Shown here piece by piece: positions 1 through 64,000 of a stretch of DNA of 64,000 nucleotides. The DNA comes from Hormiphora californensis (Eukaryota > Animalia > Ctenophora). The stretch is taken from assembly GCA_020137815.1 (NCBI GenBank), contig CM035353.1:8866001-8930000 (forward strand). The letters are read 5' to 3'. Positions within the stretch are counted from its first letter, which is position 1. Every line of letters starts with the position of its first letter. Both the position numbers and the translations under genes were made by a program. The notes below the pieces were generated by a model. It was not told the DNA's origin and did no database searches. It saw nothing but the letters and a program-made list of their open reading frames with translations.

Positions 1-83
1 ACACAGTCCACATACACACCCCGTGGCCGTCCCCCCTGTCCGTGATCCCCCTCCATTAATCACTTCAATATCCAATATTGTAG

Positions 84-212
84 ATTGTCATGGAGAGTGA
101 CAAAAAATGGAACCCTTACGAAGAGGTCCAGCCTAAAATCAACTTTGAAGCATTCAAGCCCGGAGTTTTTTATTCGTGGAAAGCTAGGGCATGGGAATAC
201 ATTCGAGATAAG
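84..212 (+). CDS. Host gene A, first visible exon (unknown protein; model 84-212, 1075-1235, 4802-4993, 5809-5882, 9249-9487; ~262 aa from ATG at 90)
   Basis: tgtag| acceptor, AAG|gtaatc donor, open frame IVMESDKKWNPYEEVQPKINFEAFKPGVFYSWKARAWEYIRDK, phase 0-0. All five exons join in compatible phases without stops. Upstream exons may lie outside the window. Confidence 0.7.
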
Positions 213-416
213 GTAATCAAATAACCCCAATACAGATGAAGCGGGGACAATTTATGTCATGGTACTTGAAGTTGCTGAGTCCCAAGTGCGATCTCAAAGC
301 GGGCACTGAGCTGGTCTAATTTTTTCTTGCCAGGGTGATCTTTTTAGCACGTGTGCTAAAACGATCATTAATTAAGGGTCACGGTCGGAAAATCGGAACA
401 CTTTTGAGATCGGAAC

Positions 417-1060
417 AACAGCCCCCCACCCGTATCTATGTCTCTCTCCTCTCACTCTTCGTCTCTCCATGTTGGGATAAAGAATACGGAGGTTGGTAGT
501 GGTAGAGCGCTGGTGATACACATCAAGGGAAATCCCGCTGAATAACATGTAGAATCAGGTGATAAAGATCCGTAGAATTGTAACTGTGTAGGTAGAAAAG
601 CTTTGGCAATCATGGCGCCTGGCGGCCCCAGCAATAGATCCCAAAACACCACAAACCACCACAGGAACACGCAACAAACAACCAACAACATGCACATTGC
701 ACGTGCAGTATTCCCCCACAACCTCCCATACCCCTCCCTGGGCACCTCCTTTGCAACCCCCTCTATTTGTACGTGTGGATAATTCATCACACTCCTCATC
801 ACGCCACGCATTTCTACTTCATAATTTTAAGACTAGAAAGCCCGTTGAAGTAGAGCACCCGTTGACCTGAATCCCCACACTCTCCCACACCCAGGAGCAC
901 ACCTTTCACCTGCTGCACCAACCCGTAGGGGCGTAGGGGCTATGGCACCTCCTTGACAACCCCCCTCTATTTGCACGTGTGGATACGATATCACCCTCAT
1001 CACGCCACTCAATCTCTCTTCTCCCTGGTGTTCTCTCACACAATTTGCACTACTAATAAA
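417..1060 (-). mobile_element. Two non-autonomous Helitron-like units joined head-to-tail
   Basis: Junction CTAG|TC on the minus strand at 833/832; 417-832 is homologous to 16911-17376; outer boundaries approximate. Confidence 0.55.
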
Positions 1061-1074
1061 CAATACAATTTTAG

Positions 1075-1235
1075 GACCCTGTAAAAACATACAAAACTCC
1101 TGATACGAATAGAGTTCCGTGGACTTTAGTTGAGGCCATCAAAGATCCTACTGGTACGTTCCTAGGCAGAGAATCCTGGACAGAAGATGAAGTTAACTAC
1201 ACTCTTCGACATAGCGATCGCTATGAGGTTGCCCA
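1075..1235 (+). CDS. Host gene A exon 2
   Basis: ttttag| acceptor, |gtacgt donor, 161 nt, DPVKTYKTPDTNRVPWTLVEAIKDP...RYEVA, phase 0 to 2. Confidence 0.7.
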
Positions 1236-1251
1236 GTACGTAATTATTTCA

Positions 1252-1390
<139 letters not shown>

Positions 1391-1636
1391 CACGGTTTGA
1401 CACGGTTTGACACGGTTTGAAAAATAGTTCTACTCATGTTCCCATGAGTGTAAGAACTGGAAAGCACTGCCCTTGATCAGCACTTTCCTGTTCGTAAAAC
1501 TTATAACATCAAGTTAAAAATCCACTCACACACATATAAATTCCGGGGTCTTATCGTTAGGTATCAAAACATAAACACTGAAGGGGGTCTAAACAAAAGG
1601 AGCCTGCTGCCACTTCTTAGCTAGTACAGGGGAAAG

Positions 1637-1989
1637 CTAAGTGGGAGGTCTCATTGATGACATGCAACGCTCGCGCTTGTACTCGATAGCACTGGCGAAA
1701 CGCACAAGGAGCCCGGAGGTTCGAGGTGAACGCTCTGATGTGGTGTACATGATCGAGGAGATGATGGGAATGGGCTGGGAGGGGTCTTGTCTTTTGGGGA
1801 GGTCGGTTAGCAGGGTCTGTCTTTCCGGGTTGTAGAGGTCACAGGTGTCAATCACATGGAGCTCGGCTTCCGTTGTGCTTATACCCATTGTGATGTTGCT
1901 GTATGGGCAGTTTCTATTCTCCCGGGCGATTCCTTGGTGACGCCCTACTTCAAGTGTGATCTCATTCTCAGCTTGGCTAGGGCTGCTCG
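1637..1989 (-). pseudogene. Non-LTR retrotransposon ORF2 C-terminal zinc-binding fragment
   Basis: Frameshifted RAALAKLRMS..TLEVGRHQGIARENRNCPY...EAELHVIDTCDLYNPER motif typical of LINE ORF2 C-termini. Confidence 0.7.
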
Positions 1990-2836
1990 ATGGGTAAAAT
2001 TCGTTACATTAGTCAGGTAGGATTGTACACCGTTTTCCTTCCTTTTTACTTCCTTACCCCGCTTAGGGTGCCCCGATTCAGTATGGTATCACGTATCTTT
2101 TCGTTTCTAACCGACTACTTTAAATGGTCAGGACATACGATAAGATGTACCGATTCGAAAGACGAATCGGACGTTGCTGGTGTAACATTTTCATAACTTT
2201 TTACAGGAGGGGGGGGGGTGCAGTGGCCCAAGTAGCATTTGCGACCGAAGGGCACGTAGGGAGGGGGGTCTGGGGGTGAAGCCCCCGGAATTTTTTTAAC
2301 TAAATCATTTGTGACGTCTACTTTCTAGATTTATGAATGCTACAAAATACTCTCCCTCTCTCTCTCTCACTCAGTGATGTTCACTAGGTGATCGGTCAAA
2401 AATTCCTGAAATTTTACTAAAAATTTGTATTTTTGCGGTGGTTTCCCAATCCAAATGGTCTTAGACAGTCAAGAATTTGGGGGGGGGGGGGGGGGTGCGC
2501 ACTGCGTAGTGCTATTTTTCCCAACTCATAAATCAAATCCAATTTTCACAAAGTTTACCCCTAGAATGAGTTCCTACGATCATTCTAAAACATTTGGTAA
2601 AAAAATTTTATTCCTACCCTGGCCCAATTACGTGGGCCGATGTATGCCCATAATATGGGCATTATATTCATATCAAAAAATGTTTTTTGGGGCGTTATTT
2701 CGAAAAAACCACACATATGAATCGCCTCATGAGAACCAGTACAACCATTATTTCCAGTATGCACCTTCAGAACTCCATTTTATAATGAAAAATTTTTTTT
2801 CATCTTTTTTCTTGCACATTTTCCTACTTTGCAGTA

Positions 2837-3015
2837 CAGTCGGACCCCGATTTAGGGACACCCTCGGGGGAAAGGCTCTTGTCCACTAAATCGGGGTGTC
2901 CACTGTCCACTAAATCGGGATCAAATAAGGTTACTTTCCTATATCAAGAGAAAAAAATCCTGTCCCTAAATCGGGGTGCCACTAAATCGGGGGCCCCTAA
3001 ATCGGGGTCCGACTG
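2837..3015. mobile_element. Tc1/mariner(pogo)-type MITE
   Basis: TIR CAGTCGGACCCCGATTTA, TA on both flanks; relatives at 62883-63054 and from 63599. Confidence 0.85.
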
Positions 3016-3189
3016 TATTAGTGGAGACGAATTTTAACTTTTTGAGATTTTATTTGTCGGAAAGCAAATTCCGGTTGTAACCGACTAATTTTGACCTGCT
3101 GAACACGATCCCATTCATGAAAAAGCTCTCAAAATTGAAGAAAATGACCAAAATGAACATTTTTAGTCAAAAATGAACATTTTTGGTAC

Positions 3190-4078
3190 AAAATTAAGTC
3201 CAAAAACCAATTAAATAAATTAGTTTGAATGCCCGGGCCCATGTGGTGTCACGGGGGTAACACCTTTAGGCTACTGCCATAATTAACGGCATATCTCGTT
3301 AATTGTTAATTGTTATCCTTCAATCTTTCTATCTCTATCTATCTCTCTCTGCTGGCACAGCTATATCTCTCTTTTTTTCTCTCTCCTCTTATTTATCTCT
3401 CCATCTTTCTTGATTATATCTCACTCTTTCTATCCTAGATTCCTTTGTCTTTATCTCTCTCGATATCCATCATTTATGACAGTAGCTTAAAGGTGTTTCC
3501 CCCGTGACACCACATGGGCCCGGGCATCCAAACTAATTTATTTAATTGGTTTTTGGACTTAATTTCTGTTCTTTTTGGTGTTATAAATAGAAAAAGCTAT
3601 TTTTCTGATATTTTCGAATTTGAATAGTTCATAAATATGCGAATAACGACTAAACGGTGAGAGATACGACTTTTTGTCAGGGGGACGACCCCCATAAATA
3701 GACTATTCTGCAACGGAATATGTCCATGAAAACGTTCTAGGACCAGCCGAAGTGGAAATATTAAGAAAATACATTAAATCATGAATCGGAGCATAAATAT
3801 GCAAATAACGGCTTAACGGTGCCAGATAGAGATTTTTGTCCCGAGTAAGACCCCCCCTAAATCGACTATTTTGCGTCGAAATAAGTCCATGAAAACGTTC
3901 TAGGATCAGCCGAACTGGAAATGTAGAAGTGTTGCGTGTGCTCTCTCTTTTGTTTTTTGAGTTAGAGGGTATTTCTAAGGTGGGGGCTGTGCCCCCACAC
4001 GGCACACCCCCGTTTTTGGTGGGGCTGTGCCCCCACACCCCCCCCCCTTTTGGGCCCGGGGCACTTGCCAGTGCCATG
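3190..4078 (-). mobile_element. Diverged inverted copy of the ~1.55-kb repeat family at 44127-47635 and 51161-52709
   Basis: Shares the GCACTGGCAAGTGCCCCGGGCCC head, the ~120-bp subrepeat and the IR-flanked purine-rich cassette. Confidence 0.75.
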
Positions 4079-4801
4079 ATGAACATGTCCAGGTCAAAAC
4101 TGAACTTTGGCTAACTTTCATGATACACATCCATTCTGATCGGTATCAAACCGCTGAACACGACCCTGACCATAAAAAGTTGATATCAAGAACATGCCAA
4201 ACACTGGTGTAAAACACAAATATTTTCCTTTTTCGGTAAAAAAGTAAACTTTTTTAATCGCCTGGCCCACGTAATTGACATACACTACCCCAATTCCGAT
4301 TTCAGGATGTAGGTAGTAGACAATTGTCCATAGTTTCATATCTACCCTTAAACTATTGGCCAAGTCGACAAAATTTTCACTTAGCATACCCTAGACTGCG
4401 CACTGTGCAGTGTGCACCCCCTGCACCCCCTGGAGCCAGCCCTGCCCATCCGGCTTCGCTGAGTGGTTCTTTTCGCCCCTTTCAACGTAAATAACGCTGT
4501 TGCTATGGCCTGGCAACTGAAGCCGCAACTGTGTATTACCAAAATATCCACAAACTGCCAGAAGATTGAATTTTGAAAACGAGCTCCCAATGAGCTTCAT
4601 AATCCACTTGATTGTTTCAGGAAATGTGAGCTGTGCAATGTGTGCATTGTACCTTTACTGTTTGAGTGATACAAATAATCGGGAATGACAGTCCTGCCCT
4701 AACATGAGATGGTTATAAAAGTAAAGCGGGGAAAAATAGCATTATGAAACATAATGCAGTCATTCAAATTCAGTGAACAGTGATCCGAATGTATCTTTCA
4801 G

Positions 4802-4993
4802 GGTTATCAAGAAAACGTCAAATTACAACAATATTGGACCACGTTCTGAGCTTTCTGGGCAGGGTGTTGGACAAATGGCTAACGATAAGAACTTGGAAAA
4901 AGAAATAATATACTCTAGAATGTCCTGGAATCCCAAGGCACTTATTGAGGTGGAAGGAGAAAAACATTATGATAGAAGGATTCGAATGGATTT
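4802..4993 (+). CDS. Host gene A exon 3
   Basis: ctttcag| acceptor, |gtaagt donor, 192 nt, VIKKTSNYNNIGPRSEL...DRRIRMD, phase 2 to 2. Confidence 0.72.
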
Positions 4994-5808
4994 GTAAGTT
5001 ATCATTGCACTATGCATACTATGCAGTGTGTTGCCTGGCTAGTGGCTAGACTGTGTTTCGGGGGGCCCCGCCCCCGAATCACAGTCTGGAGTATTGATAT
5101 ACCGACCTATTCCGCGATGCTCAAAGAATTTTGGTCAGAGTCTGAAAAATGACGACTTTAAGACGTTCTGTAGGCGATGAAAAGAGACCCCATATCGACT
5201 AATGCACACACATCCAGTAGATCTACCAGCTGGTGTTGTTGTTGTTGTTCTAAGGTTAAATAGGGCCGAGAGGAGCTCTCCGCAGGAGAGCACCTCTCGC
5301 CAGCCCCACCGCTCCTGGTCTGAGGGTGTCGGTTGACACTCCTTGCATCCTCCACCGAAATTGTCCGGCCCGAGGCCGTGGCAGAGTTTTGGAGCTTGGA
5401 AAATCCCAGATCAGAAGCAGTCCCTTTGGTTGAGGAGAATTCGTTGAGCTCCCAGCCCCGACCAGGAGAAGCGGACGACTCCCAGTCAAGACTGGGAGCC
5501 GTAAGCCGCTGTGCCACGTCAAGGCTTCTCCTCATACGAGTGGCCAGCTGGTGTTGTCCGAATTGCCCCGGTACCATTTTTTCCGACTAAAATTTTTAAA
5601 TTAGTTATATAGTTAAGTAAATGATGGTCCCTAGAGTTGAAATTTATATTATTTGAAAGATAAAATAATAAATATAATATAATTTTTTTCATTGTATCTT
5701 TTTTTAAATAAATGGGAGTGAGAACCGATTAAGTAAAAAGTTAACCATTTTGCCCCGGTTTACCCTACTGCAATGCTTGAACGGTTTGACAATTTTATCA
5801 TTTTTCAG

Positions 5809-5882
5809 GAACTTCATGTTACATAAGATAACATTAGGCTATTATCGGTGGGACCCCAAGGAATCTCTTACTACTGCACCAG
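5809..5882 (+). CDS. Host gene A exon 4
   Basis: tttttcag| acceptor, CAG|gtatag donor, 74 nt, NFMLHKITLGYYRWDPKESLTTAP, phase 2 to 1. Confidence 0.68.
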
Positions 5883-6041
5883 GTATAGACTATAGATATC
5901 GATTGATAGTTACAAAACCGAACTCAACGGAGTCACGGTATCGGAGCCCCTTTAAATTATAAGTAAAAGTTTGAGAGTGAACTTGGAGCCCCAATTCGTT
6001 TGTTATACACATGACACATCGTTATGTGTCTACGAGAGGCG

Positions 6042-6046
<5 letters not shown>

Positions 6047-6111
<65 letters not shown>

Positions 6112-6128
6112 AGAGATGAGAGAGAGAG
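6047..6128. repeat. (GA)n microsatellite
   Basis: Direct reading. Confidence 0.95.
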
Positions 6129-6464
6129 ATAGATAGAAGCGAGATATATATATAGCGTATAGAGAGCTAGAGAAGTCTCTATCTATCTCGCATATCGATC
6201 TCTATCGCTCTAACTCTCGTCTCTAGAGAGTTTGATTGTTGTTGGTTGGAAAATTTCAAGTTGGGCATAAATACAGAATACACAATGTCAAACATACATG
6301 TAAAATATCTATGACCCAGTCCCGTGCGAAGAGATACGAGAAAACAGTGGAAAACATGTGAAATGTGTAACAAAGTATCTCCACAAGCTTGTGGGACAGA
6401 AAATTGAAGATATGAGGGGATGATAATGATCGTGAATATGGTTGAATGGTATGATGTGAAGAGT

Positions 6465-7451
6465 TCATACACATTCAATGACTCCCTTTCTCAACACATA
6501 TTGTCTCGATGGGTTCTCAGCTCTCAGTTTCTGTAAAGTCTCAAGAGTTCTACGTCTCTCTGCTCGCTCCTCAATCGTCCGATCAGGACCCAAAAACACC
6601 TTGCTGAATAACTGAGACTTTTTCAAGTCCTTAGCTTTCCTCAGAAGAACTAATAGACTATCATGAGAAGCTAGTTTGGCGATAACTGGCCGGGCCTTAC
6701 CCTCAGATCTGGTTCCAAGCCGCCTGCAATCTGTAAAAGGAAACTTCTCGTGTAGCTCCTCCATAATTCCAGTCACTGCAGCATCCGGGCTCTCCTCGTC
6801 ATCAGCCTCCTCAAGGTTAAAGATAAGAAGATTCTTGTTCCTATCAATATCTTCCACAGCATCACGAGCAGGAGAAACTGTCCTCTGTATCACAGCTTGC
6901 AACTTAGAGGGCGCAACTGCTGCGGCACAATTACTGGAAACTACAGCTGACCAGGATTTCATTTCACGCTGCACTGTTTCGGTCACTGCCCGGGCTGTAC
7001 TGATATCCTCGTCCTGTAACTGGATGATCTTCTTCTGTAGCTGGATAACCTCTTTCTGGCAGTCTCGCAACTCCTTCTCCAGTCCACGCACAACGTCCGT
7101 GTCCTCAGTTTCCTCCTCCACAGCACCAGTATCCGCTCCTTCCTCTTCATCCTCCGGCTCACTGGGATCCTTGGAATTCAGCTCATCACGCTCTCTCTTA
7201 GCAGCGTCAACCAGCAAAGGCAAACATTTCTTGACTAATAGCTGAGACATAGTAGATGTGTAACCAAACAGAACATTAGAAGGCTGATTCTTGATACTCA
7301 GTATCCTCAACAACTCCTCAACCATGAACCCCGTCCAGCTTGTCAAAGAAATCAATGGCAAAACACTAACCCCCAATGAGAAAACATGAAGAACAGCCAT
7401 TAAGAATGAGTACCGAAATCTAGTCAGATCGAAAAGGACATAGAACGGCAT
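6465..7451 (-). CDS. LINE ORF1-like protein (coiled coil plus RRM/CTD), transposon-derived
   Basis: Heptads LEKELRDCQKEVIQLQKKIIQLQ followed by RNKNLLIFNLEE...RLG...RPVIAKL...VFLGPDRTIEERAERR, typical of CR1/L2-type ORF1; true start may be an internal Met; no ORF2 follows. Confidence 0.78.
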   Translation of the reverse strand: MPFYVLFDLTRFRYSFLMAVLHVFSLGVSVLPLISLTSWTGFMVEELLRILSIKNQPSNVLFGYTSTMSQLLVKKCLPLLVDAAKRERDELNSKDPSEPEDEEEGADTGAVEEETEDTDVVRGLEKELRDCQKEVIQLQKKIIQLQDEDISTARAVTETVQREMKSWSAVVSSNCAAAVAPSKLQAVIQRTVSPARDAVEDIDRNKNLLIFNLEEADDEESPDAAVTGIMEELHEKFPFTDCRRLGTRSEGKARPVIAKLASHDSLLVLLRKAKDLKKSQLFSKVFLGPDRTIEERAERRRTLETLQKLRAENPSRQYVLRKGVIECV

Positions 7452-7459
7452 TTTCGAAC

Positions 7460-7823
7460 GCAGAGATGAGAGACAGCGAGACTTTCAAACGCACGATAGT
7501 TTGAGAAACGAAGGACAGAGAGAACGCGAGAGAGAGAGAGACGAGGAGAGAGAGATGCAGAGAGACTAGAAAGAGTACGAGAAGCGAGAGAGTACGAATG
7601 CGGAGAGAGCAGCACGAGAGAGAGAGAGAGATGAGAGACAGACGATGGATCGAGAGAGAGAGAGACGAGAGAGAGAGAGATGAAATGAGAGAGCAGAGAT
7701 GAGAGAGAGAGAGGAGAGAGATGAGAGAGAGAGAGAGGAGATGTAGGAGAGCGAGGAGTTTAGAGGAGAGACGAGAGCGTCAGCTGGGATGAGAGAGAGA
7801 AGAGAGATTGGATGATTTTGAGT

Positions 7824-7882
<59 letters not shown>

Positions 7883-7886
7883 AGAG
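7460..7886. repeat. Degenerate then pure (GA)n tract
   Basis: Direct reading. Confidence 0.9.
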
Positions 7887-8367
7887 ATCCCCCATCGTGA
7901 TCGGAGCTCTTGGCGGAGTCAGTCCCCGACTGGAGAACTACCTGCAGGTTATAACCCGGCAAATCTACCCCACACGGGTCCAAAAATCAGTCCTCTTCAA
8001 CTCTATGAACACGCTCCGGAAAGTTCTCGACATGTAACCAGCCTCCTGTAACCCCATAAGTTGTATATATATATTTTTTAATCTTTAAATTTTCGTCCAT
8101 TCCTGCTTGTACCTAGGCTGCCTTAGATTCCTTTGCAGCAGGCTGGGCTTCTTGTGCTCTGTCAGTTGTCACCATGAGCTTTATTCCCCCTTTTTTATAT
8201 TTACTCTTACCTTACCCATATGTACATTGTTTAACTTACCCTTATGTACATTGTTCTACCTAACTCCGCAGGCCCTCAGATCCAACAGAATCCGGGCCCG
8301 GGGGATTGAACCCTGCTCTCGCACGGGGCCTCACGGCCCCGTGTGGGAGTAGTGTGTGTAGTGAACC
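7887..8367 (+). mobile_element. 5'-truncated copy of the R4-like element at 56361-62226
   Basis: PIVIGALGGVSPRLENYLQ...NTLRKVLDM* plus 3' UTR and terminal hairpin match 61667-62226; GA repeats on both sides. Confidence 0.92.
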
Positions 8368-8382
8368 GAGAGAGAATTAATA

Positions 8383-8840
8383 ACTTACTTACTTACTTGA
8401 TACTTGGTTCGGTCTCCTCAATCATTCGAGTGGCCGGCTTCCGGTATCCTCACTCTTAGCGTCGTCAGCCGTCGCCACTCCTTTCTATCTGTCGCAATAT
8501 TAGTAACGGCACGGGAGATTGGGACCGTCCCGTAGCATCTCGGAAGTCATTGAGCACACAAGAGGGCTATGCTTTTCGTGGTCTTCCTCTCTAACGTTTG
8601 CCATGAGTAGGTAATAGGTGCCCAATTATAAAGCCTGTTAGGAACCCTGTCCTCAGGCATCCTGACCACATGACCAAAACTGAAACCAACGGATGAGAGC
8701 GGCTCTATTCCAGCTCTCTCCAATACACAACAGTCCTGGGCCTGAGTGGTGGTCCAAGCTTCACAACCATACAGGAGAATCGTCAATACAGCAGCCCTAT
8801 AAATCCGAATTTTGATAGTCAGAGTTTTTGATATTCACTC
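8383..8840 (-). mobile_element. Decayed 3' fragment of an RTE-clade LINE
   Basis: KIRIYRAAVLTILLYGCEAW, FGHVVRMPEDRVP motifs; (TAAG)n tail. Confidence 0.8.
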
Positions 8841-8910
8841 TGCGGCTGAACAAATGAACCAGACGGGTATAATGTCGCAACAAGTTTCGAGGATCTACCT
8901 CTTCATCGGG

Positions 8911-8946
8911 CTCAAATTAATTTGTTTAAAGTAGTGTTGAAAAGTT
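8911..8946 (-). other. Genomic copy of ctenophore-type SL exon, fused to a hammerhead-like core (8872-8910)
   Basis: Minus strand AACTTTTCAACACTACTTTAAACAAATTAATTTGAG then C-CCGATGA-aGAGGtagatCCTC-GAAAC; no GT donor after the SL; SL identity from recall. Confidence 0.75.
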
Positions 8947-9248
8947 AGTCTGAAGCCAAATGTAAGAAGGTGCGGGCAAGCGAACTTTGACTTTTTGCAA
9001 TATTTATACCAAAAAATCGCTTTCCAGCGCCAATTTTATCTGTAAAACGCGCAACAGGGTCGAGATTTAGAGCTCTGTTGCGCGTTCTGGGGCCATAAAC
9101 ACGGCATCTCGCGAGCTGACCGGAATTGACCCCATTGGTATTGAAGATACTTCACACTCTGTTTGGCGCACCGGCAAGAGAGGGGTAACTTTGTTACCAA
9201 GATTTTGATTCATCTAACTATTTATATTAACATCTGGCTCAACCTCAG

Positions 9249-9487
9249 GTCATATGGGATACGGTGATGGTGTATGTTCTAAAGAAAAACCGGTTCAAGG
9301 ACCTAACATTAGGGGCCGATACGCTCGAGACCTCCGTGGGGATAAAGACGTGCTTTGGGAATTTACTAATGATTCCGATTATAGTAACACAGGATCTGAT
9401 AACGGTTTAGGGCACTACAGCGAGAAGCAGAGTTTCATTGGTCTACAAAACAAGTTTCGAGATTCTAAGAGTATGAATCTTAAATAA
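9249..9487 (+). CDS. Host gene A terminal exon
   Basis: cctcag| acceptor, phase 1, GHMGYGDGVCSKEKP...SKSMNLK*; AATAAA overlaps the stop (9483-9488). Confidence 0.65.
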
Positions 9488-9648
9488 AGGACTAATTGCG
9501 AAAAAGAGTGTTAAAAATTGAAATGTCAATAATATTGTTTTGAACCAAAATTTTTGCCCATTTTCACTGTTTTTTCTCACTCGCCAGTACTACAGGGTGT
9601 TCACACTTCACTGTTCATTTTAGAATTAGAAAAATTTCATGTATTTAG

Positions 9649-11201
9649 CAGGGTGGCCCCAGCACGGATTTTTTGGGGGGGGGGGTGGTGTGGCCGAAGG
9701 CCACACTTCAACTCCAAACTTAACGACCGAGGCCGAGGGAGCTGCGGCAGGGGGTTTGGGGGGCGCAGCCCCCCAACGGGGTCCAGGGGCAGAGCCCCAG
9801 TGCGAACATTGTAAAAATCTGCAACGAATCTGAATTTTTCGTCAAATTTATGCGTCAACGATTTTTTGTCAAAATTACCATTTAGAGGGGTTCGTTTTAT
9901 TGTCCAATTAACGTTTCAATTATTACTTGTTACAGTTCTGTCGCACAAGATCAAGAAAGTTAGAAAACGAAACAAAAATATTTCTGAAAAAATTTGTCGA
10001 CACAGAGATTCGAACCCATGATGGAGTCGGGTACTCGAATTCGTGTCATATCGTTAGACCGTGCGACCATGGAGGGATTGTATAACTGACAATTCACATA
10101 AATTTATACTACTGTGTGTACACAGTTCACGATTTGACGCAGTAACCATATATGGCAACAAGTTGCTATAGCAACTTGTTGCAGAAATCGAGTTGAGTGG
10201 AGTTCAGGGGGAGAAGAATTCTGTTGCAACCGAGTTTGAACTATCATGTGCTACGAATAAAGAAGAATTCTCTCTCAAGAAAATGTTTGTGTAAAATTTC
10301 ATACTTCATAATACCAAGTACTCAATTAATATGGCCCGTGCATGTCCTTGCTGGGTATATTGGGCTTCATTAGTAATCATAAATAGTTGAATATGCGTGC
10401 GCGTCAACTGAAACACAAGGAAAGTTTCTATTCTGGAATTACAAAAAAGTGTCCTGGTATTAACTTGAGCTAGATAACTCCGCGTGCACCGTGTGACATT
10501 ACGGTTGGTAACCCCCATACATGGGCTCTACCCCGGTTGGTCCAAGACGGTACACCAAGTGCTAGGTGCCCATGTGGCCCCCTGGCCTGCTGGACAGATG
10601 AAGAAATGCAATTTTTGTGTTTCTTTTTGGTAAAATTTGCAACGAACTAAATTCGCGAATTCGTACAATGTTCGCACTGGGGGCAGAGCCCTTGGTGGGG
10701 GAGAGGGGGCGAAGCCCCTGGAAAATTTTGGTTTTTGATGAATTATAAGCAATTTAGAGCAACTTTTTAACACTTTTCAGCTCTTTTAGAAAACTTTTTC
10801 AACGAGTTTCAGTCACAAGGGGCGAAGCCCCCGGAAATTTTGATGAATTAAAGCGATTTAGAACAATATTTTATCGATTTTCAGCGCTTGGTGGGGGCAA
10901 TTTTCAGCCCTTTTAGAAAACTTTTTTAATGATGTTCAGCCCCTGGTGTGGGTAAGGGGCGAAGCCCCCGGAAAATTTTAGTTTTTGATCAATTTTAAGC
11001 AATTTAGAACAATATTCTAACGATTTCAGCCCTTGGTGTGGGTTGGGGGCGAAGCCCCCGCAAAATTTTAGATTTTGATCAATTTAAAGCAATTTAGAAC
11101 ACATTTTAAAGCTATTTTACCACCCCCAACAACCCCTGTTTGAAAAGTTTTGGGGGGGTGGCCACCCCCCCCCCCACCACCCCAGGCTGGGGCCACCACT
11201 G
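9649..11201. mobile_element. Non-autonomous hAT-like DNA transposon
   Basis: Imperfect TIRs CAGGGTGGCCCCAGC / GCTGGGGCCACCACTG; 8-bp TSD GTATTTAG (9641-9648, 11202-11209); internal GGGGCGAAGCCCC tandem units. Confidence 0.85.
9995..10072 (-). mobile_element. tRNA-derived SINE-like head
   Basis: A-box-like TGGTCGCACGGTCTAA and B-box GGGTTCGAATC; no clean cloverleaf. Confidence 0.45.
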
Positions 11202-11229
11202 GTATTTAGCGTGAGCCAGTTAAAATTTA

Positions 11230-13698
11230 CCGTAATCTGGGGTAGCTTGGTTTTGCAGGGTAACTTAGTAGATATAGTAGAGAATACCGGCGGCTTCTAG
11301 GGTTGAACAACATGTAAAACACGGTGGTTTGTTAACTGTTTCGGCGTCAACGCCTTCGTCAGAACTAAAGAAAATGGAAACTTTACAAAATAATAAATAT
11401 ATATCTCGTTAGATCAACTAAAATTATTACTACGACACAACTAAAGACTAAAACGACCAACATTCGGGGCCTGGCAAGGCCCCCCGACCCGAATATAACC
11501 CAAACTCAACCCATCCCCCCCTAAAACACCCCCCCCCCCCTAAAACTAAAACAACGGGGCCGAGCCGACAGGCCCTTAAGAAAAAAAACCATAAAACCAT
11601 AAAACCATAGATATTTTTTAGAGTGAAAGTTTTGAAGCCCCCTGAAGTAGTAGAGAGGTGTTCTATGGCTCGTTGGAAAGGTCTCGAGGTCCCGCGACGT
11701 ATAGGGGGTGTGGCGATGGCCATACCCAAACCTATAAGGGGTAGGACGCGAAAAACAGTCAAAATAAGGGGTATACAGAACTCGGCAATTAGAAGGAGTA
11801 GAATGGTGTTCTAGGGTGCGTTCGAAAGCTCTCGAGGTCCTGAAGTAATTGGAATGTAATTGGAAGTAATTACATGTAATTAAAATGTAATTACATGTAA
11901 TTAAAGGGTAATTACATGTAATTAAAAGGTCTGCATGATCCCAAATGACAATTCAGACATATTTTGACATATTTGGAGGCCCTGAGACCAGCGGGTGGCC
12001 AAATTTAATCCGGTTTCGGGTCGGCTGACGTAAAAACTCCGCGTTTTGGTCGAGGTATACTAAAAACGACTAAAACGACCTAGAATTACTAAAACGACAA
12101 ATAACCACTGAACCCGAAACTAGAGAATTAACTATGAAACAAACACACGGGTCAAAAACGGGTCAAGAAAAGAGAGGGGGAAGAGAGAGCAAGGGAGGTG
12201 CACCCAAATATGGTACATAGTAGAGAGAGAGAGAGAGATTGTGATATAACAAGTATCTGGAGAGTGAGAGATATTATACATGTGTACTGGTAATAATTGT
12301 TTTAGTAGTTTCCCATAGCAGGGCGATTTCTCAAGAAGAGCGGTTTCTCGTTAGAGCGGTTTCTCATTTAGAGCGGTTTCTCATATAGAGCGGTTTGTCA
12401 CGAAGACCAAGCAGGCAATTTAATGCTAGATTGATTCAAGCATTGTATGTCTCTTAAATTTCTTTATAGAAACTTTCCTTGTGTTTTGGCAAAGCAACTA
12501 GACTATGGGGTATTGAACTCAGAACTGAGAAGAAATAAAGGGAAGTGGATATATCGTGTGATAGTACCAAGGAAAGATAAGGATTGCGGTCATTGAGAGG
12601 GGGAATGAATGGAAGGGAAGTAGGGAAAATTGGGAAAAAATTGTTCTGAGATATTGACCAAAAGGCTACTTTTCGGGAAATATGTTAGGGGGCCACCACC
12701 TTTTTTTTGCCCATTGCCCATTGGGCATTTGCCCATTGCCCATTGCGAATTTTGGTTTTGCCCATATGGGCAAAAATGGGCAAAATGGGCAAAAGTGGGC
12801 AAAAATGGGCAAAATGAAATTTTTAGTGTTTTTTGTTGTTTTTTCAACTCTATAACTTGATTTTAATTCTTTAAAGTGAGAGAGAAAAGCCCTGATTATG
12901 ATAAAACACACCAAATACCATTCTGACCGAGTTATATCAAAATCAGGGCTGTTCACTTTCACTCTGAATAAGTTAAATCAAGTTATAGAGTTGAAAAAAC
13001 GACATATAACACTGAAAATTTCATTTTGCCCATTTTTGCCCACGTTTGCCCATTTTTGCCCAAAGTCCCACGATTTTTGAAAATTCAGTTTTGCCCATTA
13101 TATGGGCAAATATGGGCGAAAAAAAGGTGACGCCCCCCCCCCCCCAATATGTTAACCTCCAATATTTTGTGAACCGCTAGGGTTTACACGATGAAACTTT
13201 GCAGTCACGCTCTCCTTGGTTTCTACTGTCTCAAGTCATCCCTCGTGTGATTTATTGAGGTTAACTTCGATTTTGGGGCAAAAGTTAACCTCAAATTTCG
13301 CCTTAACGGTGCACGCTAAAACGATTCCAACTATTCCATCAGGACTTCTTAGATCCGTCGACCCCCCCCCCCCCTCTGGCCTTAAAAAGCGGTTTTTAGG
13401 GTCCAACTTTGAGGGGCTGTAGCAAAAATATGAATTCGAGTTAAGGGCTAAAATTGCATATATTTGAGGTCTGCTTGACATGCCCTACAACCCCATATGG
13501 AGAGCTAAGCGGGTACTCGACAAAAATTTCGCCGAGGTGTACCCTTAAATGAGAGGTGACCTAAAACTAAACTAGTTATATCTGGTGTACTGGGTCTAGA
13601 ACAGGATTATTTGGTTCAGAAATTTTCGAGTGTGGTTCTGGCAAGGAATTATTTTAGGAGAATGCTAAAAAGTGGAACAAAGTTACCCCAGATTACGG
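11230..13698. mobile_element. TA-flanked TIR element carrying nested insertions
   Basis: TA|CCGTAATCTGGGGTA ... TACCCCAGATTACGG|TA. Confidence 0.7.
11328..11369 (-). ncRNA. Minimal type I hammerhead ribozyme (Penelope/retrozyme type)
   Basis: tttagtt-CTGACGA-a-GGCG ttga CGCC-GAAAC-a-GTT-aacaaa: intact core, 4-bp stem II, stem I pairing, minimal stem III. Confidence 0.65.
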
Positions 13699-14237
13699 TA
13701 TTCAAGAAATGCACCCTATAATCGAGAACTTTGTCTCCGCAAAATTTCAACTTCGAAGCTTTAACCGTTTTCAATAGCTAAGCTCCCGGGATTTTGGTGG
13801 TACATATATATCACTGCGCTGGTAAGCGTAAAGGTGGCCCCAATCGCCATCCCCTTCCCAAAAACTTTTCCCGAAAAAGTGGCCCCGCTTGCAAACAGCG
13901 TAGATAAAACAATTTCGAAGTTTGGCACATTTTGGCACTTTTCGATTCCCCATAACTCCAAAACCAGATGAGCTAGAAAGCTGAAATTTGGTACTAAGAA
14001 GCTTCATATTTTTTTTTTTTATTGGAAGAAGTTTCAAACGGTTACGGAAACAATTCGCATTTTTTAGAGATCAAATAATATCACACGCCGTTATATCGTT
14101 GTTGCCACTAGACTAGATTTACAGTTAGAGAGGGGAGGCGCCGCGAGGAGAGTAGGCGACCCGCAGAAGTGGCAGCGGTATTGCAATTGGAACATTCATG
14201 TGATGAGTTGGTGAAGTGATGTGGGGTGATGGGAAAA

Positions 14238-14560
14238 TCATAGAATATTATCGATATCAATATAACCGAAAAGGTTGAGCTTGAGCTTAGTCAGAAAGAT
14301 GGGTAAAGTTTCACTCTGTCGAAGTTCGTATGGCAGCAAATTCCAGGACCTGGTAGTCCTGTGGAAAAAGCTGTCACGCAAAGTAGAGGAGCACTTGTGA
14401 CTGTTACTCGTGTCCACAAGGGTGGTACGGTCTAGGCCAGCAATAATGTCACGATTTTGACGCGTAGGTCGAAGATCGGCAACATCAACTGGCCTTATAG
14501 AATCAGGAATGTCAATCTGTACCATATATAAACCTCTACAGTGTGGGGATAGGCAGGTAA
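14238..14560 (-). pseudogene. CR1/L2-group LINE ORF2 3' fragment
   Basis: RDSFFHRTTRSWNLLPYELRQSETLPIFLTKLKLNLF. Confidence 0.75.
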
Positions 14561-14587
14561 TCACTGCGCTGGCAAGCACATCATCAG

Positions 14588-14630
14588 CTCAAATTAATTT
14601 GTTTAAAATAGTGTTGAAAATTTTGAAACT
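14588..14630 (-). other. SL exon copy fused to CTGATGA plus hairpin
   Basis: AGTTTCAAAATTTTCAACACTATTTTAAACAAATTAATTTGAG|CTGATGA-TGTGCT tgcc AGCGCA; the GAAA half is missing. Confidence 0.75.
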
Positions 14631-14637
14631 GTTTCAA

Positions 14638-14703
14638 AGTTTCAAACTTTTCAACATTACAAATTCATTTGAGCTGATGATTACGTTACACGTCGAAACC
14701 GTC
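14638..14703 (+). other. Degenerate SL exon copy fused to a hammerhead-like core
   Basis: AGTTTCAAACTTTTCAACATTACAAATTCATTTGAG|CTGATGA-ttACGT tac ACGTc-GAAAC-c-GTC. Confidence 0.68.
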
Positions 14704-14880
14704 CCGATTATATTTTCCCGAAATAAGATCTCCGACTCGTCTGTAGTCCTAAATAACCACTATTTTATTGCATTTTTGGCCAAATTTGGTCCATTTTCCC
14801 AAATTTTCGTTAGAAATTGAGTGTGTCCAACTGTTATTAATTCAAATTTTATCGTTATAGTGATGATATGTCGGTGAAAG

Positions 14881-15384
14881 ATGGCACAACTCCTTTCCTC
14901 CCCTCGTCGGCTTTACTGTCCTACTGACGTTGGCACTGACAGCCCCAACACTACAGCAATAATGGAGAGGGATGGTATTAAGAATATGTTGCAATCTAAG
15001 GAAGCAGTAGATGAAACAGACTCTAAAGCATCAGGGATATCTTCATTATGCAAAGCAGATAACAACGGAATGTCAGAAATTTTATTAATATCCACTAACA
15101 CTGGTAATGCCATGGAAGATAAAGACGATACGATAGTGGACAATAATTCGACAATTTTAGATGATAGAAAGGGAACTGCATCGGGAAAAAATATACTAGT
15201 TGTAAAAACTTCTAACCAGAGTAATATCCCAATTCGAACACTATCTAACACCAACCTTCCGCGAATTGACCCGATTTCAAACACCAACAAAAATTGTTCG
15301 ACAGCATCACAGGATACCATAGCCTCCTTAGACGGCGATGTGATAACAATTAATGATGATGATGATGATGTGATAGTGACTCAG
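14881..15384 (+). CDS. Host gene B exon 1 (unknown Gln/Ser/Asp-rich protein, ~485 aa; model 14881-15384, 18522-18722, 20328-20537, 26753-26804, 27122-27249, 33350-33484, 40525-40609, 53818-53897, 54018-54080)
   Basis: 168-codon frame ending CAG|gtaatt; start at ATG 14881 or 14962; unpaired acceptor ttatag at 14855-14860 could be a trans-splice site; all nine exons phase-compatible. Confidence 0.68.
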
Positions 15385-15679
15385 GTAATTATAACGTTGA
15401 GGAATGACTATTTTTCTGATCGGATGACTATTGTATAGGGAGCTTGGAACCGTGTCCTTCTAAACTAATCTTGACAGCCTGCTCCTTCATTAAAACATTT
15501 GTGCCATCTGCAGTTTTGCTGTGACGCAATTCCGTAACTATGTACTTACTATAGAGGCTAAAACAGAAGTTGTGCTATACACAGTGCACACACAGAGGCT
15601 GCTTACAGCGATTGCTTTAATCTCTTCTTCCGCCGTGTGCGTTCCTGGCATGACCACTTCGTTCATGTTGCTATAAAGC

Positions 15680-15803
15680 TCTCTATCTCTCTCTGAGTCT
15701 CTCTCTAGCTCTCTATGTCTCTATGTCTCTATTTCTATCTATCTGTCTCTATCTGTCCATCTATCTCTATCTCTCTCGCTGTCCCTATATCTCTATCTCT
15801 CAT

Positions 15804-15886
<83 letters not shown>

Positions 15887-15940
15887 ATCTCACTCTCTCT
15901 CTCTCTTTCTCTCATTCTCTCACTCTCTCACTCCATCTCT
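15680..15940. repeat. (TC)n microsatellite with degenerate flanks
   Basis: Direct reading. Confidence 0.92.
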
Positions 15941-16069
15941 TCATTATGTCGGGCTGATGAACATGTAGATTAGAGTGGCAGGGATGGTGATGAACATCAA
16001 GGGTGATCAGAACTCAGAAGAGGGCCGCTTAGCTTGTAACGTGTCGAATTAGGTGATTAAGGGGGGGGG

Positions 16070-17376
16070 GGGTACGTAGGTAGAAAATCTTTGGCATTCA
16101 TCGGGGCCGCAGCAGTAGATGGCAAAACACCACAGGAACACGCGACACAACATTAAACAACATGCATGCGCACGTGCAATATTCACACCCTTGCCCACCA
16201 ACCATTACAACCCCTTGATTTGCACGGGCAAATGGGGCAAATTGTTGCACGCTAGTGTTGCAAGCTAGGATACTCCATCATACTCACCACGCCACTCATT
16301 TCTACTTTATAATATAGACTAGAGAGCCCAGGCAAAAGAACAAAAAACTCTCACACCCTATTGACTCATCTCAATCCCGATCCCTGGCTTAAATGCCTAC
16401 TTTGTTCCCTACGGCGCCGCTTCGCGGCACCTCCGGTCGCGAGATCATACTCCACACCCCTTCCCCCTGTTGACTCCCCTCAGTTCTCACCCCTCTTATC
16501 CCTATTGACTCCCCTCGGCCCCTATTGAATCATATCGTCCCCTATTCACTCCATATCACCCTCTATTCACTCCCCTATAACGCCATAATGAATACTCCCC
16601 TCACCCCTCTCTCAATCTGTGACCTGAAGCAGTTCAGAACCCCACAGTTTCCCTCATTTTCACTATTTCCCTCATAACTCGGTCGTTTCTCAACCAATTT
16701 TAAAAATCTTGGGCTCATTAGAAAGATAATCTCAAGCTCTTTCCAAAGAGCTATTATCCCCCAAGATTATAATAGCTTTAAATTCGCACGAGCACGCCCC
16801 AGACCCCACCAAAAACCCCTAACAACAACGTCAATTTTCCACGTGCAAGCCCTGAAAACCCCTCCTCCCCCAAATTGTGTCTTGCACTGTTCTCTGCTTT
16901 ATAATATAGACTAGAGAGCCCATTGTTAAGTCATAGGTACAACAACCCCCCCCCCCCCCCGTCTCTATGCCCCCCCCCCCTCTCACTCTTTGTCTCTCCA
17001 TGTCGGGGTAAAGACTACGGAGGTTGGTAGAGTGGTAGAGCGCTGGTGATAAAAATCAATGGAAATCCCTTTGAATAACATGTAGAATCAGCTGATAAAG
17101 ATCCGTAGAATTGTAGCTATCAACGGGTATGTATAGAGAATCAACGGGGTACGTAGGTAGAAAGGCTTTGGCAATCATGGCGGCCCCAGTAGTAGATCCC
17201 AAAACACCACAGGAACAACACAGGAACACGCAACAAACAATAGAATGCACGTGCAGTGTCCCCCAAAACCTTCAATACCCCTCCCAGGGCACCTCCTTGA
17301 CAACCCCCTCTATTTGCACGTGGGATAGGTCATCATCATACTCATCGCCCCACTCATTTGCATCTTTTAATTAAGA
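16070..17376 (-). mobile_element. Chain of three different non-autonomous Helitron-like units
   Basis: Minus-strand CTAG|TC junctions at 16319/16318, 16911/16910 and 17377/17376; unit 16319-16910 also occurs alone at 41299-41883. Confidence 0.72.
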
Positions 17377-18146
17377 CTAGCGCACCCACCGGGTGCACCT
17401 CAAGTAAGGGCTGTTGACAACCCACCCGGCTTCGCCGGGTGGTTCTCTGGGGCGCTCTTTATTAACATACTTAACGCCAAAATTATGGTTGTCATGGCAA
17501 CTGAAACGGTAACTATGGGGACTAAACCCGGACTGAATTGTTAAAATTCATCCGAAAGTATTCACAATCTCCCAAAAGTGTGAATGACAGCTTTACAGCT
17601 TTGGTCACATTTGAGTGTTTTATGAATGAGCAGTCTGTCGCTTAGATACCGCTTAAATAATGAATCGGTGCATAAATATGCAAATAACAGCTAAACGGTG
17701 CGAGATACGACTTTTTGTCCGGGGGACGACCCCCCATAAATCGACCATTCTGCGTCGGAATAGGCTACATAAAATCTTGATTTGAGTATAGGAAGTCATT
17801 AATGATTAGTGATTAGCCGACCTCATCAGAACTGCTGCCAGTGTCACATCTCTCATAAGCATCAGCTCACATGTCTTTGTTACATGTGTACATGTATTTC
17901 ACACCCATTAGTATAATGTGTGTGCCGAACGGAACTACACGATGGAAAGATCAAAGCCGGGCGATTAAATAAGTTAAACACCTGGCCCTCTTTTGGGAGC
18001 ATTTTTTTCACTCTGCTGGCAGTTTTTGATTATTTTGGAGTATAATTTATCAATTGAGTCTCCATAGTTACCGATTTAGTTGCCATGGCAACCCTTGAAT
18101 TGGTGTCAATTGTGGGGAAAAAACAAACCCCCGCTGGGTGCGCTAG
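17377..18146. mobile_element. Element with inverted CTAG-ending termini
   Basis: CTAGCGCACCCAcCGGG ... CCCGcTGGGTGCGCTAG plus a subterminal IR (CATGGCAACT...CGGTAACTATGG). Confidence 0.55.
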
Positions 18147-18521
18147 TGGTTTATAAAAAGCATCTCTCCTGTGCGTGCTCATACCTTCTACGTGTGTGTT
18201 ACACTGAATCTTCAGTAAATGGGACCAGTCAGTAACTTCGATCCCATATGAGATAGAGACTTGACATTTTCAACTAAAGTCTATGAGCCCGAGCCAGGTA
18301 TACATTCCGAATTTTAAGTGAAACGGATGAAAGGGAAGCCTTCGGAAATCTGGTTTTTCAGCGAAACACCCATAAAACGTAGAACTGCGTTTCTGGCGGC
18401 GTTTTGGGGGGAGGGCAACCTTTGCCAGCAGCGATCAGCGCAGTGATCGTAATATTTCCTGATCGTAGTTGTTCCTGGTTTTTCTTGCTATAAGTTAAAA
18501 TTTAATTAACTGTATTTCCAG

Positions 18522-18722
18522 GTCATCGATGCCTCAATTACACGTGCTCCTGCTGAAGTAATATCATATCGCAATTTTATCGCTACTGATGATATCCCTG
18601 CCAAAAACCTTTTGAAGATAGCTTCCCGATTACGTGAAATGGTTGAGAAACAACCAGAGAGTGTGATATCAGCAGATTCAAATTTCAATCACCTTCGTGA
18701 TAGCATAGCTTCGCTTACGCAG
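18522..18722 (+). CDS. Host gene B exon 2
   Basis: tttccag| ... CAG|gtaagg, 201 nt, VIDASITRAPAEVISYRNF...SIASLTQ, phase 0-0. Confidence 0.75.
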
Positions 18723-18759
18723 GTAAGGCCAAAACAATCTCTATTATTACTCGATGTAC

Positions 18760-19333
18760 GGTGTGCGGACTCTAGTGCTACACTCTAAGTCTAAAGAGGA
18801 CTCTATATCTAAATTTAGATTTAGATATAGAGTCCAAATAATTCTAAACTCTAGGAGGACTCTTTATCTAAAAAGTCTACACAAGGCGGACTCTTTATCT
18901 AAAAAGTCTAAAAAAAGTGGACTCTACATAAATCTAAATTAGATATAGAGTCCGCCTTTCGCCGCGAACTCGAGATTTCGGCCGTTCGGCCGGAAACGAG
19001 AGTTTGCTCTACCCCTATACTAATTTAGAAGTGTTAGGGCCGTTATTTGGGTTCGAGGTTAGGGTTAGGGTTAGTGTTAGGGTTAGGTTTTGGGTTGGGT
19101 TAGGATTTTAGACATAGAGTCCGGGTTGGAGGATTTGGCGCCAAAATGTACTAGAGGACTCTATATCTAGAAAATCTACACAGGGCGGACTCTTTATCTA
19201 AAAAGTCTACACAGGGAGGACTCTTTATCTAAACTTTTTTCAAAATCTAACTGTAGATAAAGAGTCCGTTTTTAGATATAGAGTCCGCCTTGGATTTAGA
19301 TAAAGAGTCCGTTAGCACTAGAGTCCGCCCACC
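18760..19333. mobile_element. Mutator-like MITE
   Basis: TIR GGTGTGCGGACTCTAGTGCTA, 9-bp TSD TCGATGTAC; internal GGACTCTTTATCTAAA and TTAGGG-like repeats; partial relative at 20590-20780. Confidence 0.85.
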
Positions 19334-19388
19334 TCGATGTACTATTACCCAAGTCCTCTGATTTTGACTGACAAGCTTACCCATTGTA

Positions 19389-19668
19389 CAGGGTGATTCA
19401 GAAACATGGAGCCACTTTGAGATAACTAAAGTGTCAATACAGTTCGCTCTCCGATGTACAGTGTAATTAAACACGTATCTTCACAGTCTCTTGACTAGAA
19501 AAATTGTCTCCTGAGGATTGCGATCGACAGAGAGTCACTTTTCCCTAAAAATTATCAGCCTGTCAACTGACAGGGTAACACGTTGAAATTTGGATCCGTA
19601 CAATAGAGAGAGGATTGTATTTTTCCTATTCTTATCTTCAAGTGGCTCCATGTTTCTGAACCACCCTG
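19389..19668. mobile_element. Mariner-type MITE
   Basis: TA|CAGGGTGATTCAGAAACATGGAGCCACTT ... matching inverted end|TA. Confidence 0.85.
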
Positions 19669-20327
19669 TAGAATGGTAGAGTCGATAACTACATCGAGTC
19701 GATGTCATTGACCTCTCCCGATTACTTTAATTTTTGGTACATTTGTTTGGACCCTCAACACCACTTCTGAAAAGGTGTTACTTTAGGATCATAACAAAAA
19801 CCTGGACCAGTTTTTTCGGCCGATTTTGATAAAACTTGGTGCAAAGGTGTAGTTTGGTGTGCTGATCAACCCACAAGTGTTGCTAAGAGATTTCTCAATC
19901 CGTTCTCCCGTGTTCTCCCGTAATCATTAATGCCGGTAGAGCAAATAGGAACGCACATGGGCGCTGGCAGGCTTTTACATGTTGTATATCTCACTCCCTC
20001 TGAAAAAACCGCACTTTCAGATGCGCTGCACGAGATTAATCTCTCTAAATGGGGAGAAAAGAGAGAGAAACACATTAACGTTTACAATAAAGTTTAACAA
20101 ACAGTTAGAATATCAGAGAAATTTTATTTGATTTTTGTGTAATTTTTAGCGTGATATTTTAGTTATTTTCTTTCATACAGACCCTTGGGGACACATCCGT
20201 TTAGGAATTAGCTTGTTTTTCATGTTTCCTTGTCAGGGCAAAATTCGGCGTTTTTTACCTGTATAGTCAAAAAGTGTCGCTTGACAACTTCAAGACGTTC
20301 TGGACTGTAATTATCAACCTTTTTCAG

Positions 20328-20537
20328 AACCAACTAGCCGGCGAGCCTACACAGTCAGCTTGTCATTTGCGGAAAAATATTGAACTGCAGGCTACCAGTA
20401 CCAAGAGTTGTAATACATCAATTAGCCACTCGAGCCGATACAAACATCAACAACCGGAACAGCAGGGAGGTGCAGAGAGTAATATCAAAAACTTAACAAG
20501 TCTCCTTCAGCAAGCTATCGCAACTCGAACTCAACAG
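20328..20537 (+). CDS. Host gene B exon 3
   Basis: ttttcag| ... CAG|gtacta, 210 nt, NQLAGEPTQS...AIATRTQQ, phase 0-0. Confidence 0.72.
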
Positions 20538-22059
20538 GTACTATGTACCTACAAATATAGTTTTTCAGCCAAATACCCATAAAACGTATGGTAGGCGGAC
20601 TCTATTGCTAACGGAGTACGGACTCTATACCTAAACTCAAGGCTAGGAGGACTCTATATCTAACCCTAACCTTTACACTAACCCCTAAACTCGAACCCAA
20701 ATAACGGCCCTAACACTTCTAAATGAGTATAGAGGCACAGCAAACTCTCGTTTCCGGCCTGACGGCCGAAATCTCGAGTTTGGATGCCCAGGCCCATGTG
20801 GTGTCACGAGGGTAAAACCTTTAGGTTGGTAACGAAATTACCCCTCTACCCCTACCTGAAGGTTAAAACTGAAAGTAGCAGTTGCATGAGTTGTCATGAG
20901 GCGATTAATATGTGTGTTTTGTTCGAAATAACGCCCTAAAACACACTTTTTGAAAGGAATATGCCCATATATGGGCATGGCACGTGTCAACGTAATTGGC
21001 CCATGATATGGGTTCACTCTTTTTATTAACTGGTTAAGTAGCGTTTCAGGAGCCAATTCAGCTACATACTGGATTTATAATTCAATTTCAAGTCGATTTG
21101 GCAAAAATAGCACACCTCCATAATTTTTTGTACTTTTTGTACTGCTTGTACGAAAAATTGCAATTTCTAAGCGAGAAAATCTTTCCAATTCGAAATTTCT
21201 AACCAAGAAACTTTTATCGAATCGCAATTTCTAAGCGAGAGAAATTTTTCCGAACCGCAATTTTTTACCGATAAAATTTTCTCGAATCGTAAATAGGTTG
21301 GAACCCCCCCCCCCCCCTCCAGGCTGTATATAGGACTTACAGCCGCTTACAGCTTATAAATAATCAATCATGTGTGTGCCTTATGTCGATGTTGCTCCCA
21401 ATCCCGCGGTCTACGACCAAGCACTTTCACGGGAACTCGGTGTCTATTCGAACCAATCAGGTGCTGGAATAGGAGGTTTCTTGAAAAAAAATGTTCAAAA
21501 CTATAATCAGGGTGTGAACTGCATGTCGTGTTTGCTACTCGCGAGCGAGCTTGCGAGACGAGCAAACACGTCAAGGTTCATTAACAAGCATGCTGCTCAG
21601 TCATTTTAGATTTAGTACACAATGTAAGGATACCATGTAATAGGCGAGACTCGTGCTGTCACTCTCGTTCAAGTCCCGTGAAAATCGGAGCAGTACACGC
21701 AAACTGATGCCCATTTTCCTTGCGTGACCCCGATTCAGTAGTTTGAGACACCAACTCTTTCGGGGGCCATATCTCAGGAACCAGACAAGATAGGAAAAAT
21801 CGCTGTCAAACGAGGCATACAGTTTTTAATCTAGTTTACCACTGCACCGGCCGTTTCACTCTCCGACCTAAAACAAAAATCTGATGCCGACAAAACTTCA
21901 AAATAATGGAATTCGCATCTCGCATGCGGCATGTCGTGTTGCATGTCGTGTTATGTTATTGACGTGCTCGCGTTCAACTCTCACACAGCAGCTGCAGAAC
22001 ATGCCGGGAAAGATTGAGGAGTAGAGGGTCGGTGTCGAATCAAATGTTTCTTGATCTTG

Positions 22060-23096
22060 ATCTACTCCATCTCTCAGCTATCATACCCCTCATCAACTCG
22101 ATCTCTCAGCTACCCTACCCCAGACCCCTCATCTACTCCACCTTTCAGCTACCCTACTCCTCGTCTACTCCATGTCTCAGCTACCCTACCCCTCATCTAA
22201 GTACTCCTTCTCTCAGCTTCCCTGCCCTTAATCTTTTCCATATCTATGCTTCCCTAGCCCTCATCAACTCCATCTTTCAGCTACCCTACCCCTAATCTAG
22301 TCCATCTCTCCGCTACCCTACCCCTAATCTAGTCCATCTCTCCGCTACCCTACTCCTCATCTACTACATCTCTCAGCTACCCTACCTCCTATTTTCTCCA
22401 TCTCTCAGCTACCCTACCTCCCATTTACTCCATCTCTCAGCTACCCTACCTCCCATTTACTCCATCTCTCAGCTTCCCTAGTCCCTACCTCCCATTTACT
22501 CCATCTCTCAACTACCCTACCTCCCATTTACTCCATCTCTCAGCTTCCCTACCTCCCATTTACACAATCTATCAGCTTCCCTACCTCCCATTTACTCCAT
22601 CTCTCAGCTTCCCTACCTCCCATTTACTCCATCTCTCAGCTTCCCTGGCCTGCCTCCCATTTACTCAGGGGTATGTTAGGATAAATGAGAGATGGAGTAA
22701 ATGGGAGGTAGGGAAGCTGAGAGATGGAGTAAATGGGAGGTAGGAAAGATGAGAGATGGAGTAAATGGGAGGTAGGGAAGCTGAGAGATGGAGTAAATGG
22801 GAGGTAGGGAAGCTGAGAGATGGAGTAAATGGGAGGTAGGGAAGCTGAGAGATGGAGTAAATGGGAGGTAGGGAAGCTGAGAGATGGAGTAAATGGGAGG
22901 TAGGGAAGATGAGAGATGGAGTAAATGGGAGGTAGAGTAGCTGAGAGATTGTGTAAATGGGAGGTAGGGAAGCTGAGAGATGGAGTAAATGGGAGGTAGA
23001 GAAGCTGAGAGATGGAGTAAATGGGAGGTAGGGTAGCTGAGAGATGGAGTAAATGGGAGGTAGGGAAGCTGAGAGATGGAGTAAATGGGGGGTAGG
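22060..23096. repeat. Minisatellite CCATCTCTCAGCT(A/T)CCCTACCTCCCATTTACT in two opposing arrays
   Basis: Forward array to ~22666, reverse array from ~22687; related units at 39865-40052. Confidence 0.9.
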
Positions 23097-25840
23097 CTTT
23101 AAAAGCGCTTTATAGCGCTTTGTAGCGCTTTTAAAAGCGCTTTCAAAAGCGCTTTAAATTGCTACAAGAATCGCTTTAAAGCGCTTTTAGCAATTTAAAG
23201 CGGTGCGCTTTAAAGCGCTACAAAGCGCTATAAAGCGCTTTGAAGGGCCTAAAAACCCAAATTTTATTTATTTATTTTGAACACTCCATTGTAACAAGCA
23301 TGCTATTGGAGTCCCAAAAAACATAGGTACACGCCACACGGGCCCCAGGTGAGCCCAGGGGGAGCCACTCAAGTTGGGGCCCATTTGGGGTCCCCTTGTA
23401 AACGCGGTTGTACTCCTTGAAATGCTAACAATATGATGCTCTCTCAAATATAAAATTTCGGATAGAAATGATCCTTGTGTTTTAGTAGATTTCATAATCT
23501 TTTTCATCAATTATTATTTAAGCCTATCAAAACTAGGAGAAAAATTACCAGAATACAGAGACAAGAAAGATTATGTACTCACCTGAAACACAATGCTGAA
23601 TTTTACCCAAAACTTCAAATTTCAGAGAGGATCATATTGTTAGCATTTCAAGGAGTACAAGCGCGTTTACAAGGGGACCCCAACTGGCCCCCAACTTGAG
23701 GGGCTCCCCCTGGGCTCACATTGGGCAGGTGGGGCGTGTACCTATGTTTTTTGGGACTCCAATAGCATGCTTGTTACGATGTAGTGTTCAAAATAATTAA
23801 TAAAATTTGGGTTTTTAGCGCTTTAAAGCGGTCGAAAATGTTCAGCCCAGAACTACCATATTACCGTGAGAGATAATGAACAGTAAAAGAGAGAATGAGA
23901 GAGAGAAACGAATGGAATGCGATTATTTTGCCTCTTGAGTCAGAGCATTGGCCTGGCTGCAGTTGCAAGTACATGTCGGTCGTTCCCCCTCTCAGCATTT
24001 CTTCTACTACCTAAACAGTGTGATATCTCCAATTACAGACAACACCCACATCACTGCCCCAGGACCAGGCAATTATAATTTTCCTCCTAGCCCTATCTAT
24101 CTTGCTCCCGCACCCCACTCCGTCCCCTTACTCTAAGATATAATTATTATCAATTATTAAACCATAATTTTTTGTAGCGCTTTCAAAAGCGCTTTAAAGC
24201 GCTATATAAAGCGCTTTAAAGCGCTTTATAGTGCTTTCGAAAGCGCTTTATAGCGCTGTAGGGGGCGGTCCTAACCGCCACCAGGCCGTGGCCCGGACTG
24301 TAAAAAGCCACGTATGCACAAGACATTGTACTAAATGTATAGTACCCTGTGCAAGTGCCTGGGCCCCCTACGGAGAGTCCCTGGCTCTCCGTCCATATAG
24401 AGAACTAATGTTAGGACAGCCATAACCAATGACCGAGTCGACAAATGAAAACAAACGATATACGTGTAAAAGAGGAGATCTCCCCTTGTCTCGGTGGCAA
24501 CGGCTCTAGTATCCATGGACTAACCACTACACTACTCAACCAATACAAGTCCAACTGATACACCAGCCGCAACCACTGGGCCGCCGGGAGATCCCCTTTC
24601 GGAAACTCTGACACGCCGCCAGGATTCCTATATAAATCTCCATTTAATACTCCCTCTAAATATACAAATATAAGCACTCACTCAATCCATGCTCAACATA
24701 AAGTAATGATATAAACTAAACACTCGTGTCTCTCCAATACTCCCTCTTCTCTGAACTAAACACTTTTCTACTCCTCCTCTCATGTCTTGGCTACCTCCTT
24801 CCCAATAAGGCATATATCAATCCAAAACTACCTCCACCAAGCCCTACAACACTGCTACCTCCACCAAGCTATACCTCCACCAAGCTATACCTCCATCAAG
24901 CTACACAACACTGTTCCACCCTGTATTGTGGCCTACTATCAATGTTAGCAATATAGCCGCCCCCATTGCGAGACCCAAGCTGACAATATAAGGAAGTTTG
25001 GCCGCAGGACAAACTCCCTTTGTACAATCCAATCTAGCCGCTCCGTACACCAGCTCCGTTGCAGCCATGCAGAAACCAGCTTCTCATACAAATCAATCTA
25101 CCTCTCTCTCTCTCTTTCTCTCTTAATAACTCGAGTGGTGATCTAAAGCCCATTCAATGTAGCAACGGCCGCTCTAACCTCTAGTATAGATAATAATAGT
25201 TCGTTGCAAAATATAATACTAATGGTTGATGTGCAGCCTGCACCCACACAACATATATACCGAAACATATTAGGACACTATATATATGAGGAATTATATA
25301 GGGACTTGAAGGAGCAAGCAATGCTTGTCAGTTGCGTGCCCTACAGCGCTATAAAAAGCGCTTTAAAGTGAGAGAGAACAGCCCCGATTTTGATGAAACT
25401 TGGTCAAAATAGTGTTTGGTGTCTAATTAGAAGTCAAAAAATTTTTAGTGCTCAAATCCTAAATTTAGGATTTTTAGGTTTTTTAGGTTTTTCGGCTTTG
25501 ATGGGTTTCAGGAACGTTCTAGAACAAAATGAATAAAACCATCTTTCTCGGCATTAAATTCTGCATCGATTATAGTGGTTATAAACCTTTCTATGACGTA
25601 AGGTTCAGAAGTTATCGCGAAAAAGCCCAAACGGGTACAACCTAAAAATCCTAAATTTAGGATTTGAGCACTAAAAAAGCGCTTTATAGCGCTATAAAAA
25701 GCGCTTTAAAAGCGCTTTGTAGCGCTTTTAAAAGCGCTTTCGAAAGCGCTTTAAATTGCTACAAGAATAGCTTTAAAGCGCTTTTAGCTTTATAGCGCTA
25801 TAAAGCGCTTTCTCAAACCCTTTAAGCGCTTTAAAGCGGT
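23097..25840. repeat. Element rich in AAAGCGCTTT palindromes, hosting nested insertions
   Basis: AGCGCT clusters at 23097-23240, 24175-24256, 25346-25365 and 25677-25835; 23818-23940 is duplicated at 25827-25950. Confidence 0.65.
24257..25345. mobile_element. Solo LTR (Gypsy-like)
   Basis: TGTAGGG...CCCTACA termini, 4-bp TSD GCGC, ~1.09 kb, no convincing ORF. Confidence 0.72.
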
Positions 25841-26127
25841 CGAAAATGTTCAGCCCAGAACTACCATTATAGTACCGTGAGAGATAATGGACAGTAAAAG
25901 AGAGAATGAGAGAGAGAAACGAATGGAATGCGATTATTCTGCCTCTTGAGTCTTGATGAGAGAGATAACATTGAAAAGTGTTGAAGATGTGTTCCTCTCT
26001 CTGTTATTGACAGCGCTGTGTGTTTACACACATTTTCATTACTTGGAAATTTACACACATGTTATGGAAATGAAGAGAAACGCGTGAAAAAGGGCAATAG
26101 TCTGATAAATCGCTAGCAGGATGTTAA

Positions 26128-26541
26128 AGTGAGAGTGGACCGAATCAGAATTGGACAAGTTTGTTGTAGGTAGTAGAGATTAGCTTTCTGAGATATTCCT
26201 CTGTATTCCTGCTGTATCAATATTTATTAAACAGGATAGAAACAATCCCTGTGTTTTACTAACACATTCTTTGAATTTTTAATATGCTAACTTGCATTGC
26301 TATACTTCTGTGCATGGACATGTCAACCTCACTGCTAATAGTTAGTAAGTGTTAGTAAAACACAAGGTATGTTTTTATCCTGTTTTATAAATATTGATCC
26401 AGCAGGAGTTCTCCCAACAAAACAAAAATATTTCAGTGATGGGTGGGTTGATTATGATCGGCAAAAACGCAAAATGCTCAGAGAGCATATCTCTCCTACC
26501 TACTACAAACGTGTCCAATTCTGATTCGGTCCACTCTCACT
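26128..26541. mobile_element. TTAA-flanked MITE (Kolobok-like termini)
   Basis: TTAA|AGTGAGAGTGGACCGAATCAGAATTGGACA ... inverted end|TTAA; relatives from ~27748 and at 41097-42774. Confidence 0.82.
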
Positions 26542-26752
26542 TTAATGCCTTTGGCATTCACACGGACAGGGAAAAAATCGTAAGCATTAGTATCCCTTTA
26601 AAACTCCTGAAAATTTGAAAAAAATAAGATAGAAAATAAAGTTTTAGGCATCTTGTCAACTTTTGAACGGCTAAAACTTTGCATTAGAGCAAGCTATAAC
26701 GTTCTAGACTAGAAAGTTATAGTTACTTGAATTAACAGAAGGTTTTCTGCAG

Positions 26753-26804
26753 CACCAGTTGAATATCCAACAGCGGAGAGAGCTTCAAACGGAACATCAT
26801 AAAA
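26753..26804 (+). CDS. Host gene B exon 4
   Basis: ttttctgcag| ... |gtaagc, 52 nt, HQLNIQQRRELQTEHHK, phase 0 to 1. Confidence 0.65.
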
Positions 26805-27121
26805 GTAAGCTTGGTGTAGAGATAACAAAGAGGAAGACTACCCCCGTTGTCATGTTTCCATGGTGACAAAAGGGGGTATACACTATACAGCTCAGGATAA
26901 TGAGGTGATGCTAATCACCACCAGAGTAGTCTATCTCATAACTCATTATCACCTCTATGATGCAAATGGTATAGCCGCGCCTAACTCCCTCTTCTTGCAT
27001 AGAGCTAAAAAGGGTACACGAAATGTTTTGTTGATTGTGGCGGACGGAATGCAAAGGCCTTTGTATTCCGTCCACCACATCGCTCTGCTATTTTGACAAC
27101 TGATAAGTTAGCTAATTTCAG

Positions 27122-27249
27122 ACCCATTGGTTCAACAGCTACTGCAGATGGTTGTGTGCAGACAGCATCAAAAACAACAGCAACTTAATCAACAAACGAA
27201 AGCTTCATTGCAACGAGTGACTGTGGAGAGGAAGTCACTACCAAAGCAG
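27122..27249 (+). CDS. Host gene B exon 5
   Basis: atttcag| ... CAG|gtacgc, 128 nt; only the phase-1 frame is open (PLVQQLLQMVVCRQHQKQQQ...LPKQ), matching exon 4. Confidence 0.7.
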
Positions 27250-28117
27250 GTACGCTGTGACGCATATAATTAAATGTGAAACATTTTGAGGACAGGCAGT
27301 GTTTTAGACAGTCCAGGAACATTCTGTATTGCCATGAACCTATATCAAGGATATTGTATTAACCCATTAATGCCCAAATATCGAATTTTTTGACAAATCT
27401 TTCCAATTTTTGGCAGCACCAATATGGTATGTTGAAAAGCAGAAGTCTCTATCTTATCGGGAAGTGCTTAAAACAACCTGTTGCGAAAACGCATCACTGG
27501 CACGCCCCATTTTCGCAACACTTTTCAAAATCATTTTACAGCTAAAATTCTAATGCAATAATTCTAAAATTTCACTAAACAGACTTGAAAATAATTTGGT
27601 TTGTCTCCGGGCAAGTTTAAATTTCGTTGCGTTTTCGCAACAACATTCGGAGCCTGTTTATAGCTAAACATTCAATAATTTCTTCTCAACGAACTTATTA
27701 ATGGCATTCTAGTAATAGTGGAAATAGTTTGTGATAGTCAGATTTAAAGTGAGAGTGGACTGAATCAGAATTGGACAAGTTTGTTGAAGGTGGTAGAGAT
27801 TAGCTTTCTGAGCATTTTGCGTTTTTACCGCTCAAAATCGACCCACCCATCACTGAGATATATTTGTTATGTTGGGAGAATTCCTGCTGGATTGATATTT
27901 ATCAAACAGGATAGAAACAATCCTTGTGTTTAACTAACACATTCTTTAAACTTTTAATATGCTAACTTGCATTGTTCATTGGTGGATTTTGAGCGGCAAA
28001 AACGCAAAATGCTCAGAGAGCTAATCTCTACTACATATTTTTGAATTTACTCAATCGTGGATAAGATCCACTCAATAGTCTAATTTTCCGAACTCAGCCC
28101 ACTCAAAATTCTTCAAA

Positions 28118-28717
28118 TCATACTTCATACTACTTACTAAGCAAATTGTGTAACGGTGGTCACCTAGCAACTACACTTGCACGTGCAATTATTAGAGAGA
28201 CCTGGAGATCTCTCTCCCGGTTGCAGTTTTGGGTACCAAGGAGAAATTCAATTCTGCACGTGCATTGTTTTACTTCTTTCCTGATGTCTAGCTCTTCCAC
28301 CCCAAGCGCTATTCGACAACAGTCATCTGGGTCCGGAAGATCTGCTGGTGTCAGGGAGCAGGCTAGAGAATATGACCGACTACGCCAACGTGTTCAAGCG
28401 AGCCAATCAACGACTACGGATAGCTTTACCCAACGTCGCCCAAGGGTGATTACTCCAGTCGAATATAGAAATCTCCGAATCGGCTACATAGCGGCCAAGT
28501 TTTCACGTTATGAATTTCTGGAACAGCACTGCACCTCCAGGACGTTGATCTCTTAAATTCGCACCTTGACATTGTCAGGAAGCCCAGAGCGTACAACAAC
28601 ATGGGTAGGGAGAAAGTGAGAGATATGCTAGGAACGGATGGTGCAGGTGATGTCAGCGTTCCCTAATCCAGCTACCATTTCCCCGAAATTCGCCCGTAGG
28701 GCGAACGGGCCTACTAG
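28118..28717 (+). mobile_element. Non-autonomous Helitron
   Basis: A|TCATAC 5' end; 3' hairpin TTCGCCC gta GGGCGAA then CTAG|T; ends shared with 41245-42453. Confidence 0.75.
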
Positions 28718-30659
28718 TTTAATTAATTTGAAAAGTCCAATTTAATTGCTTTATCTGTTTCTCTGTAATCAGCACTTAAAAAGTGTGGATAACAAATCGT
28801 GTGGATAACGGGCTCAACCTCACGATGATCGTGCTAGCAATATGAAATTTTAGTATACACAAGAATGGGTACTCACAATATGAATTAGCTTGGTTTTGTC
28901 AACTTTTTACTCAACTTGTGTGGATAACATCAGTTTCAATCATAAATCGTTACTCAACCGTATGAAAAAGAGTACATTTGGTATTCATTTCGGGTTTATT
29001 GGCTAGGGCTAACATTTTTCTTCGAAAATAAGCTTTCACTTTAACAAAAGGATAACTCAACCGGCGTGGATAACTATTTTTGTATCCTTTGGTCTACATT
29101 TAACATTTCGATTCTCAATTATCCACATCGATTGAGTAAGTTATATGACCAGGAAATTGCAGTTAGAGACCGTCCTCAACCAACAGGACAGTTTCTGAGC
29201 ATTAGTTAACTCAACCTGTGTGGATAACGTCTCTTTACTACAAGGGCAAATATAGAGGATTTTAGCGGGAAAAAGGAAGTTATCCACACTAGTTGAGTAT
29301 CGAATTGGAGCTAATCCAGCGTGTCCTTCGAATAGGTATGGATTAGGAACATTTTGCAAGTTGAGTAACCAAAATTGTGGATGATTTACGCACCGTCAAG
29401 TTTGGGAGGCTGTGTATCCACCATGGTTGAGTAAAATTCACTCAACCGTATGTGACTGAGGTTCCCAGAACAATTACCATTGCAATTATCCACAAAATGG
29501 AGGCATAGCTACAAAGATTACTCAACCAGGTGGATATTCATAAAACTTGTGTTTTTATCCACACCGGTTGAGCAATCGATTCAATTATTTAAAATTAATA
29601 TAATTTAAACATATTTTGACATGCTTACAAAATTTTAAGTGTCTAGAAGGTGTCTAAGTGGTATAAAAATTAGTTTCAATAATTTTGGTCGATTTTTCGA
29701 ACCCCAAAAAATCGAAATTTCAGCAGACTTTTTGACCGTGACCATATCCATCTGGTCCGGTATGACAAGCGCTATCACATGATGGTAACCACGAAAATGG
29801 TCCACCACCCAGGACGGGGAACGGGAGCCCCATGGCACCCACCCCTTACTCCCATTCCCCGTCATGGGTGGTGGTTCGTCTGTCAGTATACTCTATCTGA
29901 CGACAGGGAAAAAGTTTGGCCCAGAGCAAACCGACTCTGAAACTTAAAAACGCTAAAAACACTAAACAGAGCTTAAACAAAATAAGGACGGCGTGTGGTG
30001 AATCCTGTTAACCCATATGTACATTGTTCAACCTACCTTTACTCTGCAGGCCCTCCGGGCCCTCAGATGGTTGAGGCGGTATTAGTTTTTAAAATAAATG
30101 AAACCGATTCTGTTACCCCTAACTGGGACATTGCGGTAGTAAGGCACGTTTTAGCGTGCCCGCAAGGTAGGGGTAATTGCCCCAAATGATAATTTAAATA
30201 TAATATAACATTTTGACATCAATCAATCAATCAAAGAACCTCTCATGGAGGGGTCGCCGCTTTTAAGTTTTATGGGCAGTTATATAAAATTATGTAGTAC
30301 ATAATTATATTGTCACGCTATGAATACAAATAAACATTATATGGATTTGAATGGGATTAGGTGGAATTTAGTACGGATCGTGTGGTTGACATTGAAATAT
30401 ATCTATCTATGGGAGACCGGAGGTAGAGAGAGAGAGGGGATTGGAGATCACATTTCATTTGGCTAGAGATACTAGAGAATTAGTGTCTCCCCACGCGTCA
30501 GCGTCTTAGTTTAGGTCTAGGTTGGGGAGAGATTGAATTTCGAGGAGTAATTTTGTGACGTTTCTTTTGAATGGGTCAAAGAATTTGTTACTTAACTTAG
30601 TTTGTTTTGCAATGTCATTGTTGCTATTCTTCGACGCGAGTTGGATTATTTTATTGTAG

Positions 30660-31735
30660 TAATCAACTTCGGTGGAACAGAAATCTTCCCTAGTGAATGT
30701 AGTGGAACAGATGGTAAAACACTAGGAATTCTCTTGGATCACAATCTAAATCTTGAACGACAGGTTAATAATGCGAGGAAACAGTGTGGACTGATATTAC
30801 GGAATCTCTGGCAATTACACAGGTGTTTTGATGTTACAACAAAGATCATGTTGGTGAACCAGTTGATCATTTCTAGAATTGATTACAGCAATATTCTGTA
30901 TTGTGGACTTCCTGGCCGAGTTCTCAGCGGGCTCCAGAAACTTCTCAATGCCTGTGTTCGTTTTGTATTTAACCTCCATGGACACCAGGACAACTATATA
31001 ATGGAGTATTTCAGGCAGTGTCATATTTTACCGATCTCCTACAGGCTGGACTTCAAAGCATGTTTGATTGCCTATAAAATAGTCAATGGAACAGCCCCGT
31101 GTTATCTCCAGGATTTGGTGCCACGTGATGAGACTTGGGGAACCTCCAGGACTACGAGAATGACTAATGTTCCGGATCCCTATAATAGGTTAAAACATCC
31201 AAAGATGACCAGTATTAATGCCAACTCTAAGTTGAGACGTAGGAGGTTATCAGTATTCCTGCCTTCTGTCTGGAATGAGCTTCCCCTTGAGCTCAGGTCA
31301 ATCCCCAATGTGGAAACCTTCAAAACCCGGCTGAAAACACATCTCTTCGTTGGTGCATTTGGAGTGGGTGATGGGGAACCCATGGCTGAGTTGTAATGTT
31401 TGTTGTAGTTGTGGGGCCTGCGGGCAATCAGTGTCATCCTCTCTCTAGCCATGTTACTAATTCACTACCTAGTATCCTTTTTCCGAGCAGGTGTAAGTAA
31501 AGTGTGTTTTGAATTTATATCTACAGGTTTATGGGACCAGTTATTCCTTCAGTTTTATAAGTCCAGTTAATTTAGTCTTACAATATATTGTTCTTTTTTC
31601 AACCAGAGTGTTCGTGTGTGTCATATATATATAGAATATACCGCTCTGATGACTCGTCGGAGCATCGCCAATATTTTGACATGTTTCCGTCGGGTATGGG
31701 CGGTATACAAGCGCGGAATATTATTATTATTATTA
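30660..31735 (+). mobile_element. 5'-truncated L2-group LINE (ORF2 C-terminus to 31396, 3' UTR, (TTA)n tail)
   Basis: LGILLDHNL...LIISRIDYSNILYCGLP...WNELPLELRSIPNVETFKTRLKTHLF*; tail tattattattattag. Confidence 0.85.
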
Positions 31736-32244
31736 GAGTCTGGGGCCCACGCCCAAAATAGCGAAAAACGAAAACATTTGACTGCTCCTGCCGTGTGCTG
31801 TGACAGGTGGGGAGTAGGATACTTTGTTGGAATAGGGTAGTGATTTGCGTTGGTGCAACTCCTAGTCTGACCTTTTGCAATATCCCTACAATGTTTTTTG
31901 AGATCAGATTGGGAAGGGCTAGGAGAGAGAGTTTTCTAAAAATGGGTTTGGTGTGAGTGGGAATCTTATTATTGGATGGATTAAAAAAGAAATTTACGTG
32001 GTCGGGGCTAATTGCCCGTAAGGCCTTTTTTTGTGCCGAGAATAGATTAGAGAGGCGGGAACATATTTTGAGGTCCCGAGACTAAAGCAAAGCAAGGTGA
32101 CTATGCACGCCCTCTGTACAACAGTTTTAATGGGGAATCTCACACATACACGGGCAGAACTCGGTTAAGGAGAGATTAATTAGTATTCTGAATAATGAGT
32201 TCAGAGCAAGAATTAAATAGGGAAGAAAATCGAAAAATACTGGG

Positions 32245-32335
32245 TTTGACCGGGAATTGAACCAGGGACCCCCAGAGAGACATGCTCGGAGCTATAAACC
32301 ACTAAGCTACCAAACCCAATGTACTGATCGCATTT
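32245..32335 (-). mobile_element. tRNA-derived SINE head (family also at ~33245, ~48485, ~63410)
   Basis: TAGCTTAGTGG A box and GGTTCAATTCCC B box; several dispersed copies. Confidence 0.6.
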
Positions 32336-32363
32336 CATCGCTCTATATCGCTCATGCCCTTAA

Positions 32364-33043
32364 GGCCAGAGGGGGGGGGGGGGGTCGACGGATCTAAAAA
32401 GTCACTTTTGAGGTTTGGTCGGGCTCGAAGAGCCGGACCAGATGGAATAGTTGGAATCGTTTTAGCGCGCACTGTTAAGGAGAAATTTGAGGTTAACTTT
32501 TGCCCCAAATTCGAAGTTAACCTCAATAAATCACACGAGGGATGATCCAACCAATTAAAACTAACAAAATGTTAACCTCAATAACTTCGGAACAAAGGCC
32601 TAAATCAAAAATCGCTACATCAGATTTCAGCACAAACATCTCAGGATCATGCCTGCCAAGTTTCAAGGCCCAACTCCTAGCCGTCTCTGAATGAATGGAA
32701 GGGAAGTAGGGAAAATTGGGAAAAAATTGTTCTGAGATATTGACCAAAAGGCAACTTTTCGGGAAATATGTTAACCTCCAATATTTTGTGAACCGCTAGG
32801 GTTAGCACGATGAAACTTTGCAGTCACGCTCTCCTTGGTGAGATCTAACTTTTTGAACCGTTTCTACTGTCTCAAGTCATCCCTCCTGTGATTTATTGAG
32901 GTTAACTTCGATTTTGGGGCAAAAGTTAACCTCAAATTTCTCCTTAACGGTGCGCGCTAAAACGATTTCAACTATTCCATCTGGACCAAACCTCAAAAGT
33001 GACTTTTTAGACCCGTCGACCCCCCCCCCCCCCCCCTCTGGCC
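32364..33043. mobile_element. TTAA-flanked MITE
   Basis: TTAA|GGCCAGAGGGG... long TIRs ...CCCCTCTGGCC|TTAA; fragments of the same family at 12600-13380. Confidence 0.85.
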
Positions 33044-33349
33044 TTAACTAGACACCATGTGATAAAGGGAAGTAATTTTGATATCTCCTTCTGGTGATCA
33101 ACACACACACACGCCCTCTGTACAACAGTTTTAATGGGGAATCTCACACATACACGGGCAGAACTCGGTTAAGGAGAGATTAATTAGTATTCTGAATAAT
33201 GAGTTCGGAGCAAGAATTAAATAGGGAAGAAAATCGAAAAATACTGGGTTTGACCGGGAATTGAATTAAACAGGGACCTCCAGAGAGACATGCTCGGAGC
33301 TATATATATATTAATATGTCCGATATTTAACTGGATGTTTCATTTTCAG

Positions 33350-33484
33350 CCTTTGGTCAAACATGAAGAAATGACCGAGTATCCAAGTTTACAAAAACAA
33401 CAACAACAACATCATTTTGCAAAGACGATTGCCAGTTTAATGGATTCTCCCTCTTTGCTTGCTCAGTTTAAAGAAATCCTCCAG
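33350..33484 (+). CDS. Host gene B exon 6
   Basis: ttttcag| ... CAG|gtaaga, 135 nt, PLVKHEEMTEYPSLQKQQQQHHF...KEILQ, phase 0-0. Confidence 0.72.
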
Positions 33485-33660
33485 GTAAGAAAATAACCTT
33501 TTTGATTTACATAGTAGATCTCCTTGATACCAAATTAGTTTTGTGGCCCTTCCTGGGGGATGATTTTTTATGAATACATAGATCCGTCAGGAGGTACACT
33601 ATAGTATAGTATAGTATATCATATATATATATAGTATAGTATGTCTTACTTACTTTTGAC

Positions 33661-34630
33661 TTAAGGCGGGTGGAATTCCCGAACGCCTTGAACAAGTTTT
33701 CTCCACGCATCACGTTCCTCCATAACTGAAGCTATCTCCTTCACATCTCCCAGACCCGTATCTTGCCGTAGAACATCCACAAAGGTTTTCGAGGGCCTGC
33801 CACGTTTACATTGACCGTGAGTAGGCTCCCAAAGGAGGACTTTGTGGAGTGTCAGCTCTGAGTGCCGTTGTGCATGTCCGGCAAGTCGTAGTCTTCGTTC
33901 CGCTATTTTAGTGCTGAGAATGGGTAACCCTCCAATACCATACAACGTGCCATTAGTCATGCGGAGTTGCCACTGGTTCTTGTTAAGTGCCATTCTCAAC
34001 ATACGAGTATAAGCTCCATTCAAACTCTTCTCCATTTGTTTGGTTAGGGTCCAGGTCTCACATCCGTATAGGAGAACGGTTTCGACAGTAGCAACGAATA
34101 ACCTACACTTGAGTTCGTCTTTAAGATCTGAGTTCCAGACTTTCTTCAAGCCGTGGCAGGCAACCCATGCCTTACTCTTCCGGTTCTTGATGTCTTTGTT
34201 CGAATCTCTGATCCACGAACCGAGGTATTTGAAGTCATCGGTTGTTTTGATGGTGTGTCCGTCACAGGTAAGAAGCGGCTCTGGATCTGGGATGTTCTCC
34301 ACTATGAGCTCCGTTTTGTTCTGGTTAATAGCCAGACCAACCTCCTTACATACCGTTTCAACCTCACGAAGTAAAACCCCTAACTCCTCAACCGAGTTTG
34401 CCAGCAGGGCCACGTCGTCCGCGAAGCCAGTGTCAGTAACTCTGGATGCCCCAACTCTCCTACTCCTAGCAGGTCTCAGAGTGAAACCGATCTCCGGGTG
34501 TCTACTGAGTGCTATCCGTAAGCAGTAGTCCAGCACTATGATAAAGAGATACGGGGCTAGTGTGTCGCCTTGTAAGACACCAGCCACGATCTCAAATATA
34601 GCAGTAACGCCGTCAGCTGTAATAACTTTG
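33661..34630 (-). pseudogene. RTE reverse transcriptase, C-terminal half
   Basis: GVLQGDTLAPYLF, FADDVALL, FKYLGS, LLYGCETW, LRLAGH, RGRP motifs in one open frame. Confidence 0.9.
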
Positions 34631-37600
34631 GGTAGTATGGTAGTTAAGGTCGTGCGCACTTTTTGGCGCCATTTGGCGCCAAATTGGCGCCATTTTGGCG
34701 CCACGTGGCGCCACGTGGCGATATTTTAGCGCCAAATGGCGCCAAAATTTGGCGACTGCGCACAACCGCCAATTTGGCGCCAAAATGGCGCCAAGTTGGG
34801 TAGTCCCGCCATGGCGGTAGTCAATCGCCACATGGCGGTTGCAATCGCCATGTGGCGGTCGGGAGTGGCGCCATACCACGGAAGTGGCGCCATACATGCT
34901 CTGGCGGTACTTAGATGGCGGTGGAGTTTGGCGCCAGTTGTTGAATTTGGCGCTAACTTGTGGCGCCAACAAAAAAACCGATTTCTGGAGTGGCGCCACA
35001 CCACTGGAGTGGCGCCACATAAAAAAGTGGCGCCACTCAAAATATTTTGTAACGCCAACATATGGCACTGTTTGACTACCGCCACCGCCATCCTTATTGG
35101 CGCTAACGTATACTGGATGGCGCCAACATTTATGTGGCGCCACTCTTGTATGGCGCCATAAATGTTTGGTATCGAAGACACCTCACACTCAGGCCGCATC
35201 GCGGCCTTCGTTTGGTGCGCTTTGCGCGCCGGCAAGGGAGGGGTAACTTCGTTACCAACATAAATGTGGGCTTTTTACCGTTTTTTGCTAATTTTGAGCA
35301 CCTTTAAAGCCAAACAACGGCTAAACGGTTGAAGATGGAGCTTAAAAGTCCGACGTCGACCCCCCATAACTTGGCCATTGCCTACAAAATTGCACCAATG
35401 AAAAGTCTCTAAACAATTCCTACGTGGCTATGGAGGCGCATTGTCGCATTGTGCGCGTCTCAACACATAGTGTCTCACCTCCATAGCCATATAATAGCCT
35501 TAAACGGTTATGTTTAAACCTAATTATCCAATTATCTAATTAACCGGATGAGATAGAGACTTAATTTCAGCACCTACCCCCACTAATTCGAGAACGCTGA
35601 ACATTTCAGTGCCCCCGGTTGTGTCTCTACTCCTTTCCTAACATGGCTATATATAGCCATATGGCCAGCAAACGGCTATGTACAGGTCTAATTATCCAAT
35701 TATCCAATTAACCAGATGAGATAAAGACTTTATTCTGGCACCTACCCCCACTAATGCGAGGACACTGAACACTTTGGTGCCCTTAATTTTATCTCTACTC
35801 CTTTCCTAAGGGTAGATACAGCGTTTTTCTCCTTATGCTCAATTACCAATCAATTGGGCTCGGCAATGTCCATATGGCGCCACATGATCATGTGGCCCCA
35901 TTATCATGTGGCGCCATTAATGTGGCGCTAATGTGTGGCGCCGTTTGACTACCGCCACGACAACGGTTGACGCCACACACATACCACTTGCATACCGCCA
36001 GAGTTTTTAAAATGTGGCGCCACTCCAGTGGTGTGGCGCCACTCCAGAAATCGGTTTTTTTGTTAGCGCCATAAGTTGGCGCCATATTCAACAAATGGCG
36101 CCACACGCCACCGCCATCCAAGTACCGCCAGAGCATGTATGGCGCCACTCCCGTGGTGTGGCGCCACTCCCAACCGCCATATGGCGTGTTTGGCGCCAAA
36201 ATTTTGCCATGTGGCGATTGACTACCGCCATGGCGGGACTACCCAATTTGGCGCCAATTTGGCGCTAAGTTGGCGATTTGTATCTAATCGCCAATTTAGC
36301 GCCAAATTGGCGCCACTTGGCGCCATTTGGCGCCACTTGGCGATAGGAATTCCTCTGATGGACGTTATGAATATTTGGAATTTTAGGTACTATCGCCAAT
36401 TTGGCGCCAATTTGGCGCCACTTGGCGATGGACACAGTTTATTCAGACAAATTCGCATCGCCACGTGGCGGTACCGCCAAATACCGCCAACACTTGGCGA
36501 TTTACAATCGCCACGTGGCGCCACTTGGCGCCAAAAAATCGCCAACTTGGGGTAGTCCCGCCATGGCGGTAGTCAATCGCCACATGGCGGTTGCAATCGC
36601 CATGTGGCGGTCGGGAGTGGCGCCATACCACGGAAGTGGCGCCATACATGCTCTGGCGGTACTTAGATGGCGGTGGAGTTTGGCGCCAGTTGTTGAATTT
36701 GGCGCTAACTTGTGGCGCCAACAAAAAAACCGATTTCTGGAGTGGCGCCACACCACTGGAGTGGCGCCACATAAAAAAGTGGCGCCACTCAAAATATTTT
36801 GTAACGCCAACATATGGCACTGTTTGACTACCGCCACCGCCATCCTTATTGGCGCTAACGTATACTGGATGGCGCCAACATTTATGTGGCGCCACTCTTG
36901 TATGGCGCCATAAATGTGGGCTTTTTACCGTTTTTTGCTAATTTTGAGCACCTTTAAAGCCAAATAACGGCTAAACGGTTGAAGATGGAGCTTAAAAGTC
37001 ACATAGTGTCTCACCTCCATAGCCATATAATAGCCTTAAACGGTTATGTTTAATTCTAATTATCCAATTATCTAATTAACCGGATGAGATAGAGACTTAA
37101 TTTCAGCACCTACCCCCACTAACTCGAGAACGCTGAACATTTCAGTGCCCGCGGTTGTGTCTCTACTCCTTTCCTAACATGGCTATATATATAGCCATAT
37201 GGGCAGCAAACGGCTATGTGCAGGTCTAATTATCCAATTATCTAATTAACCAGATGAGATAAAGACTTTATTCTGGCACTTACCCCCACTAATGCGAGGA
37301 CACTGAACACTTTGGTGCCCTTAATTTTATCTCTACTCCTTTCCTAAGGGTAGATACAGCGTTTTTCTCCTTATGCTCAATTACCAATCAATTAGGGGCT
37401 AATTACACACCTTCCCCCAAATAATTGAGACTGACATTTTGGTTTTTTATGTTCAGGGGGCCTATACCTAGAATTTACAACCGGAATTGGCTTGCCGCTA
37501 GTGAGTTCTATGTCGAAACACGTTTTGACAGGCTTATGTAGGTGACACAGACAACTTCAAAAAATGCGCTCACGGAAGGGCTCATTCTCGGCAATGTCCA

Positions 37601-38119
37601 TATGGCGCCACATGATCATGTGGCGCCATTATCATGTGGCGCCATTAATGTGGCGCTAATGTGTGACGCCGTTTGACTACCGCCACGACAACGGTTGGCG
37701 CCACACACATACCACTTGCATACCGCCAGAGTTTTTAAAATGTGGCGCCACTCCAGTGGTGTGGCGCCACTCCAGAAATCGGTTTTTTTTGTTAGCGCCA
37801 TAAGTTGGCGCCATATTCAACAAATGGCGCCACACGCCACCGCCATCCAAGTACCGCCAGAGCATGTATGGCGCCACTCCCGTGGTGTGGCGCCACTCCC
37901 GACCGCCATATGGCGTGTTTGGCGCCAAAATTTTGCTATGTGGCGATTGACTACCGCCATGGCGGGACTACCCAACTTGGCGCCATTTTGGCGCCAAATT
38001 GGCGGTTGTGCGCAGTCGCCAAATTTTGGCGCTAAAATATCGCCACGTGGCGCCACGTGGCGCCAATTTGGCGCCAAATGGCGCCAAAAAGTGCGCACGA
38101 CCTTAACTACCATACTACC
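34631..38119. mobile_element. Foldback-type non-autonomous DNA transposon rich in TGGCGCCA
   Basis: Long TIRs starting GGTAGTATGGTAGTTAAGG, 8-bp TSD TAACTTTG, internal duplication of a ~1.7-kb unit. Confidence 0.88.
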
Positions 38120-38497
38120 TAACTTTGTTCATATTGTTTTTCTTTGGTTGCGGTTACCCCGTCCGGATCACCACTCCGGGACGGCTGGATCTCTCTAGAG
38201 TTAGCCAGGACAACATATAATAGGAGTTGAACTGAAGGACTCTGAGTGCATAATTTACCACTAGTTTGTTCCACTAAGCCTATAGAAGGCAGAGTGGTGC
38301 ATGCTCAGTGGTTCACTACACACTTTAGCCCACGTTTGCCACCGTACATAAAATACAGCCAGTCTTTTTAGGACTCGTGGTTAACCACCCCTAGGTGTTC
38401 TGTCATTACTCAGCATCGGACCTATGTGCCTCTTCCCCTATGACATGCAACAATCAATAAGGGGAAGATAAGAGGGACATAGTATGTATAGTATATA

Positions 38498-38703
38498 GAA
38501 AATGACTAAGGCGGTTCGTTATGCGTGTTACCGGTAGTTTCAGGAGCATAGCAAGCAGGAAACGCCAGTTACAAGCGATTCCATGCTTCTACTGTGTGCA
38601 GTCGGGTTGGTTTTAGTTGTTGGGACACATTAGGCCGACCAAATTTGCAAGAATAGCAGGAAAAATTGTGCGGCGGGTACCTTGAACCGCCTTAGTCATT
38701 TTC
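38498..38703. mobile_element. Small MITE
   Basis: TIR GAAAATGACTAAGGCGGTTC. Confidence 0.65.
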
Positions 38704-40524
38704 CAAGGATTTTAGACTACCCCGAACACGCAGCCACGCTTATCTCAGTTTTTTCCTATCTGCACTTAAGACATTCTGCAAATAGCTGTCTCATTTTTGC
38801 TTTAGACATATGAGGGACCTGGTTCCATAATGGTATATGTGCAGATGGGGGGGGGGGGCGTCACCTTTATTTTTGCCCATAGCCCATAATCCCAGCGAAT
38901 TTTGGTTTTACCCATATGGGCAAAAACGGGCAAAATGAAAATTTCAGTGTTTTTTGCCGTTATTTCAACTGTATAGCTTGATTTCAATTCTTTAAAATGA
39001 AAAAAAAACAGCCCTGATTTTGATAAAACTCGGTCAGAGTGGTCTAATTAGAAAATAATTGTTTAGTGGTCAAATCGTAAATTTGGATTCTTTAGGTTTT
39101 AGGCTTTTAGTTTTTTAGTTCAGGGTTTCAGAAACTTTAGGTTTTAGGCTTTTATTTTTTTAGTTTAGGGTTTTAGAAACGTCCTAGCACAATTTAAATA
39201 CAAGCATCATACTCAGCGTGAAATCCTGTGTTCTGACAAGAGGTTCGCCCGGTAGCGCTAAAACAGTGCTCGTTTGGGTTTTTAGGGATAACTCCTGTAC
39301 CTTACGTCATAGATAGGTTTATAGCCACTGTGATCGAAATAGAATTTCACGCCAAGTAAGATGCTTATGTTTATTTTGTTCTAGAACCCATGAAAGCCTA
39401 AAAACCTAAATAATCCTGAACTTAGGATTTGAGCACTAATTATTTTGACTTCTAATAAGACACCAAAGACCATTCTGACCGAGTTTTATCAAAATCAGGG
39501 CTGTTCACTTTCACTTAAAAGAATTGAAATGAAGCTATATAGTTGAAAAAACGACATATAACACTGAAAATGTCATTTTGCCCACGTTTGCCCACGTTTG
39601 CCAATTTTTGCCCAAAGTCCCACGATTTTTGAATATTCAGTTTTGCCCATATATGGGCAAATATGGGCAAAAGAAAAGGTGACCCCCCCCCCCCCCCCCC
39701 GTGCAGATATACCAAAATGGAGATACATAACAGTAGTATATATTATGCCAAAAACTAACAGAAATTAGTTGGCTGGAAAGGTGACTAATTTTGTTGGCAA
39801 ACTGACACCTTTGCCCTCTACGGGTTTCATCTTTATCTTTCCCTTTCTGATTTCTCTCTCTGTGGGTAGGGTAGCTGAGAGATGGAGTAGGCGAGGGGTA
39901 GGGTAGCTGAGAGATGGTGTAGATGAGGGGTAGGGTAGCTTAGAGATGGAGTAGATGAGGGGTACGGTAGCTGAGAGATCGAGTACATGAGGGGTAGGGT
40001 AGCTGAGAGATGGGGTAGATCAAGAGTAGGCTAGCTGAGAGATGGAGTAGATGCATCTGGTTCCTGAGATATGGCCCCCTAAAGAGTTGGTGTCTCAAAC
40101 TGCTGAATAGGGGTCACGCGAGGAGAATGGGCATCAGTTTGCGTGTACTGCTCCGTTTTTCATGGGACTTTTTGTGCTGTTGCACCTCCCCCGCGCCAAT
40201 ACAAGGGACTTTAACAAGGGGGAAGGCAAGAGTCTCAGCTATTGCATGGTATCCTTAAATTTTGTGCTAAATCTAAAATGACTGAGCAGCATGCTTGTTT
40301 ATTAACCTTGGCGTGTTTGCTCGTATCGCAAGCACGCTCGCGACTAGCAAACACGATATGCAGATCACACCCTGTTATAGAGTCATTTGACTACAAAGTT
40401 TGCTGAAAAAACCCGAAATTCCTCATCAAATAGCATTTTGCCCTACTGTGCACTGGTTTATAAATTGCGTCATAGCAGTGTTATGCTTGTCCCTTTACCG
40501 ATAACCTTATATCTTTGTTACTAG

Positions 40525-40609
40525 GAACAGATCAAGGTGAAAGGAGGAAGCACAGATCATGTTAAGACTGCCATCTCTGCTATCTCAAGCTTAAAAAAGG
40601 ATATTGCAG
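40525..40609 (+). CDS. Host gene B exon 7
   Basis: ttgttactag| ... CAG|gttagc, 85 nt, EQIKVKGGSTDHVKTAISAISSLKKDIA, phase 0 to 1. Confidence 0.62.
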
Positions 40610-41244
40610 GTTAGCTACTCATAATATAAGCACTGATCTGTTATTTTGCAATAAGATGGAGGAGTCAGCGGGGGAGGGGTCAAGATAAATGGTTCGGACG
40701 TATATTAAAAATTGCAGAATTGGCACCAGTGAAAAGTCTTTAAACCATTCCTAATATAAGTGGCTATAGCCATCTAGCCAAATACGGTTATGTGCATATT
40801 TAATTATCCAATTATTTAATTAACCACATGAGATAGAGACTTAATTCCAGCACCTTCCCCCACTAATGCGAGGACGCTACACACTCTAATGCATCGATTT
40901 TTGCCTACTCGTCTCTTAAAGGTTGACAAGATACCTAAAACTTTTCGTATATCGTCTTATTTTGATTTATCATTAATTTTCAGCATTTTTTCAGAATTTT
41001 TTGTCGGCTAGAAAGAAATTCGAAATAGGGGGTCTACCGATATTGTCAGCACTGGTTTTACTGGGCATACTCACTGCGTCAACCTTTAAACTTTAAAGTG
41101 AGAGTGGACCGGATCAGAATTGGACAAGTTTATTGTAGGTATTAGAGATTAACTTTCTGAGCATTTTGCATTTTTGCCGCTCAAAATCGACCCACCCATC
41201 ACTGAGATATCTTAGTTATGTTGGGAAAATTCCTGCTGGATCAA

Positions 41245-42453
41245 TCATACTATTATTAAAGCAAATAGGGAAATGATGTGTCCCGTTTTTTAACCAAACT
41301 AGAGAGCCCAGGAAAAAGAACAAAAAACTCTCACACTCTATTGAGTCCTCTCAATCCCGATCTCTGGCTCATGCCTACTTTGCTCCCTACGGCGCCGCTT
41401 CGCGGCACCTCCGGTCGCGAGATCATACTCCACCCCCTGTTGACTACCCTCAGTCCTCACCCCTCTTAATTCTTATCCCTATTGATTCTCCTCGGCCCCT
41501 ATTGAATCATATCTTCCCCTATTCACTCCATCTCACCCTCAATTCAATCCCCTAATGCCATAATGAATACTCCCCTCACCCCTCTATCAAAATGTGATCT
41601 GAAGCAGTTCAGAACCCCACATTTTCCTTCATTTTTCACCATTTTCGCCATAACTCTGTCATTTCTCAACCAATTTCAAAATACCAAGGCTCATTAGAAA
41701 GATAATCTCAAGCTCTTTCAAATTAGCTATTATCCCCCAAATTTATAAAACCTTTACACACGCACGTGCACTCCCCAAGCCCCACCAACCACCCCTAACA
41801 ACATGCCAACTTTCCACGTGCAAACTCTAAAAACCCCCCCAAAAACCAATTGTCTTGCAACCATCTCTGCTTTATAATATAGATATGGCAAATAGTGTTC
41901 CTATTTCCTGGAAATTTCTGGAAATGGCCTTTTGCACGTGTTGTCCCTAGAGGGACCCTGGCAACCTGCCAGCTTGAGCCTTAAACTGCACGTGCATCCT
42001 TGATTCATCTCTCTGCCGGTTGTGTGATTGATCGTTTGCTCGATTTGATCTGTTCACCACGTTTCGTGAACATGACTACTCAACTTCAACACAATCGCCA
42101 GCGAGTTTGGAGGAGCCATATGTCGCAAACTGGTGCTGACCCCTATAGACTACGTGATAGAACCCTACAAAAGAGGTGATAATTATTCAAAAAATGTTGT
42201 CAACACACGTAATCAATGGCACTAATAAGAAATGACAGTAATACGTGAAAGTATTTTGCAAATGCAAATGTGCTCCTTCATAAAATACTTCAGGACTTGG
42301 CAAAAGAGGACCCGTGGTTTTTCTGTCGAAAGAATCCCTGTGGTCAATTTACTGATTTAAACAATTTTAAATGAAACTACACTATTTGCTTAGTTTACTG
42401 TATGACCATTGACCATCCCCGACATTCGCCCGTAGGGCGAGCGGGCTTACTAG
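41245..42453 (+). mobile_element. Non-autonomous Helitron
   Basis: A|TC...hairpin-CTAG|T with no TSD; the empty site atcaa^tat is visible in the uninterrupted copy near 26220. Confidence 0.85.
41299..41883 (-). mobile_element. Non-autonomous Helitron nested in the Helitron above
   Basis: Minus strand A|TCTATATTATAAAGCAGAG ... CTCTCTAG|T; homologous to 16319-16910. Confidence 0.82.
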
Positions 42454-43985
42454 TATATATCAAACAGGATAGAAACAATCCTTGTGTTTTACTAACACAT
42501 TCTTTAAATTTTTAATATGCTGGCTTGCATTGCCCTGCTTCTGTGCATGGAAATGTCAACCTCACTGCTTATATTCAGAATGTGTTAGTAAAACACCACG
42601 ATTGTTTCTATTCTGCTTTATACATACTGATTAAACAGGAGTTCTCCCAACATAACAAAAATATCTCAGTGATGGGTTGGTCGATTTTGAGCGGCAAAAA
42701 CGCAAAATGCTCAGAAAGCTAATCTCTACTACCTACAACAAATTTGTTCGATTCTGATTCGGTTCACTCTCACTTTAAGATGGTTTTTGGTATTTCGTGC
42801 CAGGCTAGAAATACAGGCGAAAAGGGCGTGGCCCGGAAACCCAACTTCCACACATCGGAGCGTGCGTCATTATTTTTTGGTGATTCTGGGGACCTATCTG
42901 AGCACTTTGGCGGTGGAAAACAAAACTTACAAATTGGTTCCCAAATCATCCTATTTTGGCATAATTGCCCTATTATATTAACGGATGAGTGGTTCTCAAA
43001 TGAAGGGGCAAAAATTGGCCCAAATTTTACGCGAATTAATGAAGAAAACGCTAATTTCAGGGAATCAAAGTAACCTCAGATAGTTTCCAAGTCATTGGGT
43101 GTAGACTGTAGAGCCATTGGGTATTATAGAGCTGGACCCGATGCCGCAAGTGACTTTTTTATACCCCAGGACCCCCTCTGGGATTAATCCTCACAAATTT
43201 CTTTTTGATACAGGCAAAGTACACAAGTCACCTTCGTTGCGGCGTCAAATACAACAACACGCCCAGAGGCCAAAGATTGCATCTGCTCATACGGTTGGCG
43301 GAAGTAATAAACCAAAGGGCTATAATCAAAACCGATATCATCGACCTGTCATCATACCGGTCATTGACTTGTCTCAGGTTTGTTCATGATATATGATCGT
43401 CCAGAAAAACTGGGGGGCATGCCGCAAAAATCTCAGCTACTCTATTTTTTCCCTGCCCGGGTGGATGCCCGATCGTTTTAGCACGTGTGCTAAAAAGATC
43501 ATAAAGGGTTTAGAAATCTCGGATTTGAAATAGTAACTCGAGCGTGGTCAAAATCGCGTGTGTCACGGTAGCAGCCTGACAACCGCGATGCTGACAATTT
43601 TGAAAAGTTCGTCCGCAAAGTTATTTCACTACGGATTGTGGTGGCGCGCGCTCAAAATTTGCCTGCGCGCGGCGCCCTCAATGCAGTGTATGTATATTGT
43701 ATACACACCTCGCGTGTGTGTTACAGCATAGCGGTGCTATACTATTAGCGATCGAATGGATTTAACTTCTTTAAACTTAAAGGCGTTGAAAGCTCAGCTC
43801 GTTAGTATGGCGACTGAGCCCCGATCGAATTTTGGTCCTATCTATAGTATTAAACTGGCAGCATCCTGATCTAAAATAAGCAGAATTTTCAGTATTTTAG
43901 TCCGCCAATGTGCTGAAAATTCCTCTCAATCATATCAGATACACATGCAGAGAGATTCTTATTCTTGCAGTACTGCAGCAGTGTG

Positions 43986-44026
<41 letters not shown>

Positions 44027-44126
44027 GAGAGGGGAGGGAGATGGAGAATATGTGTTGGTTGGCGCCAGTTGTGCGTAGTGCACCGACAACAGTCTAGAGG
44101 GGGAAAGGGGGAGATTAGAGAGATTC

Positions 44127-47100
44127 ATCATAGCACTGGCAAGTGCCCCGGGCCCAAAAGGGGGGTGTGGGGGCGCAGCCCCCACCCTAAACGGGGGTGT
44201 GGGGGCAGAGCCCCCACCTTAGAAATACCCTCTAACTCAAAAAATAAAAGAGAGAGCACACGGAATCATAGCACTGGCAAGTGCCCCGGGCCCAAAAGGG
44301 GGGTGTGGGGGCGCAGCCCCCACCTTAAACGGGGGTGTGGGGGCAGAGCCCCCACCTTAGAAATACCCTCTAACTCAAAAAATAAAAGAGAGAGCACACG
44401 GAACACTTCTACACACAAGCGCGTTAACCTGCCAGTGCTACTATATACCATTGCAAATTTCGGGGTTTTTGATGCTTTAAAAATGCATGTTCCAGATGAA
44501 GTAGAGGGATGAAATTTTGTACTCTAAGGGCCCTCATATAGGAGAAGAGGCATACAAAATTTCAGAATGATCGGATGTAAGGTAAAAATTTGCCAGAGGG
44601 GTCCCAAAATGCAAAAATGTAAGGGAGGGGACGGGAGGGGAGGGGAGGAGATTGAGTGTTCTCCTAAACCAGAAATAGTAGAGACTTGCCGTTTGGAACA
44701 TTGGTTCCTTGCATTATTTGGCGTGGTATAGGCTATGTGAAAACTTCGAAATCGCCATAGTTCATTAATTATTCATTAATTATTCATTAATTATTCATTT
44801 TAATAACTTAATTGCATTATATCTCCACTTCGGCTCGTCCTAAAACGTTTTCATGGGTATATTCCGACTCAAAATAGTCGATTTATGGGGGGTCGTTCCC
44901 CGGACAAAAATTCGTATCTCGCACCGTTTAGCCGTTATTTGCATATTTATGCTCTAATTCATGATTTTATGCATAACCGTTGTAATGTTCACTTCGGCTG
45001 ACCCTAGAACGTTTTCTTGGGTATATTCCGACTCAAAATAGTCGATTTATGGGGGGTCGTTCCCCGGACAAAAATTCGTATCTCGCACCGTTTAGCCGTT
45101 ATTTGCATATTTATGCTCTAATTCATGATTTTATGCATAACCGTTGTAATGTTCACTTCGGCTGACCCTAGAACGTTTTCTTGGGTATATTCCGACTCAA
45201 AATAGTCGATTTATGGGGGGTCGTCCCCCGGACAAAAATTCGTATCTCGCACCGTTTAGCCGTTATTTGCATATTTATGCTCAAATTTATGCATATTCTT
45301 TAAAATTTCCACTTCGGCTGACCCTAGAACGTTTTCTTGGGTATGTTCCGACTCAAAATAGTCGATTTGTGGGGGGTCGTCCCCCGGACAAAAATTCGTA
45401 TCTCGCACCGTTTAGCCGTTATTTGCATATTTATGCTCAAATTCATGATTTTATGCATACCCTTTAAAATTTCCACTTCGGCTGACCCTAAAACGTTTTC
45501 TTGGGTATATTCCGACTCAAAATAGTCTATTTATTACACCAAAAAGAACAGAAATTTGCATATTTATGCTCAAATTCATGATTTTATGCATACCCTTTAA
45601 AATTTCCACTTCGGCTGACCCTAAAACGTTTTCTTGGGTATATTCCGACTCAAAATAGTCGATTTATTACACCAAAAAGAACAGAAATTTAGTCCAAAAA
45701 CCAATTAAATAAATTAGTTTGGATGCCCGGGCCCATTTGGTGTCACGGGGGTAAAACCTTTAGGCTACTGTCATAAATGATGAATATCGAGAGAGATAAA
45801 GAAAAACAAATTGTGATATAAAGAGTGAGATATATCGAGAAAGACGGAGAGATAGTAAGAGAAATATAAATAAAAGAGAGAAAAAAAAGAGAAAGAGGGA
45901 AATATGGAGGTGGAGAGTGGGAGAAAGAGGAAAAGAGGGAGAAAGAGATAGAGGGATGGAGAGAAAGAGAAAAGAAAAACGAGAGATGTGTATTGAAAAA
46001 TAAACGAGATATGCCATTATTTATGACAGTAGCCTAAAGGTTTTACCCCCGTGACACCAAATGGGCCCGGGCATCCAAACTAATTTATTTAATTGGTTTT
46101 TGGACTAAATACTTCTACACACAAGCGCGTTAACCTGCCAGTGCTACTATATACCATTGCAAATTTCGGGGTTTTTGATGCTTTAAAAATGCATGTTCCA
46201 GATGAAGTAGAGGGATGAAATTTTGTACTCTGAGGGCCCTCATATAGGAGAAGAGGCATACAAAATTTCAGAATGATCGGATGTAAGGTAAAAATTTGCC
46301 AGAGGGGTCCCAAAATGCAAAAATGTAAGGGAGGGGACGGGAGGGGAGGGGAGGAGATTGAGTGTTCTCCTAAACCAGAAATAGTAGAGACTTGCCGTTT
46401 GGAACATTGGTTCCTTGCATTATTTGGCGTGGTATAGGCTATGTGAAAACTTCGAAATCGCCATAGTTCATTAATTATTCATTAATTATTCATTAATTAT
46501 TCATTTTAATAACTTAATTGCGTTATATCTCCACTTTGGCTCGTCCTAAAACGTTTTCATGGGTATATTCCGACTCAAAATAGTCAATTTATGGGGGGTC
46601 GTCCCCCGGACAAAAATTCGTATCTCGCACCGTTTAGCCGTTATTTGCATATTTATGCTCAAATTCATGATTTTATGCATACCCGTTAAAATGTCCACTT
46701 CGGCTGACCCTAGAACGTTTTCTTGGGTATATTCCGACTCAAAATAGTCGATTTATGGGGGGTCGTCCCCCCGACAAAAATTCGTATCTCCCACCGTTTA
46801 GCCGTTATTTGCATATTTATGCTCAAATTTATGCATATTCTTTAAAATTTCCACTTCGGCTGACCCTAGAACGTTTTCTTGAGTATATTCAGACTCAAAA
46901 TAGTCGATTTGTGGGGGGTCGTCCCCCGAACAAAAATTCTTATCTCGCACCGTTTAGTCGTTATTTGCATATTTATGCTCAAATTCATGATTTTATGCAT
47001 ACCCTTTAAAATTTCCACTTCGGCTGACCCTAAAACGTTTTCTTGGGTATTATATTCCGACTCAAAATAGTCGATTTATGGGGGTCTTCCCCCAGACAAA

Positions 47101-47635
47101 AGTTCGTAACTCCCACCGTTTAGCCGTTATATGCATATTTATGTAGCATTCAGATCCCAAAATAAAATCAGGAAAAAAGTTGTCTCTTTTTTACACCAAA
47201 AAGAACAGAAATTTAGTCCAAAAACCAATTAAATAAATTAGTTTGGATGCCCGGGCCCATTTGGTGTCACGGGGGTAAAACCTTTAGGCTACTGTCATAA
47301 ATGATGAATATCGAGAGAGATAAAGAAAAACAAATTGTGATATAAAGAGTGAGATATATCGAGAAAGACGGAGAAATAGTAAGAGAAATATAAATAAAAG
47401 AGAGAAAAAAAAAGAGAAAGAGGGAAATATGGAGGTGGAGAGTGGGAGAAAGAGGAAAAGAGGGGGAAAGAGATAGAGGGAGGGAGAGAAAGAGAAAAGA
47501 AAAACGAGAGATGTGTATTGAAAAATATACGAGATATGCCATTATTTATGACAGTAGCCTAAAGGTTTTACCCCCGTGACACCAAATGGGCCCGGGCATC
47601 CAAACTAATTTATTTAATTGGTTTTTGGACTAAAT
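44127..47635 (+). mobile_element. Tandem dimer of a ~1.55-kb non-coding repeat (possibly Helitron/Helentron-derived)
   Basis: Duplicated ~140-bp head, ~120-bp subrepeats, terminal ~90-bp IR around a purine-rich spacer; second unit starts at ~46110. Confidence 0.75.
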
Positions 47636-49173
47636 ACATTACCATTGCAATTGAATTGGCTCTCTCTCTCTCTCTCTTTTTCAGCGCGACCAGTTCAACC
47701 AATCTGCTGAAAATCGTGCTGAAAACTGTTGTCGGTGCATTACACAAAACTGAAACATTCCCCAGCATATTCTGTCTCTCTGTCACACACAACCAGCACA
47801 TAATATCCCCAGATATCTCTCTCTCTCACTCTTCAGTCTTTCACATTCACTGCACCACCTATATTTTCAGCAGAATTTTCAGCACATAATATGTAGATGA
47901 AATTTTTTAATTGTAAAAATCAGCATTCTCGTTAAAAAAAATCAGCATCCTGGGAGACATTTCTTTCCAATTGGTTGGCAAATTTTGAATTTTCGAACGG
48001 GGCGACTGAGGGAACGTGAGAAGTTTCCCATGTATAGCTTAGTGTCACATAACATTGTAATTAGGCGTTGGCGAACGACGATCAGATCACATTGCATGGT
48101 ATCGTCTGGAGTATTCGTTGGCAGGGAAACACAGCATTATGAAACATAATGCAATAATAATTCTTGTTGTCCGATGAGATTTTTAAGATTTTGGGAAGAT
48201 TTTCTCAATTACGTTTTTGTGGTAAATTGGCACAATTTGGCTGCTAACACTCTTTCGTCATATTTTTTAGCTTAAAAGCGAATCATAATATTAATTTCGT
48301 AACTAAATTAGGTAAATCTCATGTTTTAGCTTCATATTAACTTTTGTATTAATAGAACACAGGGAAAATTTCTATTCAGAATTTCGATTGTTGGTTAAAA
48401 ACACAAGGATAAACCCGGGTTTATTGATTATGTATATTATCGAATTCTGAGCAAGAATTAAATAGGGAAGAAAATAAAAAATACTGGGTTTGACCTTGAA
48501 TTGATCCAGGGACCTCCATAGAGACATGCTCGGAGCTATACCACTAAGCTATCAAAAAATGAATTTTGAGCTACAGAGGTCTGAAAGTTTGGTCAAGTTA
48601 TTTCTTTGTCTCATAGAGTTTCTGTACCAAATTTTAGCGCTCCGCGATACCTGAAACTATGGTATAGTTTTGGTTATGGAGTCACCCCTTTTATTGCATA
48701 CAGGGGTTACAATAACGCCCACCCTAAAATGGCCATTTTCAACATATTCTCATGACAAAAAATCAAAAACATTTCTAAAACCTCGCATTTTGTGGATTGT
48801 TTTTGATTAGACTATAGCTTAGTTATCACTGAATCCACCTCTAATACCTTAGGAATGGCATTTTGCACATTCCTGAAACTTTTTGTAGCCAAATTCCGCC
48901 ATATTCAAAGTTTTCCAAACACAAAAGCAGTGTTAATTGCCAGAAAATCGAAAAATTCCGGTATGTAATGGTAGCTCAGACAATTTCCTCGGTATGTTCA
49001 AAAAAATTAGAACTTTCTGTTTTGTGGTTTGGACGCTGGAATTTTTTTTCCTGTTGCAAGGGCGTTATTATTACCCCTCCATGAGCAATAATAACAGAGG
49101 GGTAATTTCATTACCAAGGTATAGTTGGGGATATTTTTATTGCCTACTACCTAAACTTAAAGGAAGAGTGTAC

Positions 49174-49529
49174 AGGGTCAACTTGGGTTGTGTCGAGTCT
49201 CCTTGGTGTGGGAACCCCTGGTTGTGGTTTAGATTTAGGACTGCCCGACTGGGAATTGACCCACCCAAATCCACTATTCCGGACGCATGTACTGCGTCTC
49301 GCTCAAACTTGACTAAATAATTATAGTGCTTACAACGCGACCCTCTGTATGTGCATATGTACTGTAATTCGTCAGTCAAGTTTGAGCGAGAAGCAGTACG
49401 TGTGCCCGGAATAGTGGATTTGGGCAGGTCACGTTCCGCCCAAACTAGTCGAGACTCGGGCAGTCCAAAATCTAAACCACACCCAGGGTCCACACACCAA
49501 GGAGACTCAACACAACCCAAGTTGACCCT
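49174..49529. mobile_element. Palindromic MITE
   Basis: AGGGTCAACTTGGGTTGTGT ... ACACAACCCAAGTTGACCCT. Confidence 0.75.
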
Positions 49530-49696
49530 ATCTATCTATCTACGGAGTGCCTGGGCTTGCCAATGGCAAGCCCTCAGGGGTCTATCGCATAGCGATATCG
49601 CCGGCACTATAGGAGAATAGCCCCCCTCCCCCACTATGGGGTCAATTCCGGTCAGCTCGCGAGATGCCGTGTTTATGGCCCCAGAACGCGCAACAG

Positions 49697-50717
49697 GGGG
49701 TCTTTTCTGAACAGGTTTATGAAGATTCTTAGGAACTTTTTGGCCGTTTTAGGAAGAAAGTTAGAGAGTTAAGAAGATTGTTGTTTCCGAACATGGCACT
49801 TAGGAAGATTTTTTTAGCGTTAGGAATTTTCCTAAATTATCTTCCTAAGTCCCCTATAATTGAATTAAAACTGCATGAGTCCTTGAAATTTTCTTCTTAG
49901 TGGCCTAAGAATGTTCTTAGCTCTCTTTTTTTCTTCCTAAGTAGCAAGAAAAGTTAGGACAGCTCCGGACCTTACTTAAGCCGACTTAGGAAGATTCTTA
50001 CTCTGTTAGACATATATTTTGGGCCATTTTTAGAGCTAATATCATAAAAATGATGAATTCGCTCAAGCATACATGAACATACAACCATTTTATGTTGACG
50101 CGATATCCAATAGAGCTATATTTAAATCGGTTGGTAGTCGGTATTTTTTGTAATAATTTAAAAAATTGAAAATTATGGGTCTTGCTGTGACTCTAAAGCA
50201 TCATAGGACGATAAATATATGCAAATGAAAAGGAAGAAATCATAAAATTAACATGTTGTACCTCTAATTATAACACCTCTATCATCCAAAAAATGCAATA
50301 AATGCAAAATTCCATCTCCTTTAGATTTTTTTCAACTGTTGGAAATGGGTGGGAACGAGTTGACACCGGAACCATATCCAATTGCATAATACATATGATT
50401 AGGCCATGGCCCACGCCCTACATAGATCCAAAATATTGTGTGTACCAGCTAATTCACACCTCAATTTAAACCCCATGTTTGCTCGATTGCTATTGGTTAT
50501 CGCCATTCGAATCTTAGTACCCCATTGGTTGTGTACTGTCACATGACACCAATTTGGAGCGTGAGTTTTCTTCCTAAGTATAGGTTCAGAAACAACAAAA
50601 TCGCTAAGAAGATTGTATATTTCTCCCATCTGTATGTTCGGAAACGTTCTTAGCAAAACCTTCTTATAAAGAAGAAAGTTAAGAATCTTCCTAAGAAGAA
50701 AGTTCAGAAAAGACCCC
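49697..50717. mobile_element. PIF/Harbinger-like MITE
   Basis: TIR GGGGTCTTTTCTGAAC, 3-bp TSD CAG; inserted in a repeat whose intact form lies at ~9010-9135 (minus strand). Confidence 0.78.
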
Positions 50718-51160
50718 CAGGGGGTCTTTTCTGAACTTTCTTCTTAGGAAGATTCTTAACTGAGCTTCAAATCTCAACCCTGAACTTGCATGTTTTACAC
50801 ATAAAATTGGTGCTCGAAAGCGATTTTTTGGTTCGCATTATAGGTGGTTCGCATTATAGGTGTCGGCGGGTTCGGGAGAGTAAACTCCTTCGAAAGTCAT
50901 AGGATATTGATTCTTCTTTCCTTGACTCTATCCTCCTGCAACAGGCGGGGATGAAGCCTTCTAATCTTGATCTTAATTCTTGAGTTTATTTGCTTTCTCG
51001 ATTAGCTTGATGGCTACCTCGGTGTGGTTTGTTATCTTGATCCTGAGCACTCACCCTTTAGTTGTATACGTTACTGTAACAATCTCTCTTCGCGTGCTCT
51101 CCTTTCTGAACTTCCCCCTTGCAAGGTGACAAAAGAGAGCACTCGATGAGAGATTGCTAT

Positions 51161-52709
51161 TATCATAGCACTGGCAAGTGCCCCGGGCCCAAAAGGGGGG
51201 TGTGGGGGCGCAGCCCCCACCTTAAACGGGGGTGTGGGGGCAGAGCCCCCACCTTAGAAATACCCTCTAACTCAAAAAATAAAAGAGAGAGCACACGCAA
51301 CACTTCTACACACAAGCGCGTTAACCTGCCAGTGCTACTATATACCATTGCAAATTTCGGGGTTTTTGATGCTTTAAAAATGCATGTTCCAGATGAATTA
51401 GAGGGATGAAATTTTGTACTCTAAGGGCCCTCATATAGGAGAAGAGGCATACAAAATTTCAGAATGATCGGATGTAAGGTAAAAATTTGCCAGAGGGGTC
51501 CCAAAATGCAAAAATGTAAGGGAGGGGACGGGAGGGGAGGGGAGGAGATTGAGTGTTCTCCTAAACCAGAAATAGTAGAGACTTGCCGTTTGGAACATTG
51601 GTTCCTTGCATTATTTGGCGTGGTATAGGCTATGTGAAAACTTCGAAATCGCCATAGTTCATTAATTATTCATTAATTATTCATTAATTATTCATTTTAA
51701 TAACTTAATTGCGTTATATCTCCACTTCGGCTCGTCCTAAAACGTTTTCATGGGTATATTCCGACTCAAAATAGTCGATTTATGGGGGGTCGTCCCCCGG
51801 ACAAAAATTCGTATCTCGCACCGTTTAGCCATTATTTGCATATTTATGCTCAAATTCATGATTTTATGCATAACCGTTAAAATGTCCACTTCGGCTGACC
51901 CTAGAACGTTTTCTTGGGTATATTCCGACTCAAAATAGTCGATTTATGGGGGGTCGTCCCCCGGACAAAAATTCGTATCTCGCACCGTTTAGCCGTTATT
52001 TGCATATTTATGCTCAAATTTATGCATATTCTTTAAAATTTCCACTTCGGCTGACCCTAGAACGTTTTCTTGGGTATATTCCGACTCAAAATAGTCGATT
52101 TGTGGGGGGTCGTCCCCCGGACAAAAATTCGTATCTCGCACCGTTTAGCCGTTATTTGCATATTTATGCTCAAATTCATGATTTTATGCATACCCTTTAA
52201 AATTTCCACTTCGGCTGACCCTAAAACGTTTTCTTGGGTATATTCCGACTCAAAATAGTCGATTTATTACACCAAAAAGAACAGAAATTTAGTCCAAAAA
52301 CCAATTAAATAAATTAGTTTGGATGCCCGGGCCCATTTGGTGTCACGGGGGTAAAACCTTTAGGCTACTGTCATAAATGATGAATATCGAGAGAGATAAA
52401 GAAAAACAAATTGTGATATAAAGAGTGAGATATATCGAGAAAGACGGAGAGATAGTAAGAGAAATATAAATAAAAGAGAGAAAAAAAGAGAAAGAGGGAA
52501 ATATGGAGGTGGAGAGTGGGAGAAAGAGGAAAAGAGGGAGAAAGAGATAGAGGGATGGAGAGAAAGAGAAAAGAAAAACGAGAGATGTGTATTGAAAAAT
52601 AAACGAGATATGCCATTATTTATGACAGTAGCCTAAAGGTTTTACCCCCGTGACACCAAATGGGCCCGGGCATCCAAACTAATTTATTTAATTGGTTTTT
52701 GGACTAAAT
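51161..52709 (+). mobile_element. Single near-identical copy of the ~1.55-kb repeat
   Basis: Matches 44265-46109 apart from subrepeat number. Confidence 0.8.
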
Positions 52710-52822
52710 AACGTATACAATAAAGTTTAGGTAGTAGTAGTTATAGCAGTTAGCGCACGTACGTATACATGTGCTCCACCGGCATTAATGATTACTGGAG
52801 AACGGCTTGAAATATCTCTTAA

Positions 52823-53285
52823 AGGGACTAAAAACCCAAATTTTATTTAATTATTTTGAACACTACATCGTAACAAGCATGCTATTGGAGTCCCAAAAAA
52901 CATAGGTACACGCCCCACCCGCCCAATGTGAGCCCAGGGGGAGCCCCCTAAGTTGGGGCCCAGTTGGGGTCCCCTTGTAAACGCGGTTGTACTCCTTGAA
53001 ATGCTAACAATATAATCCTCTCTGAAATTTGAAGTTTTGGGTAAAATTTAGCATTGTGTTTCAGGTGAGTACATAATCTTTCTTGCCTCTGTATTCTGGT
53101 AATTTTTCTCCTAGTTTTGATAGGCTTAAATAATGGCTTAAAAAATGGGCCCCAACTTGAGTGGCTCCCCCTGGGCTCACCTGGGGCCCGTGTGGCGTGT
53201 ACCTATGTTTTTTGGGACTCCAATAGCATGCTTGTTACAATGGAGTGTTCAAAATAAATAAATAAAATTTGGGTTTTTAGGCCCT
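52823..53285. mobile_element. TTAA-flanked MITE
   Basis: TTAA|AGGGACTAAAAACCCAAA ... TTTGGGTTTTTAGGCCCT|TTAA; inverted longer relative at ~23244-23820. Confidence 0.82.
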
Positions 53286-53817
53286 TTAAAGTCTCCGGAT
53301 GATTGATCAGGACACCTTTGTACCAAGTTTCATCAAAATTTGCCGAAAAAATTTAGTCAGGTTTTTGTTATGATCCACAACATTTCAAATGCCGATAACA
53401 CCATAATGAAAACAGTTTGTGAAAAAGTAACACCTGTTTAAAGTGAAAGCGAAACAACAGCGAACTGGCTACGTGTCTGGCATTCGTTGTGCATAACGAT
53501 CTCACCTGTGAGATTCACATGCGCAACGTTGTCCGACGTGCAGCCAGTTCGTTCTTGTTTCGCTTTCACTTTAGAGGTCGTGTCGAGGCTCCAAACAAAA
53601 GTAGCAAAACTGGAACAATTAGGGGTCGATATATAGATTATATATCGACTTGGCACAGCTATACTACCCTATCCAAAACTTTCCTACCTTCGAGTTACAT
53701 CATATAATACATATAATCTAAACCTCAGAAAATTAATACATTTTTGACCCTCTGACCCCCTCCCCCTCCAGATCGTTCCTGAGGTTAATCACAGCAAAGA
53801 TAAACTACGATTTCTAG

Positions 53818-53897
53818 CTGTTATTGGTCTCGTTACTCGACATGAGCACCAACGAATTCTCATGGCCCAAAGTAGTAGGAAACGCCGACTAGAACAG
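53818..53897 (+). CDS. Host gene B exon 8
   Basis: tttctag|, phase 1, AVIGLVTRHEHQRILMAQSSRKRRLEQ; donor is either CAG|gcaag (GC-AG, after 53897) or AG|gtatat (after 53902). Confidence 0.55.
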
Positions 53898-54017
53898 GCA
53901 AGGTATATCTTTACTCAATGACACAATATATGTCCGTCAAAAGTCTCGTGCAAAATCTATCTGAATAACTAGTGGTCCTGGTTTTTGAAAGTTTCTTCTG
54001 ATATCTTCTTGCACTAG

Positions 54018-54102
54018 ATCCAAGAGCGTGCCAAATTCAAGAGCACACCACATCCTGAGACCACATCCAAGAGCGTTTGAAGCAGAAATTCGCTCCTCAT
54101 AA
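54018..54102 (+). CDS. Host gene B probable terminal exon
   Basis: cttcttgcactag| acceptor; stop at 54080 (IQERAKF...KSV*) or 54102 depending on donor; AATAAA at 54111-54116. Confidence 0.45.
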
Positions 54103-54618
54103 AAGGCTGTAATAAAAGGCGGGCACATTGGATCACGTATTCAACTAGACTAAAGCAGGGAGAGAGCGAATTGTCCTCCCCTAACAGGGCTCTAGGATTG
54201 TAACTCACCTGGATTGTAACTCGAAAGTGAGCTATTGTCCGAAAATTGACGTTGAGTTCTTTTTTCTGGTGACTTTTTGTCCGCATTATTTTCGATTTTT
54301 TGCTATTTGGACAAAAAGTCGTTAGCTAGGACAAAATGTCGAATTTCAAACTCACCTGGGGTTATCATAAAACCCAACCCTAATACAGCCCTAACATCGA
54401 ACCAAAACGACAACCCTAACACTACTAAGACGGAATATAAACCAGTGAACTCTCGTATCCGGCCTATCGGCCGAATTCTAGAGTTCATGAGAGGTGAGTT
54501 AATCATCACTTAATACACCGAGTGAATTAAGTAGCCCGCAGGGCGAACAGAATTCGTCATTCTAAAAACTCGATCGAAGGGAGGGTTTTTAGAGTACCTC
54601 TGTCACGACCGTTAGGGA

Positions 54619-55959
54619 CACGGCGTGCCTGGTGAAATTTTAACACGACCTAGCATGCGACGGGAAACCACCACTTGTACGTGGTAGCTGAGGGTCTACA
54701 GAATGGCGCTACGGTGCGGGATAAAAAAATCCATTCCCTAAAATCTTTTTTTTTACTTTTATTTGATTTGGGTCAAAATTGGCTATATTAAACGTGGTCC
54801 CGAAAAATCCATAATGACTTAGCACACGAAATATGTCACCCCCACCTATTTGTGCACGTAGAATCGATTGCCGTTGAAGTCGAATCTCTAAAATGACTGT
54901 AAAATGGTCAAAAGTTGATTTTTTACCATTTTTTGGAGGTTTTTGGCCCCTAAACCATTGAAAACGTTGAGATAGGAATTTGAAACTTGTGCCAATCATT
55001 AAAATGGTCATTTTTCTACCAAGAACCAAGTTTTCGTGTATATCCGATTTATGGTTAGATTTGGGCAAATTGTTGAAATCTGCCAACTAGGAGAACCGTA
55101 ACTTGATTTTCTTGTTTTTTGGATTTTGGCATTTTTGACAAACTTCTGATTGAAATGGTCAATCGGGACCATGCTTAAGTTGTTTATGGGACAATTTTCG
55201 ACTAAAATCCAAGATTTCATACCAATCCAATAACAGATCGTTGATTTATAGAAAATTTAAGTAGGCAAAACGGTCAAAATAAGCAAGAAAAGTTGTTATT
55301 TTGACCGTTTTGCCTACTTAAATTTTCTATAAATCAACGATCTGTTATTGGATTGGTATGAAATCTTGGATTTTAGTCGAAAATTGTCCCATAAACAACT
55401 TAAGCATGGTCCCGATTGACCATTTCAATCAGAAGTTTGTCAAAAATGCCAAAATCCAAAAAACAAGAAAATCAAGTTACGGTTCTCCTAGTTGGCAGAT
55501 TTCAACAATTTGCCCAAATCTAACCATAAATCGGATATACACGAAAACTTGGTTCTTGGTAGAAAAATGACCATTTTAATGATTGGCACAAGTTTCAAAT
55601 TCCTATCTCAACGTTTTCAATGGTTTAGGGGCCAAAAACCTCCAAAAAATGGTAAAAAATCAACTTTTGACCATTTTACAGTCATTTTAGAGATTCGACT
55701 TCAACGGCAATCGATTCTACGTGCACAAATAGGTGGGGGTGACATATTTCGTGTGCTAAGTCATTATGGATTTTTCGGGACCACGTTTAATATAGCCAAT
55801 TTTGACCCAAATCAAATAAAAGTAAAAAAAAAGATTTTAGGGAATGGATTTTTTTATCCCGCACCGTAGCGCCATTCTGTAGACCCTCAGCTACCACGTA
55901 CAAGTGGTGGTTTCCCGTCGCATGCTAGGTCGTGTTAAAATTTCACCAGGCACGCCGTG
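54619..55959. repeat. Long palindrome: 664-bp arms, 13-bp spacer
   Basis: Arms 54619-55282 and 55296-55959; the ORF track gives identical mirror ORFs about centre 55289. Confidence 0.95.
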
Positions 55960-56166
55960 AGGGAGTGATAGAGGTTTACTTAGCCCACGAACGAAGTGAG
56001 TGAGCTAAGTTTACGAATTCAGGAGCAGTGATGTGACAAAGCTGTGGAAGTGGTACTATTGCATTGTATCACGTAATAGTGTAGTAAATTCACGTACAGA
56101 TAAAGAATGTAGGAGGGTGATGCTCACCCTCCTATATCCTTTATCTGTACGTGAATTTACTTATCC

Positions 56167-56493
<327 letters not shown>

Positions 56494-56744
56494 TGTGTAT
56501 CAAAAATACGGAAAAAAATCATAAAATACAAAAAACACAAAAAGATCTTCTTGGCTAGGCGGCCCACAGTGTATCATCGCCAACTACTATGTTCCTACCC
56601 CGCCTTCTCCGGCTTAGGGTTACCCGTGGAACAGGCACCTTCCAGCCACCTGTGGACCTCCAATGCCCCTTTATCTACTAACCCACTAACCAATCCTGTT
56701 ACTAATCTACTAACCCCCTAACCCTTTCCAGTACCCTGTTCCTT

Positions 56745-57872
56745 AGAGGATAGTTAACCCCGTTCCAGAGGGGATAGTTTACCCCGCTCCACAGAGGATA
56801 GTTACCCTGTGGACCTCCATTGCCCCTTTATCTACTAAACCACTAACCATCCTGATACTAATCTGCTAAACCCCTATTCCATTTCTTTATTAGGGTCTCG
56901 ATCCAGTTAGGGTTGTACCCGTTCAGAGAGAATAGTTTACCCCGGTCCAGAGAGGATAGTTTACCCCGTCCCGGAGAGGATAGTTTACCCCGCTTCACAG
57001 AGGATAGTTGCCCCGTCCCAGAGAGGATAGTCCCCCATACCCCGTTCCTGAGAAGATAGTTTACCCCGTTCCAGAGAGGATAGTTTACCCCGCTTCACAG
57101 AGGATAGTAGCCCCGTTCCAGAGAGGATAGTTTACCCCGGTCCAGAGAGGATAGTTTACCCCGCTTCACAGAGGATAGTAGCCCCGTTCCAGAGAGGATA
57201 GTTTACCCCGGTCCAGAGAGGATAGTTTGCCCCGCTTCACAGAGGATAGTTGTCCCGTTCCAGAGAGGATAGTTTACCCCGTCCCAGAGATGATAGTTTA
57301 CCCCGATTCACAGAGGATAGTTGCCCCGTCCCAGAGAGGATAGTCCCCCATACCCCGTTCCTGAGAAGATAGTTTACCCCGTTCCAGAGAGGATAGTTTA
57401 CCCCGCTTCACAGAGGATAGTAGCCCCGTTCCAGAGAGGATAGTTTACCCCGGTCCAGAGAGGATAGTTTACCCCGCTTCACAGAGGATAGTAGCCCCGT
57501 TCCAGAGAGGATAGTTTACCCCGGTCCAGAGAGGATAGTTTACCCCGCTTCACAGAGGACAGTAGCCCCGTTCCAGAGAGGATAGTTTACCCCGGTCCAG
57601 AGAGGATAGTTTACCCCGCTTCACAGAGGATAGTTGCCCCGTCCCAGAGAGGATAGTCTACCCCATACCCCGTTCCTGAGAAGATAGTTTACCCCGTTCC
57701 AGAGAGGATAGTTTACCCCGCTTCACAGAGGATAGTTGCCCCGTCCCAGAGAGGATAGTCTACCCCATACCCCGTTCCTGAGAGGATAGTTTGCCCCGTT
57801 CCAGAGGGGATAGTTCACCCCGCTCCACAGAGGATAGTTGCCCCGTTCCGGAGAGGATAGTTTACCCCGTTC
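56745..57872. repeat. 21-29-bp minisatellite GAGAGGATAGTTTACCCCG(T/G/C)TCCA in the 5' UTR
   Basis: Contiguous variant units with higher-order repetition. Confidence 0.92.
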
Positions 57873-58164
57873 CCGTTGATCATAATGCTTCACACTGGCC
57901 CCTGTCCCAGATCCACCATATAGACATATTATATAGATACACACCCGTACGCTGAAAGTGTCGGTTCGTGCTGAAAAGCTGCAAGGATGGACGGGCAAAC
58001 CATCTACTAACGGACCAAATGTGGCGGTGGGATTCCGTTACCGCTGCTCACCGGTGTCAGTGTTAAGACCCCCAAACCCGGCTCTTCTTTCAACAAACCG
58101 ATGACTATGAATATACAGTGATTGGTTTGAAACTCACCCCCAAAACTTACTCATCTTATACGAC

Positions 58165-61100
58165 ATGAGTACAAACACCCGAAAACCAAGGAAGGTCTGG
58201 TCTAAGCAAGAGAACCTAGACTTGGTATACTGCTACTACCGCAGTAACCCAGGCACATCCGGATCCTGGAAGAGGCTAGAACGCCTGTGGGAAGATAAAG
58301 GATATGACCCACTGCCAGGTAAAAAACTCGCTGGGCAGTTCAGATCTATAGAGAAATCTGAACACATGGTAACTCCGACGGAGATGACAGATATGCAAGC
58401 CCTAGCAACTGGCCTAAACGTACTCCCGGTAGTGGACCTCACGGTTAATAGCAACACCTCTGGTCCCAGTACAACAACGAATGGGGACACCACCGAACCT
58501 CCACCCCCACCACCACCCCCAACTAGAGCGCCACGAACGAAATGGACCACAGAAATGAACACTACGCTCGTGTTCATCCACTGGTACTCACAACCGGAAA
58601 TAAGAGGAGTGTGGAATCGAGTGGAGGAGAGATGGTTAAAGACAACCTACCCTTCCAAGACTGATACCCAGCTCAGATCCCAGATGAATTCTATAACTCA
58701 TACGGGACTACTTTCACCACAAAGGCTCATGGAAATCAGAGAAGCGGCCACATCTGAACGTGAGAACGACGACGCGGCTCGGCAGGCTGAGCAAGAGGAC
58801 AATCCACCTCCAGAACCCGTTGCACCTACAACCTCAGCGGACAATGAAGAGCCAGCACCTAACCCAGAAATCAGGGAGCAGTTTAAGAAGCTCCTTGAGG
58901 AACCGAGCGCCATCAAAGTCACTGACCTGAGGCAGGTCCCATGGGGAAAACTACGTGTGGCAATCGACCGACTTAGTCCGGTCATCAGATCGTTTGAAGT
59001 CCCAGACCTCACCACACTGAACACCCTCCTGATGGTGGTAGCCCATATTGTCCGGGAACAAATGGGTATAAAGCCACCAAGTGAAACCACTAGCAACTCC
59101 CCCGGAAGGAACAAACAACCAATGTGGCTGCGACGACTCGAGGAGAGTGTCGGCAAACTTCGCGCAGACCTATCCAGGCTGACCGAAATGAGCAGAGGAG
59201 CCACTCAAAAGTTCCAAACTATAGATACTATCTATAGAAGATACCCGCTGCTGCCCAAGAAGGGCTATAAACAAGTAATAGAGGAGGTCAAGCAGCGGCT
59301 GCTGGCCAAGGCCGGGAAGATTAAGCGATATAAGAAGAAGCAGCAGAGGTTTAAAGACAATAACCTATTCCAGAACAACCAACGTGATTTCTACAGGAAA
59401 CTGGAGAAACGAGGATCACCCCCCACGCCACTCGAAACCACAGCGGAAGATCAAACAAGGACCATGAACTTCTGGAAGAACATATGGGAAAACGAAACCG
59501 GCCACAACACCGAAGCAGAATGGTTAGATGGCGTCCAAGGAAACTTCGAGACGATCACCCAACAAGAGGACTTCCAGATCACCCCAGAAAGAGTTGCATC
59601 CCGAGTGAAAGGAATGACCAACTGGTCATCTCCAGGAATAGACGGGCTCCACGCCTTCTGGATCAAACACACCACCTGCCTCCACGGAAGGATAGCTGAG
59701 CTACTCAACGGAAGCCTCACTACAAGCCAGATCCCAGATTGGATGACTGAAGGTAGAACATACCTCCTGATCAAGGACCCCAAGAAGGGAATGTCCAACC
59801 CGGGGAATTTTAGACCCATTACCTGTCTTCCAAACCTCTGGAAATTGTATACAGGAATCTTATCGGAGGACATCTACCAACACCTGGATGTAAATAGTCT
59901 CTTCCCTGAGGAGCAGAAGGGGTGCCGCAAGAAGAGTAGAGGATGTAAAGAACAGCTAGCAATCGACAAACTAATCCTACGTCATTGCAAACGCAACAAA
60001 TCCTCTCTACACATGGCCTTCATCGACTACCAAAAGGCATACGACTCCATCCCCCACTCTTGGATCCTGAAATCTATGGAGATGTGCAAGATAAACCCCC
60101 AGATAATTAGACTGTTCGAGGCATCGTTCCAACAATGTGTAGTTAATATAGTACAGTCAGGATCATCGTTAGGAAAAATACACATAAAGAGAGGCCTCTT
60201 CCAAGGAGACGCTATCTCTCCGATACACTTCATTATAGGACTGATCCCCCTTTCCCTACTACTAACCGCCGAAGGAAGAGGCTACACCATATCCGAACCA
60301 GATGCACAAGAGGAAGGTGAAGATATCACCATTAACCATCGGCTCTATATGGACGACTTGAAACTGTACGCAAGTTCGAGAGGAGACCTCCAACATCTCT
60401 TGGAAATCACTGAGAAATTCAGCACCGACATCAACATGTCTTTTGGTATAGCTAAATGTGGATCACTAGACATCGTTGACGGGGTCAGACAACACATGCA
60501 GGGAATTGAACTACCAAGTGGGAACACAATCCCGGAAGTGGAAGACGGTGGTTATAAATACCTCGGCATCCTGGAGGTTGACGTTATCCTGCACCAAGAG
60601 ATGAAGACCAAGGTTAAAACCGAATACGTCAGAAGAGTCAAAAGACTGCTATCTTCGAGCCTGCACGGCAAGAACCTTGCCACTGCGATCAACACGTGGG
60701 CGATACCAGTGATCCGCTACGGCGCTGGGATACTAGACTGGACCACTACTGATGCCAAAGGATTAGACATGATTACTAGAAAGATCCTGAGAAGAGGTTT
60801 CCTCAAGAGTAACAGCGACATTGATCGACTGTATGTAAGCAGGAAGCTGGGAGGAAGAGGTCTCCAACGGATTGAAGACGTCATTGTGAAGGAGGAAATA
60901 GGACTAGTATCATTCTTCAGCAACTCCACAGACACTAAGATACGTGCACTTCACACAGCAATGGTGAAGGAGGATATGCTGAACAAACCCCCAGAGAATG
61001 CAGAAGCCCTCAAAGAAAGACTGGAAGGGCAACTGATAGATAACTGGAAGGGTAAGCCACTTCATGGACGATTTCTGAAGCAGCTAGAAGAAGGGGGTTG

Positions 61101-61815
61101 CGACCCTGATGCGACTTGGGCTTGGCTCAACAAGGAGAGCCTCAGCAGATACACCGAAGCCGATGTGTTTGCCGCCCAAGATCAAGCCATTCGCACAAAC
61201 TGGATACAAGCTGCTATAGAAAAACAACAAGGAGTGTCCGAGAAATGCCGTATCTGCAACCAACACAATGAGTCTGTGGAGCACATCCTAAACGGGTGCC
61301 AAAAGCTTGCCAATGGAGACTATAAACTGCGTCACGATCGAGTAGCTGCTGCACTACACTGGGGAGTGTGCAGAGACCATGGATTCCCCGCTGAGTCCAA
61401 GTGGTACAACCACTACGCAGACAAAGTGCTAGAAAACGATGACTATAAGATACTCTGGGATTTTCTCATACAAACAGACAACCCCATTGAGGCCTGCAAG
61501 CCCGACTTAGTCCTTGTGGACAAACGGAAAAAAGAGGCACTCCTCATTGATGTTGCCGTACCGAAAGACCGGTTAGTCTCAGACAGGGAGGTGGAGAAGA
61601 TCGAGAAGTACCAAGAACTACGGAGAGAGATCACGAGAATTTGGGAGCTCAAAAAGGCCACGGTCATTCCCATCGTGATTGGAGCTCTTGGCGGAGTTAG
61701 CCCCCGACTGGAGAAGTACTTGCAGGCTATAACCCGGCAAATCTACCCCTCACAGCTCCAAAAATCAGTCCTCTTCAACTCGATGAACACGCTCCGGAAA
61801 GTTCTCAACATGTAA
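58165..61815 (+). CDS. R4-like polyprotein: 2x Myb-like, reverse transcriptase, CCHC knuckle, RLE nuclease
   Basis: NFRPITCL, FIDYQKAYDSIPH, RGLFQGDAISP, LYMDDLK, YKYLG, GGRGL, CRIC-x8-H-x4-C, RHD, KPDLVLVD..LLIDVAVP..EKIEKY; uninterrupted frame. Confidence 0.96.
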   Translation: MSTNTRKPRKVWSKQENLDLVYCYYRSNPGTSGSWKRLERLWEDKGYDPLPGKKLAGQFRSIEKSEHMVTPTEMTDMQALATGLNVLPVVDLTVNSNTSGPSTTTNGDTTEPPPPPPPPTRAPRTKWTTEMNTTLVFIHWYSQPEIRGVWNRVEERWLKTTYPSKTDTQLRSQMNSITHTGLLSPQRLMEIREAATSERENDDAARQAEQEDNPPPEPVAPTTSADNEEPAPNPEIREQFKKLLEEPSAIKVTDLRQVPWGKLRVAIDRLSPVIRSFEVPDLTTLNTLLMVVAHIVREQMGIKPPSETTSNSPGRNKQPMWLRRLEESVGKLRADLSRLTEMSRGATQKFQTIDTIYRRYPLLPKKGYKQVIEEVKQRLLAKAGKIKRYKKKQQRFKDNNLFQNNQRDFYRKLEKRGSPPTPLETTAEDQTRTMNFWKNIWENETGHNTEAEWLDGVQGNFETITQQEDFQITPERVASRVKGMTNWSSPGIDGLHAFWIKHTTCLHGRIAELLNGSLTTSQIPDWMTEGRTYLLIKDPKKGMSNPGNFRPITCLPNLWKLYTGILSEDIYQHLDVNSLFPEEQKGCRKKSRGCKEQLAIDKLILRHCKRNKSSLHMAFIDYQKAYDSIPHSWILKSMEMCKINPQIIRLFEASFQQCVVNIVQSGSSLGKIHIKRGLFQGDAISPIHFIIGLIPLSLLLTAEGRGYTISEPDAQEEGEDITINHRLYMDDLKLYASSRGDLQHLLEITEKFSTDINMSFGIAKCGSLDIVDGVRQHMQGIELPSGNTIPEVEDGGYKYLGILEVDVILHQEMKTKVKTEYVRRVKRLLSSSLHGKNLATAINTWAIPVIRYGAGILDWTTTDAKGLDMITRKILRRGFLKSNSDIDRLYVSRKLGGRGLQRIEDVIVKEEIGLVSFFSNSTDTKIRALHTAMVKEDMLNKPPENAEALKERLEGQLIDNWKGKPLHGRFLKQLEEGGCDPDATWAWLNKESLSRYTEADVFAAQDQAIRTNWIQAAIEKQQGVSEKCRICNQHNESVEHILNGCQKLANGDYKLRHDRVAAALHWGVCRDHGFPAESKWYNHYADKVLENDDYKILWDFLIQTDNPIEACKPDLVLVDKRKKEALLIDVAVPKDRLVSDREVEKIEKYQELRREITRIWELKKATVIPIVIGALGGVSPRLEKYLQAITRQIYPSQLQKSVLFNSMNTLRKVLNM

Positions 61816-62223
61816 TCAGCCTCCGGATACCCCATGGATTCCCCCCCCCCCCCCCCCATTTTGTATTTTCACCCGTTCCTGCTTGTTTTTAGGCTGCCTT
61901 AGATTCCGTTCCAGAAGTTTGCTTCTTCGGCTCCTGATAGGTTGAATCTTCTTAGTCTCCGTTGCAGAAGGTTGGGCTTCTTTCCAGATAGTTTAGAAGG
62001 TCTTGTGCTCCGTCACCATGAGCTTTATTCCCCCTTGTTTATTTTTATCCTTACTTTACCCCATATGTACATTGTTCAACATACCCTTATGTACATTGTT
62101 CTACCTACCTTTACTCCGCAGGCCCTCCGGGCCCTCAGATCCAACAGGATCCGGGCTCGGGGGATTTAACCCTGCTCTCGCACGGGGCCTTACGGCCCCG
62201 TGTGGGAGTGGTGCGTGTAGTGG

Positions 62224-62362
<139 letters not shown>

Positions 62363-62882
62363 TTGAAGAAATTTAATATTGAACAAAATATAGGAAAATG
62401 GAAAAACACTATAGAACAGCCCGTAAGTTAGTCCGTCCCCGTGTGAGGAAAATCGCTAGTCACACTTAAAACAAAAGGCACTCAAAACAGTTTCTCGAAG
62501 ATCCACAGGCTTGTGAGGAAGACAGTTCCACAGGAGTATGGAGCTGAACTATCGAAAGAAAATGGGCCGCTTGCAGCCGGCGTGTCGTTATGAGCTACAT
62601 CGGAGCCACATGCAGCACCATAGTTTTGAGTGCAGTGGCTGGGTAACACATTAGACAACCACCAACAAGAAGAGGAAGACCAGGAAGGATAGAGCAAGAG
62701 GAATTCTAATTTCTGAGTTGTAATTGGCCGTTGGGATTTGTATTGGGAATCACACAGCAACATTTTACTTTTGTACTGTTACTATAACTGAACACCGGAT
62801 AATGGATAACTATAAAAGGCACATGGCACACCCCACCCAAAGCGAAGCCACTTCAATCCCTTATCGTGATATGAATCATGTA

Positions 62883-63054
62883 CATTCGGACCCCGATTTA
62901 CCGGGCCCCGATTTACCGGAACCCCGATTTACCGGGAGGATAAATTTCCCCCGATCTAGGAAATTAACGGTATTTGACCCCGATATACCGGACACCCCGA
63001 TTTACCGGGCAAAACCCTTTCCCCCGAGCATCCCGGTAAATCGGGGTCCGACTG
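62883..63054. mobile_element. Tc1/mariner(pogo)-type MITE
   Basis: TA|CATTCGGACCCCGATTTACCGGG ... CCCGGTAAATCGGGGTCCGACTG|TA. Confidence 0.85.
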
Positions 63055-63598
63055 TAATTGAATCGTACATCGAGTCAGCTCTAATAAGCGGTAACTTACA
63101 CACGGAGATCAAGGTTGTTCACAAGTTGGTATGGCTGCATCGTGTTGGTATGGAAGTGTTCTAGAGGATTTGATATCCTTCATACCAAATAGCCAAAACA
63201 GACACTTTTGGATATGCATTAGACCCATTACATTAGTTAACTTAAAACCGGTTTCAAGATGATCCAAGCACTCCTTCTTTGGACATGACCACACACCAAT
63301 AGTCTAGTGGTCCTGACTAAAGAGAAAGGCCCTAAATTTTTCCACAAGTCTTAGATTAATGGCATCAGTGAAAAGTCTCTAAACCATTCCTAAGAATTAT
63401 TCTGATGAAATGCGATCAGTACAGGGGGTTAGGTAGCTTAGTGGTATAGCTCCGACATCGGTTTACATCTTTTCAATCATAAATCAACTCATTTTGTTGA
63501 ATTAATTATCATTTTAGGGGTACTATGAGATCTCATAACATTGTTACACGATATCAATCGTAGAAAACCAAATTCCTATTCTTGAATTTGAAATAATA

Positions 63599-64000
63599 CA
63601 GTCGGACCCCGATTTAACGGCCCCCGATTTAGCGGCACCCCGATTTAACGGCAGGATAAAATTTTTTTGAAATTTTTCAAAGGTGTATCAACCACTTCCG
63701 AATCGTGTTTCGAATCGGTGGATCTTATTGCATGTCTTACCGGCAATTAGACGGTTCGAATCGAACAGATATGGTCATTTTTTTTAACTTGTGCAAATTT
63801 GTCAAAAAATATTATTTTCCAACGAAGATTATGTGTAAAAGTGTATAGGGAATAGATTTACAGGAAAAATAAATTAAAAACTCATCTCGTGAGGTGCCGG
63901 TGACCATGTTTGCGAAAGCGTGTGCCATTCCGTCAAATTTTAATATTTTTTCCTAAAATTTTTGAAAATATGCTGAAAATGTCCAATATAAACACCTTTA
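63599..64000. mobile_element. Left part of a related TA-flanked element, cut by the window end
   Basis: TA|CAGTCGGACCCCGATTTAACGG. Confidence 0.65.

Follow-up and report, generated by a model that had tools for sequence, protein, structure and literature searches.

An SL (spliced leader) exon is added only by splicing onto a sense RNA, and it marks the cap. The window, i.e., the whole stretch of 64 kb from Hormiphora californensis analysed here, holds exactly three SL copies in its DNA, each joined to the start of a hammerhead ribozyme core (Table 1). How did these joins arise, and what do they report about the elements that carry them? An earlier note on this DNA had suggested that the RNAs of a ribozyme retroelement system are trans-spliced at an acceptor in helix I and then reverse transcribed into the genome.

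Leader copies and their junctions

The leader in the window matches the published ctenophore SL, which confirms the identification made in the earlier note. It heads unrelated mRNAs at metagenome SL loci, where it lies at most 24 nt from the contig end in 108 of 120 cases, and Pfam families were matched in 65 of the 83 SL-led open reading frames (ORFs) scanned. In the window, every copy leads, after a gap of 0-1 nt, into CYGATGA, and GT follows none of them, as had been claimed. Hence, the GT donor and intron part that follow the exon in an SL RNA gene were found at 0/3 copies. The SL-then-CYGATGA pattern has three matches in the window, compared to a mean of 0.08 in shuffled sequence, and none of 100 shuffles gave three. 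The SL-hammerhead junctions are genuine.

The proposed enrichment of cores downstream of the SL holds for the window: CYGANGA occurs at offset 0-2 in 3/3 copies vs 0/116 true metagenome SL loci (Fisher p 3.7e-6, or 1.4e-4 if the copies are counted as two events), a control that consists mostly of mRNA 5' ends rather than genomic SL copies. Of the five control loci with an internal full leader, three or four are LINE-type and not one shows a hammerhead core. Genomic SLs therefore also come from sources other than hammerheads, perhaps for the most part, and the idea of a dedicated SL-ribozyme system has to be given up, as LINE-type elements are also headed by genomic SL copies. The SL-plus-core pattern gave three matches in viral contigs, all without the remaining leader, and none in prokaryote genomes. 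A 21-nt leader pattern gave no viral match and three bacterial ones, attributable to chance.

Table 1 Features of the junctions and of the third hammerhead family, in window positions
Feature	Position	Strand	Remarks
Decayed RTE-like LINE ORF remnant	8733..8816	-	tblastn with the window's own RT ORF
Candidate target site duplication (TSD), downstream copy	8846..8856	-	11 nt with 2-nt gap
Inferred whole insertion 1	8857..8949	-	about 93 nt; bounded by candidate TSD
Minimal hammerhead 1	8877..8910	-	1-nt spacer; core at 8909 (U4 to C); bulged A; 4-bp stem II
Hammerhead 1, predicted cut	after 8879	-	two helix I pairs, including SL's last G
SL exon copy 1	8911..8946	-	3' 36 nt of leader, exact; no GT donor downstream
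Candidate TSD, upstream copy	8950..8962	-	13 nt
Multi-copy short element carrying hammerhead 4	11265..11425	-	approximate extent
Minimal hammerhead 4, unspliced layout	11331..11365	-	consensus core at 11362; 4-bp stem II
Hammerhead 4, predicted cut	after 11334	-	3-bp inner helix I, third pair via acceptor G
Predicted 3' splice site	11365..11412	-	AG 11366-11365; pyrimidine tract; CTAAC 11412-11408
Element stub	14578..14587	-	10 nt; core start only, without stem II or GAAA
SL exon copy 2	14588..14630	-	43 nt, 41/43 identical (2 substitutions); left arm of head-to-head pair
Palindromic head-to-head junction	14622..14646		perfect palindrome centred on 14630
SL exon copy 3	14638..14673	+	2 substitutions and 7-nt deletion; right arm of head-to-head pair
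Minimal hammerhead 3	14674..14704	+	core directly on SL; G10.1 to U
Hammerhead 3, predicted cut	after 14703	+	one helix I pair (SL's last G)

Hammerhead motifs and the insertions that carry them

Complete cores (core, 4-bp stem II, GAAAC and GUH) were found at 8909(-), 11362(-) and 14674(+), whereas 200 block shuffles gave a mean of 0.035 and a maximum of one. Measured against CUGANGA-H, a G-C-closed stem II, GAAA and NUH, the motif at 11362 agrees in full, and those at 8909 and 14674 have one deviation each (U4 to C at 8908; G10.1 to U at 14682). Helix I was absent from the search pattern; its inner positions are nevertheless Watson-Crick in 6/6 cases across the three motifs (1-3 bp per motif). 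All three have a G at -1 opposite a C, and SL's last G, judged by sequence, can pair in helix I as an acceptor G would. All three also have a purine opposite position -3, which would suit a YAG acceptor and not SL's GAG. The bulged base after A9, the G-C closing pair, the short near-palindromic helix III and the U-rich 5' flank match the consensus of metazoan Penelope-like elements (PLEs), so that the three motifs appear to fit minimal type I PLE hammerheads, the anatomy proposed in the earlier note. No Rfam hammerhead model matched the window or positions 11300-11400, so that the check suggested there was negative; this is not read as a refutation, since helix III is missing from minimal forms. 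Folding gave z-scores of 0.4 to 1.3, which do not stand out. Every motif is single in the window, in contrast to the tandem repeats, each with a hammerhead, that define retrozymes. Two look-alikes were rejected: a core-like match at 6644 inside an ORF and without GAAAC-GUH, and a resemblance to hammerhead 1 at 9467-9449 (E 0.06) in the opposite-strand open frame of a host exon.

Insertion 1 extends about 22 nt beyond the predicted cut site. Its candidate TSD is moderately significant, with an equal score in 54 of 2000 random window stretches; no convincing TSD was found for the other elements. The insertion probably went into or beside a LINE ORF remnant, which shares 50% over 28 aa with the window's RT ORF (E 2e-4).

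The copies at 14630(-) and 14638(+) lie head to head across a perfect palindrome and for this reason are most likely a single insertion, the first copy being followed by 10 nt of element. This leaves two events where three had been counted. In the right arm, 8 nt of the SL 5' end are duplicated in tandem, and the inverted repeat with palindromic junction at 14578-14704 is of the kind found in PLEs. Three unrelated stem II sequences had been taken as a sign of recurrence. Two unrelated families do show the join, but the 14630(-) copy has no stem II: the hairpin after it runs into a different repeat, other copies of which depart from the window sequence at 14577. In run X22, which may be DNA rather than RNA, four contigs track the window through the SL and 10 further nt, beyond which they part from it; the sole differences in one of them are the two to be expected within the SL. 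The ATG in the hammerhead 3 core (14677) starts a 47-codon frame whose peptide had no relative in peptide searches.

Hammerhead 4 is unrelated in sequence to both SL-fused families and represents a third one. An AG lies two bases before its core, and CTAAC at 11412-11408 is branch-point-like. The acceptor layout of an unspliced precursor, claimed earlier, is thus present; as a separate family, however, hammerhead 4 is an analogue of the SL-fused motifs and not their precursor. Contigs of two runs depart from the reference at about 11265. The family also occurs in a second organism, in which a high-depth contig retains the acceptor side. No SL was seen at the 18 loose ends of the family listed out of 57, nor, within the same scope, any single family in both spliced and unspliced form. 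Between 11362 and 11367, depth falls from 21757 to 5518 in run X5 and from 3896 to 2111 in X1, and goes from 1869 to 1830 in X7. The fall in X5 and X1 fits SL fusion of many copies and equally 5' truncation or contig-end effects, and is not counted as support. RNA runs X13, X14 and X22 have no coverage of hammerhead 4, which is not evidence of absence.

Origin of the junctions

The joins are probably (at roughly 70%) short retrocopies of the 5' end of trans-spliced, uncut PLE RNA. PLE terminal repeats would hold a 3' splice site within helix I or next to it, comparable to the one at 11366 and with a precedent in cis. The host trans-spliceosome would use this acceptor and place a capped SL 0-2 nt before the core. 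The product would begin like any ordinary ctenophore mRNA, and in one family an AUG follows after 3 nt. That the RNA was copied without self-cleavage is partly shown, because SL, core and the sequence after the cut site are contiguous in DNA. Following PAc biochemistry, the PLE RT would start shortly downstream of the ribozyme and proceed to the cap, yielding insertions some 90-160 nt long. A head-to-head SL pair may result when the new strand, once at the cap, folds back or meets a second strand. Unspliced RNA would be copied too, as in the hammerhead 4 family. Among 8 scanned window ORFs and the 83 SL-led ORFs, no PLE RT or GIY-YIG ORF was found, a point against this reading; short solo copies are expected to lack one. 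The claim of trans-splicing at a helix I acceptor followed by reverse transcription is thus supported by exact joins at the exon end, by the register of helix I and by cis-splicing in Penelope of D. virilis (PMC4209133, in the part available). The proposed swap of stem I that turns cleavage off holds for the outer pairs, which change, but the inner 1-3 pairs are retained because the terminal AG of the SL matches that of an acceptor; the claim is weak. Monomers of minimal hammerheads are, moreover, reportedly inactive, and PLEs copy uncut RNA in any case, in the accessible parts of two studies (PMC4209133, PMC11167929). Since the SL removes only outer pairs, a weakening of cleavage rather than a clean switch is predicted.

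Alternatively, each family took up the SL a single time and has since passed it on in its DNA as the 5' part of small, non-autonomous SL-hammerhead elements of SINE- or retrozyme-like kind, with no ongoing trans-splicing. Among the loose ends listed, no family was observed both spliced and unspliced, and inheritance of a captured SL is conceivable, given that PLE terminal repeats are remade from RNA. Retrozymes have, moreover, been proposed as non-autonomous PLE derivatives (bioRxiv 10.64898/2026.07.22.740005, accessible part). We consider this unlikely: the same exact join occurs in at least two unrelated families, a third retains the acceptor at the same register in two organisms, the motifs are single, unlike tandem retrozymes, and trans-splicing would still be required at the origin.

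Template switching of the RT onto SL RNA or an SL-led mRNA, as in U6-LINE chimeras, would leave the element RNA unspliced. In its favour are the structural complexity of PLE insertions and the great abundance of SL-bearing RNA, which makes up 56% of long reads. However, 3/3 joins lie at the exact exon end without any SL-intron or mRNA sequence, and their register matches AG pairing in helix I, which makes such a switch quite improbable.

NeSL and SLACS/CRE elements target SL genes. Insertion of hammerhead elements beside SL sequences already in the DNA would be favoured by the hundreds of genomic leader copies (718 and 491 in two ctenophores, source not given; PMC8527503) and by an RT ORF of restriction-like-endonuclease type in the window (58111-61815). 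It is hardly credible, as the candidate TSD of insertion 1 encloses the SL, both arms of the inverted junction consist of SL, and no SL is near the RT ORF. Chance resemblance of retrocopied mRNA 5' ends, in which an AUG beside the SL mimics a core start, would account for the stub at 14587 (a core start and nothing more) and is in line with an ATG at most 8 nt from the SL in 32/120 metagenome loci, but it is largely refuted by CYGATG at offset 0-2 in 0/116 loci and by two copies with full core, stem II, GAAAC, GUH and helix I.

Copying of trans-spliced PLE RNA would also have practical consequences. As the SL needs splicing of a sense RNA and marks the cap, SL-fused copies report template strand, maturity, 5' end and cleavage state. 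They are a single tag, countable in any ctenophore assembly, that would show which strand PLEs copy. Some of the 718 and 491 leader copies (PMC8527503) could be accounted for in this way, and counts call for caution, genomic SL copies of this type not being SL RNA genes. More tentatively, and with the odds against it, the helix I acceptor may let trans-splicing sort ctenophore PLE RNA into an SL-capped, cleavage-dead form that is translated and copied, and an unspliced, self-cleaving form with a longer helix I that processes tandem precursors, genomic SLs being the record of spliced-sense copying. If so, the ribozyme would be regulated by trans-splicing, and genomic SLs would record PLE copying of spliced sense RNA, with junctions built at the cap.

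Comparison with known systems

The following likenesses are drawn from the accessible parts of the cited papers. Hammerheads of metazoan PLE pseudo-LTRs share with the window motifs the core, the bulge after A9, the stem II closing pair, a tiny helix III and a short helix I, and are mostly dispersed single motifs or opposite-strand pairs (PMC4209133). In D. virilis Penelope, the 3' end of an intron lies at the 5' end of helix I, and cis-splicing at this acceptor gives spliced and unspliced ribozyme forms (PMC4209133, Cervera and De la Pena 2014). The AG is 4 nt from the core there vs 0-2 nt in the window, and the 5' exon in the window is a trans-spliced SL, which the element cannot encode in cis. 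Ctenophore terms are absent from the searched part of that paper's supplement (PMC4209133).

The PAc/Poseidon PLE of Anolis uses unprocessed RNA with an internal start, and its ORF begins at stem II (PMC11167929, Frangieh et al. 2024). A ribozyme at the ORF start, an uncut template and an internal RT start predict short 5'-end copies like those in the window. PAc shows no trans-splicing, in the accessible text, and, in contrast to the window elements, has a known protein partner (PMC11167929).

Head-to-head palindromic junctions and TSDs of 8-10 bp are PLE hallmarks (PMC3846280, Arkhipova et al. 2013). Penelope of Adineta vaga has both, together with solo terminal repeats. For its junctions and intron retention an antisense template was proposed and an unspliced sense template left open (PMC3846280); in contrast, the SL at the head-to-head junction in the window points to a spliced sense template. 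SL capture by rotifer PLEs, mentioned in the earlier note, could not be traced to this paper, the accessible part of which mentions no leader, trans-splicing or SL1 (PMC3846280).

LINE-type elements capture the SL as well. The titles and abstract openings searched hold no account of SL-hammerhead junctions; a precedent outside that scope is possible. In Hydra, about 30% of TE long reads carry the SL (PMC12220107), and dinoflagellate retrogenes include SL-tagged retrocopies (PMC5585692). As is proposed for the window, TE RNAs use host trans-splicing and SL exons re-enter DNA by reverse transcription, but the accessible parts of both studies make no mention of a ribozyme at the splice site (PMC12220107, PMC5585692). 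The value of an SL joined to a PLE-type hammerhead lies in its being a marker of a sense-strand, spliced template.

Leader identity and adjoining hammerhead cores

The earlier note took a motif in the window to be the ctenophore spliced leader (SL). A fuzzy search found three copies and no more, which were compared with the full leader from one SL-led contig. The motif is the leader published for Hormiphora californensis, where it is reported on 56% of long reads and at 718 genomic positions, against 491 in Mnemiopsis (PMC8527503). The 3'-terminal 20 nt of the SL, used in a metagenome scan, returned at least 120 loci (about 210 estimated). The match lay within 24 nt of a contig end in 108 of the 120 loci listed, and 65 of the 83 ORFs scanned matched Pfam families of ordinary eukaryotic genes. 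Published leader, contig-end position and ordinary-gene ORFs therefore identify the motif as the SL, as proposed, and the window as ctenophore DNA.

Features of the window (window positions) and of loci from the metagenome scan
Feature	Position	Strand	Remarks
ORF1-like remnant	6465-7484	-	presumably CR1/L2 type; interrupted upstream by a GA microsatellite
Insertion 1 (SL copy 1 and hammerhead 1)	8857-8949	-	
SL copy 1	8946-8911	-	0 differences in 36 nt from full leader
Hammerhead 1 core	8909	-	SL-fused
Likely host exon	9249-9490	+	open frame; acceptor at 9247-9248
Hammerhead 4 core	11362	-	unspliced layout
Very high-copy repeat	11413-12216		directly upstream of hammerhead 4 element; total depth thousands-fold above single copy
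SL copy 2	14630-14588	-	2 substitutions in 43 nt from full leader
SL copy 3	14638-14673	+	2 substitutions and a 7-nt deletion from full leader
Hammerhead 3 core	14674	+	SL-fused
Inverted arrays of 32-nt minisatellite	22156-23160		related array near 39800-40090
tRNA-like match	32242-32316	-	32.8 bits; may be a tRNA-derived SINE head
RTE-like RT C-terminal fragment (RVT_1)	33661-34725	-	repeated element flanking
Perfect 664-nt inverted repeat	54619-55959		13-nt spacer
Complex tandem repeats	~56727-57868		precede RT ORF
Intact-looking 1234-aa ORF with RT domain	58111-61815	+	C-terminal CCHC and restriction-like endonuclease motif; presumably R4/Dong-like
LINE-type family	L047, L063, L067, L105, first 200 nt past leader		near-full genomic SL at 5' end, differing flanks

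The window search found no SL near the RT ORF. Matches to miRNAs at the minisatellite arrays were spurious, arising from the arrays themselves.

The sequence CYGATGA begins 0-1 nt after the SL in all three window copies, a result reached in none of 100 shuffles. At offset 0-2 it occurred in 0 of 116 metagenome SL loci (the 120 minus four chance bacterial matches), giving p = 3.7e-6 for three copies or 1.4e-4 for two events. This control is mostly mRNA: it rules out chance but does not bear on the share of genomic SL copies linked to hammerheads. The window contains three strict hammerhead cores, compared with a shuffle mean of 0.035, and two of them abut an SL.

The minimal-hammerhead consensus of metazoan Penelope-like element (PLE) terminal repeats comprises a U-rich flank, a short helix I, a bulged base after A9, a G-C-closed stem II and a near-palindromic minimal helix III (PMC4209133). 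Hammerhead 4 matches it in full, and the two SL-fused motifs fit with one deviation each. No PLE ORF was found among the 8 scanned window ORFs, the 83 SL-led ORFs or in peptide searches, so the grounds for PLE membership are the RNA anatomy and the structure of the insertions. The motif at 11362 stands as an unspliced hammerhead with a predicted acceptor, but not as the precursor of the two SL-fused hammerheads, to which its sequence is unrelated.

Pairing in helix I served as an independent check on the motifs. The inner positions are paired in all three hammerheads (2/2, 1/1 and 3/3), and the outermost of these pairs always joins a C to the G at -1; this G belongs to the acceptor (11365) in hammerhead 4 and is the last base of the SL in the other two. 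All three motifs have a purine opposite -3; in hammerhead 4 it pairs the acceptor's U at 11367. Such a purine would pair a YAG but not the G of the SL, and within the sequence itself this is the strongest indication that the SL stands in place of an acceptor. In D. virilis Penelope, the end of the intron is the 5' end of helix I (PMC4209133). In the part of that paper's alignment counted by hand, with the intronless row left out and some taxa related, YAG ends within 6 nt of the core in 16 of 43 rows; as a lead only, an acceptor at helix I may be a wider PLE trait.

Two other SL-led elements (L022 and L118) have in common, 10-45 nt past the leader, a 5' motif that looks like a variant hammerhead core (CYGATGT, GC hairpin, AGAAA). 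Their ORF starts look unrelated; that of L022 begins an ORF sharing 33% identity with the one at 7085-6474 in the window.

Insertions and their probable origin

Trans-splicing at a PLE hammerhead followed by retrocopying is the reading we prefer for the SL-hammerhead fusions, with a probability of roughly 0.7. The SL would be joined at the acceptor beside helix I and the fused RNA copied to its cap, while reverse transcription starting internally on uncut RNA would leave short copies of the element's 5' end.

Insertion 1 is about 93 nt long, adjoins a decayed RTE-like remnant and is bracketed by candidate target-site duplications of 11-13 nt, which 54 of 2000 random stretches equal in score. 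It would lie antisense within the intron preceding the likely exon 9249-9490, across which an RNA contig of run X14 shows no mismatch.

Hammerhead 4 belongs to a multi-copy family. In two runs of the first organism, individual contigs over it are about 14 (X1, 869 vs 64) and 20 (X5, 5008 vs 255) times as deep as a single-copy contig, and the family, acceptor included, is also present in a second organism (X7). Its contigs part from the reference near 11265, about 70 nt beyond the cut site. The main prediction of the preferred reading is that further copies of this family carry the SL at 11365; among the 18 loose ends listed, of 57, none does. Depth across the acceptor drops in two first-organism runs but not in the second organism, which is ambiguous.

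The earlier note had read a recurrent event from three unrelated stem II sequences. The three do not stand as separate events: only 10 nt of element follow SL copy 2, and copies 2 and 3 most plausibly form a single inverted insertion. They point apart across a perfect 8+1+8 palindrome centred at 14630, with 8 nt of the SL 5' end duplicated on the right arm; the first 8 nt of element are common to both, and copy 2 retains a G that in copy 3 would form the closing pair of stem II. Past the 10-nt stub at 14587 lies another repeat, with a second copy at 13810-13827, and other copies of it continue differently after 14577. Four contigs of run X22, which may be DNA, track the SL and the 10 nt of the stub before diverging, a hint, with the mismatch count visible for one contig, that this junction recurs.

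It had also been suggested that the SL swaps one strand of stem I and probably stops cleavage. The SL has a terminal AG, as an acceptor does, so the inner pairs survive; five of the first six helix I positions of hammerhead 4 are paired unspliced and, by inspection, four would be with the SL. With only 2 and 1 contiguous helix I pairs, the SL-fused motifs would be unlikely to cleave. Minimal hammerheads are described as inactive as monomers regardless (PMC4209133). A regulated cleavage switch has a low probability.

Leaders on other elements

A dedicated SL-ribozyme system, as first envisaged, is not favoured, as LINE-type elements carry genomic SL too. In five scan loci, a leader of 40-43 nt is internal to the contig and the upstream flanks are unrelated. 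Related ORFs of 426-434 aa bearing Cys/His knuckles follow the leader in three of them, and an ORF start of weak similarity does so in a fourth; after the ORF of L063 comes the beginning of an APE-type endonuclease (E 0.02, short of the curated cut-off). The elements are therefore likely LINEs copied to their cap, and this family probably supplies another main part of the genomic SL copies. Its 36 related ORF1 proteins are unnamed or 'hypothetical', bar one gene-model id. One of the ORFs is matched at 96% identity by an EukProt gene model that reads through the translated leader and whose id follows the style of a ctenophore genome. In Hydra, the SL is reported on about 30% of the long reads from transposable elements (PMC12220107). 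The hammerhead junction is thus one instance of host trans-splicing of transposable element RNA, with no separate machine.

Template strand and known systems

Literature searches, which did not cover three relevant papers, found no description of an SL-hammerhead junction. Arkhipova et al. 2013 took head-to-head junctions and retained introns as signs of an antisense template, leaving the question open (PMC3846280). The SL at the centre of the head-to-head junction described here can only come from spliced sense RNA copied to the cap. If this is true genome-wide, it would settle the template strand for these elements and show that these insertions arise without ribozyme cleavage. For the Anolis PLE PAc, it is reported that the template is uncut RNA, the ribozyme cleaves only with protein, the ORF begins at stem II and reverse transcription starts 111-118 nt into the ORF (PMC11167929). 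Internal initiation of this kind predicts short copies like those of insertion 1 and the hammerhead 4 family.
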